IMG/VR virus record: IMGVR_UViG_3300010157_000068
Coordinates: 1 to 60,628 of that record
Length of the DNA stretch: 60,628 nucleotides
Reading direction: 5' to 3' (one strand)
Source of the DNA: a virus
Lineage: Duplodnaviria > Caudoviricetes
Made by a program: the position numbers and the translations under genes
Part shown: positions 1-60,628 of the stretch, piece after piece
Position numbering within the stretch: the first letter of the stretch is position 1
How the letters are laid out: every line of letters starts with the position of its first letter
The notes under the pieces: generated by a model
What the model was told of the DNA's origin: nothing
What the model saw: the letters and a program-made list of their open reading frames with translations, nothing else
Database searches by the model: none

Positions 1-105
1 ACCTTTGTTTGTGGAGATTCAAATTCTCATAGTATATTACCTATAAATGTATTAAGAGTGTTTTCATCAGGTACAGATTTAGTAAACCTTATAGCCCTTT
101 GGTAG
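1..105 (+). CDS. 3' end of the hypothetical virion-associated protein that starts at 60259
   Basis: Frame 1 reads TFVCGDSNSHSILPINVLRVFSSGTDLVNLIALW* with TAG at 103-105, immediately before the ATG at 107. Confidence 0.7.
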   Translation, partial: TFVCGDSNSHSILPINVLRVFSSGTDLVNLIALW

Positions 106-106
106 T

Positions 107-550
107 ATGAATTTAATTAGTACAAACTGGGAGATTATAGTAGGAGCTATAGGGTTGTTATCTGCTCCGTTTGCATGGTTTTTTGGTGGAAGGCAGTCTA
201 AGAATGTAGAGATAAAGAACTCGTCAGCAGACTTTATAGAGAAGATGCAGGGAATCTACGACAAGTGGGTCGAGGACGGAGATAAAAAACAGGCCGAGCT
301 AAAGCAGGAGATAGATCTTTTAAAGGCCGAGATGGCCGAGATGAGAAAGCATGAAAGAGACATCCAGAAACAGTTTAATAACATTCAACTTTCGTATGCT
401 AAGGAGGTGGAGATGTCTCAGAACTGGGAGAAGCTTCACAGAGACCTTTTAGCTAAGTACAACAATCTTGAGCAGGCTCATGAGGATCTTAAACAGTTCT
501 GTAATAAATTAAAGGCCGAGCTAGACAAGCATAAAAAAGATACCAAGTAA
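107..550 (+). CDS. Putative holin-like protein (one TM segment plus coiled coil)
   Basis: N-terminal hydrophobic segment, long coiled coil, stop overlaps the endolysin start. Confidence 0.5.
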   Translation: MNLISTNWEIIVGAIGLLSAPFAWFFGGRQSKNVEIKNSSADFIEKMQGIYDKWVEDGDKKQAELKQEIDLLKAEMAEMRKHERDIQKQFNNIQLSYAKEVEMSQNWEKLHRDLLAKYNNLEQAHEDLKQFCNKLKAELDKHKKDTK

Positions 551-1041
551 TGAGAACAGGCTCTGCAGGAATAAAACTTATAAAGGGCTTTGAATCACTT
601 CATGACGGAGACCTAACACATATAGGTCTTCAGCCAAAGATGGATCCGAGAGGGATATGGACCGAGGGGTACGGCCGAGCAATGCGAGATAGCTCAGGAA
701 ACTTCTTGATAGGAGCCAAAGACAAGGCAGAGGCATACAAGAACATAACCATACATACCGAGTCCGAAGCAGAAAAAGCCTTGCTAAGAGATCTAGGGCC
801 AAGGGAAAATGTCGTTATTCAAAAGGTAAAAGTTCCTCTTACACAGAACCAGTTTGACGCTCTAGTATCTTACACTTACAACACAGGAGGTTCTGACACG
901 CTGTTTAAGCTTATAAATAAAAAGGCTCCAGAGGATCAGATAAAGAAATGGTTTGAGACTAAGTACGTTACATCTGGAGGCGTTTCTTTGCTAGGGTTAG
1001 TAAAGAGAAGGAAGGCAGAGTCTAATTTATTTTTTAGTTAA
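550..1041 (+). CDS. Endolysin, GH24 phage lysozyme
   Basis: GIKLIKGFE, DPRGIWTEGYG, LTQNQFDALVSYTYNTG and GLVKRRKAE motifs. Confidence 0.92.
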   Translation: MRTGSAGIKLIKGFESLHDGDLTHIGLQPKMDPRGIWTEGYGRAMRDSSGNFLIGAKDKAEAYKNITIHTESEAEKALLRDLGPRENVVIQKVKVPLTQNQFDALVSYTYNTGGSDTLFKLINKKAPEDQIKKWFETKYVTSGGVSLLGLVKRRKAESNLFFS

Positions 1042-1042
1042 T

Positions 1043-1336
1043 ATGATAAATGTATTTAAAATTATAGACTTTATCAAGTCTCAATGGCTTGGGTTTATTG
1101 TTATAGCGCTTTGGATAATATTTTTGATTGTGTTTAGTAATAAAAAAACAGTAAGCAAGGAAGAAAAAAAAATAGAGCTTAACAAGTATCGTATAGACTC
1201 TGCTGTAAAGAATATAAAATCTATAGACACAAAGATTAAACTCATAAAGGTTAAGGGTGATGAAAAAATTAAATATATTGATACTATGTCTGTTAGCGAG
1301 CTTCAAAGTTACTTCTCAGATAGATACAAAAAATAA
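1043..1336 (+). CDS. Membrane-anchored lysis accessory protein (i-spanin-like)
   Basis: One N-terminal TM helix then a coiled region. Follows the endolysin and overlaps the next ORF. Confidence 0.45.
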   Translation: MINVFKIIDFIKSQWLGFIVIALWIIFLIVFSNKKTVSKEEKKIELNKYRIDSAVKNIKSIDTKIKLIKVKGDEKIKYIDTMSVSELQSYFSDRYKK

Positions 1337-1679
1337 ATACGTAGTACTTACTGAGAGACAAGCCAAGTCAATAATAAAAGACCTGTCTAGGTATGACGAC
1401 TTAGTTAAGGTAGACTCCCTCAAAGATAAAAAGATATCAGAACTGGAAGACATATCATGCGCAAAGGATGATATAATAAAAGAAAAGGATAAAATTATAA
1501 CTAAATCAAGCAGGGCCAAGTTTGGATTGTTTGCTGGACTACAGTATATAAACACTAGCAAGGTTCAGCCGTATATGTCATGCATGTTACAGTTTAAAAA
1601 AGTAAACGTATCGGCGAGGTATTACATTATTTCAGATAATATAAGGTATAGTATAAACGTTGAATATAAGATATTTTAA
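1257..1679 (+). CDS. Secreted or outer-membrane lysis accessory protein (spanin-like)
   Basis: Signal peptide, coiled coil and amphipathic beta-strands ending in YKIF. Confidence 0.4.
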   Translation: MMKKLNILILCLLASFKVTSQIDTKNKYVVLTERQAKSIIKDLSRYDDLVKVDSLKDKKISELEDISCAKDDIIKEKDKIITKSSRAKFGLFAGLQYINTSKVQPYMSCMLQFKKVNVSARYYIISDNIRYSINVEYKIF

Positions 1680-4600
1680 TGACAAGGATAAGCTCATACG
1701 TTGTAGACAACAATATATACGGTAACGATAAGTGGATAGGGTCTGACGCTCAGAACAATCTTATAACCAAGAACTTCACACCTAATAACTTAGCTAACTT
1801 TTTTAATAACAATAACGTAATAGATATAGGTACGTCTATACGTTACAGGTACCAAACGCTTGATGTTGGAGAGTCTAGATCTCAAGGAACAATATCTTTT
1901 GAGACAGAGATTGGCCCACAGGTTAATTTTTCTTCTATTACCACATTTCTTCTTGCAAAAAATACCTTAAAACAGAACGATGTTTCTAGCTACCTGAATT
2001 TTTTAGTGGGAAGCTACACTATAATATCTAAGGCTAGTAACATAAATGTATTTGGATACTACAAGATAACATCTATAGAGCCTTGGATACCTAATCCAAA
2101 CTTCTTTGTGGTAAACGTAGAGTTTATTGACGGTAACGGATTTATATACGAGGACCTCGACTACCTAATAAGTTTGGTTGATAAACAAACCGGAGGTGGT
2201 GGATCTCCAACCGGGCCAGCCGGAGGTGATCTTTTAGGTGATTATCCAAACCCTTCCGTTAACTGGATTAATGGTGAATCAACTTATAATGATTTATACT
2301 ACCCATTATCGAGTAACCCAGCAGGTTATTTAACATCTGCAACGATACCAATCCCTACATTACAAGAAGTAACAACTTCAGGCAACACAACAACTAATGA
2401 AATAAAAAGTACCAATCTTATAATCTCAACTAACACAATAGCTTCTCTTTTTGATGAATCAGGACACGGGACTGGTTTAAATCCTACGAGTATACAGCTT
2501 GCAACAAACACTTCTTTGTTTGCAAATGCATTTATACAATCAGATAACATATTGGTTGATGAAATATTTCAACTACCAGCTAAGGGAGGATTTGGAGGGA
2601 CTTTTGCAATGACAAGTGATATACCTTCTGTAACTGGATTTGTACCATATACAGGAGCGACTGGAAATGTTGACATAGGAAACAATGATTTATACTTAGC
2701 TAAGCTTTGGCTGTATGACGAACCAAATAACGGATACGGGTCTGTACATTTAACGGATGGAGTTTTCCATGTTGAGGATATAGATGGCCATTCGATGATA
2801 ACTTTTGAGGATCAGTTTTTTACGTTTGCAAAAACATCCTCTATAAGGGCGTTATTAGACCTAAGCAATTTAACTGTAAACAGGGATTATTTATTTCCTA
2901 ACCAATCAGGAACTATTGCATTAACGAGTGATATACCTTCATTATCTGGTTACGTTCCAACGACAAGAACATTGACTATCAATGGGACTAATTATGATTT
3001 ATCAGCAAATAGATCATGGTCAGTAGGAGATTTATTCTCTTCAGGAAGTTACGCAAACCCATCTTGGATAACATCACTAGCCTATAGTAAATTAACAGGA
3101 GCGCCGACAATACCAACAGTTACACCCTCTGCTCTTACAAAGGTAGACGATACAAATGTAACCCTTACTTTAGGGGGTAGTCCTTCTACATCTTTACTAG
3201 CAGGAGTGTCTTTAACTCTTGGGTGGACAGGCACATTAGCAGATAGTAGAATATCTTCAGCAACAAATTGGAATACAGCATATACAAATAGAATAACGTC
3301 TTTAACTACGACAGGAAGTGGTTCTGCTACATTAGTATCTAATGTATTGAACATACCTACGCCTCCTTCTGCAACATTTACATCTCTTACAACTACAGGT
3401 TCATCAGGAGCTTCAACATTATTATCAGGAGTATTAAATGTTCCAACGTATACATTGAGTGGGCTAGGTGGACAGCCTTTAGCAACAAATCTTACATCAT
3501 TAAGTGGATTATCTTATGTTTCTAATTCATTTGTAAAAATGACGGCATCAGGTACATTTACTTTAGATACAAATTCTTATTATTCAAGCACTAATCCAAG
3601 TAATTTTATTGCATTAACAGCGTTATCATCTACTGCTACAGGACTTACATATACAAATACAACAGGAGTTTTTAGCTTGACAAGTGGTTATTTTATTCCT
3701 ACCACAGCTAGTTATAACAATACAAATTGGGACACTGCATATACAGATAGAAATAAATGGGATGGAGGAGCAACAGGATTAGTTGCTTCAACAGGAAGAA
3801 CATCTTTAGGAGCTACAACAGTTGGAGGTAATTTATTTACTCTAACCAATCCTTCTGCGATTACATTCGTTAGAATTAATGCAGATAATACAGTATCAAC
3901 ATTAGATGCTTCAACATTTAGAACAGCTATTGGTGCAGGTACATCAAGTACAAGTGGAACAGTTACAAGTGTAGCCGCTTTGACATTAGGAACAAGTGGT
4001 ACAGATTTAAGTTCAACAGTGGCTAATGGCACAACGACTCCTGTAATTACATTAAATGTACCTGATGCAAGTGCTACGGCAAGAGGAGTTATAACTGCAT
4101 CAGCTCAAACAATTGCAGGGGCAAAAACATTTTCAACTGCTCCAATATTAAGTTCTTTAACAGCATCTCAATTATTAGCATTAGATGGCAGTGGAAACAT
4201 ACAGTCATTAGCTATTTCAACATATCCAAGTTTAGCAGAGGTATCTTACATTAAGGGCGTTACTAGTTCTGTTCAAACACAACTTGATGCTAAAGCCACT
4301 AAATCAATGGGGGCTTATTCGTTTAGGGTAAACAACACCAACGCAACAGCAAACAGCACCGAGACAACTTATAAGGCTTTAGGCAAACAGACGTTAAGTG
4401 CAACTGGATTAGTATTTACAGGTACAACTGCGCCAAGTGGAACGGCTAACTTATCGTATAACTATACTCAAATAGGTAATACAGTTACGGTTAACTTTAA
4501 GTTATTGTATTCAGTAGCCGGTACATTAATCACTGCAGTATCTATCCCTTTCCCATCTGATTTACCAACCCCTATACAGCCTACAGGATTTACATCAGCA

Positions 4601-4780
4601 AACGAAAAGCTATACATAGGTGTTGGGCAAGTAAGTACAAGTAAAACGGTTGTTTCTGGGACATTAGGAAGCTCAATTATACGTAATAATAATGCAAATA
4701 ATGGTTTTGAATTCGTGATAACTGGTGCAAGCGCTAATGCTATAACTTTAGAAGGAACTGCAACTTATTTTACTTCGTAA
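1679..4780 (+). CDS. Tail fibre / receptor-binding protein
   Basis: 1033 aa, rich in T/S/G, with internal repeats (TSDIPS..G.VP x2, NW.TAY x2, TSLTTTGS..VLN.PT x2). Confidence 0.8.
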   Translation: MTRISSYVVDNNIYGNDKWIGSDAQNNLITKNFTPNNLANFFNNNNVIDIGTSIRYRYQTLDVGESRSQGTISFETEIGPQVNFSSITTFLLAKNTLKQNDVSSYLNFLVGSYTIISKASNINVFGYYKITSIEPWIPNPNFFVVNVEFIDGNGFIYEDLDYLISLVDKQTGGGGSPTGPAGGDLLGDYPNPSVNWINGESTYNDLYYPLSSNPAGYLTSATIPIPTLQEVTTSGNTTTNEIKSTNLIISTNTIASLFDESGHGTGLNPTSIQLATNTSLFANAFIQSDNILVDEIFQLPAKGGFGGTFAMTSDIPSVTGFVPYTGATGNVDIGNNDLYLAKLWLYDEPNNGYGSVHLTDGVFHVEDIDGHSMITFEDQFFTFAKTSSIRALLDLSNLTVNRDYLFPNQSGTIALTSDIPSLSGYVPTTRTLTINGTNYDLSANRSWSVGDLFSSGSYANPSWITSLAYSKLTGAPTIPTVTPSALTKVDDTNVTLTLGGSPSTSLLAGVSLTLGWTGTLADSRISSATNWNTAYTNRITSLTTTGSGSATLVSNVLNIPTPPSATFTSLTTTGSSGASTLLSGVLNVPTYTLSGLGGQPLATNLTSLSGLSYVSNSFVKMTASGTFTLDTNSYYSSTNPSNFIALTALSSTATGLTYTNTTGVFSLTSGYFIPTTASYNNTNWDTAYTDRNKWDGGATGLVASTGRTSLGATTVGGNLFTLTNPSAITFVRINADNTVSTLDASTFRTAIGAGTSSTSGTVTSVAALTLGTSGTDLSSTVANGTTTPVITLNVPDASATARGVITASAQTIAGAKTFSTAPILSSLTASQLLALDGSGNIQSLAISTYPSLAEVSYIKGVTSSVQTQLDAKATKSMGAYSFRVNNTNATANSTETTYKALGKQTLSATGLVFTGTTAPSGTANLSYNYTQIGNTVTVNFKLLYSVAGTLITAVSIPFPSDLPTPIQPTGFTSANEKLYIGVGQVSTSKTVVSGTLGSSIIRNNNANNGFEFVITGASANAITLEGTATYFTS

Positions 4781-4781
4781 T

Positions 4782-4949
4782 ATGGCACATATAATACAGA
4801 AAAATAACGGGGGAGTTTATACAGTAGTAATTACAGACGGTTATACCGACCTAACAACGCACCCTAGTATAGTCGAACACCCCGATTTATTCGAGATTGC
4901 TACGAATGATTTACCAACTGAATATCAACTTTTAAACTACGATGGATAA
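4782..4949 (+). CDS. Small protein (55 aa) after the fibre gene, possible fibre chaperone
   Basis: Manually translated MAHIIQKNNGG...LLNYDG*. Fills the gap exactly. Confidence 0.6.
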   Translation: MAHIIQKNNGGVYTVVITDGYTDLTTHPSIVEHPDLFEIATNDLPTEYQLLNYDG

Positions 4950-5295
4950 AATGACACACACTGATCTAATTATTGATTACATTTTAGGAGGGCTATTAGC
5001 TTTCTCTTTATTGTTAAATAAAATACCTTTAAAATATAAAGGAAAATTCTATGATTTCTTAAGAGAAAATTATCATAAACATATATTTGGCGGAGGTCTT
5101 TATGGGATGGTGCTTAGCACTACATTTACTGGGGTTCCTGTATTTATACAGTTAGTACTGACAATATTTACAACGTGGGCGCTAGGGACATTATGGGAAT
5201 GGCTATGGGGAGCATTTACAGGGTCTAAGGTCGATAATAACGATGTATGGTACGCAGTAGCTGCGGCGATGATTGCCGTAATTTATCATATGTAA
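4942..5295 (+). CDS. Multi-pass membrane protein
   Basis: About four hydrophobic segments, H-x-x-GG and WE motifs. Confidence 0.65.
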   Translation: MDKMTHTDLIIDYILGGLLAFSLLLNKIPLKYKGKFYDFLRENYHKHIFGGGLYGMVLSTTFTGVPVFIQLVLTIFTTWALGTLWEWLWGAFTGSKVDNNDVWYAVAAAMIAVIYHM

Positions 5296-5303
5296 AAAAC
5301 AGC

Positions 5304-5311
5304 TATATTTG
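5304..5311 (+). promoter_or_regulatory. Bacteroidota-type -7 promoter element TATATTTG
   Basis: Matches TAnnTTTG, about 17 nt upstream of the ATG at 5328. Confidence 0.6.
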
Positions 5312-5327
5312 CAATAAAAATATAATC

Positions 5328-5576
5328 ATGAATAAAATTGAAGAACAAGAATTAACGACATTAAGAGATTTAAATTTAAAATTTAACAATCTCAGACAAA
5401 GACTAGCAGACATAGAGATTTCTATTAGAAATTTAGATATGCAAAAAAAGAATGTATTTTCTGACATGGACGAGCTATCTACTTCTTTTAAAAATATAGA
5501 GGCAGATATGCTTGAAAAGTACGGAAAAGTAGAAATTAACTTACAAACAGGAGAAATAAAAGATGACAAGAATTAG
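5328..5576 (+). CDS. Small coiled-coil hypothetical protein
   Basis: MNKIEEQEL...EKYGKVEINLQTGEI. Start re-called after the promoter. Confidence 0.7.
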   Translation: MNKIEEQELTTLRDLNLKFNNLRQRLADIEISIRNLDMQKKNVFSDMDELSTSFKNIEADMLEKYGKVEINLQTGEIKDDKN

Positions 5577-6018
5577 CGAATATCCAGTACTCTCTAATCC
5601 TACAGAGGATGATATATTAATCGGAACCGACAAGAATTCATTTAACGATACTAGAAACTTTAGTATAGGAAGTATTGTTAATCTAGTAGGAAATGGAGGT
5701 AGGCCTTATAACGTATATACTGCACTATTGTCTCAATCAGGAACCGATGATCCATCAGTTAATATTTTAGAAAACACACTAGGAGAAATACCTGTATGGT
5801 CTAGAGATTCAACTGGAAATTATTATTTAGATTCAACATCTAACTTATTCACTGAAAATAAAACTTTTACTACGGTAACTAATAGAGAAGTTCAGACTTT
5901 ACAATTCATATCTGTTCAAGGTCAAACTCAAATTTATCTTGAGCAAATAGAAAGATCTACCGGAACTCATAGAGACAGCATGTCAGAAATACCTGTAGAG
6001 ATAAGAGTTTACAACTAA
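5563..6018 (+). CDS. Short fibre or decoration-type structural protein
   Basis: N-terminus MTRISEY..D..IGTD resembles the N-terminus of the 1679 fibre. Confidence 0.55.
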   Translation: MTRISEYPVLSNPTEDDILIGTDKNSFNDTRNFSIGSIVNLVGNGGRPYNVYTALLSQSGTDDPSVNILENTLGEIPVWSRDSTGNYYLDSTSNLFTENKTFTTVTNREVQTLQFISVQGQTQIYLEQIERSTGTHRDSMSEIPVEIRVYN

Positions 6019-6034
6019 TTTAAACTTAAATCAA

Positions 6035-6256
6035 ATGGAATTAATAAGAAAGATATCTGTTGGCTCGGATTATAAGACAGCTATGCACTATATTGTGGGA
6101 CAAGATGTATTAGATGGGAGCCATAAGATACATCATATATCAAAAAGTAGCGCCACCGGTGATTACGAGATTTGGATAGAAAAGGATGATGAAGTTAAAA
6201 AGTGGAAGAACTTTGAAGGCATGCCTGTGTCTACAGAGAATAATATTAATTTTTAA
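6035..6256 (+). CDS. Hypothetical protein
   Basis: 73-aa ORF coupled to the next gene. Confidence 0.7.
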   Translation: MELIRKISVGSDYKTAMHYIVGQDVLDGSHKIHHISKSSATGDYEIWIEKDDEVKKWKNFEGMPVSTENNINF

Positions 6257-6825
6257 TGAGGTCTCCATTTTACTTTGTCGTTAAGCCCCTCAATGGTAGA
6301 AGGTACGACAACATTAAAAGAATTGGAGATATAGATCTGATCACTAGCGTATCTCAAGAAGACCATACAGTGGCCAATAGGTTTGCAGAGGTATTATCTG
6401 TTCCAAACAATTATAATGGAGATATAACCCCTGGAGATACACTACTGGTTCACCACAATACATTCAAGATTTACTACGATATGAAGGGTCAGGAGAGAAG
6501 CGGAACAAGCTTCTTAAAGGATGACCTATTCTTTGTTGATGATGACCAGTACTTCATGTACAAGCACGACGGAGAGTGGAAAACTCATTCAAAGTACTGC
6601 TTTGTCAAGCCTATAAAAAAAAGAGACTCTTACATTAAAAAAGGAGGGGTATATGAGCCGTTAACAGGAACTATAAAATACTCTAATAAGGAGTTATCTT
6701 CTCTAGGGGTATATGTAGGTGATGAGGTATCTTTTGAGCCTGATAGCGAGTATGAGTTTGAAGTTGACGGAGAAAAACTATACCGAATGTTTACTAAAAA
6801 CATAACTATCAAATGGAACCAATAA
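6256..6825 (+). CDS. Tandem GroES-like (cpn10-fold) protein
   Basis: Two similar units: FVVKP...AEVLSVP...ITPGDTLL and CFVKP...GTIKY...VYVGDEVSF...YEFEVDGEKLYRM. Confidence 0.55.
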   Translation: MRSPFYFVVKPLNGRRYDNIKRIGDIDLITSVSQEDHTVANRFAEVLSVPNNYNGDITPGDTLLVHHNTFKIYYDMKGQERSGTSFLKDDLFFVDDDQYFMYKHDGEWKTHSKYCFVKPIKKRDSYIKKGGVYEPLTGTIKYSNKELSSLGVYVGDEVSFEPDSEYEFEVDGEKLYRMFTKNITIKWNQ

Positions 6826-7088
6826 AGGATATAAAAAGCAGAATCATAGAGGCTGGATATAAGGCAGTTGAAGAACTTATAAAGGTAGCAAGTGATAAGA
6901 TTATAACAGGTAAAGATGATGACTTATCTGCAGATAAATTAAAGAATGCTGCCGCTACAAAACGGCTGGCTATCGAGGATGCGTTTCAAATACTTAGTAG
7001 AATTGAATCTGAAAAAGAACTAATAGATGGTGAGTCAAAACAAAAAGAGCCTTCAATCAAGGGATTTGCAGAGCGAAGATCAACATAA
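6813..7088 (+). CDS. Putative terminase small subunit
   Basis: Small helical protein directly upstream of TerL. Confidence 0.45.
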   Translation: MEPIKDIKSRIIEAGYKAVEELIKVASDKIITGKDDDLSADKLKNAAATKRLAIEDAFQILSRIESEKELIDGESKQKEPSIKGFAERRST

Positions 7089-9312
7089 ATTATATTCTGT
7101 TGTAGAAAATTTTATACCTAATAACGTTCTCTCTATAAAGAATAGAAACAAGTCGTGGGAGTACGGATATGACGACAAGTACGACCTGGTTGTTATATCA
7201 AAGGATGGTACTATAGGTCAGGTGTATAATATAAACGGAATATACATAGCGTTACCTTCCGTCCCAAATATTGTGTATAAAAGGGACCAAAGGAAAGAGG
7301 AGCAGTACTGGGAGGCCTCAGATTACCCTAAAGAACTAGGAAATGTAAAGTCAATATTTCAGTGGCACACGATGTCAAAAGACTTCAAAGCTAAGTGGGT
7401 AGACTACATAGAGACAGAGTTTATAAAGAGAGACGAGGGGATGTTCTTTATGAATAATGGGTCGCCAACTTATATAACCGGAAGTCATTACATGTACCTT
7501 CAGTGGACAAAGATAGATGTCGGCCACCCTGACTTTAGAGAGGCGAACAGGATATTTTTCATTTACTGGGAGGCGTGCAAGGCAGATGACAGGTGCTTCG
7601 GAATGACGTATCTTAAGATCAGGCGTTCAGGTTTTTCATTCATGGCCTCATCGGAGTCTGTTAATGTAGCAACACTTGCAAAAAATGCACGCATTGGAAT
7701 ATGCTCTAAAAAAGGTGAGGACGCTAAGGCGATGTTTACCGACAAGGTGGTTCCTATATCTAGCAACTACCCATTCTTCTTCAAGCCGATCATGGACGGT
7801 ATGGATAAGCCTAAGACAGAGCTTGCGTACAGAGTGCCAGCGGCAAAGATCACCAAGAAGAACATGTACGAGAATGATGAGTCAAACCTTGAGGGTCTTG
7901 ACACATCTATTGACTGGAGTAATACATCTGATAACTCATACGATGGTGAGAAGCTAAGACTTCTTATAGAGGATGAGTCTGGAAAACTAGAGAAGCCGAA
8001 CAATATACTAAACGGATGGCGCGTAAGAAAGACGTGTCTAAGACTTGGTAGCAAAATCATAGGGAAGTGTATGATGGGGTCTACAGTTAACGCTCTAGAC
8101 AAAGGAGGTGCAAACTTTAAAAGCCTGTACGAAGACTCTAAGATATCTACAAGGAACGCTAACGGCCAGACAAAGACAGGACTGTACTCTTTATTTATAC
8201 CTATGGAGTGGAACTTTGAGGGCTACATTGACAGGTACGGGATGCCTGTGTTTAGAAAGCCAGAAGAACCAGTAGTTGGGGTAGATGGAAGGTTAATCAA
8301 GATAGGAGCTATTGACTTCTGGGAGAATGAGGTGGATTCTTTAAAGAGTGATCCTGATGCTCTTAATGAGTTTTACAGGCAGTTCCCAAGGACAGAAGGA
8401 CATGCATTTAGAGATGAGAGCAAGTCATCTATATACAATCTTACTAAGATATACCAGCAGATAGACTATAACGACTCACTTGTGAAGGATAGGGTTCTTA
8501 CAAGGGGATCATTTCACTGGAAGGATGGAAAGCAAGACACAATAGTCGTGTGGACTCCAGATAGTAGGGGTAGGTTCTTAGTGTCTTGGATACCTAACAA
8601 CTCTCTAATAAACAATGTAATAAACAGGGGCGGTATAAAATACCCTGGCAACGAGCATATTGGAGCTTTCGGTTGTGACCCGTATGATATATCAGGAACC
8701 GTTGGAGGGGGTGGGTCCAAGGGGGCTCTTCATGGACTAACTAAATTCAACATGGACGACGCTCCTAGTAATCAGTTCTTCCTTGAATACATAGCAAGGC
8801 CACAGACGGCCGAGATATTTTTTGAAGATGTGCTTATGGCGTGCGTGTTTTACGGAATGCCTGTACTTATAGAGAATAACAAGCAGAGGCTTCTTTATCA
8901 CTTTAAGAATAGGGGGTACAGAGGTTTTTCATTTAATAGACCGGATAAGCCTTCTCATAAGCTTTCTAAGACAGAAAAAGAGCTTGGAGGTATACCTAAC
9001 TCATCTGAAGACGTTAAGCACTCTCACGCGTCAGGAATAGAGTCTTATATAGAAAAGTATGTCGGTCTAGATACAGAAGGTACATACAGGGATCCTGATG
9101 AGATGGGATCCATGTATTTTACTAAGACATTAGAGGATTGGGCCAAGTTTGATATTAATGATAGAACAAAGCATGATGCCTCAATTAGTTCTGGACTAGC
9201 TATTATGGCTACTCAAAGGTACTCATTCTCGCCTGTTAAAAAAGATTCAAAAATAAGTATTAAATTTGCAAGATACAATAACAACGGAAGATACAGCGAA
9301 ATATTAAAATAA
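7027..9312 (+). CDS. terL: Terminase large subunit
   Basis: Walker A variant LKIRRSGFS, Walker B LLIEDESGK, and nuclease motifs GCDPYD, IENNK and HDASISSGLA. True start may be slightly downstream. Confidence 0.88.
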   Translation: MVSQNKKSLQSRDLQSEDQHKLYSVVENFIPNNVLSIKNRNKSWEYGYDDKYDLVVISKDGTIGQVYNINGIYIALPSVPNIVYKRDQRKEEQYWEASDYPKELGNVKSIFQWHTMSKDFKAKWVDYIETEFIKRDEGMFFMNNGSPTYITGSHYMYLQWTKIDVGHPDFREANRIFFIYWEACKADDRCFGMTYLKIRRSGFSFMASSESVNVATLAKNARIGICSKKGEDAKAMFTDKVVPISSNYPFFFKPIMDGMDKPKTELAYRVPAAKITKKNMYENDESNLEGLDTSIDWSNTSDNSYDGEKLRLLIEDESGKLEKPNNILNGWRVRKTCLRLGSKIIGKCMMGSTVNALDKGGANFKSLYEDSKISTRNANGQTKTGLYSLFIPMEWNFEGYIDRYGMPVFRKPEEPVVGVDGRLIKIGAIDFWENEVDSLKSDPDALNEFYRQFPRTEGHAFRDESKSSIYNLTKIYQQIDYNDSLVKDRVLTRGSFHWKDGKQDTIVVWTPDSRGRFLVSWIPNNSLINNVINRGGIKYPGNEHIGAFGCDPYDISGTVGGGGSKGALHGLTKFNMDDAPSNQFFLEYIARPQTAEIFFEDVLMACVFYGMPVLIENNKQRLLYHFKNRGYRGFSFNRPDKPSHKLSKTEKELGGIPNSSEDVKHSHASGIESYIEKYVGLDTEGTYRDPDEMGSMYFTKTLEDWAKFDINDRTKHDASISSGLAIMATQRYSFSPVKKDSKISIKFARYNNNGRYSEILK

Positions 9313-11748
9313 ATGAAGGATGTTACCGTCAATATAAACCCTGCAGGGTTCCCAAATCAATTTGCTTCAGATAAAGAGAAAGAATCTCTAGAGTATGGAC
9401 TACAGATCATGCAGGCCGTGCAGTATGAGTGGTTTCGAAAGGACAGCAACTCCTGTAAGTTTTATAATCAATGGGGTGACTTTCATAGACTTAGATTGTA
9501 TGCTAGAGGAGAGCAGTCGGTTGCAAAGTACAAGAATGAGTTATCAGTCGATGGAGACCTTTCTCATTTAAACTTGGACTGGACCCCAATTCCTATCATC
9601 CCAAAATTTGTGGATATAGTTGTTAATGGAATGGCTGATAGGTTATTTAAACCTAGGGCCTATGCTCAGGATGCAATATCTGCAGAGAGAAGGAGCAAGT
9701 ATCAGGACATGATAGAGACCGATATGGTGTCTAAAGATATCCTGTCTCAGGTGAAGGATAGTTTTGGAATAAACGCATTTGATACCGACCCAGAAAATCT
9801 ACCTCAGGATACCGAAGAGCTTAATTTGTTTATGCAAATAAACTATAAGCCGGCTATAGAAATTGCAGAGGAGACAGCAATAAATACGATACTAGAAGAA
9901 AACAGGTATGACGACATAAGAAGTAGAGTTGATTACGATATTACCGTTATTGGTAAGGGTATCGTTAAGCACCAGTTCTTACCAGGCAGCGGAGTACAAG
10001 TAGATTATGTAGACCCTGCAAATGTTGTTCATAGCTATACAGAAGACCCTCATTTTAGAGACTGTTTTTATTGGGGAGAAATTAAGACGGTTCCAATAAC
10101 GGAGCTTTTAAAGATAGATCCTACACTTACCAATGAGCAGTTAGAGGAAATATCTAAGTACAGTCAGTCATGGTACAATTACTATAACAACTCGCAATTT
10201 TATCAGAATAGTCTTTTCAACAAAGACTCTGCAACATTGTTGTATGTAAATTATAAGACAACTAAAAAATTTGTTTACAAGAAAAAAATACTTGACACCG
10301 GAGGTGTAAGGATTATACAAAAGGATGATACGTTCAATCCTCCTGCCGACATGATGGAGGAGGGAAGATTTGAAAAGGTGGAGAAGACTATTGATGTCTG
10401 GTACGATGGGATAATGGTTATGGGGACAAATATCGTCCTTAAGTGGGAGCTGTGCAAGAATATGGTGCGGCCTAAGTCTTCGTCTCAGTATGCAATTCCT
10501 AACTATGTAGCTGTTGCGCCTAGAATGTACAAGGGTAATATAGAGTCTCTTACTAGAAGGATGATTCCATTTGCTGATTTGATCCAGGTAACACATTTAA
10601 AGTTGCAGCAAGTATTGGCTAGAGTGGTTCCGGACGGTGTATTTATAGATGCCGACGGAATTAATGAAGTTGATCTTGGTACAGGGGCGGCTTATAACCC
10701 AGAGGACGCACTTAGATTATACTTCCAAACAGGTAGTGTGATCGGTAGAAGTTATACACAGGATGGAGAGTTTAATAATGCAAGGGTTCCTATACAAGAA
10801 TTAAACACGAATAGCGGTCAAGGAAAGATATCTGCCCTTATAGGCAGTTATAATCACTACCTAGGAATGATACGCGATGTCACAGGATTAAACGAGGCTA
10901 GAGACGGAAGTATGCCGGATCCAGAGTCTTTAGTAGGACTTCAAAAACTAGCGGCCGCAAATTCAAACACGGCTACAAGACACATACTAGAGGGCAGCCT
11001 TAGTATTACCAAATCATTATCCGAAGCCATATCTTACAGGGTGGCAGATATTCTTGAATATTCTGACTTCTCGGAGACGTTTGCCATGCAGATAGGCAAG
11101 TATAACGTTAGCCTTCTTGAAGAGATAAAGGATCTATACATTTATGATTTTGGAATATTTATAGATGTATCCCCTGACGAGGAAGAAAAGGCCAAGCTAG
11201 AGCAGAACATACAGGTCGCGTTAAGCAGAGATCAGATATCTCTTGAAGACGTGATAGACATCAGAGAGATAAATAATATAAAACTAGCTAATCAACTTTT
11301 AAAGCTTAAGAAACGCAAGAAAAAGGAAGAGGATCAGCAGAATGCTATGCAGACTCAACAGATGCAAGCTCAGCTTAATACTCAGTCTCAACAGATGGCG
11401 GCGCAGAGCGCTATGCAGCAGATACAGGCAGAGACTCAGTCAAAGATTCAAATTAAGCAGGCAGAGGTTGGTTACGAAATAGAAAAGATGAAGACCGAGG
11501 CTCAGCTTAAGGTAGAGCTTATGAATGTTGAGTATCAAATGAACATGCATTTAAAAGGTGTTGAGGCGCAGGCTATAACAACTAAAGATGAGCTTAAGGA
11601 GAAGGCTAAGGATAATAGGATTCTAAAGCAGGCAACTACGCAATCAAAACTTATAGAGCAGAGAAAAAATAACCTTCCTCCTGTAGATTTCGAGTCGAAT
11701 GAGGATTCGCTTGACGGCTTTGATATGTCAGAGTTTGAGCCAAAATAA
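9313..11748 (+). CDS. Portal protein
   Basis: 811 aa after TerL, PIPIIPKFVDIVV motif, long Q-rich C-terminal coiled coil typical of podovirus portals. Confidence 0.85.
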   Translation: MKDVTVNINPAGFPNQFASDKEKESLEYGLQIMQAVQYEWFRKDSNSCKFYNQWGDFHRLRLYARGEQSVAKYKNELSVDGDLSHLNLDWTPIPIIPKFVDIVVNGMADRLFKPRAYAQDAISAERRSKYQDMIETDMVSKDILSQVKDSFGINAFDTDPENLPQDTEELNLFMQINYKPAIEIAEETAINTILEENRYDDIRSRVDYDITVIGKGIVKHQFLPGSGVQVDYVDPANVVHSYTEDPHFRDCFYWGEIKTVPITELLKIDPTLTNEQLEEISKYSQSWYNYYNNSQFYQNSLFNKDSATLLYVNYKTTKKFVYKKKILDTGGVRIIQKDDTFNPPADMMEEGRFEKVEKTIDVWYDGIMVMGTNIVLKWELCKNMVRPKSSSQYAIPNYVAVAPRMYKGNIESLTRRMIPFADLIQVTHLKLQQVLARVVPDGVFIDADGINEVDLGTGAAYNPEDALRLYFQTGSVIGRSYTQDGEFNNARVPIQELNTNSGQGKISALIGSYNHYLGMIRDVTGLNEARDGSMPDPESLVGLQKLAAANSNTATRHILEGSLSITKSLSEAISYRVADILEYSDFSETFAMQIGKYNVSLLEEIKDLYIYDFGIFIDVSPDEEEKAKLEQNIQVALSRDQISLEDVIDIREINNIKLANQLLKLKKRKKKEEDQQNAMQTQQMQAQLNTQSQQMAAQSAMQQIQAETQSKIQIKQAEVGYEIEKMKTEAQLKVELMNVEYQMNMHLKGVEAQAITTKDELKEKAKDNRILKQATTQSKLIEQRKNNLPPVDFESNEDSLDGFDMSEFEPK

Positions 11749-11765
11749 TAAAAGAAAATATTTAC

Positions 11766-11773
11766 TAACTTTG
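11766..11773 (+). promoter_or_regulatory. -7 promoter element TAACTTTG
   Basis: TAnnTTTG in an intergenic gap, 14 nt before the ATG at 11787. Confidence 0.65.
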
Positions 11774-11786
11774 CAAAAATATAAAA

Positions 11787-12149
11787 ATGACACTAGAAGA
11801 TATAGCAGGTAGACTTGCTACGTTCCATGAGCAGATACATCAGATTCACTGGGAGACAAGGAGTTTTGCTGAGCACAAGGCTTTAGGAGAGTTCTATGAG
11901 TTTCTACAAGACTTTAAGGACGAGATAATTGAAAAGGTTATGGGGTACTCAGGAAAGAGGGTTAAAGGTTTTAGGGTTGATATTATAAAGCCAAACGAGA
12001 ATTCCGTAGATGTGGTTGACCAGGTACTTGTATTTGCTAGGGAGTTAGAAATGTTTGGAGACGCAAACATGTATCCTGACGTATGTAATATGGCTCAGTC
12101 GTTATCTGGAGAGACAGCAAAGGTTAAGTACCTTCTTACTTTATCGTAA
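11787..12149 (+). CDS. Dps/ferritin-like four-helix-bundle protein
   Basis: HQIHWET..FAEHKALGEFYE...DEIIE follows the Dps ferroxidase pattern. Confidence 0.75.
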   Translation: MTLEDIAGRLATFHEQIHQIHWETRSFAEHKALGEFYEFLQDFKDEIIEKVMGYSGKRVKGFRVDIIKPNENSVDVVDQVLVFARELEMFGDANMYPDVCNMAQSLSGETAKVKYLLTLS

Positions 12150-12174
12150 TTAAATAAATTTAAAATTAAATCAA

Positions 12175-13278
12175 ATGGGAGAATTTACAGTTAGGGACGT
12201 AGGTGCCGGAGAAGAAAGGTCTATACAAGAGATCGAACAGGAATTACTTGATAAGCACGAGGAGAAGTTTAATAATGACGGAGTTCAAGAAAAGGAATCG
12301 TTCACGGAACGTGAACAGGTAGAAGAGGTTGAACATAAGGATACTACTTTAGAATTAAAGGACGAAGACATACTGTCTTATATTAAGGGCAGGTATAATA
12401 AAGACATCAGCTCAGTTGATGAGTTGTTCAAAGAAAGAGATAGTAATGAGGAGCTTCCGTCGGATGTATCCGCATTCTTAAAATATAAAAAAGAAACAGG
12501 AAGAGGTATAGATGACTTTATTAGGTTAAATAAGGACTTCGAAAAACTTTCGCCTGAAAAACTTTTAGCAGAGTACTACTCAGCTACCGAGTCAGACTTG
12601 GATGACGAAGATATCAGTTACATGATAGAGGATAGGTTTAGTTACGACCCTGACTTTGATGATGAAAAGGATATTAAGAAGAAAGAAATTGCCAAGAAAA
12701 AAGAGCTTGCTAAAGCAAAGAAGTTTTTTGAAGATCAGAAAGAACAGTACAAGACACCGGCTGAGTCAAAAGGTGGATTAGTTAGTGATGATGAGAAGGA
12801 AGCTTATAATGCTTACAAGAAATACGTTCAAGACTCGAATAACATACAGCAGGAGGGCTTAAAAAAAGCTGAGTACTTCCAGAAAAAGACTGAAGAGATT
12901 TTTAACTCAGAATTCAAAGGTTTTGATTTCAACGTGGGTGAAAAAGACATCAAGTTTCTACCTGGAGACCCGGCAGATTTAAAAAAGTCTCAGTCTGATC
13001 TAACAAACTACATATCCAAGTATTTGGATAAGGATGGGTTGGTTTCAGATGCCGTAGGTTATCATAGGTCATTATCTGTCGCTATGAATCCTGAAAAGTT
13101 TGCCAAGTTTTTTTATGAACAAGGTAAGGCTGAGGCGCTATTAGATACCGCCAAACAAACAAAAAATATAGACATGGATATGAGGTCTTCTCAACAGTCT
13201 ATCAGCACTTCAGGCATAAAGGTTAAGAGTATGAGTACTGATTCGGGTAGTGGACTTAAATTTAAAAGTTTAAAGTAA
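12175..13278 (+). CDS. Capsid scaffolding protein
   Basis: Acidic helical protein directly before the major capsid gene. Confidence 0.65.
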   Translation: MGEFTVRDVGAGEERSIQEIEQELLDKHEEKFNNDGVQEKESFTEREQVEEVEHKDTTLELKDEDILSYIKGRYNKDISSVDELFKERDSNEELPSDVSAFLKYKKETGRGIDDFIRLNKDFEKLSPEKLLAEYYSATESDLDDEDISYMIEDRFSYDPDFDDEKDIKKKEIAKKKELAKAKKFFEDQKEQYKTPAESKGGLVSDDEKEAYNAYKKYVQDSNNIQQEGLKKAEYFQKKTEEIFNSEFKGFDFNVGEKDIKFLPGDPADLKKSQSDLTNYISKYLDKDGLVSDAVGYHRSLSVAMNPEKFAKFFYEQGKAEALLDTAKQTKNIDMDMRSSQQSISTSGIKVKSMSTDSGSGLKFKSLK

Positions 13279-13298
13279 CACTAAAAAATTAAAACAAA

Positions 13299-14720
13299 AT
13301 GGGAGTATTATCTACACCAGGCTATGATTTACAGCCGTCTGCTGAGAAGAAAACCTTAGCATCAAATTACATCACAAACTTCGACTTCTTGAATCAGTAC
13401 TTACCAGATACTTACGAGAAAGAGTTTGAAAGATACGGTAACCGATCGGTTGCATCGTTCTTAAGATCAGTAGGGGCTGAGATGCCTTCAACATCTGACC
13501 TTATCAAGTGGGCAGAACAAGGTCGTCTACACACTAAGTATGTTAACTGTGTTGCAACAGGCTATTCTGCCGGTGCTGATACGGCTACAATCATCGTTAA
13601 TGACGTATTAAATCCTGCCGTAACTACAGGAACTGGAATTGCATTTAGAAAGGGACAGACAGTATTTTTATCTGATAACAACGAAGCTTCTAAATCTAAC
13701 AAGGCAATTATCACTAACGTAAACTACTCTGCCAGCACATTTGATGTAGCTTACTATGAAGGTGGAGGCCAGACATTTGGAGCTACTGACGTGATCACAG
13801 CGTTTGTTTATGGTTCAGAGTTCAGAAAAGGTACAGAAGGAATGGTTGAGTCTTTAGAGGCTAACGACATATTCTTAGAGAACAGCCCGATCATCATCAA
13901 AGATAAGTACGCGGTATCTGGTTCAGATATGGCTCAAATCGGATGGGTTGAGGTTACTACTGAGAATGGGGCCACCGGATATTTATGGTACATTAAGTCA
14001 GAGCATGAGACTCGTCTACGTTTTGAGGACTACTTAGAATTAGCTATGATCGAAGCTGTACCTGCTGAGTCAGGATCTGGAGCTGCTGCCCAATCTACAT
14101 TTGGAAATAAGGGTTCTGAAGGTTTGTTCTACTCGGTTGCCGACAGAGGTAACATCTGGGGAGGCGGTAACCCAACCACATTGTCTGACTTTGATACTAT
14201 TATCCAACGTCTTGACAAACAAGGAGCTATTCAAGAGAACGTGTTGTTTGTTAACCGTCAGTTCTCTTTCGATATTGATGATATGTTGGCTGCTCAAAAC
14301 TCTTATGGTGCAGGTGGTACATCTTATGGTTTGTTTGATAACGATAAGGAAATGGCGTTGAACTTAGGTTTTACAGGATTCCGTAGAGGTTACGACTTCT
14401 ATAAAACTGACTGGAAGTACTTGAACGATGCTGCAACTCGTGGAGGTGTAGTTGGAGGCGCAGTTAACGGAGTTTTAGTCCCTGCTGGATCTACTACAGT
14501 TTACGATCAGGTGTTAGGTAAAAACGCTAAGCGTCCTTTCTTACACGTAAGATACCGGGCCTCTGAGACAGAAGACAGACGCTACAAGACTTGGATTACA
14601 GGTTCTGCTGGAGGAGCTACAAACTCTTCTTTAGATGCAATGGAGGTTCATTTCTTGTCTGAAAGAGCTTTATGTACTCTAGGAGCTAACAACTTCTTCT
14701 TATTCGAAGCTAATAGCTAG
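13299..14720 (+). CDS. Major capsid protein
   Basis: 473 aa, position after the scaffold, strongly biased codon usage, followed by a terminator. Confidence 0.82.
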   Translation: MGVLSTPGYDLQPSAEKKTLASNYITNFDFLNQYLPDTYEKEFERYGNRSVASFLRSVGAEMPSTSDLIKWAEQGRLHTKYVNCVATGYSAGADTATIIVNDVLNPAVTTGTGIAFRKGQTVFLSDNNEASKSNKAIITNVNYSASTFDVAYYEGGGQTFGATDVITAFVYGSEFRKGTEGMVESLEANDIFLENSPIIIKDKYAVSGSDMAQIGWVEVTTENGATGYLWYIKSEHETRLRFEDYLELAMIEAVPAESGSGAAAQSTFGNKGSEGLFYSVADRGNIWGGGNPTTLSDFDTIIQRLDKQGAIQENVLFVNRQFSFDIDDMLAAQNSYGAGGTSYGLFDNDKEMALNLGFTGFRRGYDFYKTDWKYLNDAATRGGVVGGAVNGVLVPAGSTTVYDQVLGKNAKRPFLHVRYRASETEDRRYKTWITGSAGGATNSSLDAMEVHFLSERALCTLGANNFFLFEANS

Positions 14721-14733
14721 AAATAAATTACCC

Positions 14734-14767
14734 AACAGAGGGGCATTAGTGTCCCTCTGTTATTTTT
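14734..14767 (+). terminator. Rho-independent terminator after the capsid gene
   Basis: AACAGAGGGGCA-TTAG-TGTCCCTCTGTT hairpin followed by a T-rich tract. Confidence 0.8.
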
Positions 14768-14787
14768 AACAATTTAAATTATATCAA

Positions 14788-15528
14788 ATGGAAAAGAATA
14801 TTGCATTAGTAGATAGAATCTACGTATTAAAAAAAAGAAATACTCCGTTGTCATATATGCTGACATCGAAGAACACTTCAAGAAGTCCCTTATACTACTT
14901 TGACGGAACAACAAATAGAGCGCTTCGGTACGCTAGGAATCAAAAATCACCTTTCGAGGATGAGCAAGATGGTTCAGCAATACTAGAACCTATCGTCTTC
15001 GTAGATGGTTCATTAACAGTATTTAAAACAAACCCGGTGCTTCAAAAGTTCTTAGATTATCACCCTGGTAATGGGACCATATTTGAAGAGGTAAATACAG
15101 AAAAAGATGCCTCAGAGCAGGTAGAAAAGATCGATATGGAGCTTGATGCTCAGTTAGCAGCCAGAGACCTTTCTGTAGACATGCTTGAGGCTGTAGCCAG
15201 AGTTGTACTAGGTGTTAAGATAGACAAGATGTCTACGTCTGAATTAAAAAGAGATGTTAGAGTTTATGCTAAGGGCAACCCACAAAAGTTTATGGAGATA
15301 CTAAATGATCCTATGCTTAACCTTCAAAATACATGTGCTAAGTTCTTTGATCATGACCTTTTAAAATTAAAAAATAGAGGAAGAGATATCTATTTCAACT
15401 TAGAAACAAATAAGAAAAAAGTGCTTACGGTGCCTTATGGTGAGAATCATTTATTTACACTGGCCTCTCACCTGAGATCTGACGATGGAATTGAAACTTT
15501 AAGACTTTTAGAGAGTCACTTAGGGTAG
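14788..15528 (+). CDS. Hypothetical protein in the head module
   Basis: 246-aa ORF. Confidence 0.7.
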   Translation: MEKNIALVDRIYVLKKRNTPLSYMLTSKNTSRSPLYYFDGTTNRALRYARNQKSPFEDEQDGSAILEPIVFVDGSLTVFKTNPVLQKFLDYHPGNGTIFEEVNTEKDASEQVEKIDMELDAQLAARDLSVDMLEAVARVVLGVKIDKMSTSELKRDVRVYAKGNPQKFMEILNDPMLNLQNTCAKFFDHDLLKLKNRGRDIYFNLETNKKKVLTVPYGENHLFTLASHLRSDDGIETLRLLESHLG

Positions 15529-15539
15529 TTTTTTTTTAT

Positions 15540-15547
15540 TATCTTTG
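15540..15547 (+). promoter_or_regulatory. -7 promoter element TATCTTTG
   Basis: Consensus match in an intergenic gap. Confidence 0.7.
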
Positions 15548-15580
15548 CACCTATTATTAATAATAAATAACAAAAAGAAA

Positions 15581-15862
15581 ATGGAAAAATTTTTAAACAT
15601 CCCTGTTACAAATGAGCAGTTTCAGTTAGTTTCGGCTACAGATATTAAACTTATCGAGCAGGCGTCAACCACCACGGTTACTATCGCTTATGGTGGTGGA
15701 AAAGTAATTACAATTACTCATGCAGCTGCTGGATCAGGAGTTGAAACTCAAAGAGACGCTATCGAAGCTGCTGTAGTAGCTGCGTTAGGAGAGGGGTGGA
15801 CAAAGGTAACTTACGATGTTACATTGTTGCCATTCGCGGTGTCAGGTATTGCAATCGCGTAA
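15581..15862 (+). CDS. Small structural protein, possible capsid decoration
   Basis: A/T/V-rich with capsid-like codon usage, and has its own promoter and terminator. Start re-called to MEKFLNIP. Confidence 0.55.
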   Translation: MEKFLNIPVTNEQFQLVSATDIKLIEQASTTTVTIAYGGGKVITITHAAAGSGVETQRDAIEAAVVAALGEGWTKVTYDVTLLPFAVSGIAIA

Positions 15863-15880
15863 CTAGATTACGTTTAAAAC

Positions 15881-15913
15881 AAAGGAGCACTCTATCAAGG
15901 GTGCTTTTTTTTT
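15881..15913 (+). terminator. Rho-independent terminator
   Basis: GAGCACTC-TATCAA-GGGTGCTT hairpin plus poly-T. Confidence 0.75.
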
Positions 15914-15915
15914 AT

Positions 15916-15923
15916 TATCTTTG
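15916..15923 (+). promoter_or_regulatory. -7 promoter element TATCTTTG (tail operon)
   Basis: Consensus match 18 nt before the ATG at 15941. Confidence 0.7.
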
Positions 15924-15940
15924 TAAAAAAGTTTTTTAAT

Positions 15941-16702
15941 ATGATAAACTCAGTTAGGAACACGGTTCTATCTGTTATAAACAAGAATAACTACGGGTAC
16001 ATAACACCTGCTGACTTTAACTTATATGCTAAGCAGGCTCAGATGGAGCTGTATGAAGAGTACTACTCTTCTTACAATAAGACCATTAACATGGAGAATG
16101 CTAGAATGTCTGGCACAGACTATGCTGATATAGAACAGCCAATAGCAGAAACTCTAGAATCATTCTTAGTGTCTTATAATTTGACCAATAAATCTGATAA
16201 TACATGGTACGCTCCGTCTGTAGATACTACAGGAAGTGATTCATACATGATCTTGAGGATGGACTGCTTAAATAGTTCTGGTGCCAGAATAGCCACTATA
16301 GACAAGGTATCTAATGGAAAATCCATGATGCTTATAGACTCTAATCTAACAGGTCCTTCTTTAATGTATCCTGCATATGTATATAGCTCTGACTCCGCAG
16401 GAAAGTCAACTGTAACAGTGTATCCTAGCACTATAAAGGATCCAGCATACGATATAAAGTGTACATACTTCACCTATCCTAAGGATCCTAAGTGGACGTA
16501 TATTGTTTTACAGAACGGATCACCTATGTTTGATCAGTCGCAATCTGACTACCAAGACTTTCAGCTTCCAAACGAGGACGAGTACAAGTTAGTAATGAAG
16601 ATACTTCAGTACGCTGGAATATCAATAAGAGAACAAGAGGTAGCTGCGTATGCTTTAGGCCAAGAACAGCACGAACAACCAACATTTAGTCAACAGCAAT
16701 AA
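15941..16702 (+). CDS. Head-tail adaptor / tail ring protein
   Basis: Position and size match podovirus and crAss-like ring proteins. Confidence 0.55.
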   Translation: MINSVRNTVLSVINKNNYGYITPADFNLYAKQAQMELYEEYYSSYNKTINMENARMSGTDYADIEQPIAETLESFLVSYNLTNKSDNTWYAPSVDTTGSDSYMILRMDCLNSSGARIATIDKVSNGKSMMLIDSNLTGPSLMYPAYVYSSDSAGKSTVTVYPSTIKDPAYDIKCTYFTYPKDPKWTYIVLQNGSPMFDQSQSDYQDFQLPNEDEYKLVMKILQYAGISIREQEVAAYALGQEQHEQPTFSQQQ

Positions 16703-16704
16703 CG

Positions 16705-17622
16705 ATGGCATACTTAACCGGATATCAGTACTATGAAAACGCTGGAGGAAACCCAGAAGACGCAAATTGGGGATCATACCAGTACCTATCATTAAAGGAT
16801 GTTGTTAATAACTTTATGTTGATGTATGTTGGGAACAATAAACTGGTCAATAATATAGATAAGTATGAGGTTTTATTTCATGCTAAGAGAGGAATTCAGG
16901 AGCTGAATTATGATGCTCTTAAAGAAATAAAGGTGGTAGAACTTAGTATACCTAGTGATTTAAAACTTGTACTCCCTCCTGACTTTATAAACTACGTTAG
17001 AATCTCTTTATATAAGGATGGAGTTTTAAGGCCGTTGTCTGAAAATATACAGACGATACATAGTAACTCATACCTTCAAGACAATACTTGCAGGGTGCTT
17101 TTTGATCAGGATGGAAACGTTCTAGAGGGTACGTCTATACTTGACTACGACAGGATAAATAAACTTAACAAGAGTATATACCTAGGAGACGGCAGGTTTG
17201 CAGGAATGGAAGGATACAACCTAGACGGAAGATGGTACTTTGATTACGCAGTAGGCGCTAGGTATGGTCTAAATACTGAGACAGCAAATAAAAATCCTAC
17301 ATACAATATAAATAAAAAGGCAGGGGTCATAAACTTTAGTTCTGGAATGGCAGATGAGCTTTGCGTGCTTGAATACATTACCGATGGAATGGAGGGTGGT
17401 GATGACGCGGAGGTGAGTGTGAATAAGTTAGCAGAAGAGTTTTTATACGCGTACATAAAGTATAGCATACTAACAAATAAGTACGGAGTTCAGGAGTATG
17501 TTGTAGCTAGAGCCAAGAAGGAAAAGACAGCACTTCTAAGAAACGCTAAAATAAGAATGAGTAACATGCATCCTGGCCGATTACTAATGAACATGAGGGG
17601 CAGAGATAAATGGATTAAATAG
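16705..17622 (+). CDS. Tail ring / structural protein
   Basis: 305 aa, synteny within the tail module. Confidence 0.55.
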   Translation: MAYLTGYQYYENAGGNPEDANWGSYQYLSLKDVVNNFMLMYVGNNKLVNNIDKYEVLFHAKRGIQELNYDALKEIKVVELSIPSDLKLVLPPDFINYVRISLYKDGVLRPLSENIQTIHSNSYLQDNTCRVLFDQDGNVLEGTSILDYDRINKLNKSIYLGDGRFAGMEGYNLDGRWYFDYAVGARYGLNTETANKNPTYNINKKAGVINFSSGMADELCVLEYITDGMEGGDDAEVSVNKLAEEFLYAYIKYSILTNKYGVQEYVVARAKKEKTALLRNAKIRMSNMHPGRLLMNMRGRDKWIK

Positions 17623-17624
17623 GT

Positions 17625-20600
17625 ATGGATATAAATAATAATTTCCTAAAGGGAAGAATGAACAAGTCTTATGACGAGAGAGTTATCCCCGAAGGAGAGT
17701 ACATAGATGCTTTAAATATTAGGATTGGTTCTACGGAAAACAATAGTGTAGGAGCTATTGAAAATTCTTTAGGAAACACAAAGTTGACATCGATCACATA
17801 CAACGGAGGGGCTTTATCTAATGCGGCCAGATGTATTGGAGTTTTTGAGGACGGGTCTAATGAGACTCTGTACTGGTTTATATGTGACCCAGGAAATGTA
17901 GATCTTATACTTTCTTACAATGCCAATAGCGGAGTTATAAAGTACCATGTAATATCTACATCTGTTTTAAATTTCGATTTAAAATACCTTATAAACAGCA
18001 TAAATAAGGTTGACAACTTATTATTTTTTACAGACGGATTAAATCCTCCAAGGAAGATAAATATAGATAGAAACTATCCTAACCCTGTGGCCGGAGTTGA
18101 CTCTATAACAGAGGATGATATACTGGTAATAGTAGCTCCTCCTACAGAGTCTCCGGTAGTTAACTTTGTCAACACCCCCGGAGAGGAGAACTACATTACA
18201 GAAAGATTTATATCATTCGCCTACAGATACAAGTACAAAGACAATGAATATAGCGCTCTGTCTCAATTTAGCACAGTAGCGTTTGAACCTGGTGACTTTG
18301 AATTAGACTACTCTACCTACACTAATAAGTCCATGCAGAACCTGTTTAATACCATAAATGTTGAGTTTAATACAGGAGGGGAGAACGTTATAGGCATAGA
18401 CCTTTGTTTTAAGCTGTCTGACACTAGTATAGTGAATGTAATAGAGAGATATAATAAACAAGAGCAGGGATGGTCTGATAATGTAACCAGAAGCGTTCTG
18501 TTTAACAATAGAAAAATATATACCGCGCTTCCATCTAGTGAGTTGACTAGACTATACGATAATGTTCCTAGGACCGCAGACTCACAGACGGTTATGGGTA
18601 ACAGGCTTATATACGGAAACTATGTAGACGGATACGATATAGATACTACGCTAGATTACAGTTTAGACCTTGTAAGCGAAACAATAGGGTATCATGAAAT
18701 ACCTTATGAACTAGGGAACGGTATTGACTATACTATAGACCCGTTAAACACAATAACGTCTAACAATTCTGCTGTATCCATTGACTTAACAGGGTTGGAG
18801 TTAAAGGAAGGTTCTCTCCTTTCCATGTCCTTTAGTTTACTACACGGAACATTTTCCGGGTACCCTGACTACAATGATCCGCCCACATCTCCTGCTCCGT
18901 TAAACGAGTTTCAGTACAACTTTATTTTCACGCTAAGACAAGACTATGCCAGTGTTTACGAGCTTGCTAATAGCGATGAATTCGTTAACGCTATATACAC
19001 ACATAACCCTTATGCTAGTGCATGCGACGGGTTTTCTATAACGGATAATTTTAACTGTTCAATAGTATCTAAGGGCGTATTCCCTCCATTTACTACAGGA
19101 TGGGATGACGTAGCTAGTGGTATAACCGGTCCAGATGGAGGATTCACAATAACGTCATCAATAGGAAGTAATATACTGCAGATACAGGTTCCTGCAGTTA
19201 AGTTTAAGATAGAAGATCCTGACAACCCGGGCACTTATTTTTACGCTTACGAGTACTTTTTTAATTCTACATTCTCTGCAGCATTTTCAAAAATAGGGGC
19301 TAGACAGAGCCTTCACAGTAATAGAGATTATGAGGTAGCTATAGTTTATGCTGACAATTATTTGCGAAGCTCTACTGCCTTGGTCAATAATATGAACACA
19401 GTTTTTGTTCCGGCATCTGCGTCAGAAAAAAAGAACTACATAGTAGCTACGATAAATAATTTAGCTCCGAGCTGGGCTACAAGGTATAAATTTGTAATCA
19501 AGCCTTCAAAGACAAACTACGAGATAATATACACCAACCAGTTTTATGTTGATGACGCTAACCTAACATGGTTTAAGCTTGAAGGAGAAAACATAAGCAA
19601 GGTTAAGATGGACGATGTTTTGATAGTCAAGTCTGACACAAATGGAGTCCTTAACGATCTAATAAAGACAAAGGTCTTAGAGGTTAAGGCTCAGTCATCG
19701 AATTTTATAACAGGCAACAAGACAGACACAAATCAAGAAATAATAGAGCCTGCAGGGGTTTATATGGCGCTTAAAACATCAAACTTCGCCGCCGAATACA
19801 AGCCAAACTCTTATATAGATTTCGGAAACAAGCAGACCGGTGAAACAACGGTATATCCTTGCTATATAGATAACCCAAACTATGACTCAGGAACTCCACC
19901 TGGCCCTACAAATCAACCATTTGTTCCGTACGACATTCCTGCCGGAAGCAGGGTTAATATAAGAATATCTCTGGATAGGAATGGCAGGGGCAGTCGTTGT
20001 GGGTCATCTCACTACTTGTTTGACAAGACGTTTATTGCATCTCAAAACTATGACAACATATTTGATTTTGTAAATGGAGACCATATAAATTTTGCTTCAG
20101 GCACGTATAGTGGAGGAGAGGATCCAAATGATAACTATCAGAACAGAACGCTAGAGGTTTTTTATCCTAACTGCATAGGTGGTACTTCCTGTCACTTACC
20201 TTTTAATCAAGGGTTAAACCAGTATGAGTTTCAGCAAAATCCAGACAACGGGGCGTTATATTTGGTTGTGACAACGGGGCAGCCAAGTTGTAATGGGATC
20301 AATCTTAAGTCCTCTATAACTAGCATACATATAACCGTACAAAGGGCTGAGTCTTTACTTGTTTTTGAGACGGAGGCTCTTGACTCTGATGGAGAAATTT
20401 ATTTCGAAGGTAGTGACAGCTTCCATATAGAGAATAGACTGCACATGAGTGGAGATAAGGATGGAGATCAGAACCAATCATCTACTGTAGTTCCAGCTAT
20501 TGTAACTCTAAATTTTTTCAACTGCTATTCTTTTGGAAATGGTGTTGAGAGTTATAAAGTAAACGACTCCATAACAGGAGCTCCCTTGTACTTAGGTAGC

Positions 20601-21974
20601 AGGGTTACCGCTGTAGCTCAGGAGGAGTACAAGGAGGCTCACAGGTACGCTTCGTTAACGTATAGCGGAATATATAATGCAGAGACAAATATAAACAAGC
20701 TAAACGAGTTTAATCTTTCATTGGCTAACTTTAAAGATTTAGAGAAATCTTTCGGACCTGTTAATAGATTGTACGCTAGAAAGACAGATATACTGTCTAT
20801 TCAAGAAGACAAGATATCTTATATACTTGCAGGGAAGAATTTATTGTCTGACTCTGCAGGGGGAGGTCAGATCGCATCAATACCAGAGGTGTTAGGGACT
20901 CAGATATCAAGAATAGAAGACTACGGAATAAGTAGCAATCCTGAGAGTTTTGCGGTTCGAGGTGGTGAGGTTTACTTTACTGATGCGAAGAGGGATGCTG
21001 TAATAAATCTTAGGGGAGGGTCTGCTCAAGCAGACGCGCTAAATGTTATATCTGACTCAGGCCTAAAGTACTGGTTCAGAGATGAATTCAAAAATACGTT
21101 AAGGTTTCAGAAGATAGGAGGATTTGATCCGTACATGAACGAATACGTGCTATCTATAAACAATATATTACTGCCTTACAATGAGGACGTATATAATTGC
21201 GGAGTGACTATATCTCAGCAGCAGTTTTCTGGAACATACTCATTTAGATTAAACCTTAAGAGCACAGTGGGGATCGTAGTATTTAATTATAGCTTCTCTA
21301 CAGGCGGGGCTGATTTACTTGTAAAATATAACGGAACAAACGTCATTAATCAGGCGATATCAGGAACCGGTTCTGCATCGTTCAACAAGACAACAGTTTA
21401 CCCAGACTATGTAGAGGTGACTGTATCATCTGATGATTTGTCTTCGTTTATAATGACTCCTAACTGTCCAGTATCCGATGAGATAACGGTCGTCAGAGTT
21501 GTTGTCAACTCAGAAAGTTACGCACCAGACACGATACACAATAGCTACAGATGGGAGCTAGGATCGTTTGTTAGTCCTTACAGTACTGACTTTATTATCC
21601 TACAGAACGATACGATCTCTCTTTATGATGCAGATACAAACATGAATTCTGTTGGTGTATTTCCTGCATTTGGAAGCACTGTATATATGGATTCAACTAA
21701 ACTTAACGGAGACACGTTTACATTTGATTATGGAGCCCACTCGTTTAGATATCTTGTTTCTGATGACTTATATCTGGAGTCAGACATACCTGATCTACTA
21801 TTAGATGCTATGCCTGTAACACCTATATTAAATCCATCAACAGGAAGGTATGTATCGTCCTTTGTATACGACAATCCTACTTCTAAGCAGTACTTGTATA
21901 TGATTTGGGATTACAGAGCTCCAGATTACACACACTTAGATTATGATCCTACAGATTACGCAACAACATATTAA
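17625..21974 (+). CDS. Tail muzzle / stabilisation protein (tubular-B-like), N-terminal and main part
   Basis: MNKSYDER..P.GEYIDALN start, beta-propeller-type motifs, YGISSNPESFA...YFTDAKR...IGGFDPY. Confidence 0.7.
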   Translation: MDINNNFLKGRMNKSYDERVIPEGEYIDALNIRIGSTENNSVGAIENSLGNTKLTSITYNGGALSNAARCIGVFEDGSNETLYWFICDPGNVDLILSYNANSGVIKYHVISTSVLNFDLKYLINSINKVDNLLFFTDGLNPPRKINIDRNYPNPVAGVDSITEDDILVIVAPPTESPVVNFVNTPGEENYITERFISFAYRYKYKDNEYSALSQFSTVAFEPGDFELDYSTYTNKSMQNLFNTINVEFNTGGENVIGIDLCFKLSDTSIVNVIERYNKQEQGWSDNVTRSVLFNNRKIYTALPSSELTRLYDNVPRTADSQTVMGNRLIYGNYVDGYDIDTTLDYSLDLVSETIGYHEIPYELGNGIDYTIDPLNTITSNNSAVSIDLTGLELKEGSLLSMSFSLLHGTFSGYPDYNDPPTSPAPLNEFQYNFIFTLRQDYASVYELANSDEFVNAIYTHNPYASACDGFSITDNFNCSIVSKGVFPPFTTGWDDVASGITGPDGGFTITSSIGSNILQIQVPAVKFKIEDPDNPGTYFYAYEYFFNSTFSAAFSKIGARQSLHSNRDYEVAIVYADNYLRSSTALVNNMNTVFVPASASEKKNYIVATINNLAPSWATRYKFVIKPSKTNYEIIYTNQFYVDDANLTWFKLEGENISKVKMDDVLIVKSDTNGVLNDLIKTKVLEVKAQSSNFITGNKTDTNQEIIEPAGVYMALKTSNFAAEYKPNSYIDFGNKQTGETTVYPCYIDNPNYDSGTPPGPTNQPFVPYDIPAGSRVNIRISLDRNGRGSRCGSSHYLFDKTFIASQNYDNIFDFVNGDHINFASGTYSGGEDPNDNYQNRTLEVFYPNCIGGTSCHLPFNQGLNQYEFQQNPDNGALYLVVTTGQPSCNGINLKSSITSIHITVQRAESLLVFETEALDSDGEIYFEGSDSFHIENRLHMSGDKDGDQNQSSTVVPAIVTLNFFNCYSFGNGVESYKVNDSITGAPLYLGSRVTAVAQEEYKEAHRYASLTYSGIYNAETNINKLNEFNLSLANFKDLEKSFGPVNRLYARKTDILSIQEDKISYILAGKNLLSDSAGGGQIASIPEVLGTQISRIEDYGISSNPESFAVRGGEVYFTDAKRDAVINLRGGSAQADALNVISDSGLKYWFRDEFKNTLRFQKIGGFDPYMNEYVLSINNILLPYNEDVYNCGVTISQQQFSGTYSFRLNLKSTVGIVVFNYSFSTGGADLLVKYNGTNVINQAISGTGSASFNKTTVYPDYVEVTVSSDDLSSFIMTPNCPVSDEITVVRVVVNSESYAPDTIHNSYRWELGSFVSPYSTDFIILQNDTISLYDADTNMNSVGVFPAFGSTVYMDSTKLNGDTFTFDYGAHSFRYLVSDDLYLESDIPDLLLDAMPVTPILNPSTGRYVSSFVYDNPTSKQYLYMIWDYRAPDYTHLDYDPTDYATTY

Positions 21975-21985
21975 AACATAAAGAA

Positions 21986-22411
21986 ATGACATACGCTGAA
22001 ATTTTAACACTGATAAATACAAACCTTGCAAGCGGAACAAATATAACCGCTGCCGAACATAGAGCTGTAGAGATAGCTCTGCTTAATTACTCTCAAGCAA
22101 AGAGCAACTATGTTGGATATATAACTGGATTTAATGTAGGCGCATCCGGAAGCTTTACTGTCGGAGGAGGTTTAGTATCTGCGGTAGGAGATGGCTTGAG
22201 TACATTATGTACCATAGCTAATCCTATGCCTAGTACTAATTACATGGTTAAGATATACATAGAGAGCTTAGGAGACGCTAATAAAGACTTTGGTATATTC
22301 ACTCCTTCATTTAAAAAGGTAAATACTACTCAGTTTTACCTTGTATTAGGAGAGCCTGGTCCTTATGATCAAAACTTAAGAATTCACTTTGAAGTTGTAT
22401 CTTTAGATTAA
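21986..22411 (+). CDS. Short fibre-tip or lectin-like structural protein
   Basis: ITAAEHRAV anchor-type motif and a beta-rich C-terminus. Confidence 0.45.
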   Translation: MTYAEILTLINTNLASGTNITAAEHRAVEIALLNYSQAKSNYVGYITGFNVGASGSFTVGGGLVSAVGDGLSTLCTIANPMPSTNYMVKIYIESLGDANKDFGIFTPSFKKVNTTQFYLVLGEPGPYDQNLRIHFEVVSLD

Positions 22412-22413
22412 CA

Positions 22414-23193
22414 ATGGAGAAAACACTTTCATATAGCGAACAGGCACAGGGGTGGACGTCATTCTTCTCGTACATACCAGATATGATGATAGGGATGAAC
22501 TCTTATTTTTATTCGTTCAAGAATGGAGACCTGTACAGACACAATTCAAACGTGTCAAGGAATACGTTTTACAAGGAGTGGTTTGATAAGATAAATCAGC
22601 CATTATTAGCGTACAATCCTTCAACAGTAACGGCGGTCTTTAATATTGAGCCCATGACTGTAAAGACATTTAAGACAATAGCCACATACGGAAGCGATCC
22701 TTGGGACTGCATAATAAATACAGATATGTCTACAGGGTCTATAAGCTCGTCATACTTTGAACAAAAGGAGGGGAACTGGTTCGCTTACATAAGGAATGAC
22801 GACGGAGATGATAACCTGAAACTAAGGTCAGCACAGGGTGTGGGATCTGTGACTACGGTTACACTTCCGGGCACGTCGGCTACTAAGCTTAAGTTTAACT
22901 TTAATATTGGAACAATAGTTAGTATAGGTGACGCGGCATATAAGTACGAATCTGGAACGCTTAAGCCAATTGGAAACGTAGTAGGATTCGGGGTTGACTT
23001 TATAACTATAAACAACAGTTCGCCAGGATTATTCACTCCGGTAGATGATGATTATATACTATACATAAAAAATAGCGTGGCCGAGTCAAACGGAGCACGA
23101 GGTTATTATATGCAGTATAAGCTAGAGAACTATTCAACATCAAGGGTAGAGCTTTTCTCTGTAAAATCAAACATATTCAAAAGCTATCCTTAA
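22414..23193 (+). CDS. Tail muzzle C-terminal-like protein
   Basis: TLSYSE...GWTSFFSY.P...KTFKTI...KEGNWFAYI...ARGYYM motifs. Confidence 0.55.
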   Translation: MEKTLSYSEQAQGWTSFFSYIPDMMIGMNSYFYSFKNGDLYRHNSNVSRNTFYKEWFDKINQPLLAYNPSTVTAVFNIEPMTVKTFKTIATYGSDPWDCIINTDMSTGSISSSYFEQKEGNWFAYIRNDDGDDNLKLRSAQGVGSVTTVTLPGTSATKLKFNFNIGTIVSIGDAAYKYESGTLKPIGNVVGFGVDFITINNSSPGLFTPVDDDYILYIKNSVAESNGARGYYMQYKLENYSTSRVELFSVKSNIFKSYP

Positions 23194-23199
23194 AATTAT

Positions 23200-23207
23200 T
23201 ATCTTTG
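23200..23207 (+). promoter_or_regulatory. -7 promoter element TATCTTTG (cargo operon)
   Basis: Consensus match 17 nt before the ATG at 23224. Confidence 0.7.
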
Positions 23208-23223
23208 TAAAATATATTAATGT

Positions 23224-24000
23224 ATGTCAGGAATTTATTCAACATCAGATTCTCCATTAGGCGTGTTAAATTTAGGTAATGACGGAATGTCATCCGCCGC
23301 ATCTGGATTTTCAAAAGCCTTGCCATTTATAGGCTTAGGTCTTAGCGCTATAGATACAGTAATGTCATTCACGGAGGCTGGAAAAGCAGAAGACGCTAGA
23401 AAGGCTGCTGAAAGAGAGGCTGCAAGACAGGCCGCAGAACATTTAAGACTACTAGAGCAGAATAGATACGAAGCCTTACAGGCTCCAACAGAGGCATACA
23501 ACAAGGCGTTTATGGCCAATACCGCTGCAGCAGCTAACGCTGTAGATGCTTTGAGTCAGGACCCTAGGACTCTAATAGGCGCTGTTCAAGGAGTTCAAAA
23601 CTCTACAGTAGATGCAAACGCTAGACAACAAGAGCAGTTAGCAGATAGGATCTATAACATGGACGTAATGAAGGCTGGGGCGGCTACTGCACAGAATGAT
23701 AAGTTAGCACAGTTTGCCGGAGAGCAGGCTCAAGGTGCTCAAATAGCAGCTATGGCGGCACAGAAGGCTCAGATCGCACAAGAACAGGCAGGCCTTCAAG
23801 GGATTGGAAACATGATAACTCAGGGAGCTGGAATGGTCGGAACGTACGGAAAAATGGCTACTAACGAGGATAACTTATCCGGCCTTTTATCTGCAGTTTC
23901 AGGGACTGGTTTTTCAAAGCCTGATGCTACATCAGGAATCGATCCTAACATAATGGCTGCATTTGCTCAATTCATGAAAATATACAAACCACAAGGATAA
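23224..24000 (+). CDS. Internal virion / ejection protein
   Basis: A/Q/G-rich helical protein with a hydrophobic patch, first of three cargo-like genes. Confidence 0.6.
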   Translation: MSGIYSTSDSPLGVLNLGNDGMSSAASGFSKALPFIGLGLSAIDTVMSFTEAGKAEDARKAAEREAARQAAEHLRLLEQNRYEALQAPTEAYNKAFMANTAAAANAVDALSQDPRTLIGAVQGVQNSTVDANARQQEQLADRIYNMDVMKAGAATAQNDKLAQFAGEQAQGAQIAAMAAQKAQIAQEQAGLQGIGNMITQGAGMVGTYGKMATNEDNLSGLLSAVSGTGFSKPDATSGIDPNIMAAFAQFMKIYKPQG

Positions 24001-24003
24001 TCT

Positions 24004-25563
24004 ATGCCAAGCTATTATAAATATCAGAACCCCTCAGAAATAGGGGCAGCACCTACTCTTGACTGGGGATCCGTAATTAATAATGTAAACGAGACTCTTC
24101 AGAAGCAGGAGCAGCAACGCTACGAAAATAGAGAGGCCGATAAAAAGTTAAGTAACGATATCCTAACAAAGGTAAATGAACTTAATTTAACATCAGACCC
24201 TAACGCCAATGCTTTAATAACCAATATGGCTTATGAGGCAAAGGATAATTTATTTGCTCTTAATAAAAAACTAAGAGAGGGTAAAATATCAAGATCTGAT
24301 TTCAATATACTTAGCCAAAATACATCAGCAAGCATAGGCCAGTTAAATCAGTTTTCTAAATCTTATGGAGCTGACTACGACAAGTATCTTAAGGATGTTC
24401 AGGAAGGAAAGACGTCTGCTTATGCAGATTTTATGCAGAAATGGAAGGGAGGATTTCAAAACTTTAAAAATAAAAAGCTGATACATAGCCCTACAGATGG
24501 CAGGCTATACGTTGCTGAAGTAGGAGAGGATGGAAAGGTAAAGGAGGGGCCGCTTGGAATGGTTCCGATATCCAGCTTAGTTGAGGTGAAAAACTTTGAT
24601 GACAAGAAGATCGATCTTCTTGCTGAAACAAATAGATACGCTGCTCAGTTGAAACCGTTTGTAGAACTAATGAGGTCTAAAGGAGTAGAATCCAGAGAAG
24701 CTCTTGACCAGATGCCTGGATTCCAAGACTTCGTAAACAACACTACGGAAGCTATCGCTAAGAATGAAAAGGGTTACGCAAGCATACTGACCGATACAGA
24801 TGGAACATATAAAATAACAGGAGAGGGTGATTCTTCAGGTAAAAATATAGGTCTTAAAAATAATGGAGCTGGGGAGATGATTCCTGTTATAGACGACTCT
24901 ATGAAGGGGAGAACAAGGGAGCTTGTAAAGCAGTTTCTTATAGCTCAGACAGGTATTAAAGAAGAAGGGACTAAACAGTTTGCTCCTACACAGCCTAGGG
25001 CAGCTAAAGCTGGAACTCCTCCTAAATATACTCCGGAAGTTAGTGAAGTATCTGTATTAAAAGATCCAGGGACAAAACAAGTAAGAGGAGTATCTATAAA
25101 TGTTTCAGGTGTGGTCATACCTGTTTCAAAAGGAATAGAGGAAAGAGTAGATAGTGTTGCATACGATCAGGGTAAGCTAAGAATGAAGCTTACTAAGGTG
25201 GCTGGCACAGAAACAAATGAGTTAACCACTGGATCAGAAGATGCAGGAGGAACTGTTAAGGTTGGAGAAGGAAAGAAAGATATAAAAGAAACTACTAGAT
25301 TTATAACTACAGATAAGGAAAATGCGCAATTTTCTTTACGTATAAAACAGGTTCCTTACCCTGGTAAAGATAGAAACTTTAGAAGTATTAAAGAGGCCGA
25401 AGATTTCTTTAAGAGTCAGTATAGACAACAAGGAGGTGCAAGTAGCACCGCATCCTCTTCAAGCAAAACAATAAGTCAGGACGACTTTAATGCTAAATGG
25501 TCTAAATTAAAAAAGGGACAGACTCTAGTTGGTCCTGATGGTAACACATATACAAAAGGATAA
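24004..25563 (+). CDS. Internal virion / ejection protein
   Basis: 519 aa, synteny. Confidence 0.55.
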   Translation: MPSYYKYQNPSEIGAAPTLDWGSVINNVNETLQKQEQQRYENREADKKLSNDILTKVNELNLTSDPNANALITNMAYEAKDNLFALNKKLREGKISRSDFNILSQNTSASIGQLNQFSKSYGADYDKYLKDVQEGKTSAYADFMQKWKGGFQNFKNKKLIHSPTDGRLYVAEVGEDGKVKEGPLGMVPISSLVEVKNFDDKKIDLLAETNRYAAQLKPFVELMRSKGVESREALDQMPGFQDFVNNTTEAIAKNEKGYASILTDTDGTYKITGEGDSSGKNIGLKNNGAGEMIPVIDDSMKGRTRELVKQFLIAQTGIKEEGTKQFAPTQPRAAKAGTPPKYTPEVSEVSVLKDPGTKQVRGVSINVSGVVIPVSKGIEERVDSVAYDQGKLRMKLTKVAGTETNELTTGSEDAGGTVKVGEGKKDIKETTRFITTDKENAQFSLRIKQVPYPGKDRNFRSIKEAEDFFKSQYRQQGGASSTASSSSKTISQDDFNAKWSKLKKGQTLVGPDGNTYTKG

Positions 25564-25566
25564 TCC

Positions 25567-28500
25567 ATGCCAGATAATAAATTTATTCCGCCATCTGATG
25601 CGGTAGAAGTAAAAAAGAACAGTAAGTTTGTTCCACCATCTGATGCGGTAGAAGTAAAAAAAAAAGAGTCTTCAGAACCTACTGGACAAAAAAAACCTTT
25701 GGAGTCAGCTACGAAAGCAGTGGCTCAAAGTGCTTCGTCGGATACCGAGCCACCGACAAGGGCTCAGGTTTCGGTTTCTTTAGGTGGACCTACTAAGTTA
25801 TTCGAAAAGCAGCCGGATCAGCATCCGGAATCTGTAATGTATGGAGACGGGATTAAACAACCTGAGCTGTTGGTCCCAAGTAAACCTATTGATTTAAAGC
25901 AAAAAAAATACTACAGGGTAGTTGCTGACGAGAGAAGAGATGTTAAAAATACTATATCTGCGTTAGAGAGTAGAAATAGAGAGTTAGGAAGGAGTGAAGA
26001 AAACCTTCAGAATGAGGGTACATACCAGTATTTAAAAAATAAGGAGGAGCAGTTAGATGCAGAGTTTAAGCCTGCAGAGATGGCTGTTAAGGAGATTCAA
26101 AAGCACTCTGGAGTTTGGACTAGGCCAATTGAAAGCCTTGTTAGCTCTGCTACAGAAGGTAAATACTCTTTAGTTAACACAGAGACTATAAACCTAAACA
26201 AGGATGTAGAAGACAAACTTATAGATACATTTGATAATGCTCCGGAAGAGATGAAGCAGAAATGGTATAAGGGGCAACTCCCTTTAGATCAGAAAGAGCA
26301 CATAATAAACGTAGCTAAAACAGATGTACTAAATGAGTCCTACAAAGGGTTAAAAAACGATGTGTCTGATTTTGTTAAAAATATAAAGGATAACCCTAAT
26401 ATATCAACACAAGATAAGTTAATAGTTAAAGAAAAACTAAAGGCTAAAAGTGACGCGTTTAACGCTCAGGTAGCCATGGACTTTTCAGATAATTTATTAA
26501 AGAATAACTTCAAAGCCACAGAAGAGAATAAAAACCTAGACGAGGCAATAGCTAAAAAATATAAGGGATTCCTTCCAGACACGCTTGACTTTGTTTCCAG
26601 GCTAGGAGAGGGAATAATAAATACAGGGGGAAAGGCACTGACAGGTATTGGGACGATGGCGTTATTAGGAGCCGAAAGGTTTAATCAAATTACAGGAGCG
26701 TCCAATGCCGATGATTATACTCCTATAGAGGCTACTCTTGACTTAATTAATGATACTACAAACTATAACTGGCTTCCTAGCTCTAAAACTAAAGAAGGTA
26801 ATATATTAGATGACAAAGGAAATTTAAACCTTAGTTACAAATCTATAACTAGAACTCTAGCAGACACTCTTCCGTTCACTATGCAAATAATGAACGACGT
26901 TAAGAAGGGTAGGATAGAAGGATCTCCTCAGTCAATGATCTCTCAGTTAATAAACCCTAAGAATAGTAAAGAATTTGCCGATAAAATAAAGGTAGTTGAG
27001 ACAGCTTATAAAGTTACGATTGGCGACAACTATAGAGAGGCTAAGGGCATGGGAATGGATGATTCTAAAGCATTTACATACGCCAATATAATGTCTCTAG
27101 CTGAAGGTGTTTCTGAGAATATAATGCCTGACTTTAAATACTTTGATTCTGTCGCAGGATCAACAATTAAAGATGTATTTAAAGGAAATTTAAAGAGCGC
27201 TGCTACAAAACAGGCGGTTAAAAATGTTACAAAAGAATTTTTTAAAGATATAGCATCGGAGATAGGAGAGGAAGAATTTTCCTTAGCTGTAGAGGATGGG
27301 CTTAAGTATTCTTTGTTATTAAACCACCCTAACTCTGAGTTCTTTAATATAAAGCGCCAAAAGGAGTTAATAGCATCTACAGCTATCATGTCCGGAGCCA
27401 CAGGACTAAGATATGCGCCTGAAAAAATAAAACAGAACAGGACTGATATTTATAGAGAAGTATACAATAACATTGGAGATCTTCAAGACTCGTTTAATTC
27501 AGAGATAAACTCTCCTTTGAACGATGATAAAACAAAAGAATCTCTTAAGGTAGCTTATAATTTTGCTTCTGATATATCAAATGCTATAGCCAAATCTCCA
27601 GAGAATGTTACGGCAGACCAGATAGATCTACTAGTTCAAAAGGATAAGCTAGAAGGGAAGAAGAAGGCTATGGACCCAGCCTTTCACCCAGACATAAACA
27701 AAGAGATAGCTGATATAGACGCTAAGATAAGAGAGATGTCTAATATTCCTGCTGAGGTTGCGGCTCCTGCAGTCTCAGAGGTGACTGCTATTCAACAAGA
27801 AATAACTCCTACACCAATGTTAACAGAAGAAGACAAGTCTGCTGTTAAGTCAGGCCAGAAGGTATCTGATGTACTGAACAGACCTGCCGTACTTGAGTCA
27901 TTCGGCGGTAGTAAGTTAGATTCTCCTGTAGAGGGTGATGTATATCAGGAGGGCCATAGAGTCATATTTGAAGACAAGAATAAGAAGACTTATGATCTTG
28001 GTAATATTGATGAGATATCAGATAGCACCGTAGAAGATTTAGGCCTTAAACCTCAGGAGCAGTTAATGAGTGTGAAGCCTGTTGAAATAAAGGTTGAGAG
28101 CAATGAAGATTTAGACTCTAAGAAGTCTGATATAGAAAGAAGACGTAATGATGAACTCGCTGTTTTAAATGCTAGAATAAAAGCTGCTGAAAAGGAAGGA
28201 AGGATACCTGTTGATGAAAATGGAAATGGAATAAGAGGTAAGGAAGAGATTCAAAAAATCAATGCTAAATATGATGCAGAACTAGAAGCGTTAAAATCTA
28301 AAAAAACTCCTAAAGGAATATCTCCAGAGACATCATCTAACGTGGCGAATATGACGCAGGACGCTAATGGAAACTACGTATTCTATCATGTATCTCATAA
28401 TACTTTGGATACTATAGATCCTAGCAAGCACGGGACTAATCCTGCTGGAGTTACATCTTCCACAGAGAAGGCAGCTATATCGAGAGTCGGAGGTGTATCA

Positions 28501-31500
28501 ATGTATTATCCTGCCGAGAACGCTACTGAGCATATGGTAAAGGGAAACATGCACATGGTAAAGGTTCCGGAGGCTGAGGTGTATGATTTTAATTCAGATC
28601 CTTTAAACTTAATAGAAGAGGCTAGAAAAAGATTTGAAGAAGAACATCCTAATCTTCCATTTACGCCTAACGATCAGTTTGCTCAGGTTACTAAAATAGC
28701 TAATGAGAAGGGATACAAGATGGTTGTTGGTGAATGGAATGGTGGTACTAGAGCTCAAACGACGGAGGCAATGAATCCTATTGACGTTAAAGAAATGAGT
28801 GGAGACACTATCGTTAAACCATTTCAAGAACAGCTTACTAGCAATAAGGATAAGGGATATAAATCTGTTATTCCAGAGGCTAAAGAGGCTAGACTAAAAG
28901 CGGTTTATGATGAGATTCATAACGAAAGAAACAAGCAAAATAAGTACGACTCCTTGTATCATTTAGCAGCAAGTGACTTATCAAAAATGCCTCAGGAGGA
29001 GATAACTAAAATGATTGAGGAGTCAGACCTTTCTCAAGAGACTAAAGATAAGTACGCTGAGGCTCTTAAGTATGAGCCGGAGCAGAGAAGATCAGAGGCC
29101 CCTAAGGAGCCAGAATCTGTAGAGCACAACGGAATAAAATACACAAAAAACGAGAACGGGAACTGGGTTAATGAGAAGACGGGTAATGAAGTAAAAGGAA
29201 TAGGTGATAAAGGGAAGGAGCTTGTAAAAACTCTTGACGGACTTGTAGAGCCTAAATATGAAAGGACTGATAATGTAAAGATAGAAGGAGCTCCAGAAGG
29301 AAACTATGTAAACATAGGTATGAACATTGGGACCACAGATGAGGTGATGTCTGAACAAGAAATAGAATCCATGCTTCCAGAAGATGTAGATGTTGTAGAG
29401 AAGGACGTTAAGGAGGTAAAAAGCGTTTTGGATGGAAAAGAAAACGTAGAGAAGACTATGTCATTAAGGCTGTCTAGGCCACTTACTGATACCGAGATGA
29501 AGAAGCTCTTGAAAGATACTAAGCAAAAAGCTATTCCTCAGATGGTAGAAGGTGAAGGAGCTATGCATGGTACTAAAGAGTGGGGAGATTTTAATCCTGA
29601 ATACTTCCACATGCCTGACGGAAAACTTCTTTCTGAAAAATTAGCTAAGCCTGCAGAGGTAAAAGAATCTACAAAAAGTAAGTTGGAAGCTTTTAAGCAA
29701 AAACATATAAATAAGCCAGTGTTTGATAAGGAGAAATTAAAATCTCAAGTTGAAAACGCTAAGAAATCTATTGCTAAAATACTGCCTAATGTTAAGATAG
29801 TGGTTCATGATAATCCTGATTCATTTATACTAGAGACAGGTAAAAATGCGAGTGGATTTTACGAAACAGAGACTGGAACTATACATATTAATGCGTCTAG
29901 AGCTAACGCTAGAACAGTCGCACATGAGGTTTTTCATGCAGTACTTTTTGAAAAGTTAAAAACAGAGTCTAGTGTGAGAGACTTGACTAAAAAAATGGTC
30001 TCTGCAATATCAAGAACTCTTGACTCTAATCCTGAATTAAAAAAACAACTTGATGATTTTATATCTGATTACGATAGCAATGTTCATAACGAAGAGAAAA
30101 TGTCTGAGCTTTTTGGGCATCTTGTTGATGGATATGAAGGATTCGATGCTACAGCTAAATCATTAGTCAAGAAATTCATAGATCGAATAGCTACTATGTT
30201 TGGATTAAAGCCATTCACAGAGGGAGACGTAGTGGATATGCTTAAGACTATTGCCGGAAAAGTTTCTACTGGAGAAGAAATAGTTAGTAAGGATGTGAAA
30301 ATAATCAAACCTGCTAAAATAGATATTAAGGGTAATTTAGAAAAACCTAGTATAAAATCTAAAGATAACTTAGAGTCTAAAAAATATCAATTAACTGAAG
30401 ATACTAAATCAGAGGTTAAAAAAGGAAGTATTGTAAGTACTAGAACTCCTGATATTGAAGGAGTACATAAGACTAATAATAATATTGTAGATTTAAAATC
30501 ATTAGAAAAAGATGATGCATTAGTTATAAAAATAGCTAAAGAATTATCCAGTTATGGTCTATCAAAAATAGAAGAGGTAAATAATATTAATGATGCAAGA
30601 AATTTAATACAAGACTTTAAAAACTCTGTAAAGGATAATCTTAGGTTTTTACACGATAGTTTTGGAAAAGAAGTAAGAGATGTAGCTAAGTTATGGTATG
30701 ATGGAGCTAATAAAATATCTAATGAAATAGCTGATAAGTATAATTATTCAACAGATCAAGTTGCAGGAGTAATGGCTGTTCTTAGTCCTCAAATGGATTG
30801 GTTTAGAAACTTGTCTTTAGGTAAGAGGGTTATAGATATATATAAAAACCAACAAGATACATTGTTTGATTCTAAAATGAGGTCTTGGATTGAAAATTCT
30901 ACTAGCGGAACTGGTAAAAATAAAAAAGAATTATTCCCTAACTCAAAAGAAATTATTAAAAGAGTTGATGGTAAAAAATTATCAGAACTTGACATAAAAG
31001 ATAAAGCAATATTTATAAGATCTTATGACGAAGTGTATAATTCTAAAAACTATGAAAATATTTCTCCTAATGGAGAGGTTAATGGATTAGTTAGAAATTC
31101 AAATGGAAGTCCTGGTGCTTGTGGATGGGGAGCTTTTTCTACTATAGAAAAATCAATATCTATACTAGAAGATGGATCTATAGAAAATATATCTAAAAAC
31201 CTTGGTAATATGCACAAGGTTAGAAACTTTTTTAATAACATATCTGATCCTAGCGATCCTAATGCGGTAACTATAGATACGCATGCTGTAGCAGCTGGAT
31301 TAATGCTTCCATTATCTGGATCTTCAAAAGAAGTATTATATAATTTTGGAGGAGCTTCTAGTAAATCAACTGGATCTAAAGGATCATATCCTGTATATGC
31401 AGATGCTTATAGAGAACTAGCTAAAGAATTAGGAATACTACCTAGAGAGTTACAATCAATAACTTGGGAGGCTGTTAGAGGTTTATTCAAGGCTGATTTT

Positions 31501-34395
31501 AAATCAAATAAATCTAACGAAGAGAATGTAAAAAAAGTATGGGAAAGATATAAGAATGGAGAGATAAGTATTGATAAGGCTCATTCAGATATTAGTGATT
31601 TAGCTGGAGGTATTAGTAAGCCAATATGGTATGAGTATGTTGCTGATGATAATGTTAAATCATTAGATGAAAATTCAGCAGCAATGGATCAGGCTAATGA
31701 AGACTCAATAGGAAAATTCCAAGACTCTCAAGGGTATTCTGATATGAAAGATATCGTTAAGGATATGATTGACGAGGGCAAATCAATTGACGAAATAAAA
31801 AAGATCATTAATGACGAGTTAGGATCAGATCAAGTATCCTTGGCTGAAAGAGCTCATAAAGAATTAACTGCAGAACCTAAAAAAGAAAACATAGCAAAAA
31901 AAACAGTCAAATCATTCTTTGATAATGACATAGCGCCTATGTTCAAGAGTAAGGCAGAGGCCTTGGTAGAGACTGCTAAAGCAGTCGTAAATACGTTAAG
32001 TCCAAAAACTGGTGTTGATAAAGGCGTTGTGAATAAGTTCTACGAGATGGTTGGAGATAGAAACAAGTCTGCAACCTTAATAGATAAGCAGATAGGAGAG
32101 TACAAAAAGACATTTGATAAAATGTCTGACACAGACAGAATAAGTTTTGTAGACAGAATGAAGAATGGAGAGACTCAACCTACTCCAGAATTAGATGCCA
32201 TAGCTAAAACTATTTCCAAGTTAGATTCAGATATGTATGACGAGATAACAAAATACAATCCTAACCTAGCATGGAAAGAAAACCACTTTAGAGTACTATG
32301 GAAAAAGGTCCCTGGATCTGAAAAAGAAAAGTACTGGTCATTCCTATCTAAAAGACCAGTAAGAGGTAGTAGAGGATTCTTCAAGCAGTCAACACTTAGA
32401 AGTATGTCTGAAGGTATAGAGAAGGGAGGGGTTCCGTACAGCACAAACCCTGTAGAGATGTTTGAAATGTCATACAATGACGGTATGAAGTATATTACCG
32501 CGCAAAGAATTATAGAGTCGTTTAAGAAGGACAATATAATAAAGTTTGTAAAGAGTGGGCAAGACGTGCCTGATGGTTATACTAAGATAAACGATAGCTT
32601 GGCTAATGTTTACTTCAAGGGAGACCAGGGCATGGTAAAAACTGGTGAGTATTATATACAAGAAGCACCTGGAAGAATGCTTAATAACATGCTTAGCAGG
32701 GACTATATAAGAGACACAAAGTTGGGATCGTCACTTATGGGAATCAAGAACTTTTATACCGGAATAGAGCTAGGCATAAGTCCATTCCACGCAGTAGCAA
32801 TATCTTTAGAACAGATTGCTTCTGGTGCTGGAATAGGCGTTAGAAAGATAGTTAATTTAGGAGATGTAAAGGGAGGTATAAAAGATATTGTAACGGCTCC
32901 GTTCTCTCCTAAAACAACATTCTCTTTAGGACGAGACTTCTTTAAATTTTCTACGGTAAAGGATTTTGAAAATAGCGATGGAGGAAAAAAATTCTTAGAG
33001 AAGAACCCTAATGCTAAGCAATATGTTGATGATTTCTTCAAAGGAGGAGGTCTTATGAAGCAGCATGAAGAATTAAAATCAAACACATACAAAGCGCTTA
33101 AAGAAAACCTAGGGAAGGACAACTATATAGGAGCTACTATGAGAGCGCTTCCAGCTCTTAACGAGGGAGTTATGAGTCCATTATTTAATGTTTACATTCC
33201 TTCGCTAAAGGTTGGCTTGTTTATGAAAGAGTTTCCGCTTGTATTGGCCGAGAACAAAGCAGCGTTAGAGAGTGGTAAGGTGACCAGAGAAGAACTTTCT
33301 AGAAAGGTAGTTGATGGAATTGACAATAGGCTTGGAGAGATGAATTTCGATAACCTATACTGGAACAGAACATTCAAGACCGCTAGTCAGTTCATGCTAA
33401 GATCTGTTACCTGGAAGTTGGGTAATATTAGACAAATGGGTGGAGCTGCTCCTGAGCAGGCAATAGAGTTTGTTAATGCAATAAAGGAAGGAAGAAGACC
33501 GAACTTATCTCCTAAGATGGCATGGCTGCTAGGCCTTTCATTAATACAGGTTGTTTTAGCAAGTGTTATACAGCATGCGTCACTTAAAAAGGATGATGAG
33601 GATAAGGACCTAAAAGACTTTAAAGACATTGTAGCTCCTAGGATAAATAGCGATGATAATAAGGAACGTGTAGTAATACCAACCTACTACAAGGATTTAC
33701 TTCATTTTTGGCATGCTCCAGGAGAGTATGTATCTTCGGGTATATCCGGCCCATTAGGTAAAATGATGGATGTATATAATAACAAAGACTTTTACAATTA
33801 TGAGATACGAGATGAAAATGATCCGGCCACTAAACAGTTAATAGATGCTGGAAAATACGTAATGCCAAAACCATTCTCCGTTACATCATTTCAAAAAATG
33901 AAAGAAAAGGGAGAACCAGTAAGTAAACAAGCTCTTAGTTTTATGGGGTTCAACAAGGCGCCAGGATATTTAGAACACAGCGATCTTGAGTCTGAGATAC
34001 TTGATCTTTACAGAATAAGAAATACAAGCGTAAAACCTTTAAAAATGAAAGAGGCCAATGATAAGAAGAAGGAGATACGAGACATGTACAAGAAGGATGT
34101 AAAGAAGGCTCAAGTAATGGCAGATGAGGCTGTTAAAAGCGGATTATTAAGACCTACACAAATAACTAGGTTGTTTCATGATGTAGCTAAAAATCAAGAC
34201 GCCATGGTTTATTTCTTTAACAGGCTTCCAGAGACTGACAAGGAATACTTGGAAAGCAAAATGACTGATGAAGAGAAGGCTAAATTTAACGTTAAGAAAA
34301 AGTTAACTGAACAAGAAATGAAAGCCAAGTATGGAGAGGAGACGTACAAAAAAATAATGATGGCTAGACAAAAATTAAAAAAGGGAGCTAATTAG
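25567..34395 (+). CDS. Giant (2942 aa) polyvalent-type internal virion protein
   Basis: ART-like YHVSH..D.IDP, zincin HEVFH...EE, HhH-glycosylase-like WYD...TIDTH...QSITW and a helical C-terminus. Confidence 0.75.
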   Translation: MPDNKFIPPSDAVEVKKNSKFVPPSDAVEVKKKESSEPTGQKKPLESATKAVAQSASSDTEPPTRAQVSVSLGGPTKLFEKQPDQHPESVMYGDGIKQPELLVPSKPIDLKQKKYYRVVADERRDVKNTISALESRNRELGRSEENLQNEGTYQYLKNKEEQLDAEFKPAEMAVKEIQKHSGVWTRPIESLVSSATEGKYSLVNTETINLNKDVEDKLIDTFDNAPEEMKQKWYKGQLPLDQKEHIINVAKTDVLNESYKGLKNDVSDFVKNIKDNPNISTQDKLIVKEKLKAKSDAFNAQVAMDFSDNLLKNNFKATEENKNLDEAIAKKYKGFLPDTLDFVSRLGEGIINTGGKALTGIGTMALLGAERFNQITGASNADDYTPIEATLDLINDTTNYNWLPSSKTKEGNILDDKGNLNLSYKSITRTLADTLPFTMQIMNDVKKGRIEGSPQSMISQLINPKNSKEFADKIKVVETAYKVTIGDNYREAKGMGMDDSKAFTYANIMSLAEGVSENIMPDFKYFDSVAGSTIKDVFKGNLKSAATKQAVKNVTKEFFKDIASEIGEEEFSLAVEDGLKYSLLLNHPNSEFFNIKRQKELIASTAIMSGATGLRYAPEKIKQNRTDIYREVYNNIGDLQDSFNSEINSPLNDDKTKESLKVAYNFASDISNAIAKSPENVTADQIDLLVQKDKLEGKKKAMDPAFHPDINKEIADIDAKIREMSNIPAEVAAPAVSEVTAIQQEITPTPMLTEEDKSAVKSGQKVSDVLNRPAVLESFGGSKLDSPVEGDVYQEGHRVIFEDKNKKTYDLGNIDEISDSTVEDLGLKPQEQLMSVKPVEIKVESNEDLDSKKSDIERRRNDELAVLNARIKAAEKEGRIPVDENGNGIRGKEEIQKINAKYDAELEALKSKKTPKGISPETSSNVANMTQDANGNYVFYHVSHNTLDTIDPSKHGTNPAGVTSSTEKAAISRVGGVSMYYPAENATEHMVKGNMHMVKVPEAEVYDFNSDPLNLIEEARKRFEEEHPNLPFTPNDQFAQVTKIANEKGYKMVVGEWNGGTRAQTTEAMNPIDVKEMSGDTIVKPFQEQLTSNKDKGYKSVIPEAKEARLKAVYDEIHNERNKQNKYDSLYHLAASDLSKMPQEEITKMIEESDLSQETKDKYAEALKYEPEQRRSEAPKEPESVEHNGIKYTKNENGNWVNEKTGNEVKGIGDKGKELVKTLDGLVEPKYERTDNVKIEGAPEGNYVNIGMNIGTTDEVMSEQEIESMLPEDVDVVEKDVKEVKSVLDGKENVEKTMSLRLSRPLTDTEMKKLLKDTKQKAIPQMVEGEGAMHGTKEWGDFNPEYFHMPDGKLLSEKLAKPAEVKESTKSKLEAFKQKHINKPVFDKEKLKSQVENAKKSIAKILPNVKIVVHDNPDSFILETGKNASGFYETETGTIHINASRANARTVAHEVFHAVLFEKLKTESSVRDLTKKMVSAISRTLDSNPELKKQLDDFISDYDSNVHNEEKMSELFGHLVDGYEGFDATAKSLVKKFIDRIATMFGLKPFTEGDVVDMLKTIAGKVSTGEEIVSKDVKIIKPAKIDIKGNLEKPSIKSKDNLESKKYQLTEDTKSEVKKGSIVSTRTPDIEGVHKTNNNIVDLKSLEKDDALVIKIAKELSSYGLSKIEEVNNINDARNLIQDFKNSVKDNLRFLHDSFGKEVRDVAKLWYDGANKISNEIADKYNYSTDQVAGVMAVLSPQMDWFRNLSLGKRVIDIYKNQQDTLFDSKMRSWIENSTSGTGKNKKELFPNSKEIIKRVDGKKLSELDIKDKAIFIRSYDEVYNSKNYENISPNGEVNGLVRNSNGSPGACGWGAFSTIEKSISILEDGSIENISKNLGNMHKVRNFFNNISDPSDPNAVTIDTHAVAAGLMLPLSGSSKEVLYNFGGASSKSTGSKGSYPVYADAYRELAKELGILPRELQSITWEAVRGLFKADFKSNKSNEENVKKVWERYKNGEISIDKAHSDISDLAGGISKPIWYEYVADDNVKSLDENSAAMDQANEDSIGKFQDSQGYSDMKDIVKDMIDEGKSIDEIKKIINDELGSDQVSLAERAHKELTAEPKKENIAKKTVKSFFDNDIAPMFKSKAEALVETAKAVVNTLSPKTGVDKGVVNKFYEMVGDRNKSATLIDKQIGEYKKTFDKMSDTDRISFVDRMKNGETQPTPELDAIAKTISKLDSDMYDEITKYNPNLAWKENHFRVLWKKVPGSEKEKYWSFLSKRPVRGSRGFFKQSTLRSMSEGIEKGGVPYSTNPVEMFEMSYNDGMKYITAQRIIESFKKDNIIKFVKSGQDVPDGYTKINDSLANVYFKGDQGMVKTGEYYIQEAPGRMLNNMLSRDYIRDTKLGSSLMGIKNFYTGIELGISPFHAVAISLEQIASGAGIGVRKIVNLGDVKGGIKDIVTAPFSPKTTFSLGRDFFKFSTVKDFENSDGGKKFLEKNPNAKQYVDDFFKGGGLMKQHEELKSNTYKALKENLGKDNYIGATMRALPALNEGVMSPLFNVYIPSLKVGLFMKEFPLVLAENKAALESGKVTREELSRKVVDGIDNRLGEMNFDNLYWNRTFKTASQFMLRSVTWKLGNIRQMGGAAPEQAIEFVNAIKEGRRPNLSPKMAWLLGLSLIQVVLASVIQHASLKKDDEDKDLKDFKDIVAPRINSDDNKERVVIPTYYKDLLHFWHAPGEYVSSGISGPLGKMMDVYNNKDFYNYEIRDENDPATKQLIDAGKYVMPKPFSVTSFQKMKEKGEPVSKQALSFMGFNKAPGYLEHSDLESEILDLYRIRNTSVKPLKMKEANDKKKEIRDMYKKDVKKAQVMADEAVKSGLLRPTQITRLFHDVAKNQDAMVYFFNRLPETDKEYLESKMTDEEKAKFNVKKKLTEQEMKAKYGEETYKKIMMARQKLKKGAN

Positions 34396-34402
34396 CTCCC
34401 TT
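34381..34402. terminator. Bidirectional terminator between the two convergent arms
   Basis: Perfect palindrome AAGGGAGCTAATTAGCTCCCTT. Confidence 0.75.
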
Positions 34403-34406
34403 AAGT

Positions 34407-34772
34407 TTATCTTTTAATATGTTGCGGTATACGCTGTTCACTGATTCCTTGTTGGCTCCTCGGAGATACAGGTAGTTCATTACTATTTTTACTCTCTGCA
34501 TCGGACTTATTAAATGTACCTTCTTGCTCATTATATTCTTGTTTTAGTTTTTCTGCGTATAGGATCGCGTCCTGTAATTCCATTTGAAGATGATTTAGCC
34601 ATTCTAAGAGGTTTAAATCCTTACGATCTAAGTTGGTACCGTACTTCTTAAATCCTGTCTCAGAACGGCTCTTAAAGCTTTCTACTACGTTCTTTACTAT
34701 GGAGTCTTCAGGCGTTACAATTTGATGATCTCTTACCATCATGTTCATTACGTGTTCGTCTAGGTATATCAT
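34407..34772 (-). CDS. All-alpha NTP pyrophosphatase-like (MazG/dUTPase-fold) protein
   Basis: RSETGFKKYGTNLDR...HLQMELQDAILY motif. Confidence 0.5.
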   Translation of the reverse strand: MIYLDEHVMNMMVRDHQIVTPEDSIVKNVVESFKSRSETGFKKYGTNLDRKDLNLLEWLNHLQMELQDAILYAEKLKQEYNEQEGTFNKSDAESKNSNELPVSPRSQQGISEQRIPQHIKR

Positions 34773-34774
34773 GG

Positions 34775-35029
34775 TTAAATTTTTTCAAACATTACCATAT
34801 TACTACAATTTGGACATTCAAGCCTGTCTAGTTCTTTTGGATAAACAGATGTCCATTTGTGATTACATAGGTCACATTGAATGTAATCAGAAGTCCAGAT
34901 TTCTTCATTTTCTTCTAAGTACTTTTCATACTCAGGAATATAACTAACTAAGTCTTCTATTTTTATTTGAGTAATGTTTTTAGTGTTTTTTAACCACTCA
35001 CACAAATCTTCTATAAATTTATTTGTCAT
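34775..35029 (-). CDS. Zn-ribbon protein
   Basis: CDLC...CPNC. Confidence 0.65.
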   Translation of the reverse strand: MTNKFIEDLCEWLKNTKNITQIKIEDLVSYIPEYEKYLEENEEIWTSDYIQCDLCNHKWTSVYPKELDRLECPNCSNMVMFEKI

Positions 35030-35041
35030 AATTGAATTCTG

Positions 35042-35260
35042 TTATTTACTATATCTACTTTGATTACCTCTTTTACAATTTTCCGAAAAAGTTATCCATT
35101 GAATATTGTCTAAGGTATAACTTTTTTTACTATCTATCCTATCAATACTAGGTGTGTATTTTCTTTGATGATTAGATATTTTCCAATAAACAAATAAGTC
35201 TTGAAAACTAATATTGTCTATAGACCATTTATAGAAAGTTTCTTTATCTAATATTTCAAT
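35042..35260 (-). pseudogene. 5'-truncated HNH endonuclease remnant
   Basis: 72 open codons IEILDKETFY...PSIDRIDSKKSYTLDNIQWITFSEN...SK* with no ATG/GTG/TTG start. Very AT-rich. Confidence 0.75.
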
Positions 35261-36480
35261 TAAAATATATGTGTTATTCTAGCAATCTGGCCATTATTTT
35301 TATCATGAACAAACCCCTCTACGGCTTTTGGAGAATGCTGATACCCGTTTCTATGGTGCCAACTATCTGTTCCGCATGGAGTTCTTAAGCTCTCAACGCA
35401 TACACTCATGTAGTCCTTGCTTATTTTGTGATGAAAATGATGAACATAGAAATACTTATGCTTGCATGAGCTCCAGTTTTCACTTTCGTTAGCCATTAAT
35501 AAAGGTAAATCCTGTTGTTTAGCTCCGTCTCCGTGAGTAGTGCCTATTAAGTTCTGCCCATATACAAAATACTTTCTATGTGATACGCTGCAGTCAAAAT
35601 CTACATTACTACAATTCGAAAAGTGAGACTCTATAAGCTGAGCTAAAAAGAATCCGTTTGTGTAATCATGGTTTGAAGGATTAAACACAACACTTACGTC
35701 CGCAATAGATATAAGTTTTTCTATTATATCAACATACAACCTCTTAGCTATTAAAAAATTATCATACCACATCCCGTCGGTGTCTTGCGGAGTTCCGCTA
35801 GTTGTAGTTCTTTTCGGATTGTCGATATGAAGTATGTCGTTTCCAATCACAAAAAGTATCTTATCTATGTTGAAGCTTTCTGCTTTACAAAGAATACCGT
35901 CTACACCTTCTAAAACTCTTTTTACAGCTATCTGGTTATTATATGTCTCTCCTGTTTCGAATGAACTACATAACTTTCCAATATGGACATCTGCAGGATC
36001 AACAATAAGAAGATTTCCGTCCGTAGGGTTTATCCTTTTGTATGAGTTGTATTTAGGCGCGTACTGTTTTATATCATTAAGCAGCAAGTCATATATATTA
36101 TTCGCGTCGTCTTTAGATATTATACTACTAGCGATGTTATAGTATGGTACGCCGGTGTGAGTAACGAGCTTATAAGTTCTTACATGATTAAATGGTATGT
36201 TATAGTACCTGCAGTACTCATCAATACTCATCAGCTCGCCGTTAGACTTCAGGGCCGACATCTGCTGCTCAACTTTGTACTGATTTGTGTCTGTTTCGGT
36301 TGTATTCTCTAGGTCCTGGCTGATCTTGTTAAGGTGAGTAGAGAAGTGCCTCCTAACGGTGTCGTCCCACTCGAATCCGTACTCGCGGCAGGCCTCCTTA
36401 GAGGCCGCTGTTACAGACAGGCCCTCGGACACAAGTGAGGTTACCCTCTCCTGCATCTCAATTGGATAGTTGTGTCTCAT
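35260..36480 (-). CDS. Calcineurin-like metallophosphoesterase with an N-terminal HTH-like region
   Basis: DVHIG, GNDILH, SNHD, HGD and HHFHH motifs. Confidence 0.85.
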   Translation of the reverse strand: MRHNYPIEMQERVTSLVSEGLSVTAASKEACREYGFEWDDTVRRHFSTHLNKISQDLENTTETDTNQYKVEQQMSALKSNGELMSIDEYCRYYNIPFNHVRTYKLVTHTGVPYYNIASSIISKDDANNIYDLLLNDIKQYAPKYNSYKRINPTDGNLLIVDPADVHIGKLCSSFETGETYNNQIAVKRVLEGVDGILCKAESFNIDKILFVIGNDILHIDNPKRTTTSGTPQDTDGMWYDNFLIAKRLYVDIIEKLISIADVSVVFNPSNHDYTNGFFLAQLIESHFSNCSNVDFDCSVSHRKYFVYGQNLIGTTHGDGAKQQDLPLLMANESENWSSCKHKYFYVHHFHHKISKDYMSVCVESLRTPCGTDSWHHRNGYQHSPKAVEGFVHDKNNGQIARITHIF

Positions 36481-36647
36481 TACATTTCGTCTTTAAGTGT
36501 CTGCTGCAGCTCCTTCAACAGACCAGTTAGTAAGAATATACTCTTATTAAGTTCCTCATTATCTCCGTCCATTAGGCTCTCGTAGATCGTGTCGGTGTAT
36601 GAGTTTATTGACTTCATTACCGAGTTTACATGCGCTATATTGTTCAT
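36480..36647 (-). CDS. Small hypothetical protein (55 aa)
   Basis: Manually translated MNNIAHVNSV...LKDEM*. Stop overlaps the next start. Confidence 0.6.
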   Translation of the reverse strand: MNNIAHVNSVMKSINSYTDTIYESLMDGDNEELNKSIFLLTGLLKELQQTLKDEM

Positions 36648-36702
36648 TGTACGTTTTTTATTGCAATTTACCGTGAAAATAAATTTTCGAGATAAAAAGT
36701 TA

Positions 36703-37191
36703 TTAACAATTCATTCGGATTATTGATTCTAGTCGCTCTCTGATTAAGCCCTTTTTTTCTTCAGGTATAGTCTCTATCATAGAGTGTATACCGTGATTCA
36801 TCTTTTGCTCTATCTTCTCTAGCTTAGACTTTAGGATTATATTCTCGTACCATACCTTGCTGGTCTCCTCTGGGGTACCGGTCCGCATTCCGCAAGAGTA
36901 CGCCTCTAAGATGTTGTAATACTTATCTCTAAGTACCTGATCGTGCTTTATCCACGTCTCTATCTTCTTGATATAATTGAAGATAGATCCGTGCTTCTTA
37001 CCTAGCATCCTTCCAATATCTGTGTATCCAACCTTGTGGTGCCGGTACATTATATTTGAAAATATGGCCCTAGCCTCGACGTACTCTTTCTCTCTAGTAT
37101 CCTCAAATATATTTAGGGCATACTCATTATTAATAACATTTATTAGCTCCTTTATGTTATTCTCCATTGTAGACTTCTGTTTTAAATCCAT
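36703..37191 (-). CDS. DnaA C-terminal-like HTH DNA-binding protein
   Basis: TREKEYVEARAI...YTDIGRMLGKKHGSIF resembles DnaA domain IV. Confidence 0.7.
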   Translation of the reverse strand: MDLKQKSTMENNIKELINVINNEYALNIFEDTREKEYVEARAIFSNIMYRHHKVGYTDIGRMLGKKHGSIFNYIKKIETWIKHDQVLRDKYYNILEAYSCGMRTGTPEETSKVWYENIILKSKLEKIEQKMNHGIHSMIETIPEEKKGLIRERLESIIRMNC

Positions 37192-37396
37192 AGCTCTCTA
37201 GTTCTTTAATTCTGTACTTTTGTATTTCCGAAAGCTTACCCTTCGGTGTTTTAATTTCTGAGAAGAGTATGCTACCCTCCTTAATAGCTACAAGATCAGG
37301 GATACCGTTCTTGTTTGTCTTTATAAGCTTCAAGACGTAGTAACCTTCGGCCTCTAACTGCTTAATCCTTTTGGCTTGTATATGCTGTTCCTTCAT
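37157..37396 (-). CDS. VRR-NUC nuclease / Holliday junction resolvase
   Basis: E..IQ...GIPDL...FSEIK...GKLSEIQ. Confidence 0.85.
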   Translation of the reverse strand: MKEQHIQAKRIKQLEAEGYYVLKLIKTNKNGIPDLVAIKEGSILFSEIKTPKGKLSEIQKYRIKELESYGFKTEVYNGE

Positions 37397-37610
37397 AAAC
37401 TTTAATAAAATTATTGTCCTTGTCGTAGATTTTTATTAGATTAAATTTTCTGTCTATGTGCTCTAAGATGTTATCAAGGCTTACAGAGTTAAATATAGCT
37501 CCGAAGTTATTAATGTCTATGCTATCGTTAGTGTTCTGCCTATAGTAATCATAGAACCAATTAAGATTATACTTGCCTGTGTTTCTCATCTGAATGTATT
37601 TAACCTTCAT
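37362..37610 (-). CDS. Hypothetical protein
   Basis: Coupled overlaps on both sides. AT-rich. Confidence 0.6.
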   Translation of the reverse strand: MKVKYIQMRNTGKYNLNWFYDYYRQNTNDSIDINNFGAIFNSVSLDNILEHIDRKFNLIKIYDKDNNFIKVYEGTAYTSQKD

Positions 37611-38830
37611 AAGTAGTCTCTTTTAAAATGGTTAGTAGTGTATGATTTTTTGTTTAGTACTGACTTATAGATCTTTTCCTCTATGCCGCCTTCCGAGAAG
37701 ATCCAGTATACCTTATTGAACTTCCTATCGATAGTCGTCATTCGATCACGAGCCTGCCAGTAACTAGTTGCCGAGAAGTCTATGTTATAAAATACTAGGT
37801 ACTCAGCGTTTCTTAGAGATATCCCTTCGCGGCCAGAGACAATCTGAAGAGCTATGCTTTTATCTGTACTATTAAACTCCTCTAGGCTAGTTGTTAGCTT
37901 GTCGCCAAAGATAGTCTTTAGCGCGTTAAATTCCTCAACAAATTTGTAGAATATTCCTATTTTCATATTCTCGAATCGAGAAAATATGAACTCAGCCTTG
38001 CTGTAGTCGATCACCATAGAGTCTCCACTCTCGAACTTGATGGTACCGGAGTACATCTGGTGAAGCTTCTGCTGCAGCTTGACTGAAGTATCAGCTAGTA
38101 TAACCTGGCTTGAACCCTCTATCACTAGGTCCTTCATAAGCCGGTTACACATCTCGTAAGTGGAGTCCTTCATTCTTACCTTAAGCACCTCCTCCTCAAT
38201 CACAGACTCAAATCCGGCCTGCTCCTGCGTGTATGTTAATATGTAGGGAGAGATCACACTCATAATCTTGCCTATGTCCGCATCACTGTAGTCATTCACC
38301 TTGGCATAACCTAGGTGCTTAACCTTTATATTGACGTAGTTAGCCGCCCACTTGTAGAAGTTAACCTCCTTGAACGGAGAGAACAGGCTGCACCAGAACT
38401 GATGGTACACCTGAGAGTATGACTCCGGGCTTGGGGTACCTGACAGGAAGATGGCCGGAAGGTGTCCGAACATCTTCTTGTAGGTCTTTGCTCCTAGACT
38501 AGGCTTAGGGAATGACCCAAACCGGTGGTGCTCGTCATGAATAACTAGGTCAAACTTGCCGTCGATCTTATGCATGGACTCGTCATTATATACGAACAAC
38601 TCGAAGTGCTTGTCGTACTCGAAGTTAATGTAGTCAGACTCGATAGAAGATATTGCCTTCTTCTTTGTCAAGAATAAGACTCTTTTAGCTCCAAAAAGTA
38701 CAGCCGTCTCTAGAGATACACTTGTTTTTCCTAAACGTACTTCTAAAGCATAGTAAACTACTCCTTTTAATTTAAGTATATTTACTCCTTTATTAGCTAT
38801 ATTTACTTGGTAATCCCTAAGTTTATACAT
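37607..38830 (-). CDS. SNF2-like SF2 helicase
   Basis: LRDYQ, RLGKT, DEHH, LSGTP, GREGISL and QARDR motifs. Confidence 0.88.
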   Translation of the reverse strand: MYKLRDYQVNIANKGVNILKLKGVVYYALEVRLGKTSVSLETAVLFGAKRVLFLTKKKAISSIESDYINFEYDKHFELFVYNDESMHKIDGKFDLVIHDEHHRFGSFPKPSLGAKTYKKMFGHLPAIFLSGTPSPESYSQVYHQFWCSLFSPFKEVNFYKWAANYVNIKVKHLGYAKVNDYSDADIGKIMSVISPYILTYTQEQAGFESVIEEEVLKVRMKDSTYEMCNRLMKDLVIEGSSQVILADTSVKLQQKLHQMYSGTIKFESGDSMVIDYSKAEFIFSRFENMKIGIFYKFVEEFNALKTIFGDKLTTSLEEFNSTDKSIALQIVSGREGISLRNAEYLVFYNIDFSATSYWQARDRMTTIDRKFNKVYWIFSEGGIEEKIYKSVLNKKSYTTNHFKRDYL

Positions 38831-39356
38831 AATACTTATTATTTAACACGTTTAAAATACAGCGTCTTCCTACATTGTATTTCAACATAAAATTTTTTAC
38901 ATTACCATCAGATTTAATCACGTCTTTAGAGTTTCCTTTTACGCAATTTTTTCTAATATCGAGAATAGCTTCTTCAGATAATTTTCTATTTGAATTTATT
39001 TTTTTTAACACATCGTACGAGTGTCTTTCATTTTCTGAATGAGTACACCATTCTAAATTATGAATATTGTTATTACTTCCATTTCCGTCTATGTGATTTA
39101 CACAAGGTTTGTTTTTTGGATTAGGAATAAAATATAAGGCTACCAATCTATGCACTTGATATCTTTTTTGAATGTTGTTTTGACTAAAAGTAACTCTTTT
39201 GTATTTATTTTTAACCGTTTCTTGTGTTAATAATTTTTCTTTATAATTTGTAATTACTCCATTAGAATAAATTATTTTACATTTTTTTCTCCTAACATTT
39301 CCGTAACTAGAAATTTCATAATTAGTAAAATAAGCAATTGTTTTCCAAATTTCCAT
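38823..39356 (-). CDS. NUMOD4-HNH homing endonuclease
   Basis: EIWK.I...YEISSYGNVR, VHRLVA..FIPNP, VNHIDGN..NN...NLEWCT..EN. Confidence 0.92.
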   Translation of the reverse strand: MEIWKTIAYFTNYEISSYGNVRRKKCKIIYSNGVITNYKEKLLTQETVKNKYKRVTFSQNNIQKRYQVHRLVALYFIPNPKNKPCVNHIDGNGSNNNIHNLEWCTHSENERHSYDVLKKINSNRKLSEEAILDIRKNCVKGNSKDVIKSDGNVKNFMLKYNVGRRCILNVLNNKYYV

Positions 39357-39360
39357 AAAT

Positions 39361-39442
39361 AAAAAACCACCAAATCAAAAGGTCGCCGTCTTTATCATTG
39401 GTGGAATTTGTATAAATCTTTAATTGTAGCGGCGACTCTACA
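39361..39442 (-). ncRNA. Candidate two-hairpin kissing-loop leader RNA
   Basis: Loops GUCGCCG and CGGCGAC are exactly complementary. The second hairpin is followed by U6. Confidence 0.65.
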
Positions 39443-39446
39443 GGTG

Positions 39447-39454
39447 CAAAGATA
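39447..39454 (-). promoter_or_regulatory. -7 promoter element TATCTTTG for the HNH gene
   Basis: CAAAGATA on the + strand, directly upstream of the leader. Confidence 0.7.
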
Positions 39455-39583
39455 GTAAAAATATTATAAATCTTTTAGGTTAATTCGTTTATTTAGCTCC
39501 TTTTTTAATTAGGTAGTACCATAACCAGATTGCTTTAGACCTAAGAATCTCATAAAATGCCCATAACAGAATGTATTTCATAT

Positions 39584-40793
39584 CTATAGGTTTAAGTTAC
39601 TTCTGTTCTGGTGAACTTCCTTCTCCATCTGTTCGTAAAATATAGTCACCTTACGTGTCTCGCACCCCATTTTGTGTATTCCACCTGCTTGATTACAGTG
39701 GGTGCACTTATCTGTAATGATCTTGTATCCAGTGTCAATGCGCTTGAAGTCCTTGACCAAATAATCTTTGAATCCAAAACTATCTAGCGGCATACCTCTA
39801 GAAATATAGGGGCCGCCTGACGGATCCACCATCTCGATCTCATTAGTCAGTGAGTCAATCATCCTGACGTACTTATCGTATATGTGTTTATGAGTCTCAT
39901 CATCATATTCGTGTACAGCTTTTTTAAACTGTTGAAGTGTCATCAAAGACTGAACGTGTTCGTTATCTTTTAGGTAAGTTTCGTATGCTCTAGTGTAATC
40001 ATTAGGTATTCCAAACCTGCAATATTTAAAATCACCCTCCCAAAGTACGTCGTGGTTTTCATCTCTTGTAAATGTGTACTCGTCACCGTACCTATTTTTA
40101 TAAATGTTTTTCATAGTTTTAATTTTACAAATTCTTTTAATGATTTTTCGCTTATATAAAATGCAATTACATCTCCGTTAAATTCTCTTGAATAACCAAA
40201 CATTTTACACACATCGTCATAACTCAAGCAAGGCTTATTGTATAGTATAAACTCCTCGGCCTCTTCTTCGGTTTTAAAGTTTCTTAAACTGTCCTGTAAA
40301 ATTGGAAGACATCCTTTATTATGTACCTGATATACCTTCCATGGGTCAAATGACTGATACTTGTCTTTAAAAACTACATAGTGTTTGTCAGTTACTTTTT
40401 TCCAATATTCAGGGTGCGACACATAAAAACCTATCCCCTTCCATTCGTTAGTTTTGTTTTCTGAAGAATGTACAGTACCTAGCTCAGGCGAGCCAGGATA
40501 CTCTTTAATTAATTTATATTTCATATCCTCTCTCTTTTAGTTACTACCTCGTATATTATTTCTCTGTTAATTAACTTCAGCAAGATAAGTAATTTTTCTG
40601 CTGTAGAATAGTCTAGATATACTAATTTTTCATTTTCTGTGGTAACTGCTAATCCATTACCGTCGTCTGTTATTCTTAACGCTAACTCTCCAGAACTCAG
40701 CCATTCAATATTATCTGAATAATACAACTCGTGGTGGTTGTCATCTAATTTGTAATCGTACTCGTGCTTGTTATCTACTAGTATCTGTTCCAT
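39584..40793 (-). CDS. Three hypothetical proteins (39584-40114, 40111-40524, 40521-40793)
   Basis: ATGA-overlapped ORFs. Confidence 0.65.
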
Positions 40794-40796
40794 ATT

Positions 40797-41675
40797 TTAA
40801 ATATTTAATTCTAATTCAGTTTGACTTCTTGGTATTAAATCATTTATTCCACACATACCATTACATTCAAATAAAGGCTCTACCTTTCTAGGTGGCATGT
40901 CGTCTATACTCTTGTTGTTCGGATACGCAGGGTGTTTCTTAAGGAACACTAGGTGAGACTTAGGATCTGTTTTCTTTTTCTGCTCTGCCTCGTTAGACTG
41001 ATCCTTAAGCATGGTTACCGGCTCTCCTTTTAACTCTGTAAGTTCGTGCTCTAGGTCTGCCATCACATCAAACTTATCCGGAAAGTCTCTCTTCATCTTC
41101 TGCCAGTAACCTATACCTCCCTGAACGCAGCCAGTGGAGAAGCAGTTGTTATTTTGAAAACCTAACCTGTACATCTCAGGCACCTGTATGCCGGCGTCTT
41201 CCGTAATCCTTATACAGTCCTGCTTGTTATATCCTAGCATAAGCAGTGGGTATATTGCCTTGGTCCTCTTACCATGATTTAGAGTCATTGATAATGCCCT
41301 GTTAAACTCCTTCTTATCAAACTCAAATCCGAATACCTGATGCTTAAAGTCGTTAGTCTTCTCCCACTTCTCGCGAACAACCCTCTTAAGATTCGTAGAA
41401 CATATGGCGCCATTAGCTGTATTTAAGGACTTGTGCTTCCTCCACACATCAAATATGTTTCCGTACTTTTCTCCTATCCCAGTAATAACTTCTATATCTA
41501 GTCCGTACCATTTCTCGCAGTCAGTCTTAAATCTATACGTATCCGGATGCTCGTTCTGTGTATCAATCATTATAACCCTGCAATTCTCTAGTCCGTAAGT
41601 ATCTATAGCTATCTTACAAGCTACAGCAGAGGTTACCCCCCCCGACCACCACGCTATTATTTTATTATTTTCCAT
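40797..41675 (-). CDS. PAPS-reductase-family (PP-loop) protein with Cys clusters
   Basis: WWSGGVTSAV loop, ICSTNLKR, YRLGFQNNNC...GCVQGG and a terminal ECNGMC. Confidence 0.8.
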   Translation of the reverse strand: MENNKIIAWWSGGVTSAVACKIAIDTYGLENCRVIMIDTQNEHPDTYRFKTDCEKWYGLDIEVITGIGEKYGNIFDVWRKHKSLNTANGAICSTNLKRVVREKWEKTNDFKHQVFGFEFDKKEFNRALSMTLNHGKRTKAIYPLLMLGYNKQDCIRITEDAGIQVPEMYRLGFQNNNCFSTGCVQGGIGYWQKMKRDFPDKFDVMADLEHELTELKGEPVTMLKDQSNEAEQKKKTDPKSHLVFLKKHPAYPNNKSIDDMPPRKVEPLFECNGMCGINDLIPRSQTELELNI

Positions 41676-41992
41676 ATTATAACTATTATAATTAATGTAA
41701 TTACAAATAAAAAAATTCCTGTTTCAACTTCTTCTTCATCTTTTGTTTTTGGATTCCAGTATCTTTCTTCGTCAATAGATTCTTGAGGAGTTCCAAAACT
41801 ATGATGATTATATCTTTGATTATTTTGAACAGATAATAAATTATCAACTATTTTATTAGCATCTTCTTTAGAATATAAATCATATACATTATCATTACAT
41901 TTTTCACACTCTACAACCCATTCGCTTCCGTAGTAAACTGAATGAAACTTATGTAAACAATTTTTCATACTTTTATTTTTTAGGTTTTTCAA
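41657..41992 (-). CDS. Hypothetical protein with C/H motif and C-terminal TM
   Basis: C.H.F...CEKC and a hydrophobic tail. Confidence 0.55.
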   Translation of the reverse strand: MKNLKNKSMKNCLHKFHSVYYGSEWVVECEKCNDNVYDLYSKEDANKIVDNLLSVQNNQRYNHHSFGTPQESIDEERYWNPKTKDEEEVETGIFLFVITLIIIVIIWKIIK

Positions 41993-42242
41993 AGTACTTC
42001 ATAGTGATGTAGTGCATACTTACGCTACCTACAACAGAGCCTATTAAATAAGCTATCATTAGTGTAACGTTTCCAAAGTTAGTTACAACATTTCGGATAA
42101 CTAATAACCAAATTCCATTACTCAGTACAGATGCAATAGTGTGATACATTATACTATTACTATTTCTTGCCCTGCTAACTAAAGTAAAACTTGCGTTTTG
42201 TAACGCAGTTAATCCAAGCATTATTAAAATTTCATTTACCAT
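41973..42242 (-). CDS. Small three-TM membrane protein
   Basis: Three hydrophobic helices, Y..GS..GS motif. Confidence 0.65.
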   Translation of the reverse strand: MVNEILIMLGLTALQNASFTLVSRARNSNSIMYHTIASVLSNGIWLLVIRNVVTNFGNVTLMIAYLIGSVVGSVSMHYITMKYFEKPKK

Positions 42243-42486
42243 ACCTTAAATATTTATACACCTTTGGCAGTACTGCCATGGCTAGTTCAACTTTCTTATA
42301 ATATACCTTACCAAGGTTCTCCCTGGATCGGTACTCTATTCCGGTCACTGAGTCGTAGTGCCGGTCCTTACCGCACGCGGTTATACCTCCCTTCCTGACC
42401 GCTATGTACGCCCCACCACCGAACGGTTTGACGTACACCTGCCAGTCATTCTGTACTGCCCATCTGAAGTCGTCTGGATCTATCAA
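42232..42486 (-). CDS. Hypothetical protein
   Basis: Coupled to the primase stop. Confidence 0.55.
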   Translation of the reverse strand: MIDPDDFRWAVQNDWQVYVKPFGGGAYIAVRKGGITACGKDRHYDSVTGIEYRSRENLGKVYYKKVELAMAVLPKVYKYLRYGK

Positions 42487-44885
42487 AATTTAAACTCTTC
42501 GTTATTATGTGTGTCACCCTCCTTAGTGATGAACTTGATCCACCGCCCGTTTCCGTCGCGTCCCTCAAGAGGAGTCACTCCGGTGACGTACACCCCGTAT
42601 GCTATTAGCCACTTGTAGAATAACGTCCTACTGATGGTCATCTTAGCCTTGGGTGCAAAGTCAGGGTTGTCCTGAATAAAGTCAAGGTACAGGTCCTGCT
42701 TGTATAGCAGCTCGTCTAGCCTCATCATCCCGTTATGAGAGTCTCCGCCGACCATCCCACACCACTCTATAAACTCGTGACAGGTCTCGGCAGATAGCTT
42801 ACGAACCTTAAGGTTCACAAACGTGCTCTTGATAAGTCCGGTGTCTAGGTAGGACTTCAGGTTATTCACAACGTAGTTATCGAACCTGCACCACTCCTCC
42901 TCATCCCAGTCATCGAACATCATCCGGCCGAACTCGACAAGCGGAGTGAACTCCTTGCTATAGAACTGCTTAAACTCTAGCTCCCACTTACGTCTCTCGA
43001 AAGAGTTACCCTTACCCCTAACGGCGTAGTTGGTGGTGATGATAATCTTTGGCGACTTTCTAAACGGAAGGTGGAACGCGTCCTTATTCTTCTTCTCAAC
43101 CGTAAGCCCCTCGGTAACAACACTGAACAACCTCTCGAAGTCGAAGTGCTTCTTAACGTCGTCAAAGGACAGGACCTGGGTACCTACGTTAACCGTCTGA
43201 TACGCGAAGGACTTGTCAAAGTTAAATGACTTTCCATCTATAAATATGGTCTTCTTGATCTTAGATATAGCTCTAACGAAGATACCCTTTCCGGTACCTC
43301 CCTCAGGGTTGTCGCTGATCACCTCGTCGTTTAAGATAATGGCCGGACAGTATGCAGGGTTCTTGTACCCGTGCATAAGGAACCCTATCGTGCTCTCCAT
43401 GGACTTGATCCTCTGGTCATCCTCTCCTGATATGTTGGATATAAAGGTCCTGAAGTCGCACTCGGTTACCTCGCATATCGCGAAGTCTCTGTCGATTACC
43501 TGCTCCTTCCATATGTACCCGTCAAGGTCTATGTAGTCTATAATGTCGACACGGTCCTTGGTCACCTTAACCGCACAGTTGTTATAGTACAGGTGAGCCG
43601 TATCGGCCGTATCTTCTACGAAGTACACATCTACAGATCCTAGCATGGATAGGAAGTCCTCCTTAAAGAACCTGGTCTTGTCGGCAAAGTAGTTGTACAC
43701 TGAAAGGTCATCCATGTCCTCAAGGTACGATAGCACGAAGTCCTTTATCTCGTCCTCTGAAGTGTTGTCTATCAGGTTGTTAGTAACCTTAACTAGGTTA
43801 AAACTCTTGCTGTTCTCAGGGTAGAACTTATAGAACCCGTTGTCCTCCAAGAACTCCTTGAATAGGTTATGCACTATACTTACGGCGCCCTTATCGTTCT
43901 TGGTCCAGAACCGCTTTGTGTCGCTATCAATCCTGTCCAGGACTGCGTCGATGACACCCTCCTCAATGTCAGTCATCTCCGCCTTGATCTGCTTGACCGT
44001 GGCGCCGTCCTTGACCTTCTTCTTTAGCTGAGAGACCCTAGCGGTGTCTTCGTAGTACTTGGTGCCGAACTTGCTCACGTGACTGTATGCGGAGTTGATG
44101 GTCATCTTAATCTCAGACATGGGGAAGTCCTTCTGCTCGAACTGACCTATGATGTACTCGGCAAGAGACTTGCTGATTCCGTAGTCGTTAAACGCGGCAG
44201 CCAATATGTACACGTTGTGGTTGCGCTCACCGTCAACCATTCCGTACTTGTTTGTCCACCACTTCATGAGTATGTCAACGATCCTGTTCTCGTTGGTTAT
44301 TGGAATGGTAGGGGCCTCACTTACCCTCTCAATCTCAACGAACTCCTCCTCGTGCATGCGGTCCCACAGCTTAGACTCCTTGTTGATGTAGATATCCTTG
44401 TCGTAAGACTCGTAGCATACCCTTGAGATATTCTTAGACGTGGTGTCAAAGTGAGGTGTGTTAAAGTAGTTCTGAAGCGCGTTGAAGTACTTGACGTGGT
44501 TGTCTACGTCCTGAGGTATCCTTACAAGGACCTTTAGACCGTCCCCGGATGGAGATACAAATACAGCGTACACGTACTCGTCGGCTGCAATAGTAGCCTT
44601 CTCTAACATCATCTGCTTCTTGCTAGAGTATCCGTCAAAGTCTAGACATATAAGGCCGCTGTGCTCGGCTATTGAGTTGTCTAGTCTCTTGGTAAATATT
44701 CCTGAAAAGCATATGGCCGGCAGTGACTTTTTAATCTCGTTGCGCTCGGTCTTATCAGTCTCGGCCTGTATGCGCTCCACTATCTCTCGGCTCGCTCCGA
44801 TTCGTATGCGCTCCAGGACCACGTCTATGTTCCTATAGAACGGGGTGGAGGTGCTACGAATGTCCTTAAATATTGTTATCTTCAT
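42483..44885 (-). CDS. Primase-helicase (VirE-N/BT4734-like prim-pol domain, PriCT domain, SF3-like P-loop)
   Basis: KKSLPAICFSG..HSGLICLDFD..FVSPSGDGLK, GERN, EGGTGKG and SFDDV motifs. Confidence 0.85.
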   Translation of the reverse strand: MKITIFKDIRSTSTPFYRNIDVVLERIRIGASREIVERIQAETDKTERNEIKKSLPAICFSGIFTKRLDNSIAEHSGLICLDFDGYSSKKQMMLEKATIAADEYVYAVFVSPSGDGLKVLVRIPQDVDNHVKYFNALQNYFNTPHFDTTSKNISRVCYESYDKDIYINKESKLWDRMHEEEFVEIERVSEAPTIPITNENRIVDILMKWWTNKYGMVDGERNHNVYILAAAFNDYGISKSLAEYIIGQFEQKDFPMSEIKMTINSAYSHVSKFGTKYYEDTARVSQLKKKVKDGATVKQIKAEMTDIEEGVIDAVLDRIDSDTKRFWTKNDKGAVSIVHNLFKEFLEDNGFYKFYPENSKSFNLVKVTNNLIDNTSEDEIKDFVLSYLEDMDDLSVYNYFADKTRFFKEDFLSMLGSVDVYFVEDTADTAHLYYNNCAVKVTKDRVDIIDYIDLDGYIWKEQVIDRDFAICEVTECDFRTFISNISGEDDQRIKSMESTIGFLMHGYKNPAYCPAIILNDEVISDNPEGGTGKGIFVRAISKIKKTIFIDGKSFNFDKSFAYQTVNVGTQVLSFDDVKKHFDFERLFSVVTEGLTVEKKNKDAFHLPFRKSPKIIITTNYAVRGKGNSFERRKWELEFKQFYSKEFTPLVEFGRMMFDDWDEEEWCRFDNYVVNNLKSYLDTGLIKSTFVNLKVRKLSAETCHEFIEWCGMVGGDSHNGMMRLDELLYKQDLYLDFIQDNPDFAPKAKMTISRTLFYKWLIAYGVYVTGVTPLEGRDGNGRWIKFITKEGDTHNNEEFKF

Positions 44886-45645
44886 GACTAATAAGTTGTT
44901 GTTTGTGTCTAAGTATAAGTCCTAGTATCTCTAAAGCAACTGTGTCAGGAACCCTCACAGTAAGTCCCTCCTCATTTATCTCTGGCTGATCGTCTGAGAT
45001 AACAAACGCACCGGTGGCCGTAGTCGATGTCCACATATAAGGCTGCTGAGAGTTCATCTCGTTAAGTAGGTCGGTCTCGAAGTCCATCGATATCCATACA
45101 GCAGACTTAGACTCTATTGTCTTTTCAGCGGCCTCTTGTACTGCGTCTATGTCGTCCTGAAGGTTGAGTATTCTTTCGTAGGCCTCAACTACCTGCTGCA
45201 TTTTTTTTCGTTCCATATATGAATTTGTTCTTTTCTTTTAAAACGTTATGACAAAAATTTATCTCGTCCTCGGTGAGCATATTGTAAAATATCTGAAACT
45301 TACCGGTGAACCTCATGTTCTTGATGCAGGACTTCTCGTTAAGGTAGTTCCTATAGTTAAGCATCATAGCCTGTGTATTACCTGTTCTAGTCTCTCTACC
45401 CTGCCCAACAGGTCTGTGATGTCATTGCTAGCGTTAAGCACTAGCTCTGAGTATCTTCTAATCGTCTGACTCAGCTTAGGGAAGTAGTAGCGCTCCTCGA
45501 ACTTGTAGCCCTCGGTTCCGCCGTCCTTCTTCTCTCTTACTCGCTGCTCGTGGAATACTAGGACTAGTCCCTTGAACTGATCCGGCTCTAGGTAGTAGTT
45601 ATTGTCTAGAGTTATCTTCTGCTTCTCTTTAAATATTTTGTTCAT
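44866..45645 (-). CDS. Three hypothetical proteins (44866-45216, 45185-45367, 45364-45645)
   Basis: Overlapping, co-oriented ORFs. Confidence 0.55.
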
Positions 45646-45659
45646 GTCTAAATAATATT

Positions 45660-45686
45660 AAAAACCCTCCGTCTATAGGAGGGTTA
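45660..45686 (-). terminator. Terminator after the SSB gene
   Basis: AACCCTCC...GGAGGGTT hairpin with an A-run on + (U-run on -). Confidence 0.7.
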
Positions 45687-45695
45687 TGGTTAATG

Positions 45696-45986
45696 CTAAA
45701 ACGGCAAGTCATTTTCAGGTTCTGCCGGTGCTTCCTTCGGGGCTGGCTTCTTAGCGGATCCGTCTCCGTCCCATACAACCTTTCCGTTACCCAAGAAGTT
45801 ACGGTTCGCCTTAGACTCGCGCTCCTCTTTTGTTTGACCCTCCCACACAGAGACATTGTTTCCGAACTGATCCTCTTCGTCGTTCACGCTGATTGTAAGG
45901 TTAGCGTAAGTTCCCTTTGCGCCTGAAACAAGTTTACTCTTGTCTAGTTTTGTCACGTCGATACTCAAAGCAATTAACTTTGCCAT
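45696..45986 (-). CDS. Single-stranded DNA-binding protein (short, Bacteroidota-phage type)
   Basis: Beta-rich core, P/A linker and acidic ENDLPF tail. Adjacent to recombination genes. Confidence 0.7.
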   Translation of the reverse strand: MAKLIALSIDVTKLDKSKLVSGAKGTYANLTISVNDEEDQFGNNVSVWEGQTKEERESKANRNFLGNGKVVWDGDGSAKKPAPKEAPAEPENDLPF

Positions 45987-46050
45987 AATAAAATAATTTA
46001 ATGTTTCGCTTACTCTATTACACAGTTTTCAGCTACCCTGTTTATTTTAA

Positions 46051-46262
46051 AAACCAAACACATCCACCAAGATTGGAATAAATTTATTGACTTTGGTGAA
46101 CTTATCTGTTTACTCCTAATCCTCAATATTTTTACCATACTCAACAAAAATAACACTTCTTGGGAGTGTTTACAATACGCTAAAATAGTCCTTGATACTT
46201 GGTCTACCCTTTAGCTTCGAGCATCCTATATTGTATTCGTTGTCTTTCTATGTGTTTGGTTT
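46051..46262. ncRNA. Candidate 212-nt structured RNA or miniature element
   Basis: 13-bp perfect terminal inverted repeat AAACCAAACACAT/ATGTGTTTGGTTT enclosing at least three nested hairpins. No long ORF. Confidence 0.55.
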
Positions 46263-46297
46263 GTGCATTATTTGCACATCACTCTTTTAATTTCTCA

Positions 46298-47029
46298 TCA
46301 TAAAGTATCCTGAATAAAGTAGTTGTTAATGTCCTCTGTAGCATTCGCGCTGAAGAACGTGTTATACACGTTCACTGCTCTGGCCACCTTGTCTCGGCCC
46401 GCCATCAAGAACTCCTCGCTAGGCTCAAACACACCTAGCCTGTGGCTCTTCTTGCATATCACATAGAACACAAGGGGTTTTCCAAACAACTGCCCGTAGA
46501 TGTAAGCCTGGCTGTCGTAGTTGTACTTGCGCGCAGACCACTTGAAGTCGTCTATGTCTGATGTGGTCTTGATGTCGATAAGGATCTCATCCGTTACAAT
46601 ATCAGCCTTGCCTTTGAAAGGCAGTCCGAATAACTCTCCGATGGCTGGCTCCTCGTAGATGTTACCCTCCCTGTAGATGTTATCGTAGAAGAAGAAGTTA
46701 CCCTTCATGGTCCCTACCAAAAGATCTAACTCCTGCTGCTCATTTTTAAGAAGCAGGATAGGATTAGATGAGTGTGACACGGCATCCTTGTAGATGTTTG
46801 TGTTACGGGTTGAGGCCTCAACAACCTCAAAGTTTACTAGCTTCTCAGGCTCAAGCATTGACGTGTGCAGGTACGACCCGTGAAGCATCGGTAGGGTCGG
46901 CTCCTCTCGGACCTTAAACATCTTAGGGTTCTTTAACAGCGTTCCTATGTCGCTGTTGCTGATGTACTTACTACCGTACTCGCCGTAGTAGTTAAAGTCA
47001 TTTCTTAGTGTGTCAATTACGTTCTCCAT
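46298..47029 (-). CDS. RecE/ExoVIII-like PD-(D/E)XK exonuclease
   Basis: ISNSDI, GSYLH, KGKAD...IDIKTT and Y..QAYIY. Confidence 0.85.
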   Translation of the reverse strand: MENVIDTLRNDFNYYGEYGSKYISNSDIGTLLKNPKMFKVREEPTLPMLHGSYLHTSMLEPEKLVNFEVVEASTRNTNIYKDAVSHSSNPILLLKNEQQELDLLVGTMKGNFFFYDNIYREGNIYEEPAIGELFGLPFKGKADIVTDEILIDIKTTSDIDDFKWSARKYNYDSQAYIYGQLFGKPLVFYVICKKSHRLGVFEPSEEFLMAGRDKVARAVNVYNTFFSANATEDINNYFIQDTL

Positions 47030-47030
47030 A

Positions 47031-47612
47031 CTACTTCAATAAATCTCCTAAGGCCTTCTTAACGGCAGTGGATAGGTTATACTTCACTGATAAATTCTTG
47101 ACGATCGTGTTCAGGTCCATCTTGGACTTGTTGGCGGTAACGTAGTTAACCACTCCTGCCCAGTTCGTGTCGTCAACCTTAAGGTCAATCTTTGTGGAAG
47201 GGACTGGCTTGGTGGCCTTTGCCGTGTCAATAGAGTCCTCTCCACTCCACAAATTTAGTCCAAGGCCGTGCATCGCTATCGCCTTAGTTGTTGATCTTTG
47301 AATCGTTTTATTAACATCCATCGACGTGATAGCATCAATTGATATCGACTTGTTGTTGTAGCTCATGATCGGAAGGTAGTCGATATGCTCTAGGCCGTCT
47401 ATGTTTACCCCGACCTTTACATAGGCGCTCTTGCCGTCGTTGAAGTAGTTAAGGCCTGTGTGAGGGTCCTCGTATACTGTTCGGTTAAGTGACGGGTATA
47501 ATGCCTTGGCGCTGCCCCACGCGTTTGACCAGCTTAGGTAGTCCTGGCCGCCCTTCTTCTCTATCTTAGACTTGATGTCTACCTCTGATAACTTCTTGAA
47601 TGTGTTCTCCAT
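47031..47612 (-). CDS. Single-strand annealing protein (Sak3/DUF1071-like)
   Basis: EKKGGQDYLSWSNAW...VNKTIQRSTTKAIAMHGLGL.LWSGED. Confidence 0.8.
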   Translation of the reverse strand: MENTFKKLSEVDIKSKIEKKGGQDYLSWSNAWGSAKALYPSLNRTVYEDPHTGLNYFNDGKSAYVKVGVNIDGLEHIDYLPIMSYNNKSISIDAITSMDVNKTIQRSTTKAIAMHGLGLNLWSGEDSIDTAKATKPVPSTKIDLKVDDTNWAGVVNYVTANKSKMDLNTIVKNLSVKYNLSTAVKKALGDLLK

Positions 47613-47627
47613 TGTTTATTTATTTAT

Positions 47628-50600
47628 TTATTTATAGTTATTTTTTTTATCAATCTCCCTCGCCTTATCTACAAACTTGGTCAGGTCAACATGAGAATGG
47701 TACATGGTAACGTACCTTATTTTTGGTGTGTCTGTAAGGTTTCCGTCGTCGTCGAGGTATATCTCTTCCGCGTGCAAGGTCTTACTTATTAGGTACTCTA
47801 GCGCTGACTGCTGCATGTTTCTAATTTTAAGATGTTAATTGTTTCTACGAATCTATTAATGACCGTGTCTCTGTACTTTACTAGCGTGTTATACCTTCTT
47901 AGGTTGCTCATGGTCTTTATCTCAGCTGAGATCTTGTCGGACACGTTGTTTAGGGATCGGCTGTTGTTCTTGGTGGCTATCACGCAGCAGCCAACCTTCC
48001 ACCCGTGCCTCTTGAATACTAGGTACTCCTCAGGAGAGATCTCCGAGTAGTAGTCACCGTTAAACTTTGTGTTGAGTATAACGATGTCTCCGGACCGGTT
48101 CTCTATCTTTACCCCTTTAAATATGTAAGACACCGAATGGTCCGTAACAATTCTTGTGCTCGTCTTATCTCTGCTGGCCTGATCAAATACTTTATTCATA
48201 ACTTATTTCTTTTTAAATTGTTCAAATAATTTATTGATTAAAGCTCCATCAAGCATAATACCATAATGCTTTCCATATTCTCCAAAAGCATTGTAAAGAA
48301 TCTCTCCAACTTCTTCCTCACTATACATTCTTTTAGCTTTCCATTCAGCACCATCTACTACACCTGCTTTGTATGCTAATTGTAATTCTTCTGAGTGACC
48401 ATATAGTAAATCATTGTTTTCATGAATTATGTATAATTTTTCACCAATTTCTTCAAGTGTTTCTTGTTTAGGTAAAGACTTGTAAGCCATTTCAGCGTCT
48501 AAATGCATACATTTTTGAATTGTTTTTGATTGACCAATAGCGTAATCAGAAATTATATCTCCTGTGCTTTTTGGGTATTCTTGTTTAGGTTCTTCTTCTT
48601 TCTTCATAATTTACATTTTCAAAAGTTCGTCTTTTATTTGGTTTAGATACACTAATTTTACAACAATATCGTGATTATAAATAATTCTTAAAACTTCCTC
48701 CAACAACTCAATCTCTCGGTTGATTGATATTAGTGCGCATTGTGCCTTATGTCCTTGATTCATAGAAACAGGAAGTCCTTTAGAGTCTTTATTTTTACCT
48801 CCTAGTTTGTAATAATAAATTACGTTATCGTATTCTTTAATCCTTCTCTCCGCTTCTTGTCTTGCTTGTTCTTGTGTCATAACTTCTCCTTAAATTTTGT
48901 TAGTAATTGGTCGATGTCCTCAACTGCAACAGCAGTATTAAAATTATCTACATCATATTTTTTACTCTTAACCTCCTCCGCAAATGCTTCTAGTAGGTAG
49001 TTGGAGTAGGCTTGTGCAAAAGCTAAATCATCATCTGTTACCCAACAAATAGCATTTTGTTTATCACTCTTAAACCACTCCTTTGATGATAGTATTTTAT
49101 CCATTGTTATCGTTAATAATAGTGTTTAAATGAAACATTGAGTGTAAAAATGCTAGTGCAAAAGCCAATACAGATAATTTATTTAAATCATTGTAGAAAG
49201 CTATTACTCCACAAGCTAAACAAATAGCGCATCTTATTAAGTATATGTTTTTTAATATTTTATCCATTGTGTTTAGTTATTAGTTGTTTAAGTTCTTTTA
49301 TTATTGGATTTGAAAAACTATACTGTTGGTCGTTATAAAAATAATCATAAGCATTTTCTAATCCTTTAACCAACTCCTCCTTATCCCTTCTCAACTCCTC
49401 TATTGTTTTATCTCTTTGTTGTAAAGCATTTTCACAATGTTTAAGAAGTTTTTTTGTTTTTTCTAAATCAATATTACTAAGTTCTAAGTCTAACTTTGAC
49501 ATATCTATTTCTTTCTGTGCGTGGTTGTAGGCTTCCTCTAACTGTGTAATGTATCTAAGAACACTAATTGGTGTTGTCATATAATTTTCTTGACAATTTT
49601 CTTTGTAATAATTAATGTCTTTCTCAATAGTCTGTTTAGGTTTAACCTCAATATAATGCCCTTCACTTCCACAAGGACTATCGCAATTTACACAACGATA
49701 AAACTTATTAGCTTCACCGCAAAATATTTCTTTAGGTTGGTCTTGTGGGATGTTCTTATTCATAATATTTGTCTTTAAAGATTTGTAATAGTTCGGTGGA
49801 AGTATATAATACTCCTTTATAATCAAACTTATCATCCCAACAATCATAGTCGGTGTTATTTTTTGCAAAATTCGCAAACTTAACAGCAAAATCATCCGCT
49901 ATTTGTTCGCACTTATCCGCTTTGTCAAAATAGTCTAAAATTATAGCTTCAAACTTCTCTCTTAACTTACTCATAACTCTATTATTAAAGGATTGCTTAC
50001 CGTATTAATATGGTTATTGTAGACCCTCTGATAGGCCTCAGACATTCTGCTCGCGTCCGCGTAGTGGATCGTCTTGACCCTGAGTCTCATCCACCGATCG
50101 AACCTATTCATCTCTCTGGCTGCCGCCTTGCTCTTTGTATCTTTCATTTTTGTATATCTTTATGTAATAATTTAGTAACTCCTTGTCTGTCATGTAAGCG
50201 AAGTCTATAGTCCGCGTGTGCCCGTAGAACATTATCATCTCTAAAACGGTGCTCCTTCTGTTAAATTGCATGCTCTAGCTTCTTAGTGCCTGACTTGACT
50301 GTCTAGCAAGTTCCATTAGCAGTTTCTTAATAAATGACATATCGTCTTGTGTTTTAGGTTGTTATTAACTACGTTTTTAGCCTCCGACCATGGAAGGTCA
50401 CACTCATCAGCGGTCATCCTTACCAAGGCACCGTACACCCTTTGGCGTCTCTTCTCCGTCTGAAGGAACGCCCTGATGTCTACTCTGTTTACTATCCTAG
50501 GTCTCATGCCTGTATTGGGTTAGATGTTGCCTCGCTCCATCCTGCCAACTCTTTCCAAATTCGGAAGAGTTTTTTAGAGCGTATTATGTCTCTCTCGGTG

Positions 50601-51428
50601 ATAACGGACTTATTAAATATGTCCACTATCTGTTGCTCAATTTTTTTCATCGCTCAATATTTTAATTAGTTCCTCCTTACCGTATTTTAATGAAAGTTGC
50701 TCGATGTCGGAGGGTAGGGTGTTTTCGATTTTTTCTGCCCAAGTGCCGTTTTTAAAAATTAAACATCCTCCCTTATATAGTTCATTATCTTTAAAATAAA
50801 ATGTAGTTATATCTCCGTTTAAATCTACAATTCTACCATCTGCTAAAGAGTGAACTTTCACCCCCTTTTTAAACCCTCTCTTAACCGCTTCTTTAGTCAA
50901 TGCTTCTTCTACTTCTTGGGGGGTGGCTAGAGTCCATTCTGAAATAGGGTATCCACTTAATCCATTTTCTCTATATTTATCAAACCAAAATCCACAACTA
51001 TCAATTCCATATCCTAATCCTTCGTTATAAGCCACAGTTCCTACGCTATTTTTATACCACTTCCCAACCTCCAAACTAGGCTTTCTAAACTCTTGAAACC
51101 ACTCCTCTATTTTCTCCTTGCACTCATTTAACGAGTGCAGATAGGTTATTTGTTTTTTGGTTAGGGTGTAGGTTGGTTCGATACCACAGGCATTTAAAAA
51201 TATCTGCTCGTCCCATTCCTCGTATCGTTTTTCTAAATCAAGTACCGAAATATCAAGTTCGGAACCGTTACCAATACAAGGACAGTACTTTCCAACCCAA
51301 CTATTACATAGATAAGGGTGGTACTCCAATCCCCAAACATTTTTTGTAATTCCTACCAACTTAGGCTCAATAGCCGACCACTGCTCTTTATTGCATTTCA
51401 TCGCAATAGGCGTAAATTTTGTTTTCAT
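47628..51428 (-). CDS. Cluster of small early/middle hypothetical proteins (47628-47816, 47798-48199, 48203-48607, 48611-48880, 48877-49104, 49260-~49763, 49756-49974, 50316-50507, 50637-51428 and shorter ORFs)
   Basis: Tightly packed co-oriented ORFs with patchy base composition. Confidence 0.6.
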
Positions 51429-51769
51429 CTGTTAAATAATTGAATTAGGCATCCGCTTGTAGGGGCGCCTGAGTTAAACGTGTATGTTAATTTATTGTCC
51501 CTAGTCATTCCGATAACTATAGGCTTGGCTTGCTCGTTCTGAACCCTCATCTCAAAGTACCCTCGGTCCAACATCTTAACCTCTGACACTCTGTCGGTGG
51601 TTGATAGCAACGTGTCAGGTATAGAGCCGTTAAGGTCGATAAGGGTGAGTCTGTCACCCGATTGTAGGTGGATAGATGTTGTTTTTAGGTCTTCTGAGAG
51701 ACTTTCTTGCTCGGAAGGTGATGAGCACCCGTACACTAGTACAAGTGCGCTTAGGATTAGTTTTTTCAT
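51425..51769 (-). CDS. Lipoprotein
   Basis: MKKLILSALVLVYG-C lipobox followed by an S/E-rich segment. Confidence 0.75.
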   Translation of the reverse strand: MKKLILSALVLVYGCSSPSEQESLSEDLKTTSIHLQSGDRLTLIDLNGSIPDTLLSTTDRVSEVKMLDRGYFEMRVQNEQAKPIVIGMTRDNKLTYTFNSGAPTSGCLIQLFNR

Positions 51770-51944
51770 GTCTTAATGATTTAAGTTATAAAATAAGGTC
51801 CACCCTATGCATGTTAGTATCATGCATATGAATCTAAGTTGTTTGTTGTCGCCTGACTTGTTTATAAAGTCTACTGCCGATGACTCTGCATAGGACAGTG
51901 TAAAAAATAAAGATAAAAAGAATATAGCCGTCATGATTATTTGT

Positions 51945-53129
51945 CTAGTTTAATTGTTCTATTTTAAATTGTTCTGAAAGTTCCTTGCATAGGTCTTCGG
52001 CAAACTTGTAGTCAAGTTTTCGGAATCGATTCTGACCATAGTGAGGTATTGCCTTTTCTCCATCCGCGCATATAACGAATGGTACCTCTTCAATAAATAC
52101 GTTTCCCGATTCTCGGATGCCTTTTATTGTGTACATACTTCCTTTTACTAAGGACTTTGTTTTTGAGTAGTCTCCGACTGCGTCGCAAATACATACTACT
52201 TTTTCTCCTACTTTAAACATGATTATTTGTTTTGATTGTTATACCATCTGATGAATTTTACGCACGCGTTATAAACTGCATTAATTTTAATATCTGAGAA
52301 TTCAGATGACACGATACTGCTCTTAGTAACCAAGCACTGATAATCTCCGTCCTCTTGTTTGTTGATTTCGACTGAGTAATTTAGGTCCTCAATCTTCTCT
52401 ACCACATCCATTAACCAATTCCAATCTGAACTATACAAATCATCTTCCCATGACTGAGGGTTTTCGTGACCCATAAACTCAGCAATCATCTCGTTGTTCT
52501 CCTCGGTAGTAGGCTCTATGTATAGGCTCCGCTTGGCGCCCTCTAGAGTGCTATAGTCTTGGCTTTCGAATGACTCGTTTCCCTCCTGAATGACTTGTCT
52601 GTTGCCTTTTTTGTATACTACTGTGCGCATAATTCCCATGTGTTTAGTTTGGTTGAACGTGTTATCTCTAGGCGCTCGCATATGAACCGCGCCAACTTGT
52701 TGTTTACTGATTTTTGATCGATGCTCGGTGAGCCTATCACACTCACCACGTCGCGTGGCGACATGCCTAGTACCCGTGTGCAGAACTTGACGTCCTGACC
52801 TAGGTAGTAGATTCTGCCGTATGCCTCCAATGTCCAATCGTGTCCGAAGCCGTATGAGCCTCTTGTTATATTTACCTTCATAGCTGAGTGTATAAAATTT
52901 CTAACTCGTTCTTGTGCTCGTGGTTGTTGTCTATAGCGGACTGTACCGCCTTCTTCATGCTCGTTTGGTAGTCGTACTGCTCCCAAGTTCTGTTCAGGTA
53001 CCTTACGTGGCTAGTGCCAACATAGTTGTCGTTAATGTATAACGAACTAGCATGGACGAAGCCGTCACTCTTAGAACTGTAACTATTATCTAGTCTGTAC
53101 GTGTTGTTGTTTAATTTAAATTCTTTCAT
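51945..53129 (-). CDS. Four early hypothetical proteins (51945-52220, 52223-~52639, 52618-~52881, 52878-53129)
   Basis: Co-oriented ORFs, starts re-called to avoid long overlaps. Confidence 0.6.
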
Positions 53130-53325
53130 GTCAGAAATGTCGTTTTAGGGTTGCCCTACTCTACTATATATATTATTATATTATTATTATTTTATTTTAC
53201 TCTATAAAAGTAAGTAAAAATCAGAATACTAACATAGAATAGACTAAACCCTTATAAACAAAGGGCTCAGTCATGTGTCGTTTTCTAAAAAAATCGTCAG
53301 GCCATGTCAGATAATCGACACAAAC
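53128..53325 (+). repeat. Degenerate inverted repeat, copy A (origin-like)
   Basis: 53128-53147 is the reverse complement of 56242-56261 (20/20). 53216-53238 is the reverse complement of 56151-56173 (23/23). An AT-only tract lies between. Confidence 0.9.
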
Positions 53326-54773
53326 CTATACTTTTATGCGTCTGAATAGCTTCTCGTCGAACTTGTACGGCTCTCCCGTGTACCTTGGACTGAATGCTAT
53401 CGCGTCCATCACGTCTGTTGAGATGGCAATACTATCCTGAGTCATCTCCGATGCCAGGTTCTCGAAGTCGGTTAGGACCTTAGACTGCCTAGCGTACTTG
53501 TACTCGAACAGACCGACAAATGTCGGCTCTACGTTTCCTAGGTACTCCATATCTACGATTTGGAATCCCATCAGCCTATAGTTGCCTTCCGATGCCATCC
53601 TGTCTATTACTTCTGAAGCCGTGTAGGGGTTGTTGTTTAACCCGATGTTTACTTGTAGTGTTTTCATGCCTTTTTAATTTGAATGTTTAACGTTGGATAT
53701 TTTAATGAGAAGCTAGACGCGACCTCTAGGGTCTCGTCGTAAGAACTAAACCCGAATATTTTAGTCTCTTCTAGGTTGTCGTCAATTAGTACGACCTCGT
53801 AGTTATCTTCACTGTCCACGCTCTCTGTTACGTACAGAAAGTTGTTGTCCTTGGCTTGCTTTTCAAGCGCCTCATAGCACGCATCGTATGTTGCCTCGCT
53901 ATCAAAGATGGCTACCAATTCAGCGTAGCCATCCGTCTCAAAGTATACTCTTACCATAATAATTAGAATGTGCCCTCTGTGGGCGGTTTGTGGTTATCAA
54001 TCATCTCCTTTAGTCTCTCTATGGTGCCCGATTGGGCAATGACCTTGCCCCTCTCGTACCTATAGTTGGTGTGCTTGTTGCCCTTGTAGTCTGTACGTTC
54101 AAACTCTGTAACGTACCTCATAAATTCTGTGTAGTCCATACCTATTCTATTTCAGTTAGTACCCCGTCTACCTCCTCGTATTGGTAGTCATCCTCGTCCT
54201 CCCACTCTGTGTAGTAGCACTCTTCGTTGTCGTTGTCCTCCCACTCTGCCTCAAACATCTGCTCGAAGTCATCGTATCCGTTAAATGCAGCGACCTCGTC
54301 TGCCATCGATTGCTCGGAGTAGTACTCACCAAATATGTACCACCCCTTGTTCATTCCCTTGCCCGAAAACGAGCACTTTCTTGCGTACTTCATAATTTTA
54401 GTATTAGTTGATTTGATTTGTATATCATCGCAGTGAGTATGCCTCTAACGTTAGGCACAAAGAAGTTATCCTTGACCACCTTGTTAAGTTCTCTTTTCAC
54501 TACTAGTCTCTCCCATATAGTTTGAAAAGAAGCCAAGGGGTCTATGCAGTCCCAAAGACCGTTCGCGCTTATGTATTCCCTAGCTTCCTTGTATGTTGAG
54601 TAAGGACCCTCGTGTAACGCTAGGCGTACCTCGAAGTCGTGAGTAGACATACCTAATTCCTTAGCTACAATCTCTGTAGCTTTGTATATCAATTCCTGAG
54701 TCTCGTCAGAGTAGAACCTACCCTCGCTTTGCAGTCTGTCTAAGACATCTTCTACTATTTTTAGTGCTCTCAT
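53326..54773 (-). CDS. Five earliest small proteins (53326-53667, 53664-53957, 53963-54139, 54142-54393, 54390-54773)
   Basis: Coupled ORFs downstream of the early promoter. Two are strongly acidic. Confidence 0.65.
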
Positions 54774-54949
54774 CTTATATCTTTGTTAAATACGTAAATC
54801 ATTACCGCGCTTAGTACCATAATCATCTCTAACCACCCCACAAGGATGATGTTAATGATACTTTTGTCAGGCATCTCAATGCCCAACTTGATTACAAGGA
54901 TGGCGCCTAGTATAAACACCACCATTAGTAGTTTGTCTGTTGTCTTCAT
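54770..54949 (-). CDS. 59-aa two-TM membrane protein, first ORF of the early operon
   Basis: Manually translated MKTTDKLLMVVFILGAILVIKLG...IYVFNKDIR*, with an ATGA overlap to the next gene. Confidence 0.7.
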   Translation of the reverse strand: MKTTDKLLMVVFILGAILVIKLGIEMPDKSIINIILVGWLEMIMVLSAVMIYVFNKDIR

Positions 54950-54966
54950 AACTATAATGTTTTAAG

Positions 54967-55021
54967 TAACTGTTTCGTCATTTGTGACTCATCAGTCAGG
55001 GCACACACCCTGATACAGTTA
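54967..55021 (-). ncRNA. Type III hammerhead ribozyme
   Basis: Minus strand reads UAACUG-UA^-UCAGGG-UGUGUG-CCCUGA-CUGAUGA-GUCA-CAAA-UGAC-GAAA-CAGUUA. The catalytic core is complete and all three stems pair perfectly. Confidence 0.95.
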
Positions 55022-55280
55022 ACGACCTATGCCTATGTAGTTGGCAGTATCGTAGCTTCGGACCTAAAGGATTACTTTGACCTCTTATTCCTGAGTAGCT
55101 ACACCCGATGTTATAGTCTGTTCTGACTGCCTCCACTTTATAGGTCTGTGGTACCGACCGAGTTAATGACTGCCTTACTCCGCAGTGGTGATTCTTTTGA
55201 CTAGCACAGTGAACCACCTAAACTATATCGACTTTTTCTTTGGAGTCGTGAACCGTGAGAAGAACGTTGTCCCTTTTGAC
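55014..55280 (-). ncRNA. Candidate ~265-nt structured RNA released by the hammerhead
   Basis: Lies between a TAnnTTTG promoter and the cleavage site, with at least seven nested helices. Confidence 0.55.
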
Positions 55281-55284
55281 ACTG

Positions 55285-55292
55285 CAAACATA
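55285..55292 (-). promoter_or_regulatory. Early promoter -7 element TATGTTTG
   Basis: CAAACATA on the + strand, at the head of the entire minus-strand arm. Confidence 0.65.
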
Positions 55293-56059
55293 TGGCGAGT
55301 GTTTCAGTTGACCTAGAAAAAAATGATAAATCCGATTAAGTGCACAGTTTTATCGATTAAATGCACATCTGATAGAGTAGATTCCTACAAATCGTGTAGA
55401 TATTACTGCTCACAATATGTAACTGATTGATAACGAGATAGTTAATATGTATAGTAACTTTGCATATATAGAACGCGTGTGCGTAGGTGACTAACGGGTG
55501 TTAGTTAACTTGCCATCTGTAAGCCTTTAAGCGCTTTTTTCTTACAATTCAATAACAAAACCCTACATATAATACGAATTTCGCATTTTAAAGCTATTTA
55601 AGCGACGATTATGTAATCAGAGGTAGTTAGATACCACCTACCCAGAGATAGTGTCTTAATCGCAAATCCCCAATGAATACGCGGGCTCACGTCGTAGGAA
55701 TATACTGCAGTATAGTTGCAGACTATCAGGCCTTGGCTGCTCCATAGATCTCTGTTATAGTTTACTCTTACCCGTTTGTTGTCGGCTATCCGTTTACAAA
55801 TGGATATCACCGTATCGCATATCGCGATATGAAATGCAGAAGACTTGCCATCGTAATGTCAAACGTGCACGTCACAAGCTATCAGATAGGGGATGGAAAA
55901 AGCTAAAAAATCTGAAAGAAATTTCTGAAAATGTGACCCCGGGGGTGAAATAAAAGCGACTTTCGGATGAGGCATGCCGACGTGAAACCTATATATAACC
56001 CAAACACCATACATTTCTAACATATTTTTTTTAGCTCATCCCTTGCTATCAGAGGGCTA

Positions 56060-56261
56060 CGTCGATTTTTGATGCCTTGTGTCGATTTTGTGTCGATTTT
56101 TTTTAAAGTTGTCATGAGATAATTATTTGACTATCAAGTAGTTAGCTATCTCTATGTTAGTATTCTGATTTTTTTCCTATTTTATAGAAGAAAAAAAATA
56201 AATATATATATATAATTATATATAGAGAGAGTAGGGAGATGTAAAACGACATTTCTGACAT
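56060..56261 (-). repeat. Degenerate inverted repeat, copy B, with GTCGATTTT iteron-like repeats
   Basis: Reverse complement of 53128-53325. GTCGATTTT occurs three times at about 56061-56100. Confidence 0.9.
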
Positions 56262-56305
56262 ACAACTATTTTTAATAGTTGTGAATCATATATATAAAAA
56301 AACCA

Positions 56306-56313
56306 TATATTTG
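56306..56313 (+). promoter_or_regulatory. -7 promoter element TATATTTG for groEL
   Basis: Consensus match upstream of the ATG at 56348. Confidence 0.65.
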
Positions 56314-56347
56314 CCCCATACAATAATTAAATTAAATTTTTTTTATA

Positions 56348-57931
56348 ATGAGCAACGAATTATTTTTTAAAGAAGAGGGCCGTCAGAAACTTGTAGATGG
56401 TATCACAAAGATCAGCAGCGCTGTAAAGAGCACCCTAGGCCCTAGGGGGAAGACTGTGCTTATCGAATCACAGAACCACGTGCACGGTATAACTGTGACA
56501 AAGGATGGTGTAACTGTGGCTAAATCAATAACACTTGAGGACCCGGTAGAGAACCTGGCTGTAAAGATGATGAAGGAGGCTGCGGACCGTACGGCGACAA
56601 GCGCAGGAGATGGTACAACAACCGCAATTGTTCTAACAGAGGCAATAGTAAACAAGGGGACCGAGTTTATAACCAGTAGAAATAATCCTACCATGGTCCT
56701 TAGGGAGGTGAACACGATCGTGGACGGCGTTGTAAAGACACTTGAGAAGAAGTCAAAGAAGGTCAGAGGAAAGACCCTAAGAGATGTCGCGTCTATATCC
56801 GCAAACAATGACAAGGAGATAGGGGATATTATCGCTGACGCGTACTCAAAGGTTGGCAAGGACGGCGTTGTGACTGTTGATGACTCCCAGGACGAGAACA
56901 CATACGGAGAGGTGACAAACGGAATCCGGGTGGATAAGGGGTACACGAGCAGGCTATTTGTGAACGACATGAAGAAGGAGGAGTGCATACTAGACAACGT
57001 GTACGTGATGGTCACAGACCAGGAGATAAATAACATGATGTCTATAGAGAACGTCCTAAAGCCGATAGTTCAGGACAAGAAGAAGCTCCTTATAATTGGC
57101 CCGTGTACAAACAACATGATCAACACACTAGCCGCGAACGTAATACATAACGACCTTAAGTTCTGTAACATTCCGCCCCCACAGTTTGGTTACAAGCAGC
57201 AGGAGCTGATGCAGGACATAGCCCTGGCACTTGGAGCCACGTACTTCAGCGAGCAGACCGGAGACGACCTTTCGCTAATGACGCCGGAACACCTGGGACT
57301 AGCCAAGAGAATTATAGTCGGAAGGGACTCTACAGTAATTGTAAGGAATGAGGACGCCAGCGAGGCCGTTAAGGAGAGAGTGGCACAGTTATGGGTTCAG
57401 CACGAGAACTCGTCTAAGAAGGGCGAAAAGGATGCGATTAAGGAGCGCATAGCCTCTCTATCTGGCGGAGTAGGAGTGATACACGTAGGAGGAGGATCGG
57501 GCGTGGAGCAGAAGGAGCGCAAGGACAGGGTCGACGACGCGGTCTGTGCTGTAAGGAGCGCGCTTGAGGAGGGGATCATACCAGGAGGAGGTGTGGCACT
57601 ATACAACGCGGCGTCTGACATCATAGCGTACGCTGACGATAACATGGAGCATATAAGTCACGACCAGTACACGGCGATGCAGATCGTTGGCTGGGCACTT
57701 CAGGCACCCCTGATTCAGATAATGGAGAACGCAGGGCTGGACGCCTACGCGATAATGGCCTCTATCAGCGAAGAAGGGCACGGGTACGATGTAAAGAACG
57801 AGTGCTACGGAGACATGATGGCCATGGGCGTTATTGACCCGTTAAAGGTTACCAAGAACGCTCTGAAGAACGCGACCAGCGTAGCCACGACAATACTTAG
57901 TACGAACGCGATAGTAACAATTAAACGATAG
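56348..57931 (+). CDS. groEL: Phage-encoded chaperonin GroEL
   Basis: TLGPRG, TKDGVTVAK, AGDGTTTA, DRVDDA, GIIPGGG and GVIDPLKV motifs. Confidence 0.97.
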   Translation: MSNELFFKEEGRQKLVDGITKISSAVKSTLGPRGKTVLIESQNHVHGITVTKDGVTVAKSITLEDPVENLAVKMMKEAADRTATSAGDGTTTAIVLTEAIVNKGTEFITSRNNPTMVLREVNTIVDGVVKTLEKKSKKVRGKTLRDVASISANNDKEIGDIIADAYSKVGKDGVVTVDDSQDENTYGEVTNGIRVDKGYTSRLFVNDMKKEECILDNVYVMVTDQEINNMMSIENVLKPIVQDKKKLLIIGPCTNNMINTLAANVIHNDLKFCNIPPPQFGYKQQELMQDIALALGATYFSEQTGDDLSLMTPEHLGLAKRIIVGRDSTVIVRNEDASEAVKERVAQLWVQHENSSKKGEKDAIKERIASLSGGVGVIHVGGGSGVEQKERKDRVDDAVCAVRSALEEGIIPGGGVALYNAASDIIAYADDNMEHISHDQYTAMQIVGWALQAPLIQIMENAGLDAYAIMASISEEGHGYDVKNECYGDMMAMGVIDPLKVTKNALKNATSVATTILSTNAIVTIKR

Positions 57932-57933
57932 AC

Positions 57934-58194
57934 ATGCAGCCAATAGGTAAATACATAGTGATAACTCCGATAGAGGAGCAGATAAAGTCGGACGTAACCG
58001 GACTGATAATGTCAGGTTCAGATGCCGCCAAGATGAGGTACAAGAAGGCCGAGATAGTAAGGGTTGGAACGGAGGTCACCGCTGTGAGTGATGGGCAGAC
58101 GATATACTACGACAAGAACGCTGGGTTCAGCATGGTGACACAGGCCGGTACGTACACGGTGATAATGGAGAGGGATGTTATTGTGATTATTTAA
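57934..58194 (+). CDS. groES: Co-chaperonin GroES
   Basis: MQPIGKYIVI...GLIM...AEIVRVG...VSDGQTIYY...IMERDV, directly after groEL. Confidence 0.85.
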   Translation: MQPIGKYIVITPIEEQIKSDVTGLIMSGSDAAKMRYKKAEIVRVGTEVTAVSDGQTIYYDKNAGFSMVTQAGTYTVIMERDVIVII

Positions 58195-58216
58195 AATAAA
58201 TTTGTATCTTTGCACC

Positions 58217-58513
58217 ATGGGGTTATTCACTTTCAATATTAACTATTATTCAGACGACAAGACGCTGTCTGATATTAACAAAAAACTAGACAAGATTATG
58301 GCAAACGTTCAAGAGTTAACAGATTTAGTAGACGCGTTACAGGCTTCAGTTGACACGCTACAGGAAACAATTACAACCACTATCACTGGCTTAGATGCAA
58401 CTATTGCAGACCTAACGGATCAGTTGGCTAATGGGGCAACACCTGCTCAGGTTCAAGTATTAGTGGAAAAATTGACTGCTACAAAGGCAGACTTGGAGGC
58501 TACTAACGTATAA
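58217..58513 (+). CDS. Acidic coiled-coil protein with its own promoter (TATCTTTG at 58205-58212)
   Basis: Heptad pattern. Start re-called to 58217 (alternative 58298). Confidence 0.6.
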   Translation: MGLFTFNINYYSDDKTLSDINKKLDKIMANVQELTDLVDALQASVDTLQETITTTITGLDATIADLTDQLANGATPAQVQVLVEKLTATKADLEATNV

Positions 58514-58574
58514 AGATTGACAGTACTTTGAGCACCTCTTCATAACAAAGTGTCCCAGTCAAAGGCAATTAATT

Positions 58575-58625
58575 AACCCCTAATTTTTGGATTGTGGTGT
58601 CCGCAGTCGGTTAGGGGTTTTTTAT
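58575..58625. terminator. Long terminator hairpin between convergent genes
   Basis: AACCCCTAA...GATTGTGG-TGT-CCGCAGTC...TTAGGGGTT plus a T-run. Confidence 0.7.
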
Positions 58626-59101
58626 TATTTTTTCTTTGCGGCATTAATAGCCGCATTCATTTCTTCTATCATACCCCTGTATACCTTATCCCTTGGAGAT
58701 GCGGTGGCTTTAAACAACGGGTTCTTAAGACGGTTCTCGCTTATTATCTCCTCGCCACTAAGCTTCTTGTAGACGGAGCCCATCAGCCTCTTTCCTTTGT
58801 ATGAAAGCGTATACAAGGCGCACTCCTTGTTTGTGTGCGTCCTCCACTTCCTAATCCAGTCATCCTTAACCAGCCTCTGAAAGCGAACAACATCCCAAGA
58901 CATTATCATCTCGTACCTCTCAAAGTCGTCCCTTGAGAATAGGTCCTCTGAGTACAGGAACAGAAGCATCTCTAGATCAGGATAGTTAAGTCCGTAAGCC
59001 GCATGTACCCAGTACCTTACAACCCTCCAGTACTTTAGCCAGTCGTGCTTTGGCTGCAGACGGTCGTAGTTCTTTCTAATTATTTTCTTCCTTAATTTCA
59101 T
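58625..59101 (-). CDS. Putative winged-helix DNA-binding protein
   Basis: [13 protein letters not shown]...RLVKDDWI...[11 protein letters not shown] follows a MarR-like pattern. Confidence 0.55.
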
Positions 59102-59115
59102 TGTAATTTAATTTA

Positions 59116-59133
59116 TTATCTTTGCAAAGATAA
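59116..59133. promoter_or_regulatory. Palindromic bidirectional promoter TTATCTTTGCAAAGATAA
   Basis: 18-bp perfect palindrome made of two TATCTTTG elements, between divergent genes. Confidence 0.75.
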
Positions 59134-59146
59134 AACATTTAAGACT

Positions 59147-59281
59147 ATGCCACTAAAAAATGGATCGAGTGCTAAAACCGTGAGCGCAAATATAAGAACC
59201 GAGATGAAACACGGTAAGAGTCAGAAGCAGAGTATAGCAATAGCATTGTCTAAGGCAGGTAAATCTAAAAACAAAAAATAA
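59147..59281 (+). CDS. Small basic protein (44 aa)
   Basis: [44 protein letters not shown]. Confidence 0.75.
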
Positions 59282-59285
59282 TAAC

Positions 59286-59435
59286 ATGAAAGCTAAGGTA
59301 ACAAAAAAAGTAGTAATTGAAAAATCAACAGGCGAAAAGTATGCGTCAAAGGCGGCAATGATGAAGCACGAAAAGGGAGAAGGTAAGAAGATGCAGATGA
59401 AGGAGAAGATGATGGCTAAAAAAATGAAAAAGTAA
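59286..59435 (+). CDS. Small K/M-rich protein (49 aa)
   Basis: MKAKVTKK...KEKMMAKKMKK*. Confidence 0.7.
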   Translation: MKAKVTKKVVIEKSTGEKYASKAAMMKHEKGEGKKMQMKEKMMAKKMKK

Positions 59436-59441
59436 TAAACA

Positions 59442-59717
59442 ATGCCAGGCAGAACAGCTAAGTACTACGCATCCAATCCGGAAGCCAGAAAGAAGCACGT
59501 TGAGTACCAGAAGGAGTACAACAAGAAGGATCGAGAAGTTAAAAAACGTGTAGAGTTAAATTCTGAGAACCGTAAGCGTGGAACATATGGGAACGGAGAC
59601 GGAATGGACGTGGCACACACAAGGAGTGGTACAAAATTACAAAAAGCGTCTGTAAATCGAGGTTCTAAGACGGCGATGCCTGGAGATAAAAGAGCAAGGG
59701 GTGGCAGACAAAAGTAA
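59442..59717 (+). CDS. Small basic protein with a degenerate HNH-like motif
   Basis: GDGMDVAH...SVNRG. Confidence 0.6.
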   Translation: MPGRTAKYYASNPEARKKHVEYQKEYNKKDREVKKRVELNSENRKRGTYGNGDGMDVAHTRSGTKLQKASVNRGSKTAMPGDKRARGGRQK

Positions 59718-59991
59718 GATGAGGTGTAACGTCCCTCAGAAGAGCGACCGAGAAGGAAAGAAGAGAATGGTCAAGGCCTGTGAGAACGGGCAGGAGAAGC
59801 TAATTCATTACGGAGCAGTAGGATACGGAAATAACTACTCTGATGCCGCGCGCAAGTCTTTTAGAGCCAGACAGAAGTGTGATACTGCGGATAGTAAGTT
59901 AACCGCTAGACACTGGGCCTGTAAAGATTTATGGGGAGGAAAGGGAGGAAACACAACGTCAAATCCTAAAAACAGACAAGGAAAGTACTAA
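59701..59991 (+). CDS. Small basic hypothetical protein
   Basis: KLIHYG...ARKSFRARQKC...ARHWAC..LW. Confidence 0.7.
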   Translation: MADKSKMRCNVPQKSDREGKKRMVKACENGQEKLIHYGAVGYGNNYSDAARKSFRARQKCDTADSKLTARHWACKDLWGGKGGNTTSNPKNRQGKY

Positions 59992-60107
59992 TGAAAAAGA
60001 CAACAGCAAGAGCAAAACAATACGAATCAAAGGCGTCCTTAAATGGAAAGATGAAGTACCTAAAAGGAAACATGGGCAAGGTAACTAAAAACAAGAAGAT
60101 ATGTTAG
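59991..60107 (+). CDS. Small basic protein (38 aa)
   Basis: MKKTTARAKQY...KKIC*, coupled on both sides. Confidence 0.55.
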   Translation: MKKTTARAKQYESKASLNGKMKYLKGNMGKVTKNKKIC

Positions 60108-60262
60108 GAGATAGCATCGAAAAAATAACAAAGAAGACCGGAATAAAAAAAGCGGTAGGAGTTCTTTCTAAGGCGACTGGCCATGACTGTGGTTGCTCTG
60201 CAAGGAAAGAAAAACTAAACAACCCAAACCTAAAAATTAACAAAATACTATACAAGAAATGA
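60101..60262 (+). CDS. Small protein with a DCGC motif (53 aa)
   Basis: MLGDSIEKITKKTGIKK...DCGCSARKEKLN. Confidence 0.7.
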   Translation: MLGDSIEKITKKTGIKKAVGVLSKATGHDCGCSARKEKLNNPNLKINKILYKK

Positions 60263-60628
60263 AGTTCTTAAAAACACACTACGGGAGAGCTATTAACGTT
60301 ATTCAAAGCGACACAGTTAATATACCTAATCCGGCCGGAAGAGGTATTACAGGGATTACAACTGCTGGATCGGGAAGTTATCTTATAGATTCTACAAAAA
60401 AATTTACAACAAACTTATTGGGAGCTATAGCTGTTAACGATAGTACAGGAGTTTCTGCTAATGTTGTTGGAATCACAAATACTCATCAGTTGGTTTTGGA
60501 CGCTCCAATAATGCTTGTAGACGCCTCATACTCTATTTATAACTCTGTAAATAATGAAGGATGTGCTATATACATACCTCCTCAAACACCTAACAATATA
60601 ACTATACAAACTGTTGGCGGAGATATTA
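60259..60628 (+). CDS. Hypothetical virion-associated protein, 5' part (runs off the window end)
   Basis: Open from the ATG at 60259 to the end: MKFLKTHYGRAINVIQSD...QTVGGDI. Confidence 0.75.
   Translation, partial: MKFLKTHYGRAINVIQSDTVNIPNPAGRGITGITTAGSGSYLIDSTKKFTTNLLGAIAVNDSTGVSANVVGITNTHQLVLDAPIMLVDASYSIYNSVNNEGCAIYIPPQTPNNITIQTVGGDI

Follow-up and report, generated by a model that had tools for sequence, protein, structure and literature searches.

The leader at 39454-39361 and its surroundings

The window, by which we mean the whole stretch of viral DNA analysed, is an entire assembly of 60,628 bp on a single contig. On its minus strand, a 177-aa ORF at 38823..39356 with NUMOD4 and HNH_3 Pfam domains encodes a homing endonuclease, and the stop codon of this ORF overlaps the ATG of an SF2 helicase ORF at 37607..38830 (ATGTATAA, 38823-38830). 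A search for the promoter box TAnnTTTG found no intergenic copy between position 39454 and the helicase gene. Because the two genes overlap at stop and start and no intergenic TAnnTTTG box intervenes, the structured leader in front of the endonuclease gene heads a nuclease-helicase operon. The overlap itself suggests, from its sequence, that translation of an essential-looking helicase may be coupled to that of a selfish gene.

The leader occupies positions 39454 to 39361 of the minus strand. It begins with the -7 promoter box TATCTTTG (39447..39454), which matches the Flavobacterium sigma-A -7 box, placed at -12 to -5 in the sections of PMC6847099 and PMC9723704 that describe it; the promoter assigned by the first-pass annotation is thus supported. 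A box at -12 to -5 would put +1 on the first base of hairpin 1, so that the transcript is predicted to start at 39442. Sequence and RNAfold place hairpin 1 at 39425..39442, with a 5-bp stem UGUAG/CUACA and an 8-nt loop AGUCGCCG (in DNA letters, TGTAG at 39442-39438, AGTCGCCG at 39437-39430 and CTACA at 39429-39425). It is followed by an A/U-rich linker of 20 nt (39405..39424) ending in a near-invariant AAAUU, which faces the U-run in the RNAfold structure like the A-tract of a terminator. Hairpin 2 (39367..39404), identified by sequence, RNAfold and covariation, consists of a 7-bp lower stem CCACCAA/UUGGUGG (39404-39398 with 39373-39367), an internal loop UGAU/UGAU (39394-39397 and 39374-39377), a 4-bp inner stem AAAG/CUUU and an 8-nt loop ACGGCGAC at 39389-39382. 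Directly after this stem comes a terminator-like U6 run (39361..39366), then AUUU and the ATG at 39356, which leaves 10 nt between stem and start codon. Every element that the first-pass annotation had listed (box, both hairpins, spacer, U6 and ATG) is present on the minus strand at these positions.

The two loops are complementary to each other. The word GUCGCCG (39430..39436) lies flush with the 3' side of loop 1 and the word CGGCGAC (39382..39388) flush with the 3' side of loop 2, and as DNA, GTCGCCG (39436-39430) and CGGCGAC (39388-39382) are exact reverse complements, as had been claimed for a 7-bp pairing between the loops. In both 8-nt loops one 5' residue is left unpaired; a word flush with the 3' side of its loop and one free 5' residue is the canonical geometry of a kissing complex. 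The best RNAfold structure of the leader contains exactly both hairpins, at -17.2 kcal/mol.

Taken alone, the evidence within the window for a kissing fold is weak. The folding z-score of the leader is -1.88 (8 of 200 shuffles fold equally well), and the window contains 3 copies of the 7-mer GTCGCCG, with 1.22 expected; 12 of 100 shuffles also reach 3. A simple terminator scan with a loop rule of 3-8 nt did not flag hairpin 2, whose stem encloses 24 nt. Among the 28 TAnnTTTG-to-ATG leaders in the window, loop-loop complementarity reaches 7 only here and is at most 3 in the other 27. It is the comparison with homologues that makes the kissing fold more than chance.

Other features of the window lie apart from the leader. 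About 108 nt (39483-39590) separate it from the stop codon of the upstream ORF, and the syntenic relative L013/L300 has nothing that corresponds to this segment. The gene block also includes an upstream 292-aa ORF at 40797-41675 (minus strand); it has a PAPS-reductase-type domain, and its product is possibly a DNA-modification enzyme. At 46050-46152 (minus strand), a small hairpin, a long hairpin with UUUUU and a 96-aa ORF (MAKLIALSIDV...) come after another intergenic TAnnTTTG box, TATTTTTG; this leader is promoter-proximal and terminator-like, with no loop-loop complementarity. A perfect 9-bp palindromic hairpin, AAGGGAGCT-AATT-AGCTCCCTT, lies at 34381-34402; only on the minus strand is its stem followed by a T-run (TTTTAATTTT), the plus-strand tail (AAGTTTATCT) being weak. 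It is likely a terminator where plus- and minus-strand gene blocks converge, and possibly acts in both directions.

Homologous leaders and the loop-loop pairing

A BLAST search against phage records found copies of the leader that are 89% identical in 34 records from Baltic Flavobacterium phages, including vB_FspS hattifnatt, mumin and snork, and in each of them the leader stands directly before an annotated endonuclease; these relatives are Flavobacterium siphoviruses. The first pairwise alignment already contained a compensatory change, from GUCGCCG/CGGCGAC to GUCGUCG/CGACGAC. Further members were collected with pattern searches that placed no constraint on the two loops, on hairpin 1 or on the inner stem. 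They did fix the lower stem of hairpin 2, whose constancy is therefore in part a product of the search. In viral contigs the patterns matched 18 loci, of which 16 were true; L010 and L011, chance matches within a coding region, were dropped. In metagenome contigs 11 of 57 loci were judged true by eye, and none of the 11 loci in genome contigs was a true homologue. The 14-mer ATACAAATTCCACC and the sequence TGAYTTGGTGGTTTTT gave mostly chance matches in viral contigs and were useful only at L044, L141, L144, L147 and L201. One selection step kept loci with GTCG[CT][CA]G upstream, which restricts loop 1 and leaves loop 2 free. A covariance model built from 20 unique leaders, with no pseudoknot, recovered 24 distinct leaders. 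A minimum-free-energy leader scan missed many known members through alternative folds, and its histogram is not a census.

All 24 leaders have a linker of 19-21 nt, a U-run of 5-7 T and a distance of 9-12 nt from stem to ATG. In a search whose pattern required no T-run, all 16 true matches still carried one. The TAnnTTTG box lies at a fixed distance in 23 of the 24 leaders, the exception being L297 from a marine contig, and the internal loop is TGAT/TGAT in 18.

In the alignment of the 24 leaders, 98.0% of 549 cells are paired and 13 of 23 pairs change on both sides (a 20-sequence MAFFT alignment served as an earlier version of this test). Partners slid out of register are paired in 27-57%, and none of 500 column shuffles reaches the observed covariation values; since many of the 24 sequences are close relatives, this shuffle control is not a probability and the counts overstate the number of independent events. 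In hairpin 1 all five stem pairs covary, with the outermost pair unpaired in 8 of 24 leaders, and in hairpin 2 three of four inner-stem pairs and three of seven lower-stem pairs covary. The kissing helix is paired in all 168 of its cells, and two of its seven pairs covary: pair 17-64 is UA in 16 leaders, CG in 7 and UG in 1, and pair 18-63 is CG in 18, AU in 5 and UA in 1. Eight loop combinations occur among the 24 leaders, and all are complementary. The 24 leaders contain 6 G-U cells and no A-C cell, which indicates an RNA read from the sense strand of the gene and not a DNA repeat.

More divergent leaders were recovered as weak matches of the covariance model, which held no kissing information. 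These have different stems and wholly different codes of 7-9 nt, and they are located before nuclease homologues and other genes. The code is GTAGGAC/GTCCTAC in L314 and L315, TCGGGCAGG/CCTGCCCGA in L009, GTTGCAG/CTGCAAC in L018, and ACTGCAACA/TGTTGCAGT in L012 and L017, which have no clear hairpin-1 stem; L316 provides two variants with an extra hairpin in the linker. As far as sequence comparison goes, the appearance of new complementary codes in weak matches of such a model is the strongest independent evidence for the kiss. A search for homologues with compensatory loop changes had been suggested as the check on the pairing, and complementarity is indeed kept, both by compensatory changes and by wholly new codes. 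Judged by this pattern of sequence change, the loop-loop pairing is a real RNA structure.

The kink-like reading of the internal loop is not supported. In a kink-turn, a bulge of 3 nt lies between a canonical stem and tandem sheared G-A pairs. The UGAU/UGAU loop, which had been called kink-like, is a 4x4 loop, symmetric and lacking such a bulge, and we dropped both that description and the assignment to the kink-turns. Divergent members do without the loop: the corresponding position is ATTA/TTTT in L314 and fully paired in L316. A nested alternative fold that uses the same 7 bp is nearly isoenergetic (-16.4 versus -17.3 kcal/mol). We also considered an extended nested 'anti-terminator' helix and rejected it, because the hairpin 1 stem covaries independently, with no matching changes in the CUUU region, so that only the 7-bp core is supported. 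An ANTAR-type target with two hexaloops was rejected as well, the loops here being 8 nt long and paired with each other.

Downstream genes, mobility and leaders of replication operons

The ORFs behind the leaders were typed by N-terminal motif in all 24 cases and by Pfam in a subset only. Five are GIY-YIG ORFs, and Pfam adds NUMOD3 in the four of these to which it was applied. Fifteen of the 24 are of NUMOD4 type by motif, and two contig-truncated ones (L250 and L258) look alike by eye. All nine Pfam-checked NUMOD4-type ORFs have HNH_3 and seven also have NUMOD4; the nine are those of the window, L001, L009, L013, L014, L147 and L278, together with L295 and L201, which were counted through a leader and ORF N-terminus identical to those of L001 and L009, respectively. 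The HNH_3 ORFs of L009 and L201 also give a sub-threshold AP2 match, and for the ORF of L297 a sub-threshold AP2 match is all that was found. In L279 (318-416, minus strand) an intact leader, with one G-to-A change in the internal loop, precedes an ORF of only 13 codons, which, from its sequence, looks like a decayed nuclease whose leader has been retained.

Presence and absence of the leader and of the nuclease go together. In hattifnatt, a block of about 625 bp (AT-rich lead-in, promoter, leader and nuclease) lies between gp040 and a gene for an SSB-like protein. In filifjonk (L328, 789-800) the counterparts of these two genes are 10 nt apart, and leader and nuclease are both absent. Thus, the joint presence and absence of the two assigns the leader to a mobile block. 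A ParB-like gene occupies the site of the hattifnatt block in lillamy (L329, 792-1652) and in morran. The alleles at these sites diverge strongly at the 5' end of the downstream SSB-like gene.

The combination of leader and ORF is less constant. Between the window and its syntenic relative L013/L300 the flanking genes are 77-83% identical; with L013, the leader, at 87% identity, is conserved more closely than the flanking helicase, at 78%, and the nucleases share only 40% amino-acid identity. Conversely, the nucleases of L314-L316 are 69-72% identical to that of the window, yet they stand behind different leader variants. On these sequence comparisons, leader and ORF form a mosaic and not a single unit. 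The idea that the leader travels with its nuclease therefore holds in part: it is found with two nuclease superfamilies and is present or absent jointly with the nuclease, and the pairing of particular leaders with particular ORFs is mosaic.

The same architecture also occurs before replication operons. In a generic scan, a module had to combine a promoter and a T-run with two hairpins whose loops match over 7 or more complementary bases, 3 or more of these being G/C. A first version was far too permissive (632 and 2034 modules), before the word with at least 3 G/C and the TAnnTTTG box were required. The final scan gave 55 modules, counting duplicates, in the 0.6 Mb of related loci and 11 modules in 4.4 Mb of unrelated viral loci, at least 4 of which are true members. 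A module at 26214 (minus strand) of the window lies inside a coding sequence and has an A/T-rich word, and was treated as chance. The hattifnatt genome (L327) has three kissing leaders, located before the helicase gp034 (9365-9440; code GCTTCGAC/GTCGAAGC), the nuclease gp041 and the gp044-primase operon (14341-14487; code GTGAGACG/CGTCTCAC). Further kissing leaders precede SF2 helicases in L003, L018 and L141. In four non-nuclease leaders (those of the hattifnatt helicase and primase, L018 and L003) the inner stem of hairpin 2 is again short, and the internal loop, GGA/AAA, consists of purines only. Some non-nuclease leaders have a linker of 11-15 nt beside a hairpin 2 equivalent to 20 bp. The ATG of non-nuclease leaders follows 16-60 nt after the stem.

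The first-pass annotation had assigned to the leader the task of limiting a toxic nuclease. Since the leader heads a nuclease-helicase operon, this cannot be its whole function; the assignment was too narrow, as helicase and primase operons share the architecture and a helicase gene lies behind the nuclease here. We tentatively consider, as a conjecture that we think rather unlikely, that Flavobacteriia phages possess a genome-wide set of coded kissing-loop terminators, each early or replication operon and each homing-endonuclease cassette having a private code of 7-10 nt, with the scaffold being read and the whole set switched together in the course of infection. If this is true, the codes would sit on a common scaffold of 5' hairpin, tether, purine-rich internal loop and terminator, and what is read would be the scaffold and not the code, either through tether mechanics or by a structure-specific factor that acts as Rop does on the kissing complexes of ColE1. 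Homing endonucleases would then carry their own copy and plug into the phage circuit wherever they land.

Proposed mechanism, alternatives and significance

We regard a cis-regulatory role of the leader as likely from its sequence, and most likely the leader doses expression of the genes behind it. More specifically, with confidence that is about evenly poised, we view it as a cis-encoded structured 5' RNA within a mobile homing-endonuclease cassette that works as a kiss-locked attenuator. The layout agrees with the attenuator or translational damper proposed in the first-pass annotation: as in an intrinsic terminator, the G+C-rich stem CCACC/GGUGG lies directly before U6 in the window, and a GC-rich stem, a U-run of five to seven and a nearby ATG recur among the leaders, from which such a function may be deduced. 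From these features and from the folding energies we infer where the transcript starts, that it terminates at the U-run, in which direction the kiss acts and how translation is affected. Hairpin 1 has -3.0 kcal/mol, the apical hairpin of hairpin 2 alone +0.6 kcal/mol, the lower stem alone -7.7 kcal/mol, the full hairpin 2 -11.3 kcal/mol and the kiss duplex -8.5 to -12.0 kcal/mol.

In the proposed mechanism, the host sigma-A promoter would start the transcript at the foot of hairpin 1, and about 45 nt later the polymerase would meet the terminator-type hairpin with its U6, the ATG following 10 nt past the stem. The apical part of hairpin 2 would be too weak alone, and the 7-bp G+C-rich kiss with loop 1 would lock it. 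The kiss-locked terminator stem would then close quickly, and most polymerases would stop at the U-run and release an RNA of about 80 nt. In read-through RNA, hairpin 2 would lie within the ribosome landing zone and would also lower initiation. This is plausible because initiation in Flavobacterium, which makes no use of Shine-Dalgarno sequences, is tuned by structure between -20 and +20 according to the relevant part of PMC6847099. The outcome would be a fixed low dose of the nuclease and of the helicase operon behind it. The helicase here and the SSB-like gene in hattifnatt both lie behind the terminator and count against a tight one; accordingly, termination cannot be very tight.

The main rival gives the kiss the opposite sign. 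The kiss would hinder the terminator, so that read-through is the default or occurs whenever the kiss is stable, and termination would be confined to cases in which the kiss is lost, as might happen through temperature or Mg2+ or by the action of a helicase or a structure-specific protein. We consider this unlikely, even though a known RNA is laid out alike. The guanidine-IV element (mepA motif), as portrayed in the portion of PMC11611296 that deals with its architecture, has a promoter-proximal 5' hairpin, a linker and a hairpin extending into a poly-U terminator, and its loops kiss; the kiss is induced by the ligand and hinders completion of the terminator stem, as the linker becomes too short, which makes the element an ON switch. 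The genes behind such leaders, the helicase and primase operons of hattifnatt and the helicase here, look essential, as would suit read-through, and the pairing of 11-15-nt linkers with long hairpins in some leaders points the same way. In such short-linker non-nuclease leaders the kiss and the full stem may be mutually exclusive, and the sign of the kiss effect may therefore differ between leader types. For the leaders before nucleases, however, a rough length estimate suggests that a 19-21-nt linker can span a stack of about 27 bp, so that kiss and full stem would coexist. Moreover, if a kiss of 7-10 Watson-Crick pairs were always on, the conserved stem and U-run would be pointless, and the loops vary freely and offer no conserved ligand pocket.

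The leader is thus like guanidine-IV in architecture and fails membership in that family. Guanidine-IV controls the guanidine exporter mepA, whereas the leaders here precede HNH and GIY-YIG nucleases, helicases and replication genes, and a ligand-induced kiss is replaced by 7-10 Watson-Crick pairs with freely varying letters. An Rfam scan of 38800-40000 found no family on the leader strand at E<=10 (4227 families, among which the mepA model was not confirmed), a further point against the reading with the opposite sign, and a scan of hattifnatt 9000-15000, which contains its three leaders, found nothing relevant at E<=1.

A purely post-transcriptional role is quite unlikely in our view. Here hairpin 2, 10 nt before the AUG, would limit ribosome loading, the U-run would be incidental, and the 5'-terminal hairpin and the compact kissed fold would protect the mRNA from 5'-end-dependent decay. 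The constant stem-to-ATG distance in all 24 leaders is consistent with such a role, as are the predicted start at the foot of hairpin 1 and the sensitivity of Flavobacterium initiation to structure noted above. There is also a precedent in the T-even phages, where, in the account given in part of PMC2988022, 5' hairpins and terminators keep homing endonuclease expression low or late (hairpins of I-TevI/II/III, segB and Aeh1 mobE that block translation; 5' terminators of T4 mobE and segF). But pairing does not reach the start codon or the 9-12 nt in front of it, the non-nuclease leaders place the ATG 16-60 nt after the stem, and the U-run is kept in every member, even where it was not searched for.

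The T-even structures also differ from the leader in kind. In that same account they are single hairpins that sequester the Shine-Dalgarno site, or terminators inside the coding region, and no kiss is mentioned; the leader is paired only from about -11 upward, its start codon lies outside the stem, and its host phylum does not use Shine-Dalgarno sequences, so that sequestration of the ribosome site as in T-even phages does not apply. The T-even hairpins are described there as bypassed by an internal late promoter, whereas the sole TAnnTTTG box that our search detected at this leader lies upstream of both hairpins.

We hold it very unlikely that the main product is a trans-acting RNA of about 80 nt formed by termination, or that the DNA cassette serves as a homology patch for gene swapping in the manner of PeSLs. 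A promoter and a terminator within 80 nt do have the layout of a small-RNA gene, and the window and L013 have, at the same site, similar leaders before nucleases of only 40% identity. PeSLs, in the description taken from PMC4122927, are short conserved promoter and stem-loop cassettes with conserved terminator/promoter motifs at points where unrelated genes are exchanged, and the window and L013 on one side and L314-L316 as the converse case fit such an exchange point. The fixed 9-12 nt to the ATG argues for a leader instead, complementary loops on one molecule would satisfy each other, and DNA homology alone leaves both the compensatory changes and the occurrence of G-U with no A-C unexplained. 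We liken the two by description only: the PeSLs of that description are terminator/promoter composites of T4-like myoviruses with a role in DNA recombination, for which it gives no kissing fold or RNA covariation, whereas the leaders here are found in Flavobacterium siphoviruses.

Finally, the complementarity could be an inverted repeat that arose by chance, or an operator at the DNA level, and involve no RNA structure. The weak window statistics (z-score -1.88; 7-mer 3 versus 1.22 expected) would agree with this, but it is extremely improbable in view of the eight complementary loop combinations, at least four unrelated codes in divergent leaders, the 6:0 count of G-U to A-C and the excess of promoter-plus-kiss modules in related over unrelated viral loci.

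Coded kissing is known to set termination or translation in ColE1 RNA I/RNA II with Rop, in countertranscript attenuation of the pT181 type and in the c4 RNA of P1/P7, and in those antisense systems specificity shifts through matched changes on both partners. There, however, pairing joins two different molecules, be they separate RNAs or a processed RNA and the target it acts on, whereas both loops of the kiss-locked attenuator proposed here lie on one leader of about 80 nt. A full-text literature search found no description of the leader, and the main text of the FspS phage paper (supplements not covered) does not contain the words 'endonuclease', 'terminator', 'promoter' or 'hairpin'. This probable control element is thus uncatalogued.

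Taken together, these leaders would form a new and widespread family of structured phage leader RNAs in which the evidence for a long intramolecular kissing helix is unusually clean. They would show selfish nuclease cassettes that bring their own promoter and dosing device, a device shared with the replication operons of the phage. The leader would be a simple model in which to study how an intrinsic terminator is tuned by a tertiary contact, and setting it beside guanidine-IV turns the sign of that effect into a sharp question. Because the kiss is freely re-codable, the leaders would also supply the phylum Bacteroidota, for which few tools of this sort exist, with natural orthogonal parts for gene control.

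Follow-up and report, generated by a model that had tools for sequence, protein, structure and literature searches.

An intact canonical type III hammerhead ribozyme is found on the minus strand, at positions 54967-55021, of a genome of the Caudoviricetes which was analysed in its full length of 60,628 bases (the whole IMG/VR virus record, rated 100% complete, here called the window). The ribozyme is real and very probably active, and it is ordinary in kind. With a probability of roughly 70% it is a functional ribozyme which processes the 5' leader of the early or replication unit on the minus strand, upstream of the AUG. The evidence is comparative and comes from the conservation of the fold, from the promoter-like box and the leader which precede it and from the placement of its relatives in front of start codons.

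The hammerhead and its conservation in related phages

All parts of a type III hammerhead which the preliminary description had listed were found again at the same coordinates of the minus strand (Table 1). The topology is type III, as loops close stems I and II and stem III is open, which is apparent from the sequence, from the alignment to the Rfam model RF00008 (Hammerhead_3) and from RNAfold. A search with this model, which had been suggested as a check, aligned all 54 model positions to the ribozyme with a score of 47.4 bits; the E-value is 1.7e-9 in a 401-nt search, 2.6e-7 when the entire window is searched, and 6.3e-11 per genome. The expected full-length alignment was thus obtained, but the score is below the RF00008 gathering score of 48.5 bits. 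A default Rfam scan, which works at the gathering threshold, does not report the ribozyme because it is 1.1 bits short of this cut-off, a curation threshold which corresponds to no biochemical feature. Rfam and a descriptor search agree that the hammerhead is the single one in the whole genome. By the hammerhead rule, cleavage is predicted between 55014 and 55013, 64 nt upstream of the ATG at 54949, in agreement with the position proposed beforehand.

Table 1. Features of the ribozyme region, of the surrounding genome and of the corresponding ribozyme in a cultured phage. Positions are those of the window except in the last line.
Feature	Position	Strand	Basis or remark
Type III hammerhead ribozyme	54967-55021	minus	sequence, RF00008, model R1, covariation
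Stem III, UAACUG/CAGUUA plus U16.1-A15.1 pair	55015-55021 with 54967-54973	minus	sequence
Cleavage triplet GUA	55016-55014	minus	H17 = A at 55014
Stem I, UCAGGG/CCCUGA, loop UGUGUG	55008-55013 with 54996-55001	minus	sequence
Core CUGAUGA	54989-54995	minus	sequence
Stem II, GUCA/UGAC, loop CAAA	54985-54988 with 54977-54980	minus	sequence
G10.1-C11.1 pair	G54988-C54977	minus	sequence
GAAA	54973-54976 (GAA = 54974-54976)	minus	sequence
Spacer from ribozyme to start codon, 17 nt, A/T-rich, without Shine-Dalgarno	54950-54966	minus	sequence
First ORF past the ribozyme, 59 aa, two hydrophobic stretches	54770-54949	minus	ORF list
Conserved structured leader domain, class A, five to six short helices	55022-55154	minus	model R2
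5' part of the leader, between the predicted start near 55280 and the class A domain	55155-55280	minus	inferred from the -7 box
Promoter-like -7 box TATGTTTG, Bacteroidota sigma-A type TAnnTTTG	55285-55292	minus	motif conservation
Minus-strand block, about 20 kb	54949 down to about 34407	minus	ORFs
Primase/helicase in the minus-strand block	42483-44885	minus	PHROG
Phage GroEL	56348-57931	plus	phrog_5725, E 1e-137; plus-strand genes run on through the structural genes
Type III hammerhead of vB_FspP_elemoE_10-3D (MT497078.1)	28912-28968	minus	R1 65.5 bits; unannotated

Folding predictions were calculated for two lengths of RNA. For a stretch of 71 nt RNAfold gave the three-helix fold both as minimum free energy structure and as centroid, with a weak folding energy (z = -1.87; 10 of 200 shuffled sequences fold equally well). 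In a context of 231 nt the minimum free energy structure kept stems I and II, but the spacer in front of the AUG was now the partner for the 5' strand of stem III. As the two contexts disagree and the energy is unremarkable, thermodynamics alone leaves the matter unsettled.

Much more could be drawn from relatives. Eighty related loci with a total length of 831 kb were taken from viral contigs via the GroEL protein, at 56-81% identity; in 20 of them the sequence upstream of GroEL is shorter than 1.3 kb, so that the presence of a hammerhead cannot be judged there. A descriptor of the type III topology yielded 32 matches in 29 of the 80 loci, every one on the strand opposite to GroEL, compared with none in three mononucleotide shuffles of all 831 kb. 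A covariance model built from the relatives (R1) gave 38 matches with E-values of 2.2e-9 or lower, namely the window and 37 copies in 33 loci, without exception on the minus strand, and the next best match scored 21.5 bits. The ribozyme of the window reaches 70.0 bits with this model (E 4.9e-17). With RF00008 the type III copies of the relatives obtain 41.1-45.7 bits and are likewise below the threshold. Because all members score just under the Rfam thresholds, routine annotation misses this clade. A search of the viral contigs with the exact 24-nt core pattern gave no match, nor did a megablast search of positions 53000-57000 against isolated phages.

When 26 distinct copies are aligned, the 11 core positions and the pairs G10.1-C11.1 and A15.1-U16.1 are invariant, N7 varies as expected, and H17 is A or C throughout. 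Compensatory changes occur in 13 of the 17 base pairs, and 90% of the cells of the alignment are paired, as compared to 27-39% with slid partners. None of 500 shuffles reached the observed covariation score. Pairing amounts to 98% in stem I, 100% in stem II and 77% in stem III, where the outer pairs are variable. The invariant core together with the compensatory changes in the stems therefore indicates purifying selection on the fold. A contact between a U at the start of loop I and an A at the end of loop II is the usual tertiary interaction of fast natural hammerheads, and the remark made earlier on these nucleotides fits the relatives: the first nucleotide of loop I (U55007) and the last of loop II (A54981) do not vary among the 26 aligned copies, as would be compatible with a tertiary contact between the two loops. 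Four further R1 matches (in loci L012, L062, L072 and L081) show an extra U or atypical bases at 10.1/11.1; the mismatches at 10.1/11.1 in L012, L062 and L072 may slow down cleavage. The hammerhead is lacking in L005, L006 and L011, all of them close relatives, and in MW202828.1, the GenBank record nearest to the window, which means that it can be dispensed with or replaced.

Promoter-like box, leader RNA and start codon

The ribozyme is located in the region between two divergent gene blocks, 54950-56347, which contains few ORFs. The GC skew changes its sign at the same two borders as the minus-strand block. This block appears to be early, as suggested by its gene content of small ORFs followed by a primase/helicase. 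The nearest named relative by protein is MW202828.1 from an uncultured freshwater member of the Caudoviricetes (56% identity for GroEL, 61% for the primase/helicase), and Flavobacterium podophages of the genus Elemovirus are also among the nearest. Further protein matches were to phages of Cellulophaga, Polaribacter, Maribacter, Tenacibaculum, and Bacteroides. In view of these protein matches the host is most likely a member of the Bacteroidota. Start codons without a Shine-Dalgarno sequence fit such a host. ARAGORN found neither a tRNA nor a tmRNA in the window.

The preliminary description had put the ribozyme at the head of the early operon, which is in line with its position 271 nt past the conserved promoter-like box and 17 nt, hence within about 20 nt, from the first start codon of the minus-strand unit, the ATG at 54949. 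In the window and in 19 of the 80 loci a single TATGTTTGCRGTG, the extended form of the box motif, is present, and on this strand only. In the window and the 16 loci which have both elements it lies 129-303 nt upstream of a type III copy. A TTTG or TTAG is seen about 21 nt upstream of the box in the aligned contexts, and the corresponding -33-like element of the window is weak. The layout of TTTG at -33 and TAnnTTTG at -7 is described for sigma-A promoters of the Bacteroidota (PMC6847099, PMC9723704), with the -7 box at -12 to -5 in flavobacteria (PMC9723704). The box of the window carries a G at -9, which makes it atypical for promoters of the host, G at this position being almost absent among the Flavobacterium johnsoniae promoters described in PMC6847099. 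A scan of 54700-56500 for promoters of the sigma-70 type and terminators was discarded; it gave four promoter-like sites against a shuffle mean of 6.3 and uses the wrong model for Bacteroidota. A small conserved ORF on the same strand as the ribozyme (56023-55859) may lie further upstream.

From the box we infer a transcription start near 55280 and a leader RNA of about 265 nt. The 5' part of this leader is conserved in L012 only, with about 80% DNA identity. The part which follows, a structured domain of 133 nt, adjoins the hammerhead without a spacer and is conserved also at loci where the GroEL identity has dropped to about 69%. A covariance model of this domain (R2), built from five compact versions of the leader, found 15 copies in the window and the 80 loci, each adjoining a type III hammerhead, and the leader of the window scores 52.8 bits (E 7.9e-8). 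In the alignment of the 15 copies compensatory changes are present in 18 of 20 pairs and 92% of the cells are paired, compared with 27-40% for slid partners; as this alignment was fitted to the model, the pair counts are inflated towards the structure. RNAalifold on a MAFFT alignment of the leaders had been tried and was given up in favour of R2, as it returned just 12 pairs with the short helices misaligned. The domain matched no Rfam family at E-values up to 10 in a local search or up to 1 in the whole window. In other relatives unrelated leaders precede the same hammerhead (L016, L017, L024, and L030).

On the downstream side the genes are variable. The first ORF past the ribozyme gave no tblastn hit in the 80 related loci and no PHROG match, and the second gene has a homolog in L004 only among them, so that variable small genes downstream are set against a conserved array of box, leader and ribozyme upstream. 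What is kept is the distance to a start codon. An ORF with an ATG follows 32 of 35 distinct type III copies with a median gap of 12 nt, and the gap measures 5-24 nt in 30 of these 32. An ORF overlapping the ribozyme (55217-54996) was rejected as a gene, as it begins with GTG and its tblastn matches mirror the DNA conservation of the leader.

The same arrangement is present in a cultured phage. In the Flavobacterium phage vB_FspP_elemoE_10-3D (MT497078.1), an Elemovirus isolate, the hammerhead is placed at the divergent junction, 13 nt before the first CDS of the minus-strand block, and adjoins a class A leader (R2 55.9 bits, E 3.8e-10); upstream there are two TATATTTG boxes, and cleavage is predicted between 28961 and 28960. 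Sixty-eight records of elemo phages, all with Flavobacterium sp. BAL314 as host, share this region with an identity of 99% or more, and the box, the leader, the ribozyme and the ATG were read directly in one of the 68. A search with RF00163 gave no match in MW202828.1 or MT497078.1 and is uninformative, as the control genomes were equally blank.

Type I hammerheads and tRNA-like elements in the relatives

Besides the type III copies, hammerheads of type I topology were found between the early ORFs of related loci. The descriptor gave 33 such matches, of which the one in L004 was dropped as a re-reading of its type III copy, leaving 32 copies in 23 loci compared to none in shuffled sequences. 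They share a conserved stem I (GGUUAA/UUAACC) and are located downstream of the type III copy in many relatives. One of them obtained 31.9 bits, the Rfam cut-off being 34. The distance from the 3' end of a type I copy to the next ATG is 13-30 nt (median 16), and in 27 of the 32 the upstream reading frame stops at -10 to +7 nt from the 5' end of the ribozyme, often within stem I. The type I copies follow protein genes, as do the type III copies of L052, L060, and L073. Type II topology was rejected, with two matches as compared to one in the shuffles. At least one hammerhead is present in 40 of the 80 loci. Arrays occur in L015, L017, L022, L025, L029, L030, L032, and L060, while the window has a single copy. 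After cleavage the body of a type I ribozyme remains on the upstream fragment, and the downstream mRNA would begin with about 22 unstructured nucleotides. This is close to the median 5' untranslated region in Flavobacterium psychrophilum, which is reported as 24 nt (PMC9723704).

A second kind of element, consisting of a T-arm and an acceptor-like stem, occupies slots equivalent to those of the hammerheads, and in L005 it takes the place of the hammerhead behind the same promoter box. A first descriptor of these tRNA-like elements was too loose (33 real matches as compared to 70 in three shuffles) and was replaced by a strict test for the T-arm. On the ribozyme strand an ORF begins 25-41 nt after 12 of the 14 strict T-arm minihelices, as compared to 0 of 8 in shuffles (n = 10). 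No ORF start follows any of the 10 T-arms on the GroEL strand, of which at least two (in L015) are ordinary tRNA genes according to Rfam. ARAGORN called no tRNA in the 19 loci scanned, which included L005, L040, L044, L063, L066, L071, and L076 and left out L015, L016, L061, and L065, and Rfam gave no match at E-values up to 0.1 in L005, L006, and L011. Since neither program calls a tRNA there, the minihelices are designated as tRNA-like only.

Function, alternatives and relation to known ribozymes

The course of events which is best supported by this arrangement would be as follows. The minus-strand unit would be transcribed from the conserved box of the Bacteroidota type, and the nascent RNA would fold the structured leader first and the hammerhead second. 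The hammerhead would then cut itself after A55014. This would set free the leader RNA with a 2',3'-cyclic phosphate at its 3' end and would leave an mRNA with a 5'-OH and the ribozyme body of stems I and II, followed by the A/T-rich spacer and the first AUG. The selected function would be the processing of RNA shortly upstream of the start codon, by which the cistron is uncoupled from the RNA in front of it. In a host without Shine-Dalgarno sequences the cut would set a defined, short region for initiation of translation, and it would possibly affect the stability of the mRNA. Initiation in Flavobacterium is described as being adjusted through secondary structure and through A-rich sequence upstream (PMC6847099, PMC9723704). 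Since hammerheads of either topology and tRNA-like elements keep a short, fixed distance to the start codons, it is processing in front of each cistron which appears to be selected, and the placement in the relatives suggests a kind of RNA "punctuation". Protection by the 5'-OH hairpin end, which had been put forward as a means to stabilise the mRNA or to hide it, is plausible for the type III copy; it cannot be the common function because type I copies leave no 5' hairpin.

A wider proposal, which we put forward tentatively and regard as rather doubtful in its entirety, is that in GroEL-encoding podophages of Flavobacteriia type III, type I, and tRNA-like cassettes are interchangeable and cut the early RNA, and that the cut at the operon head sets free a structured leader RNA, not described before, which ends in a cyclic phosphate and is functional by itself. 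Type III copies would then stand at the head of the operon and type I copies between the cistrons, with cuts 12-30 nt before the starts, and the minihelices would presumably be cut by RNase P or RNase Z of the host. The resulting single-gene mRNAs with short, A-rich leaders resembling those of the host would suit translation free of Shine-Dalgarno sequences.

Other explanations have to be weighed against processing in front of the start codon. The leader covaries, its end coincides exactly with the beginning of the hammerhead, it is retained in Elemovirus, which is another genus, and it resembles no Rfam family, all of which would be expected if the main job of the ribozyme were to mature the 3' end of the leader as a discrete noncoding RNA with a role of its own in infection, with the effect on the mRNA being secondary. 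We consider this unlikely, as the same hammerhead also follows unrelated leaders, as only 15 R2 matches were obtained in the window and the 80 loci, with pair counts inflated by the fit to the model, and as the type I copies and three of the type III copies follow protein genes. Maturation of the leader would be compatible with the preferred explanation. It is quite improbable that the ribozyme is allosteric, its folding being gated by the leader in response to a ligand, a protein or a condition, so that cleavage and with it early expression would be conditional. The hammerhead sits behind several unrelated leaders and also behind ORFs, and no known aptamer family in Rfam matches. In favour of such an allosteric ribozyme one can point to the structured domain with conserved unpaired nucleotides, which abuts stem III directly, to the other partner predicted for the 5' strand of stem III in the 231-nt context, a pairing which by eye is not kept in the spacer of L039, and to the regulated cleavage of phage hammerheads raised in PMC3088659.

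The patchy presence of the hammerhead, with strong R1 matches in 33 of the 80 loci (20 being too short for judgement), and the mismatches next to the core in some relatives would also be explained by a neutral or selfish remnant of a mobile cassette of promoter and leader, which does not cleave or does so with no consequence. This is highly improbable, because the core is the same in all 26 copies and compensatory changes maintain the pairing of the stems, and because the distance to the start codons is tightly constrained. A chance match to the hammerhead consensus, finally, could be suspected from the score below the Rfam gathering cut-off and from the z-score of just -1.87; it was ruled out by the shuffle control, which gave no descriptor match, by the E-value of 2.6e-7 for the whole window and by the covarying copies which R1 detects in 33 loci.

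In its sequence the ribozyme resembles RF00008 in having the full core, A as H17, the pairs G10.1-C11.1 and A15.1-U16.1 and an open stem III. The seed of this family comes from viroid or satellite RNA, whereas the copy of the window resides in the operon leader of a phage with double-stranded DNA and, like its relatives, scores below the gathering threshold. In its position it is close to the "HHphage" hammerhead of the haloviruses HF1 and HF2, which is located 13 nt before the first early ORF and for which the mapped 5' end of the mRNA coincides with the cleavage site, according to PMC3088659. From ribozyme to start codon it is 13 nt there and 17 nt here, the start codon being in each case that of the first ORF in an early polycistronic unit. 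The HF1/HF2 ribozyme is described as a variant in the core which needs high Mg2+ and belongs to an archaeal virus, whereas the present one has the canonical core, belongs to a Bacteroidota phage and stands behind a conserved structured leader. Hundreds of bacterial hammerheads near prophage genes, and tandem hammerheads flanking genes in prophages of Clostridium scindens, Azorhizobium caulinodans, and Agrobacterium tumefaciens with cleavage in vitro, are likewise described in PMC3088659, where Perreault et al. proposed in 2011 the processing of long phage transcripts into single-gene mRNAs. With these arrays the phages studied here have in common that ribozymes stand between single genes or short blocks of varying identity. 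The difference is that the window, with one copy in its unit, does not form an intercistronic array of several hammerheads; such arrays are found in its relatives, where type I copies follow on a leading type III copy. The constant distance of 12-30 nt to the next ATG and the stop codon within stem I come from the present analysis. RiboJ is a ribozyme insulator of synthetic biology. For RNA mycoviruses, cleavage by hammerheads in the 5' untranslated region was described in 2026 to be needed for translation (PMC13725137). In both cases self-cleavage strips the upstream RNA and provides a defined 5' end for the coding region, which is an analogy only, as these are engineered parts or eukaryotic cap-independent systems of an unrelated family.

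Phage hammerheads flanking genes and their placement before an early ORF have thus been known since 2011. None of the papers searched joins "hammerhead" and "Flavobacterium phage", and at the level of titles and abstracts nothing describing these elements came up. The presence in a family of phages of Flavobacteriia, the spacing rule, the apparent exchange with tRNA-like elements and the leader RNA seem to be unpublished, supplements set aside; Dataset S1 of PMC3088659, which contains aligned hammerheads including metagenomic ones, may already include this clade. According to a review from 2019, the purpose of self-cleaving ribozymes in bacteria and phages needs more work (PMC6765202). The phages described here offer a clean comparative case for this, with a fixed distance to the start codon, a box and a leader upstream and an apparent exchange with tRNA-like elements. 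As the module occurs in a cultured phage with a culturable host, the role of a natural phage hammerhead should be directly testable by phage genetics.

Hammerhead ribozymes and the adjoining leader RNA

Directly adjoining the type III hammerhead ribozyme, which precedes the first reading frame of the minus-strand block, is a structured and conserved leader RNA. It matched no Rfam family and is also carried by isolates of Elemovirus, a genus of cultured Flavobacterium podophages. Among the related loci, which had been fetched from viral contigs by their GroEL protein, several type III copies have a non-canonical 10.1/11.1 pair, the stem II pair beside the hammerhead core, or an additional U after A9, the last core nucleotide of CUGAUGA. 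These copies may represent natural variants that are altered or slow to cleave.

Type I hammerheads were found in 23 related loci (32 copies), all on the minus strand between small early reading frames, and none within the window. Their stem I, GGUUAA/UUAACC, is conserved among the relatives and often contains the stop codon of the preceding gene.

Features in the window and in related loci (L numbers, each in its own coordinates)
Feature	Sequence	Position	Strand
Leader RNA	window	55022-55154	-
DUF805b-like match	window	46007-46042	-
Three direct repeats	window	56061-56100	-
Small ORF, 54 aa	window	55859-56023	-
GroEL chaperonin	window	56348-57931	+
86-aa ORF	window	57934-58194	
Type III copy, U-U at 10.1/11.1	L012	638-692	-
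Type III copy, A-A at 10.1/11.1	L062	219-271	-
Type III copy, A-A at 10.1/11.1	L072	1941-1995	-
Type III copy, additional U	L081	1968-2025	-
Type I hammerheads	L003, L013, L015-L017, L022, L024-L032, L036, L041, L043, L047, L061, L065, L067, L069		-
tRNA-like minihelix	L005	3836-3870	-
tRNA-like minihelix	L015	56-72	-
tRNA-like minihelix	L016	187-203	-
tRNA-like minihelix	L040	3364-3382	-
tRNA-like minihelix	L044	2820-2838	-
tRNA-like minihelix	L061	2251-2269	-
tRNA-like minihelix	L063	1767-1785	-
tRNA-like minihelix	L065	2043-2061	-
tRNA-like minihelices	L066	1953-1971, 1694-1712	-
tRNA-like minihelix	L071	1710-1728	-
tRNA-like minihelix	L076	2663-2679	-
tRNA genes/tRNA-like sequences	L015	3897-3976, 4103-4176	+

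Chaperonin gene, minus-strand unit and divergent intergenic region

The phage-encoded groEL is directly followed by an 86-aa reading frame which could encode a co-chaperonin; in MW202828.1, a related uncultured freshwater Caudoviricetes record, the gene following groEL is annotated as 10 kDa chaperonin subunit. A stretch of the ribozyme's minus-strand unit resembles the DUF805b RNA motif of Rfam, scoring just below the gathering cut-off (35.3 against 35.6 bits; E 2.8e-6), and ends about 16 nt upstream of an ATG of the same unit. In the divergent intergenic region AAAATCGAC occurs in three direct copies within 40 nt, and these repeats could be operator or iteron-like sites. A small reading frame lies upstream of the promoter-like box, on the same strand, and may be a real gene: in a tblastn search against the related loci its first ~42 residues were 45-58% identical in the 12 displayed of 14 matches, distant loci included.

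tRNA genes and tRNA-like minihelices

In the 3-4 kb ORF-poor stretch from GroEL to the hammerhead, the ~69%-identity group carries tRNA genes as well as sequences resembling tRNAs, encoded on the same strand as GroEL (L015, with comparable content in L013, L016, L017, L021, L022 and L024); no tRNA was found in the window. Minihelices resembling a tRNA T-arm and acceptor occur on the minus strand, where ARAGORN and Rfam called no tRNA among the loci scanned. An early reading frame starts 25-41 nt downstream of 12 of the 14, versus 0 of 8 in shuffles, and in L005 the minihelix occupies the slot held by the hammerhead in the window. Such minihelices may be substrates of RNase P or RNase Z.

Follow-up and report, generated by a model that had tools for sequence, protein, structure and literature searches.

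In the haloviruses HF1 and HF2, according to the available portion of Perreault et al. (2011; PMC3088659), a hammerhead ribozyme is found 13 nt ahead of the first early ORF, with a mapped 5' end falling within 3 nt of the cut. The same portion describes hammerheads that flank prophage genes, and the role proposed for ribozymes of the HF1/HF2 type is the processing of long phage transcripts. An engineered version of such an arrangement, as given in the accessible text of PMC6206723, is RiboJ, a hammerhead inserted as an insulator after the promoter and ahead of the gene. According to a 2019 review (PMC6765202), what ribozymes do for bacteria and phages has yet to be defined. Our search found no literature on the leader family reported here or on Elemovirus ribozymes; these sequences could be present in supplementary lists (hammerheads in Perreault 2011; ribozyme-neighbourhood motifs from the Breaker and Weinberg groups), and PMC7077304 holds 0 occurrences of ribozyme, hammerhead or GroEL.

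The window, by which we mean the whole stretch of 60,628 nt that was analysed, is a complete phage record of ~60.6 kb and kin of the Flavobacterium podophages of genus Elemovirus. Its structural genes (terminase, portal and a 2942-aa protein) lie on the + strand, while small ORFs and replication genes form a ~20-kb block on the - strand, from 54949 leftward to ~35260. GroEL and GroES (56348-58194, +) are divergent from this block, with ~1.4 kb between the two that has no long ORF. The promoter-like element, leader and hammerhead described below sit in sequence at the head of the leftward early/replication block. Its first ORF (54770-54949, -) encodes 59 aa with no Pfam family, begins with an ATG at 54949, and is preceded by a 17-nt A/U-rich spacer (54950-54966, -) that separates the ribozyme from the start codon. 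A similar A/U-rich spacer is found in relatives, either after a hammerhead or after a tRNA-like minihelix, and the first gene past the ribozyme varies among them.

Three other features of the genome were recorded along the way. The 2942-aa ORF (25567-34395, +) ends the structural block and has weak PHROG matches of unknown function; its size is reminiscent of the virion-packaged giant proteins in other podophages. The ~450 nt before groEL (55897-56347) have no long ORF and are 70-78% identical across nine relatives in which the neighbouring intergenic DNA is not alignable. That stretch may represent a further non-coding element or several small genes. In the gap between leftward ORFs at 45987-46297, a hairpin at 46007-46042 (-) resembles the DUF805b RNA (RF02914; 35.3 bits, where the cut-off is 35.6; E 2.8e-6), and in Rfam scans of the window at gathering and permissive thresholds this hairpin and the hammerhead were the only matches.

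The Bacteroidota-type -7 box TATGTTTG (TAnnTTTG) that the preliminary description had placed at 55285-55292 (-) reads as stated, and it is contained in a conserved 13-mer, TATGTTTGCAGTG (55280-55292, -). The window contains 82 matches to TAnnTTTG, where 61.2 +/- 7.8 would be expected, and such a match is by itself weak promoter evidence. With no mismatch allowed, the 13-mer has a single occurrence in the window, and its motif precedes the leader or hammerhead in most relatives. We infer that the element is used as a promoter, with a presumed start site a few nucleotides downstream of the box, at ~55277-55279; the leader would then be the first transcript of the phage. Some 40-100 nt upstream of the box are two 15-nt direct repeats, TGTGCAyTTAATCGr, at a spacing of 21 nt (55332-55367, -), and an inverted repeat, GTAGGAATCTAC (55377-55388, -). 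Similar upstream repeats occur in the relatives L106, L099, L097, L098 and L133, and they look like operator or regulator sites.

Positions 54967-55021 (-) match the type III hammerhead model RF00008 (Hammerhead_3) over model positions 1-54 of 54, at 47.4 bits against a gathering cut-off of 48.5 (E 4.8e-9 in a local scan, 2.6e-7 over the whole window), and this is the only RF00008 match in the genome. The element has a catalytic core CUGAUGA...GAAA of the form CUGANGA...GAAA, a GUA triplet of the NUH class, and all three stems: stem I UCAGGG/CCCUGA (6 bp), stem II GUCA/UGAC (4 bp), and stem III AACUGU/ACAGUU (6 bp, open-ended). The GUA ends at 55014 and the predicted cut follows it, between 55014 and 55013 and 64 nt before the first ATG of the operon; the structured tract had been proposed to end at this cut site. 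Across 27 relatives, 13 of the 18 hammerhead pairs changed on both sides. We treat the element as a genuine hammerhead with predicted catalysis. The window's own minimum-energy fold of core plus ribozyme has the hammerhead intact; in ensembles computed over core plus ribozyme for 46 distinct sequences, all three ribozyme stems had p > 0.5 in just 16, and the median probability of stem III was 0.44, values from a calculation whose index heuristics may fail on some rows. Because the ribozyme stems are often not dominant in these ensembles, constitutive cleavage is not guaranteed. In L106 (637-842, -), the nearest relative and one with the same leader, the 10.1-11.1 pair of the hammerhead, in stem II beside the core, is a U.U mismatch. 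A mismatch of this type served Perreault et al. as grounds for rejecting candidates, in the available portion of that paper (PMC3088659), and the L106 hammerhead may be weakened or dead; the core in L106 nonetheless scores 87.8 bits with the core model R2 described below.

Between promoter box and cut site, the preliminary description had seen one RNA of ~265 nt. Its anatomy of promoter, structured non-coding leader, hammerhead and coding message is supported by our comparison. The single conserved unit is not: the relatives divide this RNA into two parts, a widespread core and a lineage-specific 5' extension. Against the cultured-phage sequence elemoA, 54945-55152 alone aligns, at ~80% identity, and the flanks are unalignable. 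The conserved core, which we call type A (55014-55152, -; 131-139 nt), comprises six helices. P1 (55148-51/55133-36), P2 (55125-28/55115-18), P3 (55097-102/55052-57) and P6 (55043-46/55030-33) covary; P3b/P4a (55089-94/55058-62) and P5 (55049-51/55024-26) are helices as well, and P4b (55081-84/55067-70) is optional. The invariant unpaired nucleotides are AUAA...GGGU, ACUC, CGA and AnAUAG. The first of these lies in the junction J2/3 between P2 and P3, in which AUAA and GGGU alone are invariant and the middle is variable. The last ~8 nt of the core double as the 5' strand of hammerhead stem III, and P5 stops 2-3 nt short of that stem.

Relatives were gathered by a 15-mer scan of viral contigs (93 stretches, mostly chance, with 4 true homologues by BLAST), from 80 phage-GroEL loci, by a hammerhead pattern scan (68 stretches), and by a core-only pattern, limited to P2-J2/3-P3, run on metagenome contigs (29 contigs). 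A first model, R1, was built from five close sequences with the structure given by RNAalifold. In the test of R1 on 27 sequences, 92.8% of cells were paired against 72.2 +/- 0.8% in shuffles, with 0 of 500 shuffles as high, and 39 of 49 pairs changed on both sides (26 of 31 among the pairs outside the ribozyme); when the 3' partners were slid by 1-3 columns, pairing fell to 29.5-42.1%. The second model, R2, covers the core only (116 positions, 26 pairs), its structure having been written after inspection of the sequences, and scores 93.3 bits in the window (E 5e-16). It aligned 56 phage and metagenome sequences, 45 of them distinct, in which 91.1% of cells were paired against 70.2% in shuffles (reached by 0 of 500), 23 of 26 pairs changed on both sides, the covariation score was 0.557 against 0.185, and slid controls were 31-38% paired. 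The pair counts of both models are to be read with the alignments fitted to the models and the shuffles ignoring phylogeny. Taken together, these comparisons support selection on the structure of the leader.

Folding energy no better than in shuffled controls had been named as a possible refutation, and the energy is indeed no better than chance: the 267-nt tract has z = -1.29 (23 of 200 shuffles as good), and core plus hammerhead z = -1.72 (13 of 200). On thermodynamics alone the leader would fall; it is rescued by the comparison with relatives, where the preliminary description's expectation of conservation and covariation held, with 23 of 26 pairs changed on both sides among 45 distinct cores. 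The same description had failed to recognise the family, and Rfam 15 likewise holds no gathering-level match for the leader (55014-55279). At E up to 10, the region 54600-55700 gave the hammerhead and three chance-level matches outside the leader body only, and the relatives' leaders had no Rfam match. According to ARAGORN the window has no tRNA or tmRNA. With 45 distinct sequences behind it, the leader core represents a well-supported RNA family that is new and lacks a catalogue entry. The accessible part of a 2017 survey does not bear out a location of 'Drum' RNAs near hammerheads.

A 73-aa GTG frame (54996-55217) overlaps the tract. It crosses the ribozyme, and among relatives the core is 139, 141 or 158 nt long, with indels that are not multiples of three; because the frame runs through the ribozyme and the relatives' indels break it, the statement that the tract has no credible ORF holds.

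The 5' extension (55153-55279, -; 127 nt) contains three hairpins. It is common to the window and L106 alone, and is absent from elemoA, L109 and L119. For this pair of sequences RNAalifold predicts 30 pairs, of which 4 changed on both sides and 0 are broken, and all four helix positions that differ from L106 are compensatory. The hairpins 55244-48/55229-33 and 55211-18/55187-94 each carry compensatory changes; the third hairpin, 55182-86/55169-73, is predicted and invariant. Five of the seven helices originally drawn for the tract are thus retained, namely these three together with P3 and P6, which covary across the family. The other two have to be given up: 55143-46/55156-59 clashes with the covarying P1, and 55112-17/55222-27 with the covarying P2. 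P1, P2, P3b/P4 and P5 were absent from that drawing. The repeated 9-mer reported with it, AGGCAGUCA (TGACTGCCT on the + strand), does occur twice, at 55167-55175 and 55124-55132.

The type A core and the hammerhead are strictly linked in the sequences at hand. In the window and the 80 GroEL loci, each of the 17 R2 matches is followed immediately by a hammerhead, with a single match at each locus, and all 29 metagenome contigs recovered by the core-only pattern have a full core with a hammerhead. This linkage is one-way: every type A core seen leads to a hammerhead, and hammerheads also occur without a type A core. An R1 or hammerhead match was present in 30 of the 80 GroEL loci, and in 28 of the 56 that have at least 2 kb upstream of GroEL. 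The cultured phages with a core or hammerhead match are 68 records, all of them Elemovirus. Within the window's genome the core is single-copy. The core-only pattern had 0 matches in bacterial genomes, in a set where 185,579 prokaryotic species are represented by one genome each, and R2 had 0 matches in 151 Flavobacteriales genomes, a weak test in which 24 candidates per genome were scored; the positive control, the window's own genome, returned 93.3 bits. One contig of a Flavobacteriales MAG (L243, 59,714 bases) carries a GroEL 60% identical to the phage GroEL, all other cellular GroELs being at most 42% identical. The gene for that GroEL is the last on its contig, which has the size of a phage genome and was binned into the MAG, and R1 found neither hammerhead nor core there (0 matches in G001, the MAG that holds the phage-like GroEL contig). 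The contig is probably from a relative of the window phage.

Among the relatives, the modules of this locus are exchanged. A regular-expression census gave 82 distinct hammerheads, which by their upstream 150 nt comprise 33 in the type A cluster, 15 in another that unites types B and C, and a remainder of small groups and singletons. The type B leader is itself structured (11 sequences, 9 of 21 pairs changed on both sides) and replaces type A behind the same promoter and ribozyme; some type B variants have the P2 hairpin and AUAAAA of type A, sub-modules common to both types. No type B leader was present in the cultured Elemovirus records. In more distant GroEL phages, hammerheads stand after or between ORFs. 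In three loci the hammerhead's place is taken by a tRNA-like minihelix (L099 2825-2882, L134 2352-2411 and L138 1808-1867, all -), in which an 11-nt linker separates an acceptor-like stem of 6-7 bp from a T-arm whose loop reads UUCGAnU; the customary A/U-rich spacer and an ATG follow directly. ARAGORN called no tRNA or tmRNA in L099, L105 or L100, and the minihelices are uncalled by both ARAGORN and Rfam. The swap of ribozyme for minihelix suggests that the RNA has to be cut between leader and message, a cut that at the minihelices would presumably be made by host tRNA-processing enzymes. L105 has a leader without a detectable hammerhead, and a ribozyme remnant further on.

Two further observations belong to these loci. 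The leader in L099, which is ~400 nt long, is of a different kind as well. L124 (2088-2137 and 2323-2372, -) and L111 (494-544, -) show weak matches to the type I hammerhead at later points in the early operon (25-26 bits, where the cut-off is 34; E 0.05-0.08), and these may be additional processing sites.

We propose that transcription from the TAnnTTTG-type promoter at 55285-55292 (-) would first produce a non-coding leader of ~265 nt, consisting of the three-hairpin extension and the multi-helix type A core, and that the type III hammerhead would then cut itself between 55014 and 55013 in the infected cell. The released leader would carry a 5' triphosphate and a 2',3'-cyclic phosphate end and would persist as a discrete RNA, and the early message would keep a 5'-OH end, two ribozyme hairpins, and the 17-nt A/U-rich spacer before its ATG. 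On this scheme the ribozyme would be a host-independent processing site that uncouples a structured RNA from the message, as RiboJ does. Given that message decay can depend on the 5' end, a 5'-OH and hairpins should stabilise the message. The constant need in the lineage would be an RNA cut just upstream of the A/U-rich spacer and start codon, and a processing role is supported by the substitution of minihelices in L099, L134 and L138 and by distant hammerheads that lie between ORFs.

The released core, in our proposal, would be a functional RNA itself, likely early and trans-acting, in host takeover or counter-defence. We favour a trans-acting accessory RNA because the core always comes with a cutter, is swapped in the manner of early genes, and has invariant junction nucleotides; an accessory nature also fits with the exchange of type B for type A, the sharing of sub-modules, and the variable first gene downstream. 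The search for a target, ligand or protein partner yielded none: antisense pairing of the leader with the phage genome reached 8 matches of 11-12 nt, which is chance level, and no protein family tracks type A within 3.5 kb downstream, the best downstream ORF family being found at 12 of the 31 loci with type A and at 2 of the 15 with type B/C. For the reading as a whole, a ribozyme-released leader whose core is a functional RNA, most likely an early trans-acting accessory RNA, we estimate a probability of roughly 0.55.

The alternative that survives best, and one we consider possible while doubting it, is that the leader acts only in cis, either on the polymerase and against premature termination or as a Rho-resistant structured start, with the hammerhead then removing a hindrance to translation. 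The leader is indeed directly behind the promoter of a ~20-kb leftward block (35260-54949), that block contains terminator-like hairpins on the same strand (e.g. 45685-45663 and 53272-53242), and the order of promoter, leader, cutter and ORF is strict. However, terminator-like sites are not enriched (14 against 11.7 +/- 3.0 expected), and the leader is present as a single copy in the genome. Moreover, close relatives, presumably with the same host polymerase, have at least two leader types that are unalignable outside their shared sub-modules. An element that binds the polymerase would be expected to remain constant.

It is improbable, in our judgement, that the core is instead a sensor or aptamer for a metabolite, signal or protein that gates the hammerhead and tunes early expression to the state of the host. 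The core does resemble a riboswitch in being a conserved, covarying structure with invariant junction and loop nucleotides in a 5' leader, P5 ends 2-3 nt before ribozyme stem III, and stem III frequently fails to dominate when the ensemble is computed at full length. Pairing of the invariant GGGU with ACUC could give a hairpin incompatible with P3, and this hairpin appears in several single-sequence folds; GGGU/ACUC never varies, however, and is hence uninformative either way. Regulated cleavage of phage hammerheads was raised by Perreault et al., in the available portion of their paper (PMC3088659). Against gating, we found no conserved alternative pairing between core and ribozyme, and the window's minimum-energy fold forms the hammerhead intact. 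Near-identical hammerheads also stand behind other leaders and ORFs, so the ribozyme does not need the core.

Far less probable is a reading of the core as another self-cleaving ribozyme, of a new class, which would trim the variable 5' extension and leave a middle piece with a 5'-OH and a 2',3'-cyclic phosphate. Conserved structures located near hammerheads in phage-like DNA have in the past proved to be new classes of ribozyme, and a variable-length sequence followed by a sharply conserved core start would be compatible with such trimming. Yet the promoter box lies 15-17 nt before the core in L119 and L133 and directly before it in L117, and because it abuts or nears the core in all three there would be nothing to trim; nor, with E values up to 10 admitted, did any match to the twister, twister-sister, pistol, hatchet or HDV models appear. 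The least likely reading is that the tract has no function, being an untranslated spacer or short coding frame with chance helices, as the folding z of only about -1.3 to -1.7 and the overlapping 73-aa GTG frame might suggest, since 23 of 26 core pairs covary, far above shuffled and slid controls, the core is ~80% identical where its flanks are unalignable, and the frame is broken by indels and crosses the ribozyme.

A bolder reading is that the leader modules (A here, B/C in relatives) are RNA effectors or sensors deployed before any protein, an idea we hold tentatively and would sooner bet against. If it were true, a ribozyme-released RNA would neutralise or hijack a host factor, an RNA-only form of counter-defence or takeover swapped like early accessory genes; alternatively, a sensor-gated hammerhead would be the first natural ligand- or factor-controlled hammerhead. 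In the literature on phage and bacterial hammerheads, within the text accessible, we found no natural ligand-gated hammerhead. The profile of the core, covarying and uncatalogued with invariant junctions, is that of RNAs later proven to be sensors, ribozymes or protein partners. The lineage offers a clean, testable case for the purpose of phage hammerheads, with a ribozyme fixed in place after a conserved, promoter-proximal structured RNA and before the first early gene, natural swap experiments that provide other leaders, a tRNA-like element in place of the ribozyme and one degenerate ribozyme, and cultured relatives in the Elemovirus phages of Flavobacterium sp. BAL314.

Several known systems share parts of this arrangement. 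The put antiterminator RNAs of phage HK022 are structured RNAs behind early promoters that head long operons, and they act tethered to the transcript, on the polymerase and against premature termination. The window's leader, which we liken to put by description only, would by contrast be cut off, and its type varies among close relatives. Riboswitch-controlled ribozymes are represented by glmS and by the c-di-GMP-II aptamer with its group I intron. The likeness there is a sensor-like conserved domain beside a ribozyme in a 5' leader; unlike those systems, the window's leader had no Rfam match and no conserved alternative pairing between core and ribozyme was found. The ribozyme itself, a new member of an established class, resembles RF00008 in its full-length match, canonical core, and three stems with stem III open, although it stays 1.1 bits under the cut-off.

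The resemblance to HF1 and HF2, as these are described in the available portion of their report, is closest in position, the hammerhead lying 13 nt there and 17 nt here before the first ORF of an early polycistronic transcript. Here, however, the host is bacterial (the phages being of Flavobacteriia type), the ribozyme core is canonical, a conserved structured RNA precedes the ribozyme, the 5' end is predicted from sequence, and the upstream RNA is swapped among relatives, as is the ribozyme at three loci, where a tRNA-like minihelix stands in for it. The suggestion that this is an undescribed system must accordingly be divided: a hammerhead shortly before the first early ORF has already been described (PMC3088659, within its available portion), whereas the leader core family, as compared with catalogued RNAs, is new. 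The modular arrangement, including the swap of ribozyme for tRNA-like element, is likewise new among ribozyme-processed phage transcripts so far as these sequences indicate. With RiboJ, in the accessible account, the locus shares the order of promoter, variable 5' RNA, hammerhead, short spacer and gene, and a message freed from upstream sequence. RiboJ is synthetic and the piece that it removes is junk, whereas the piece removed here is conserved and structured and for that reason probably functional, which would make the arrangement a natural counterpart of the engineered ribozyme insulator.
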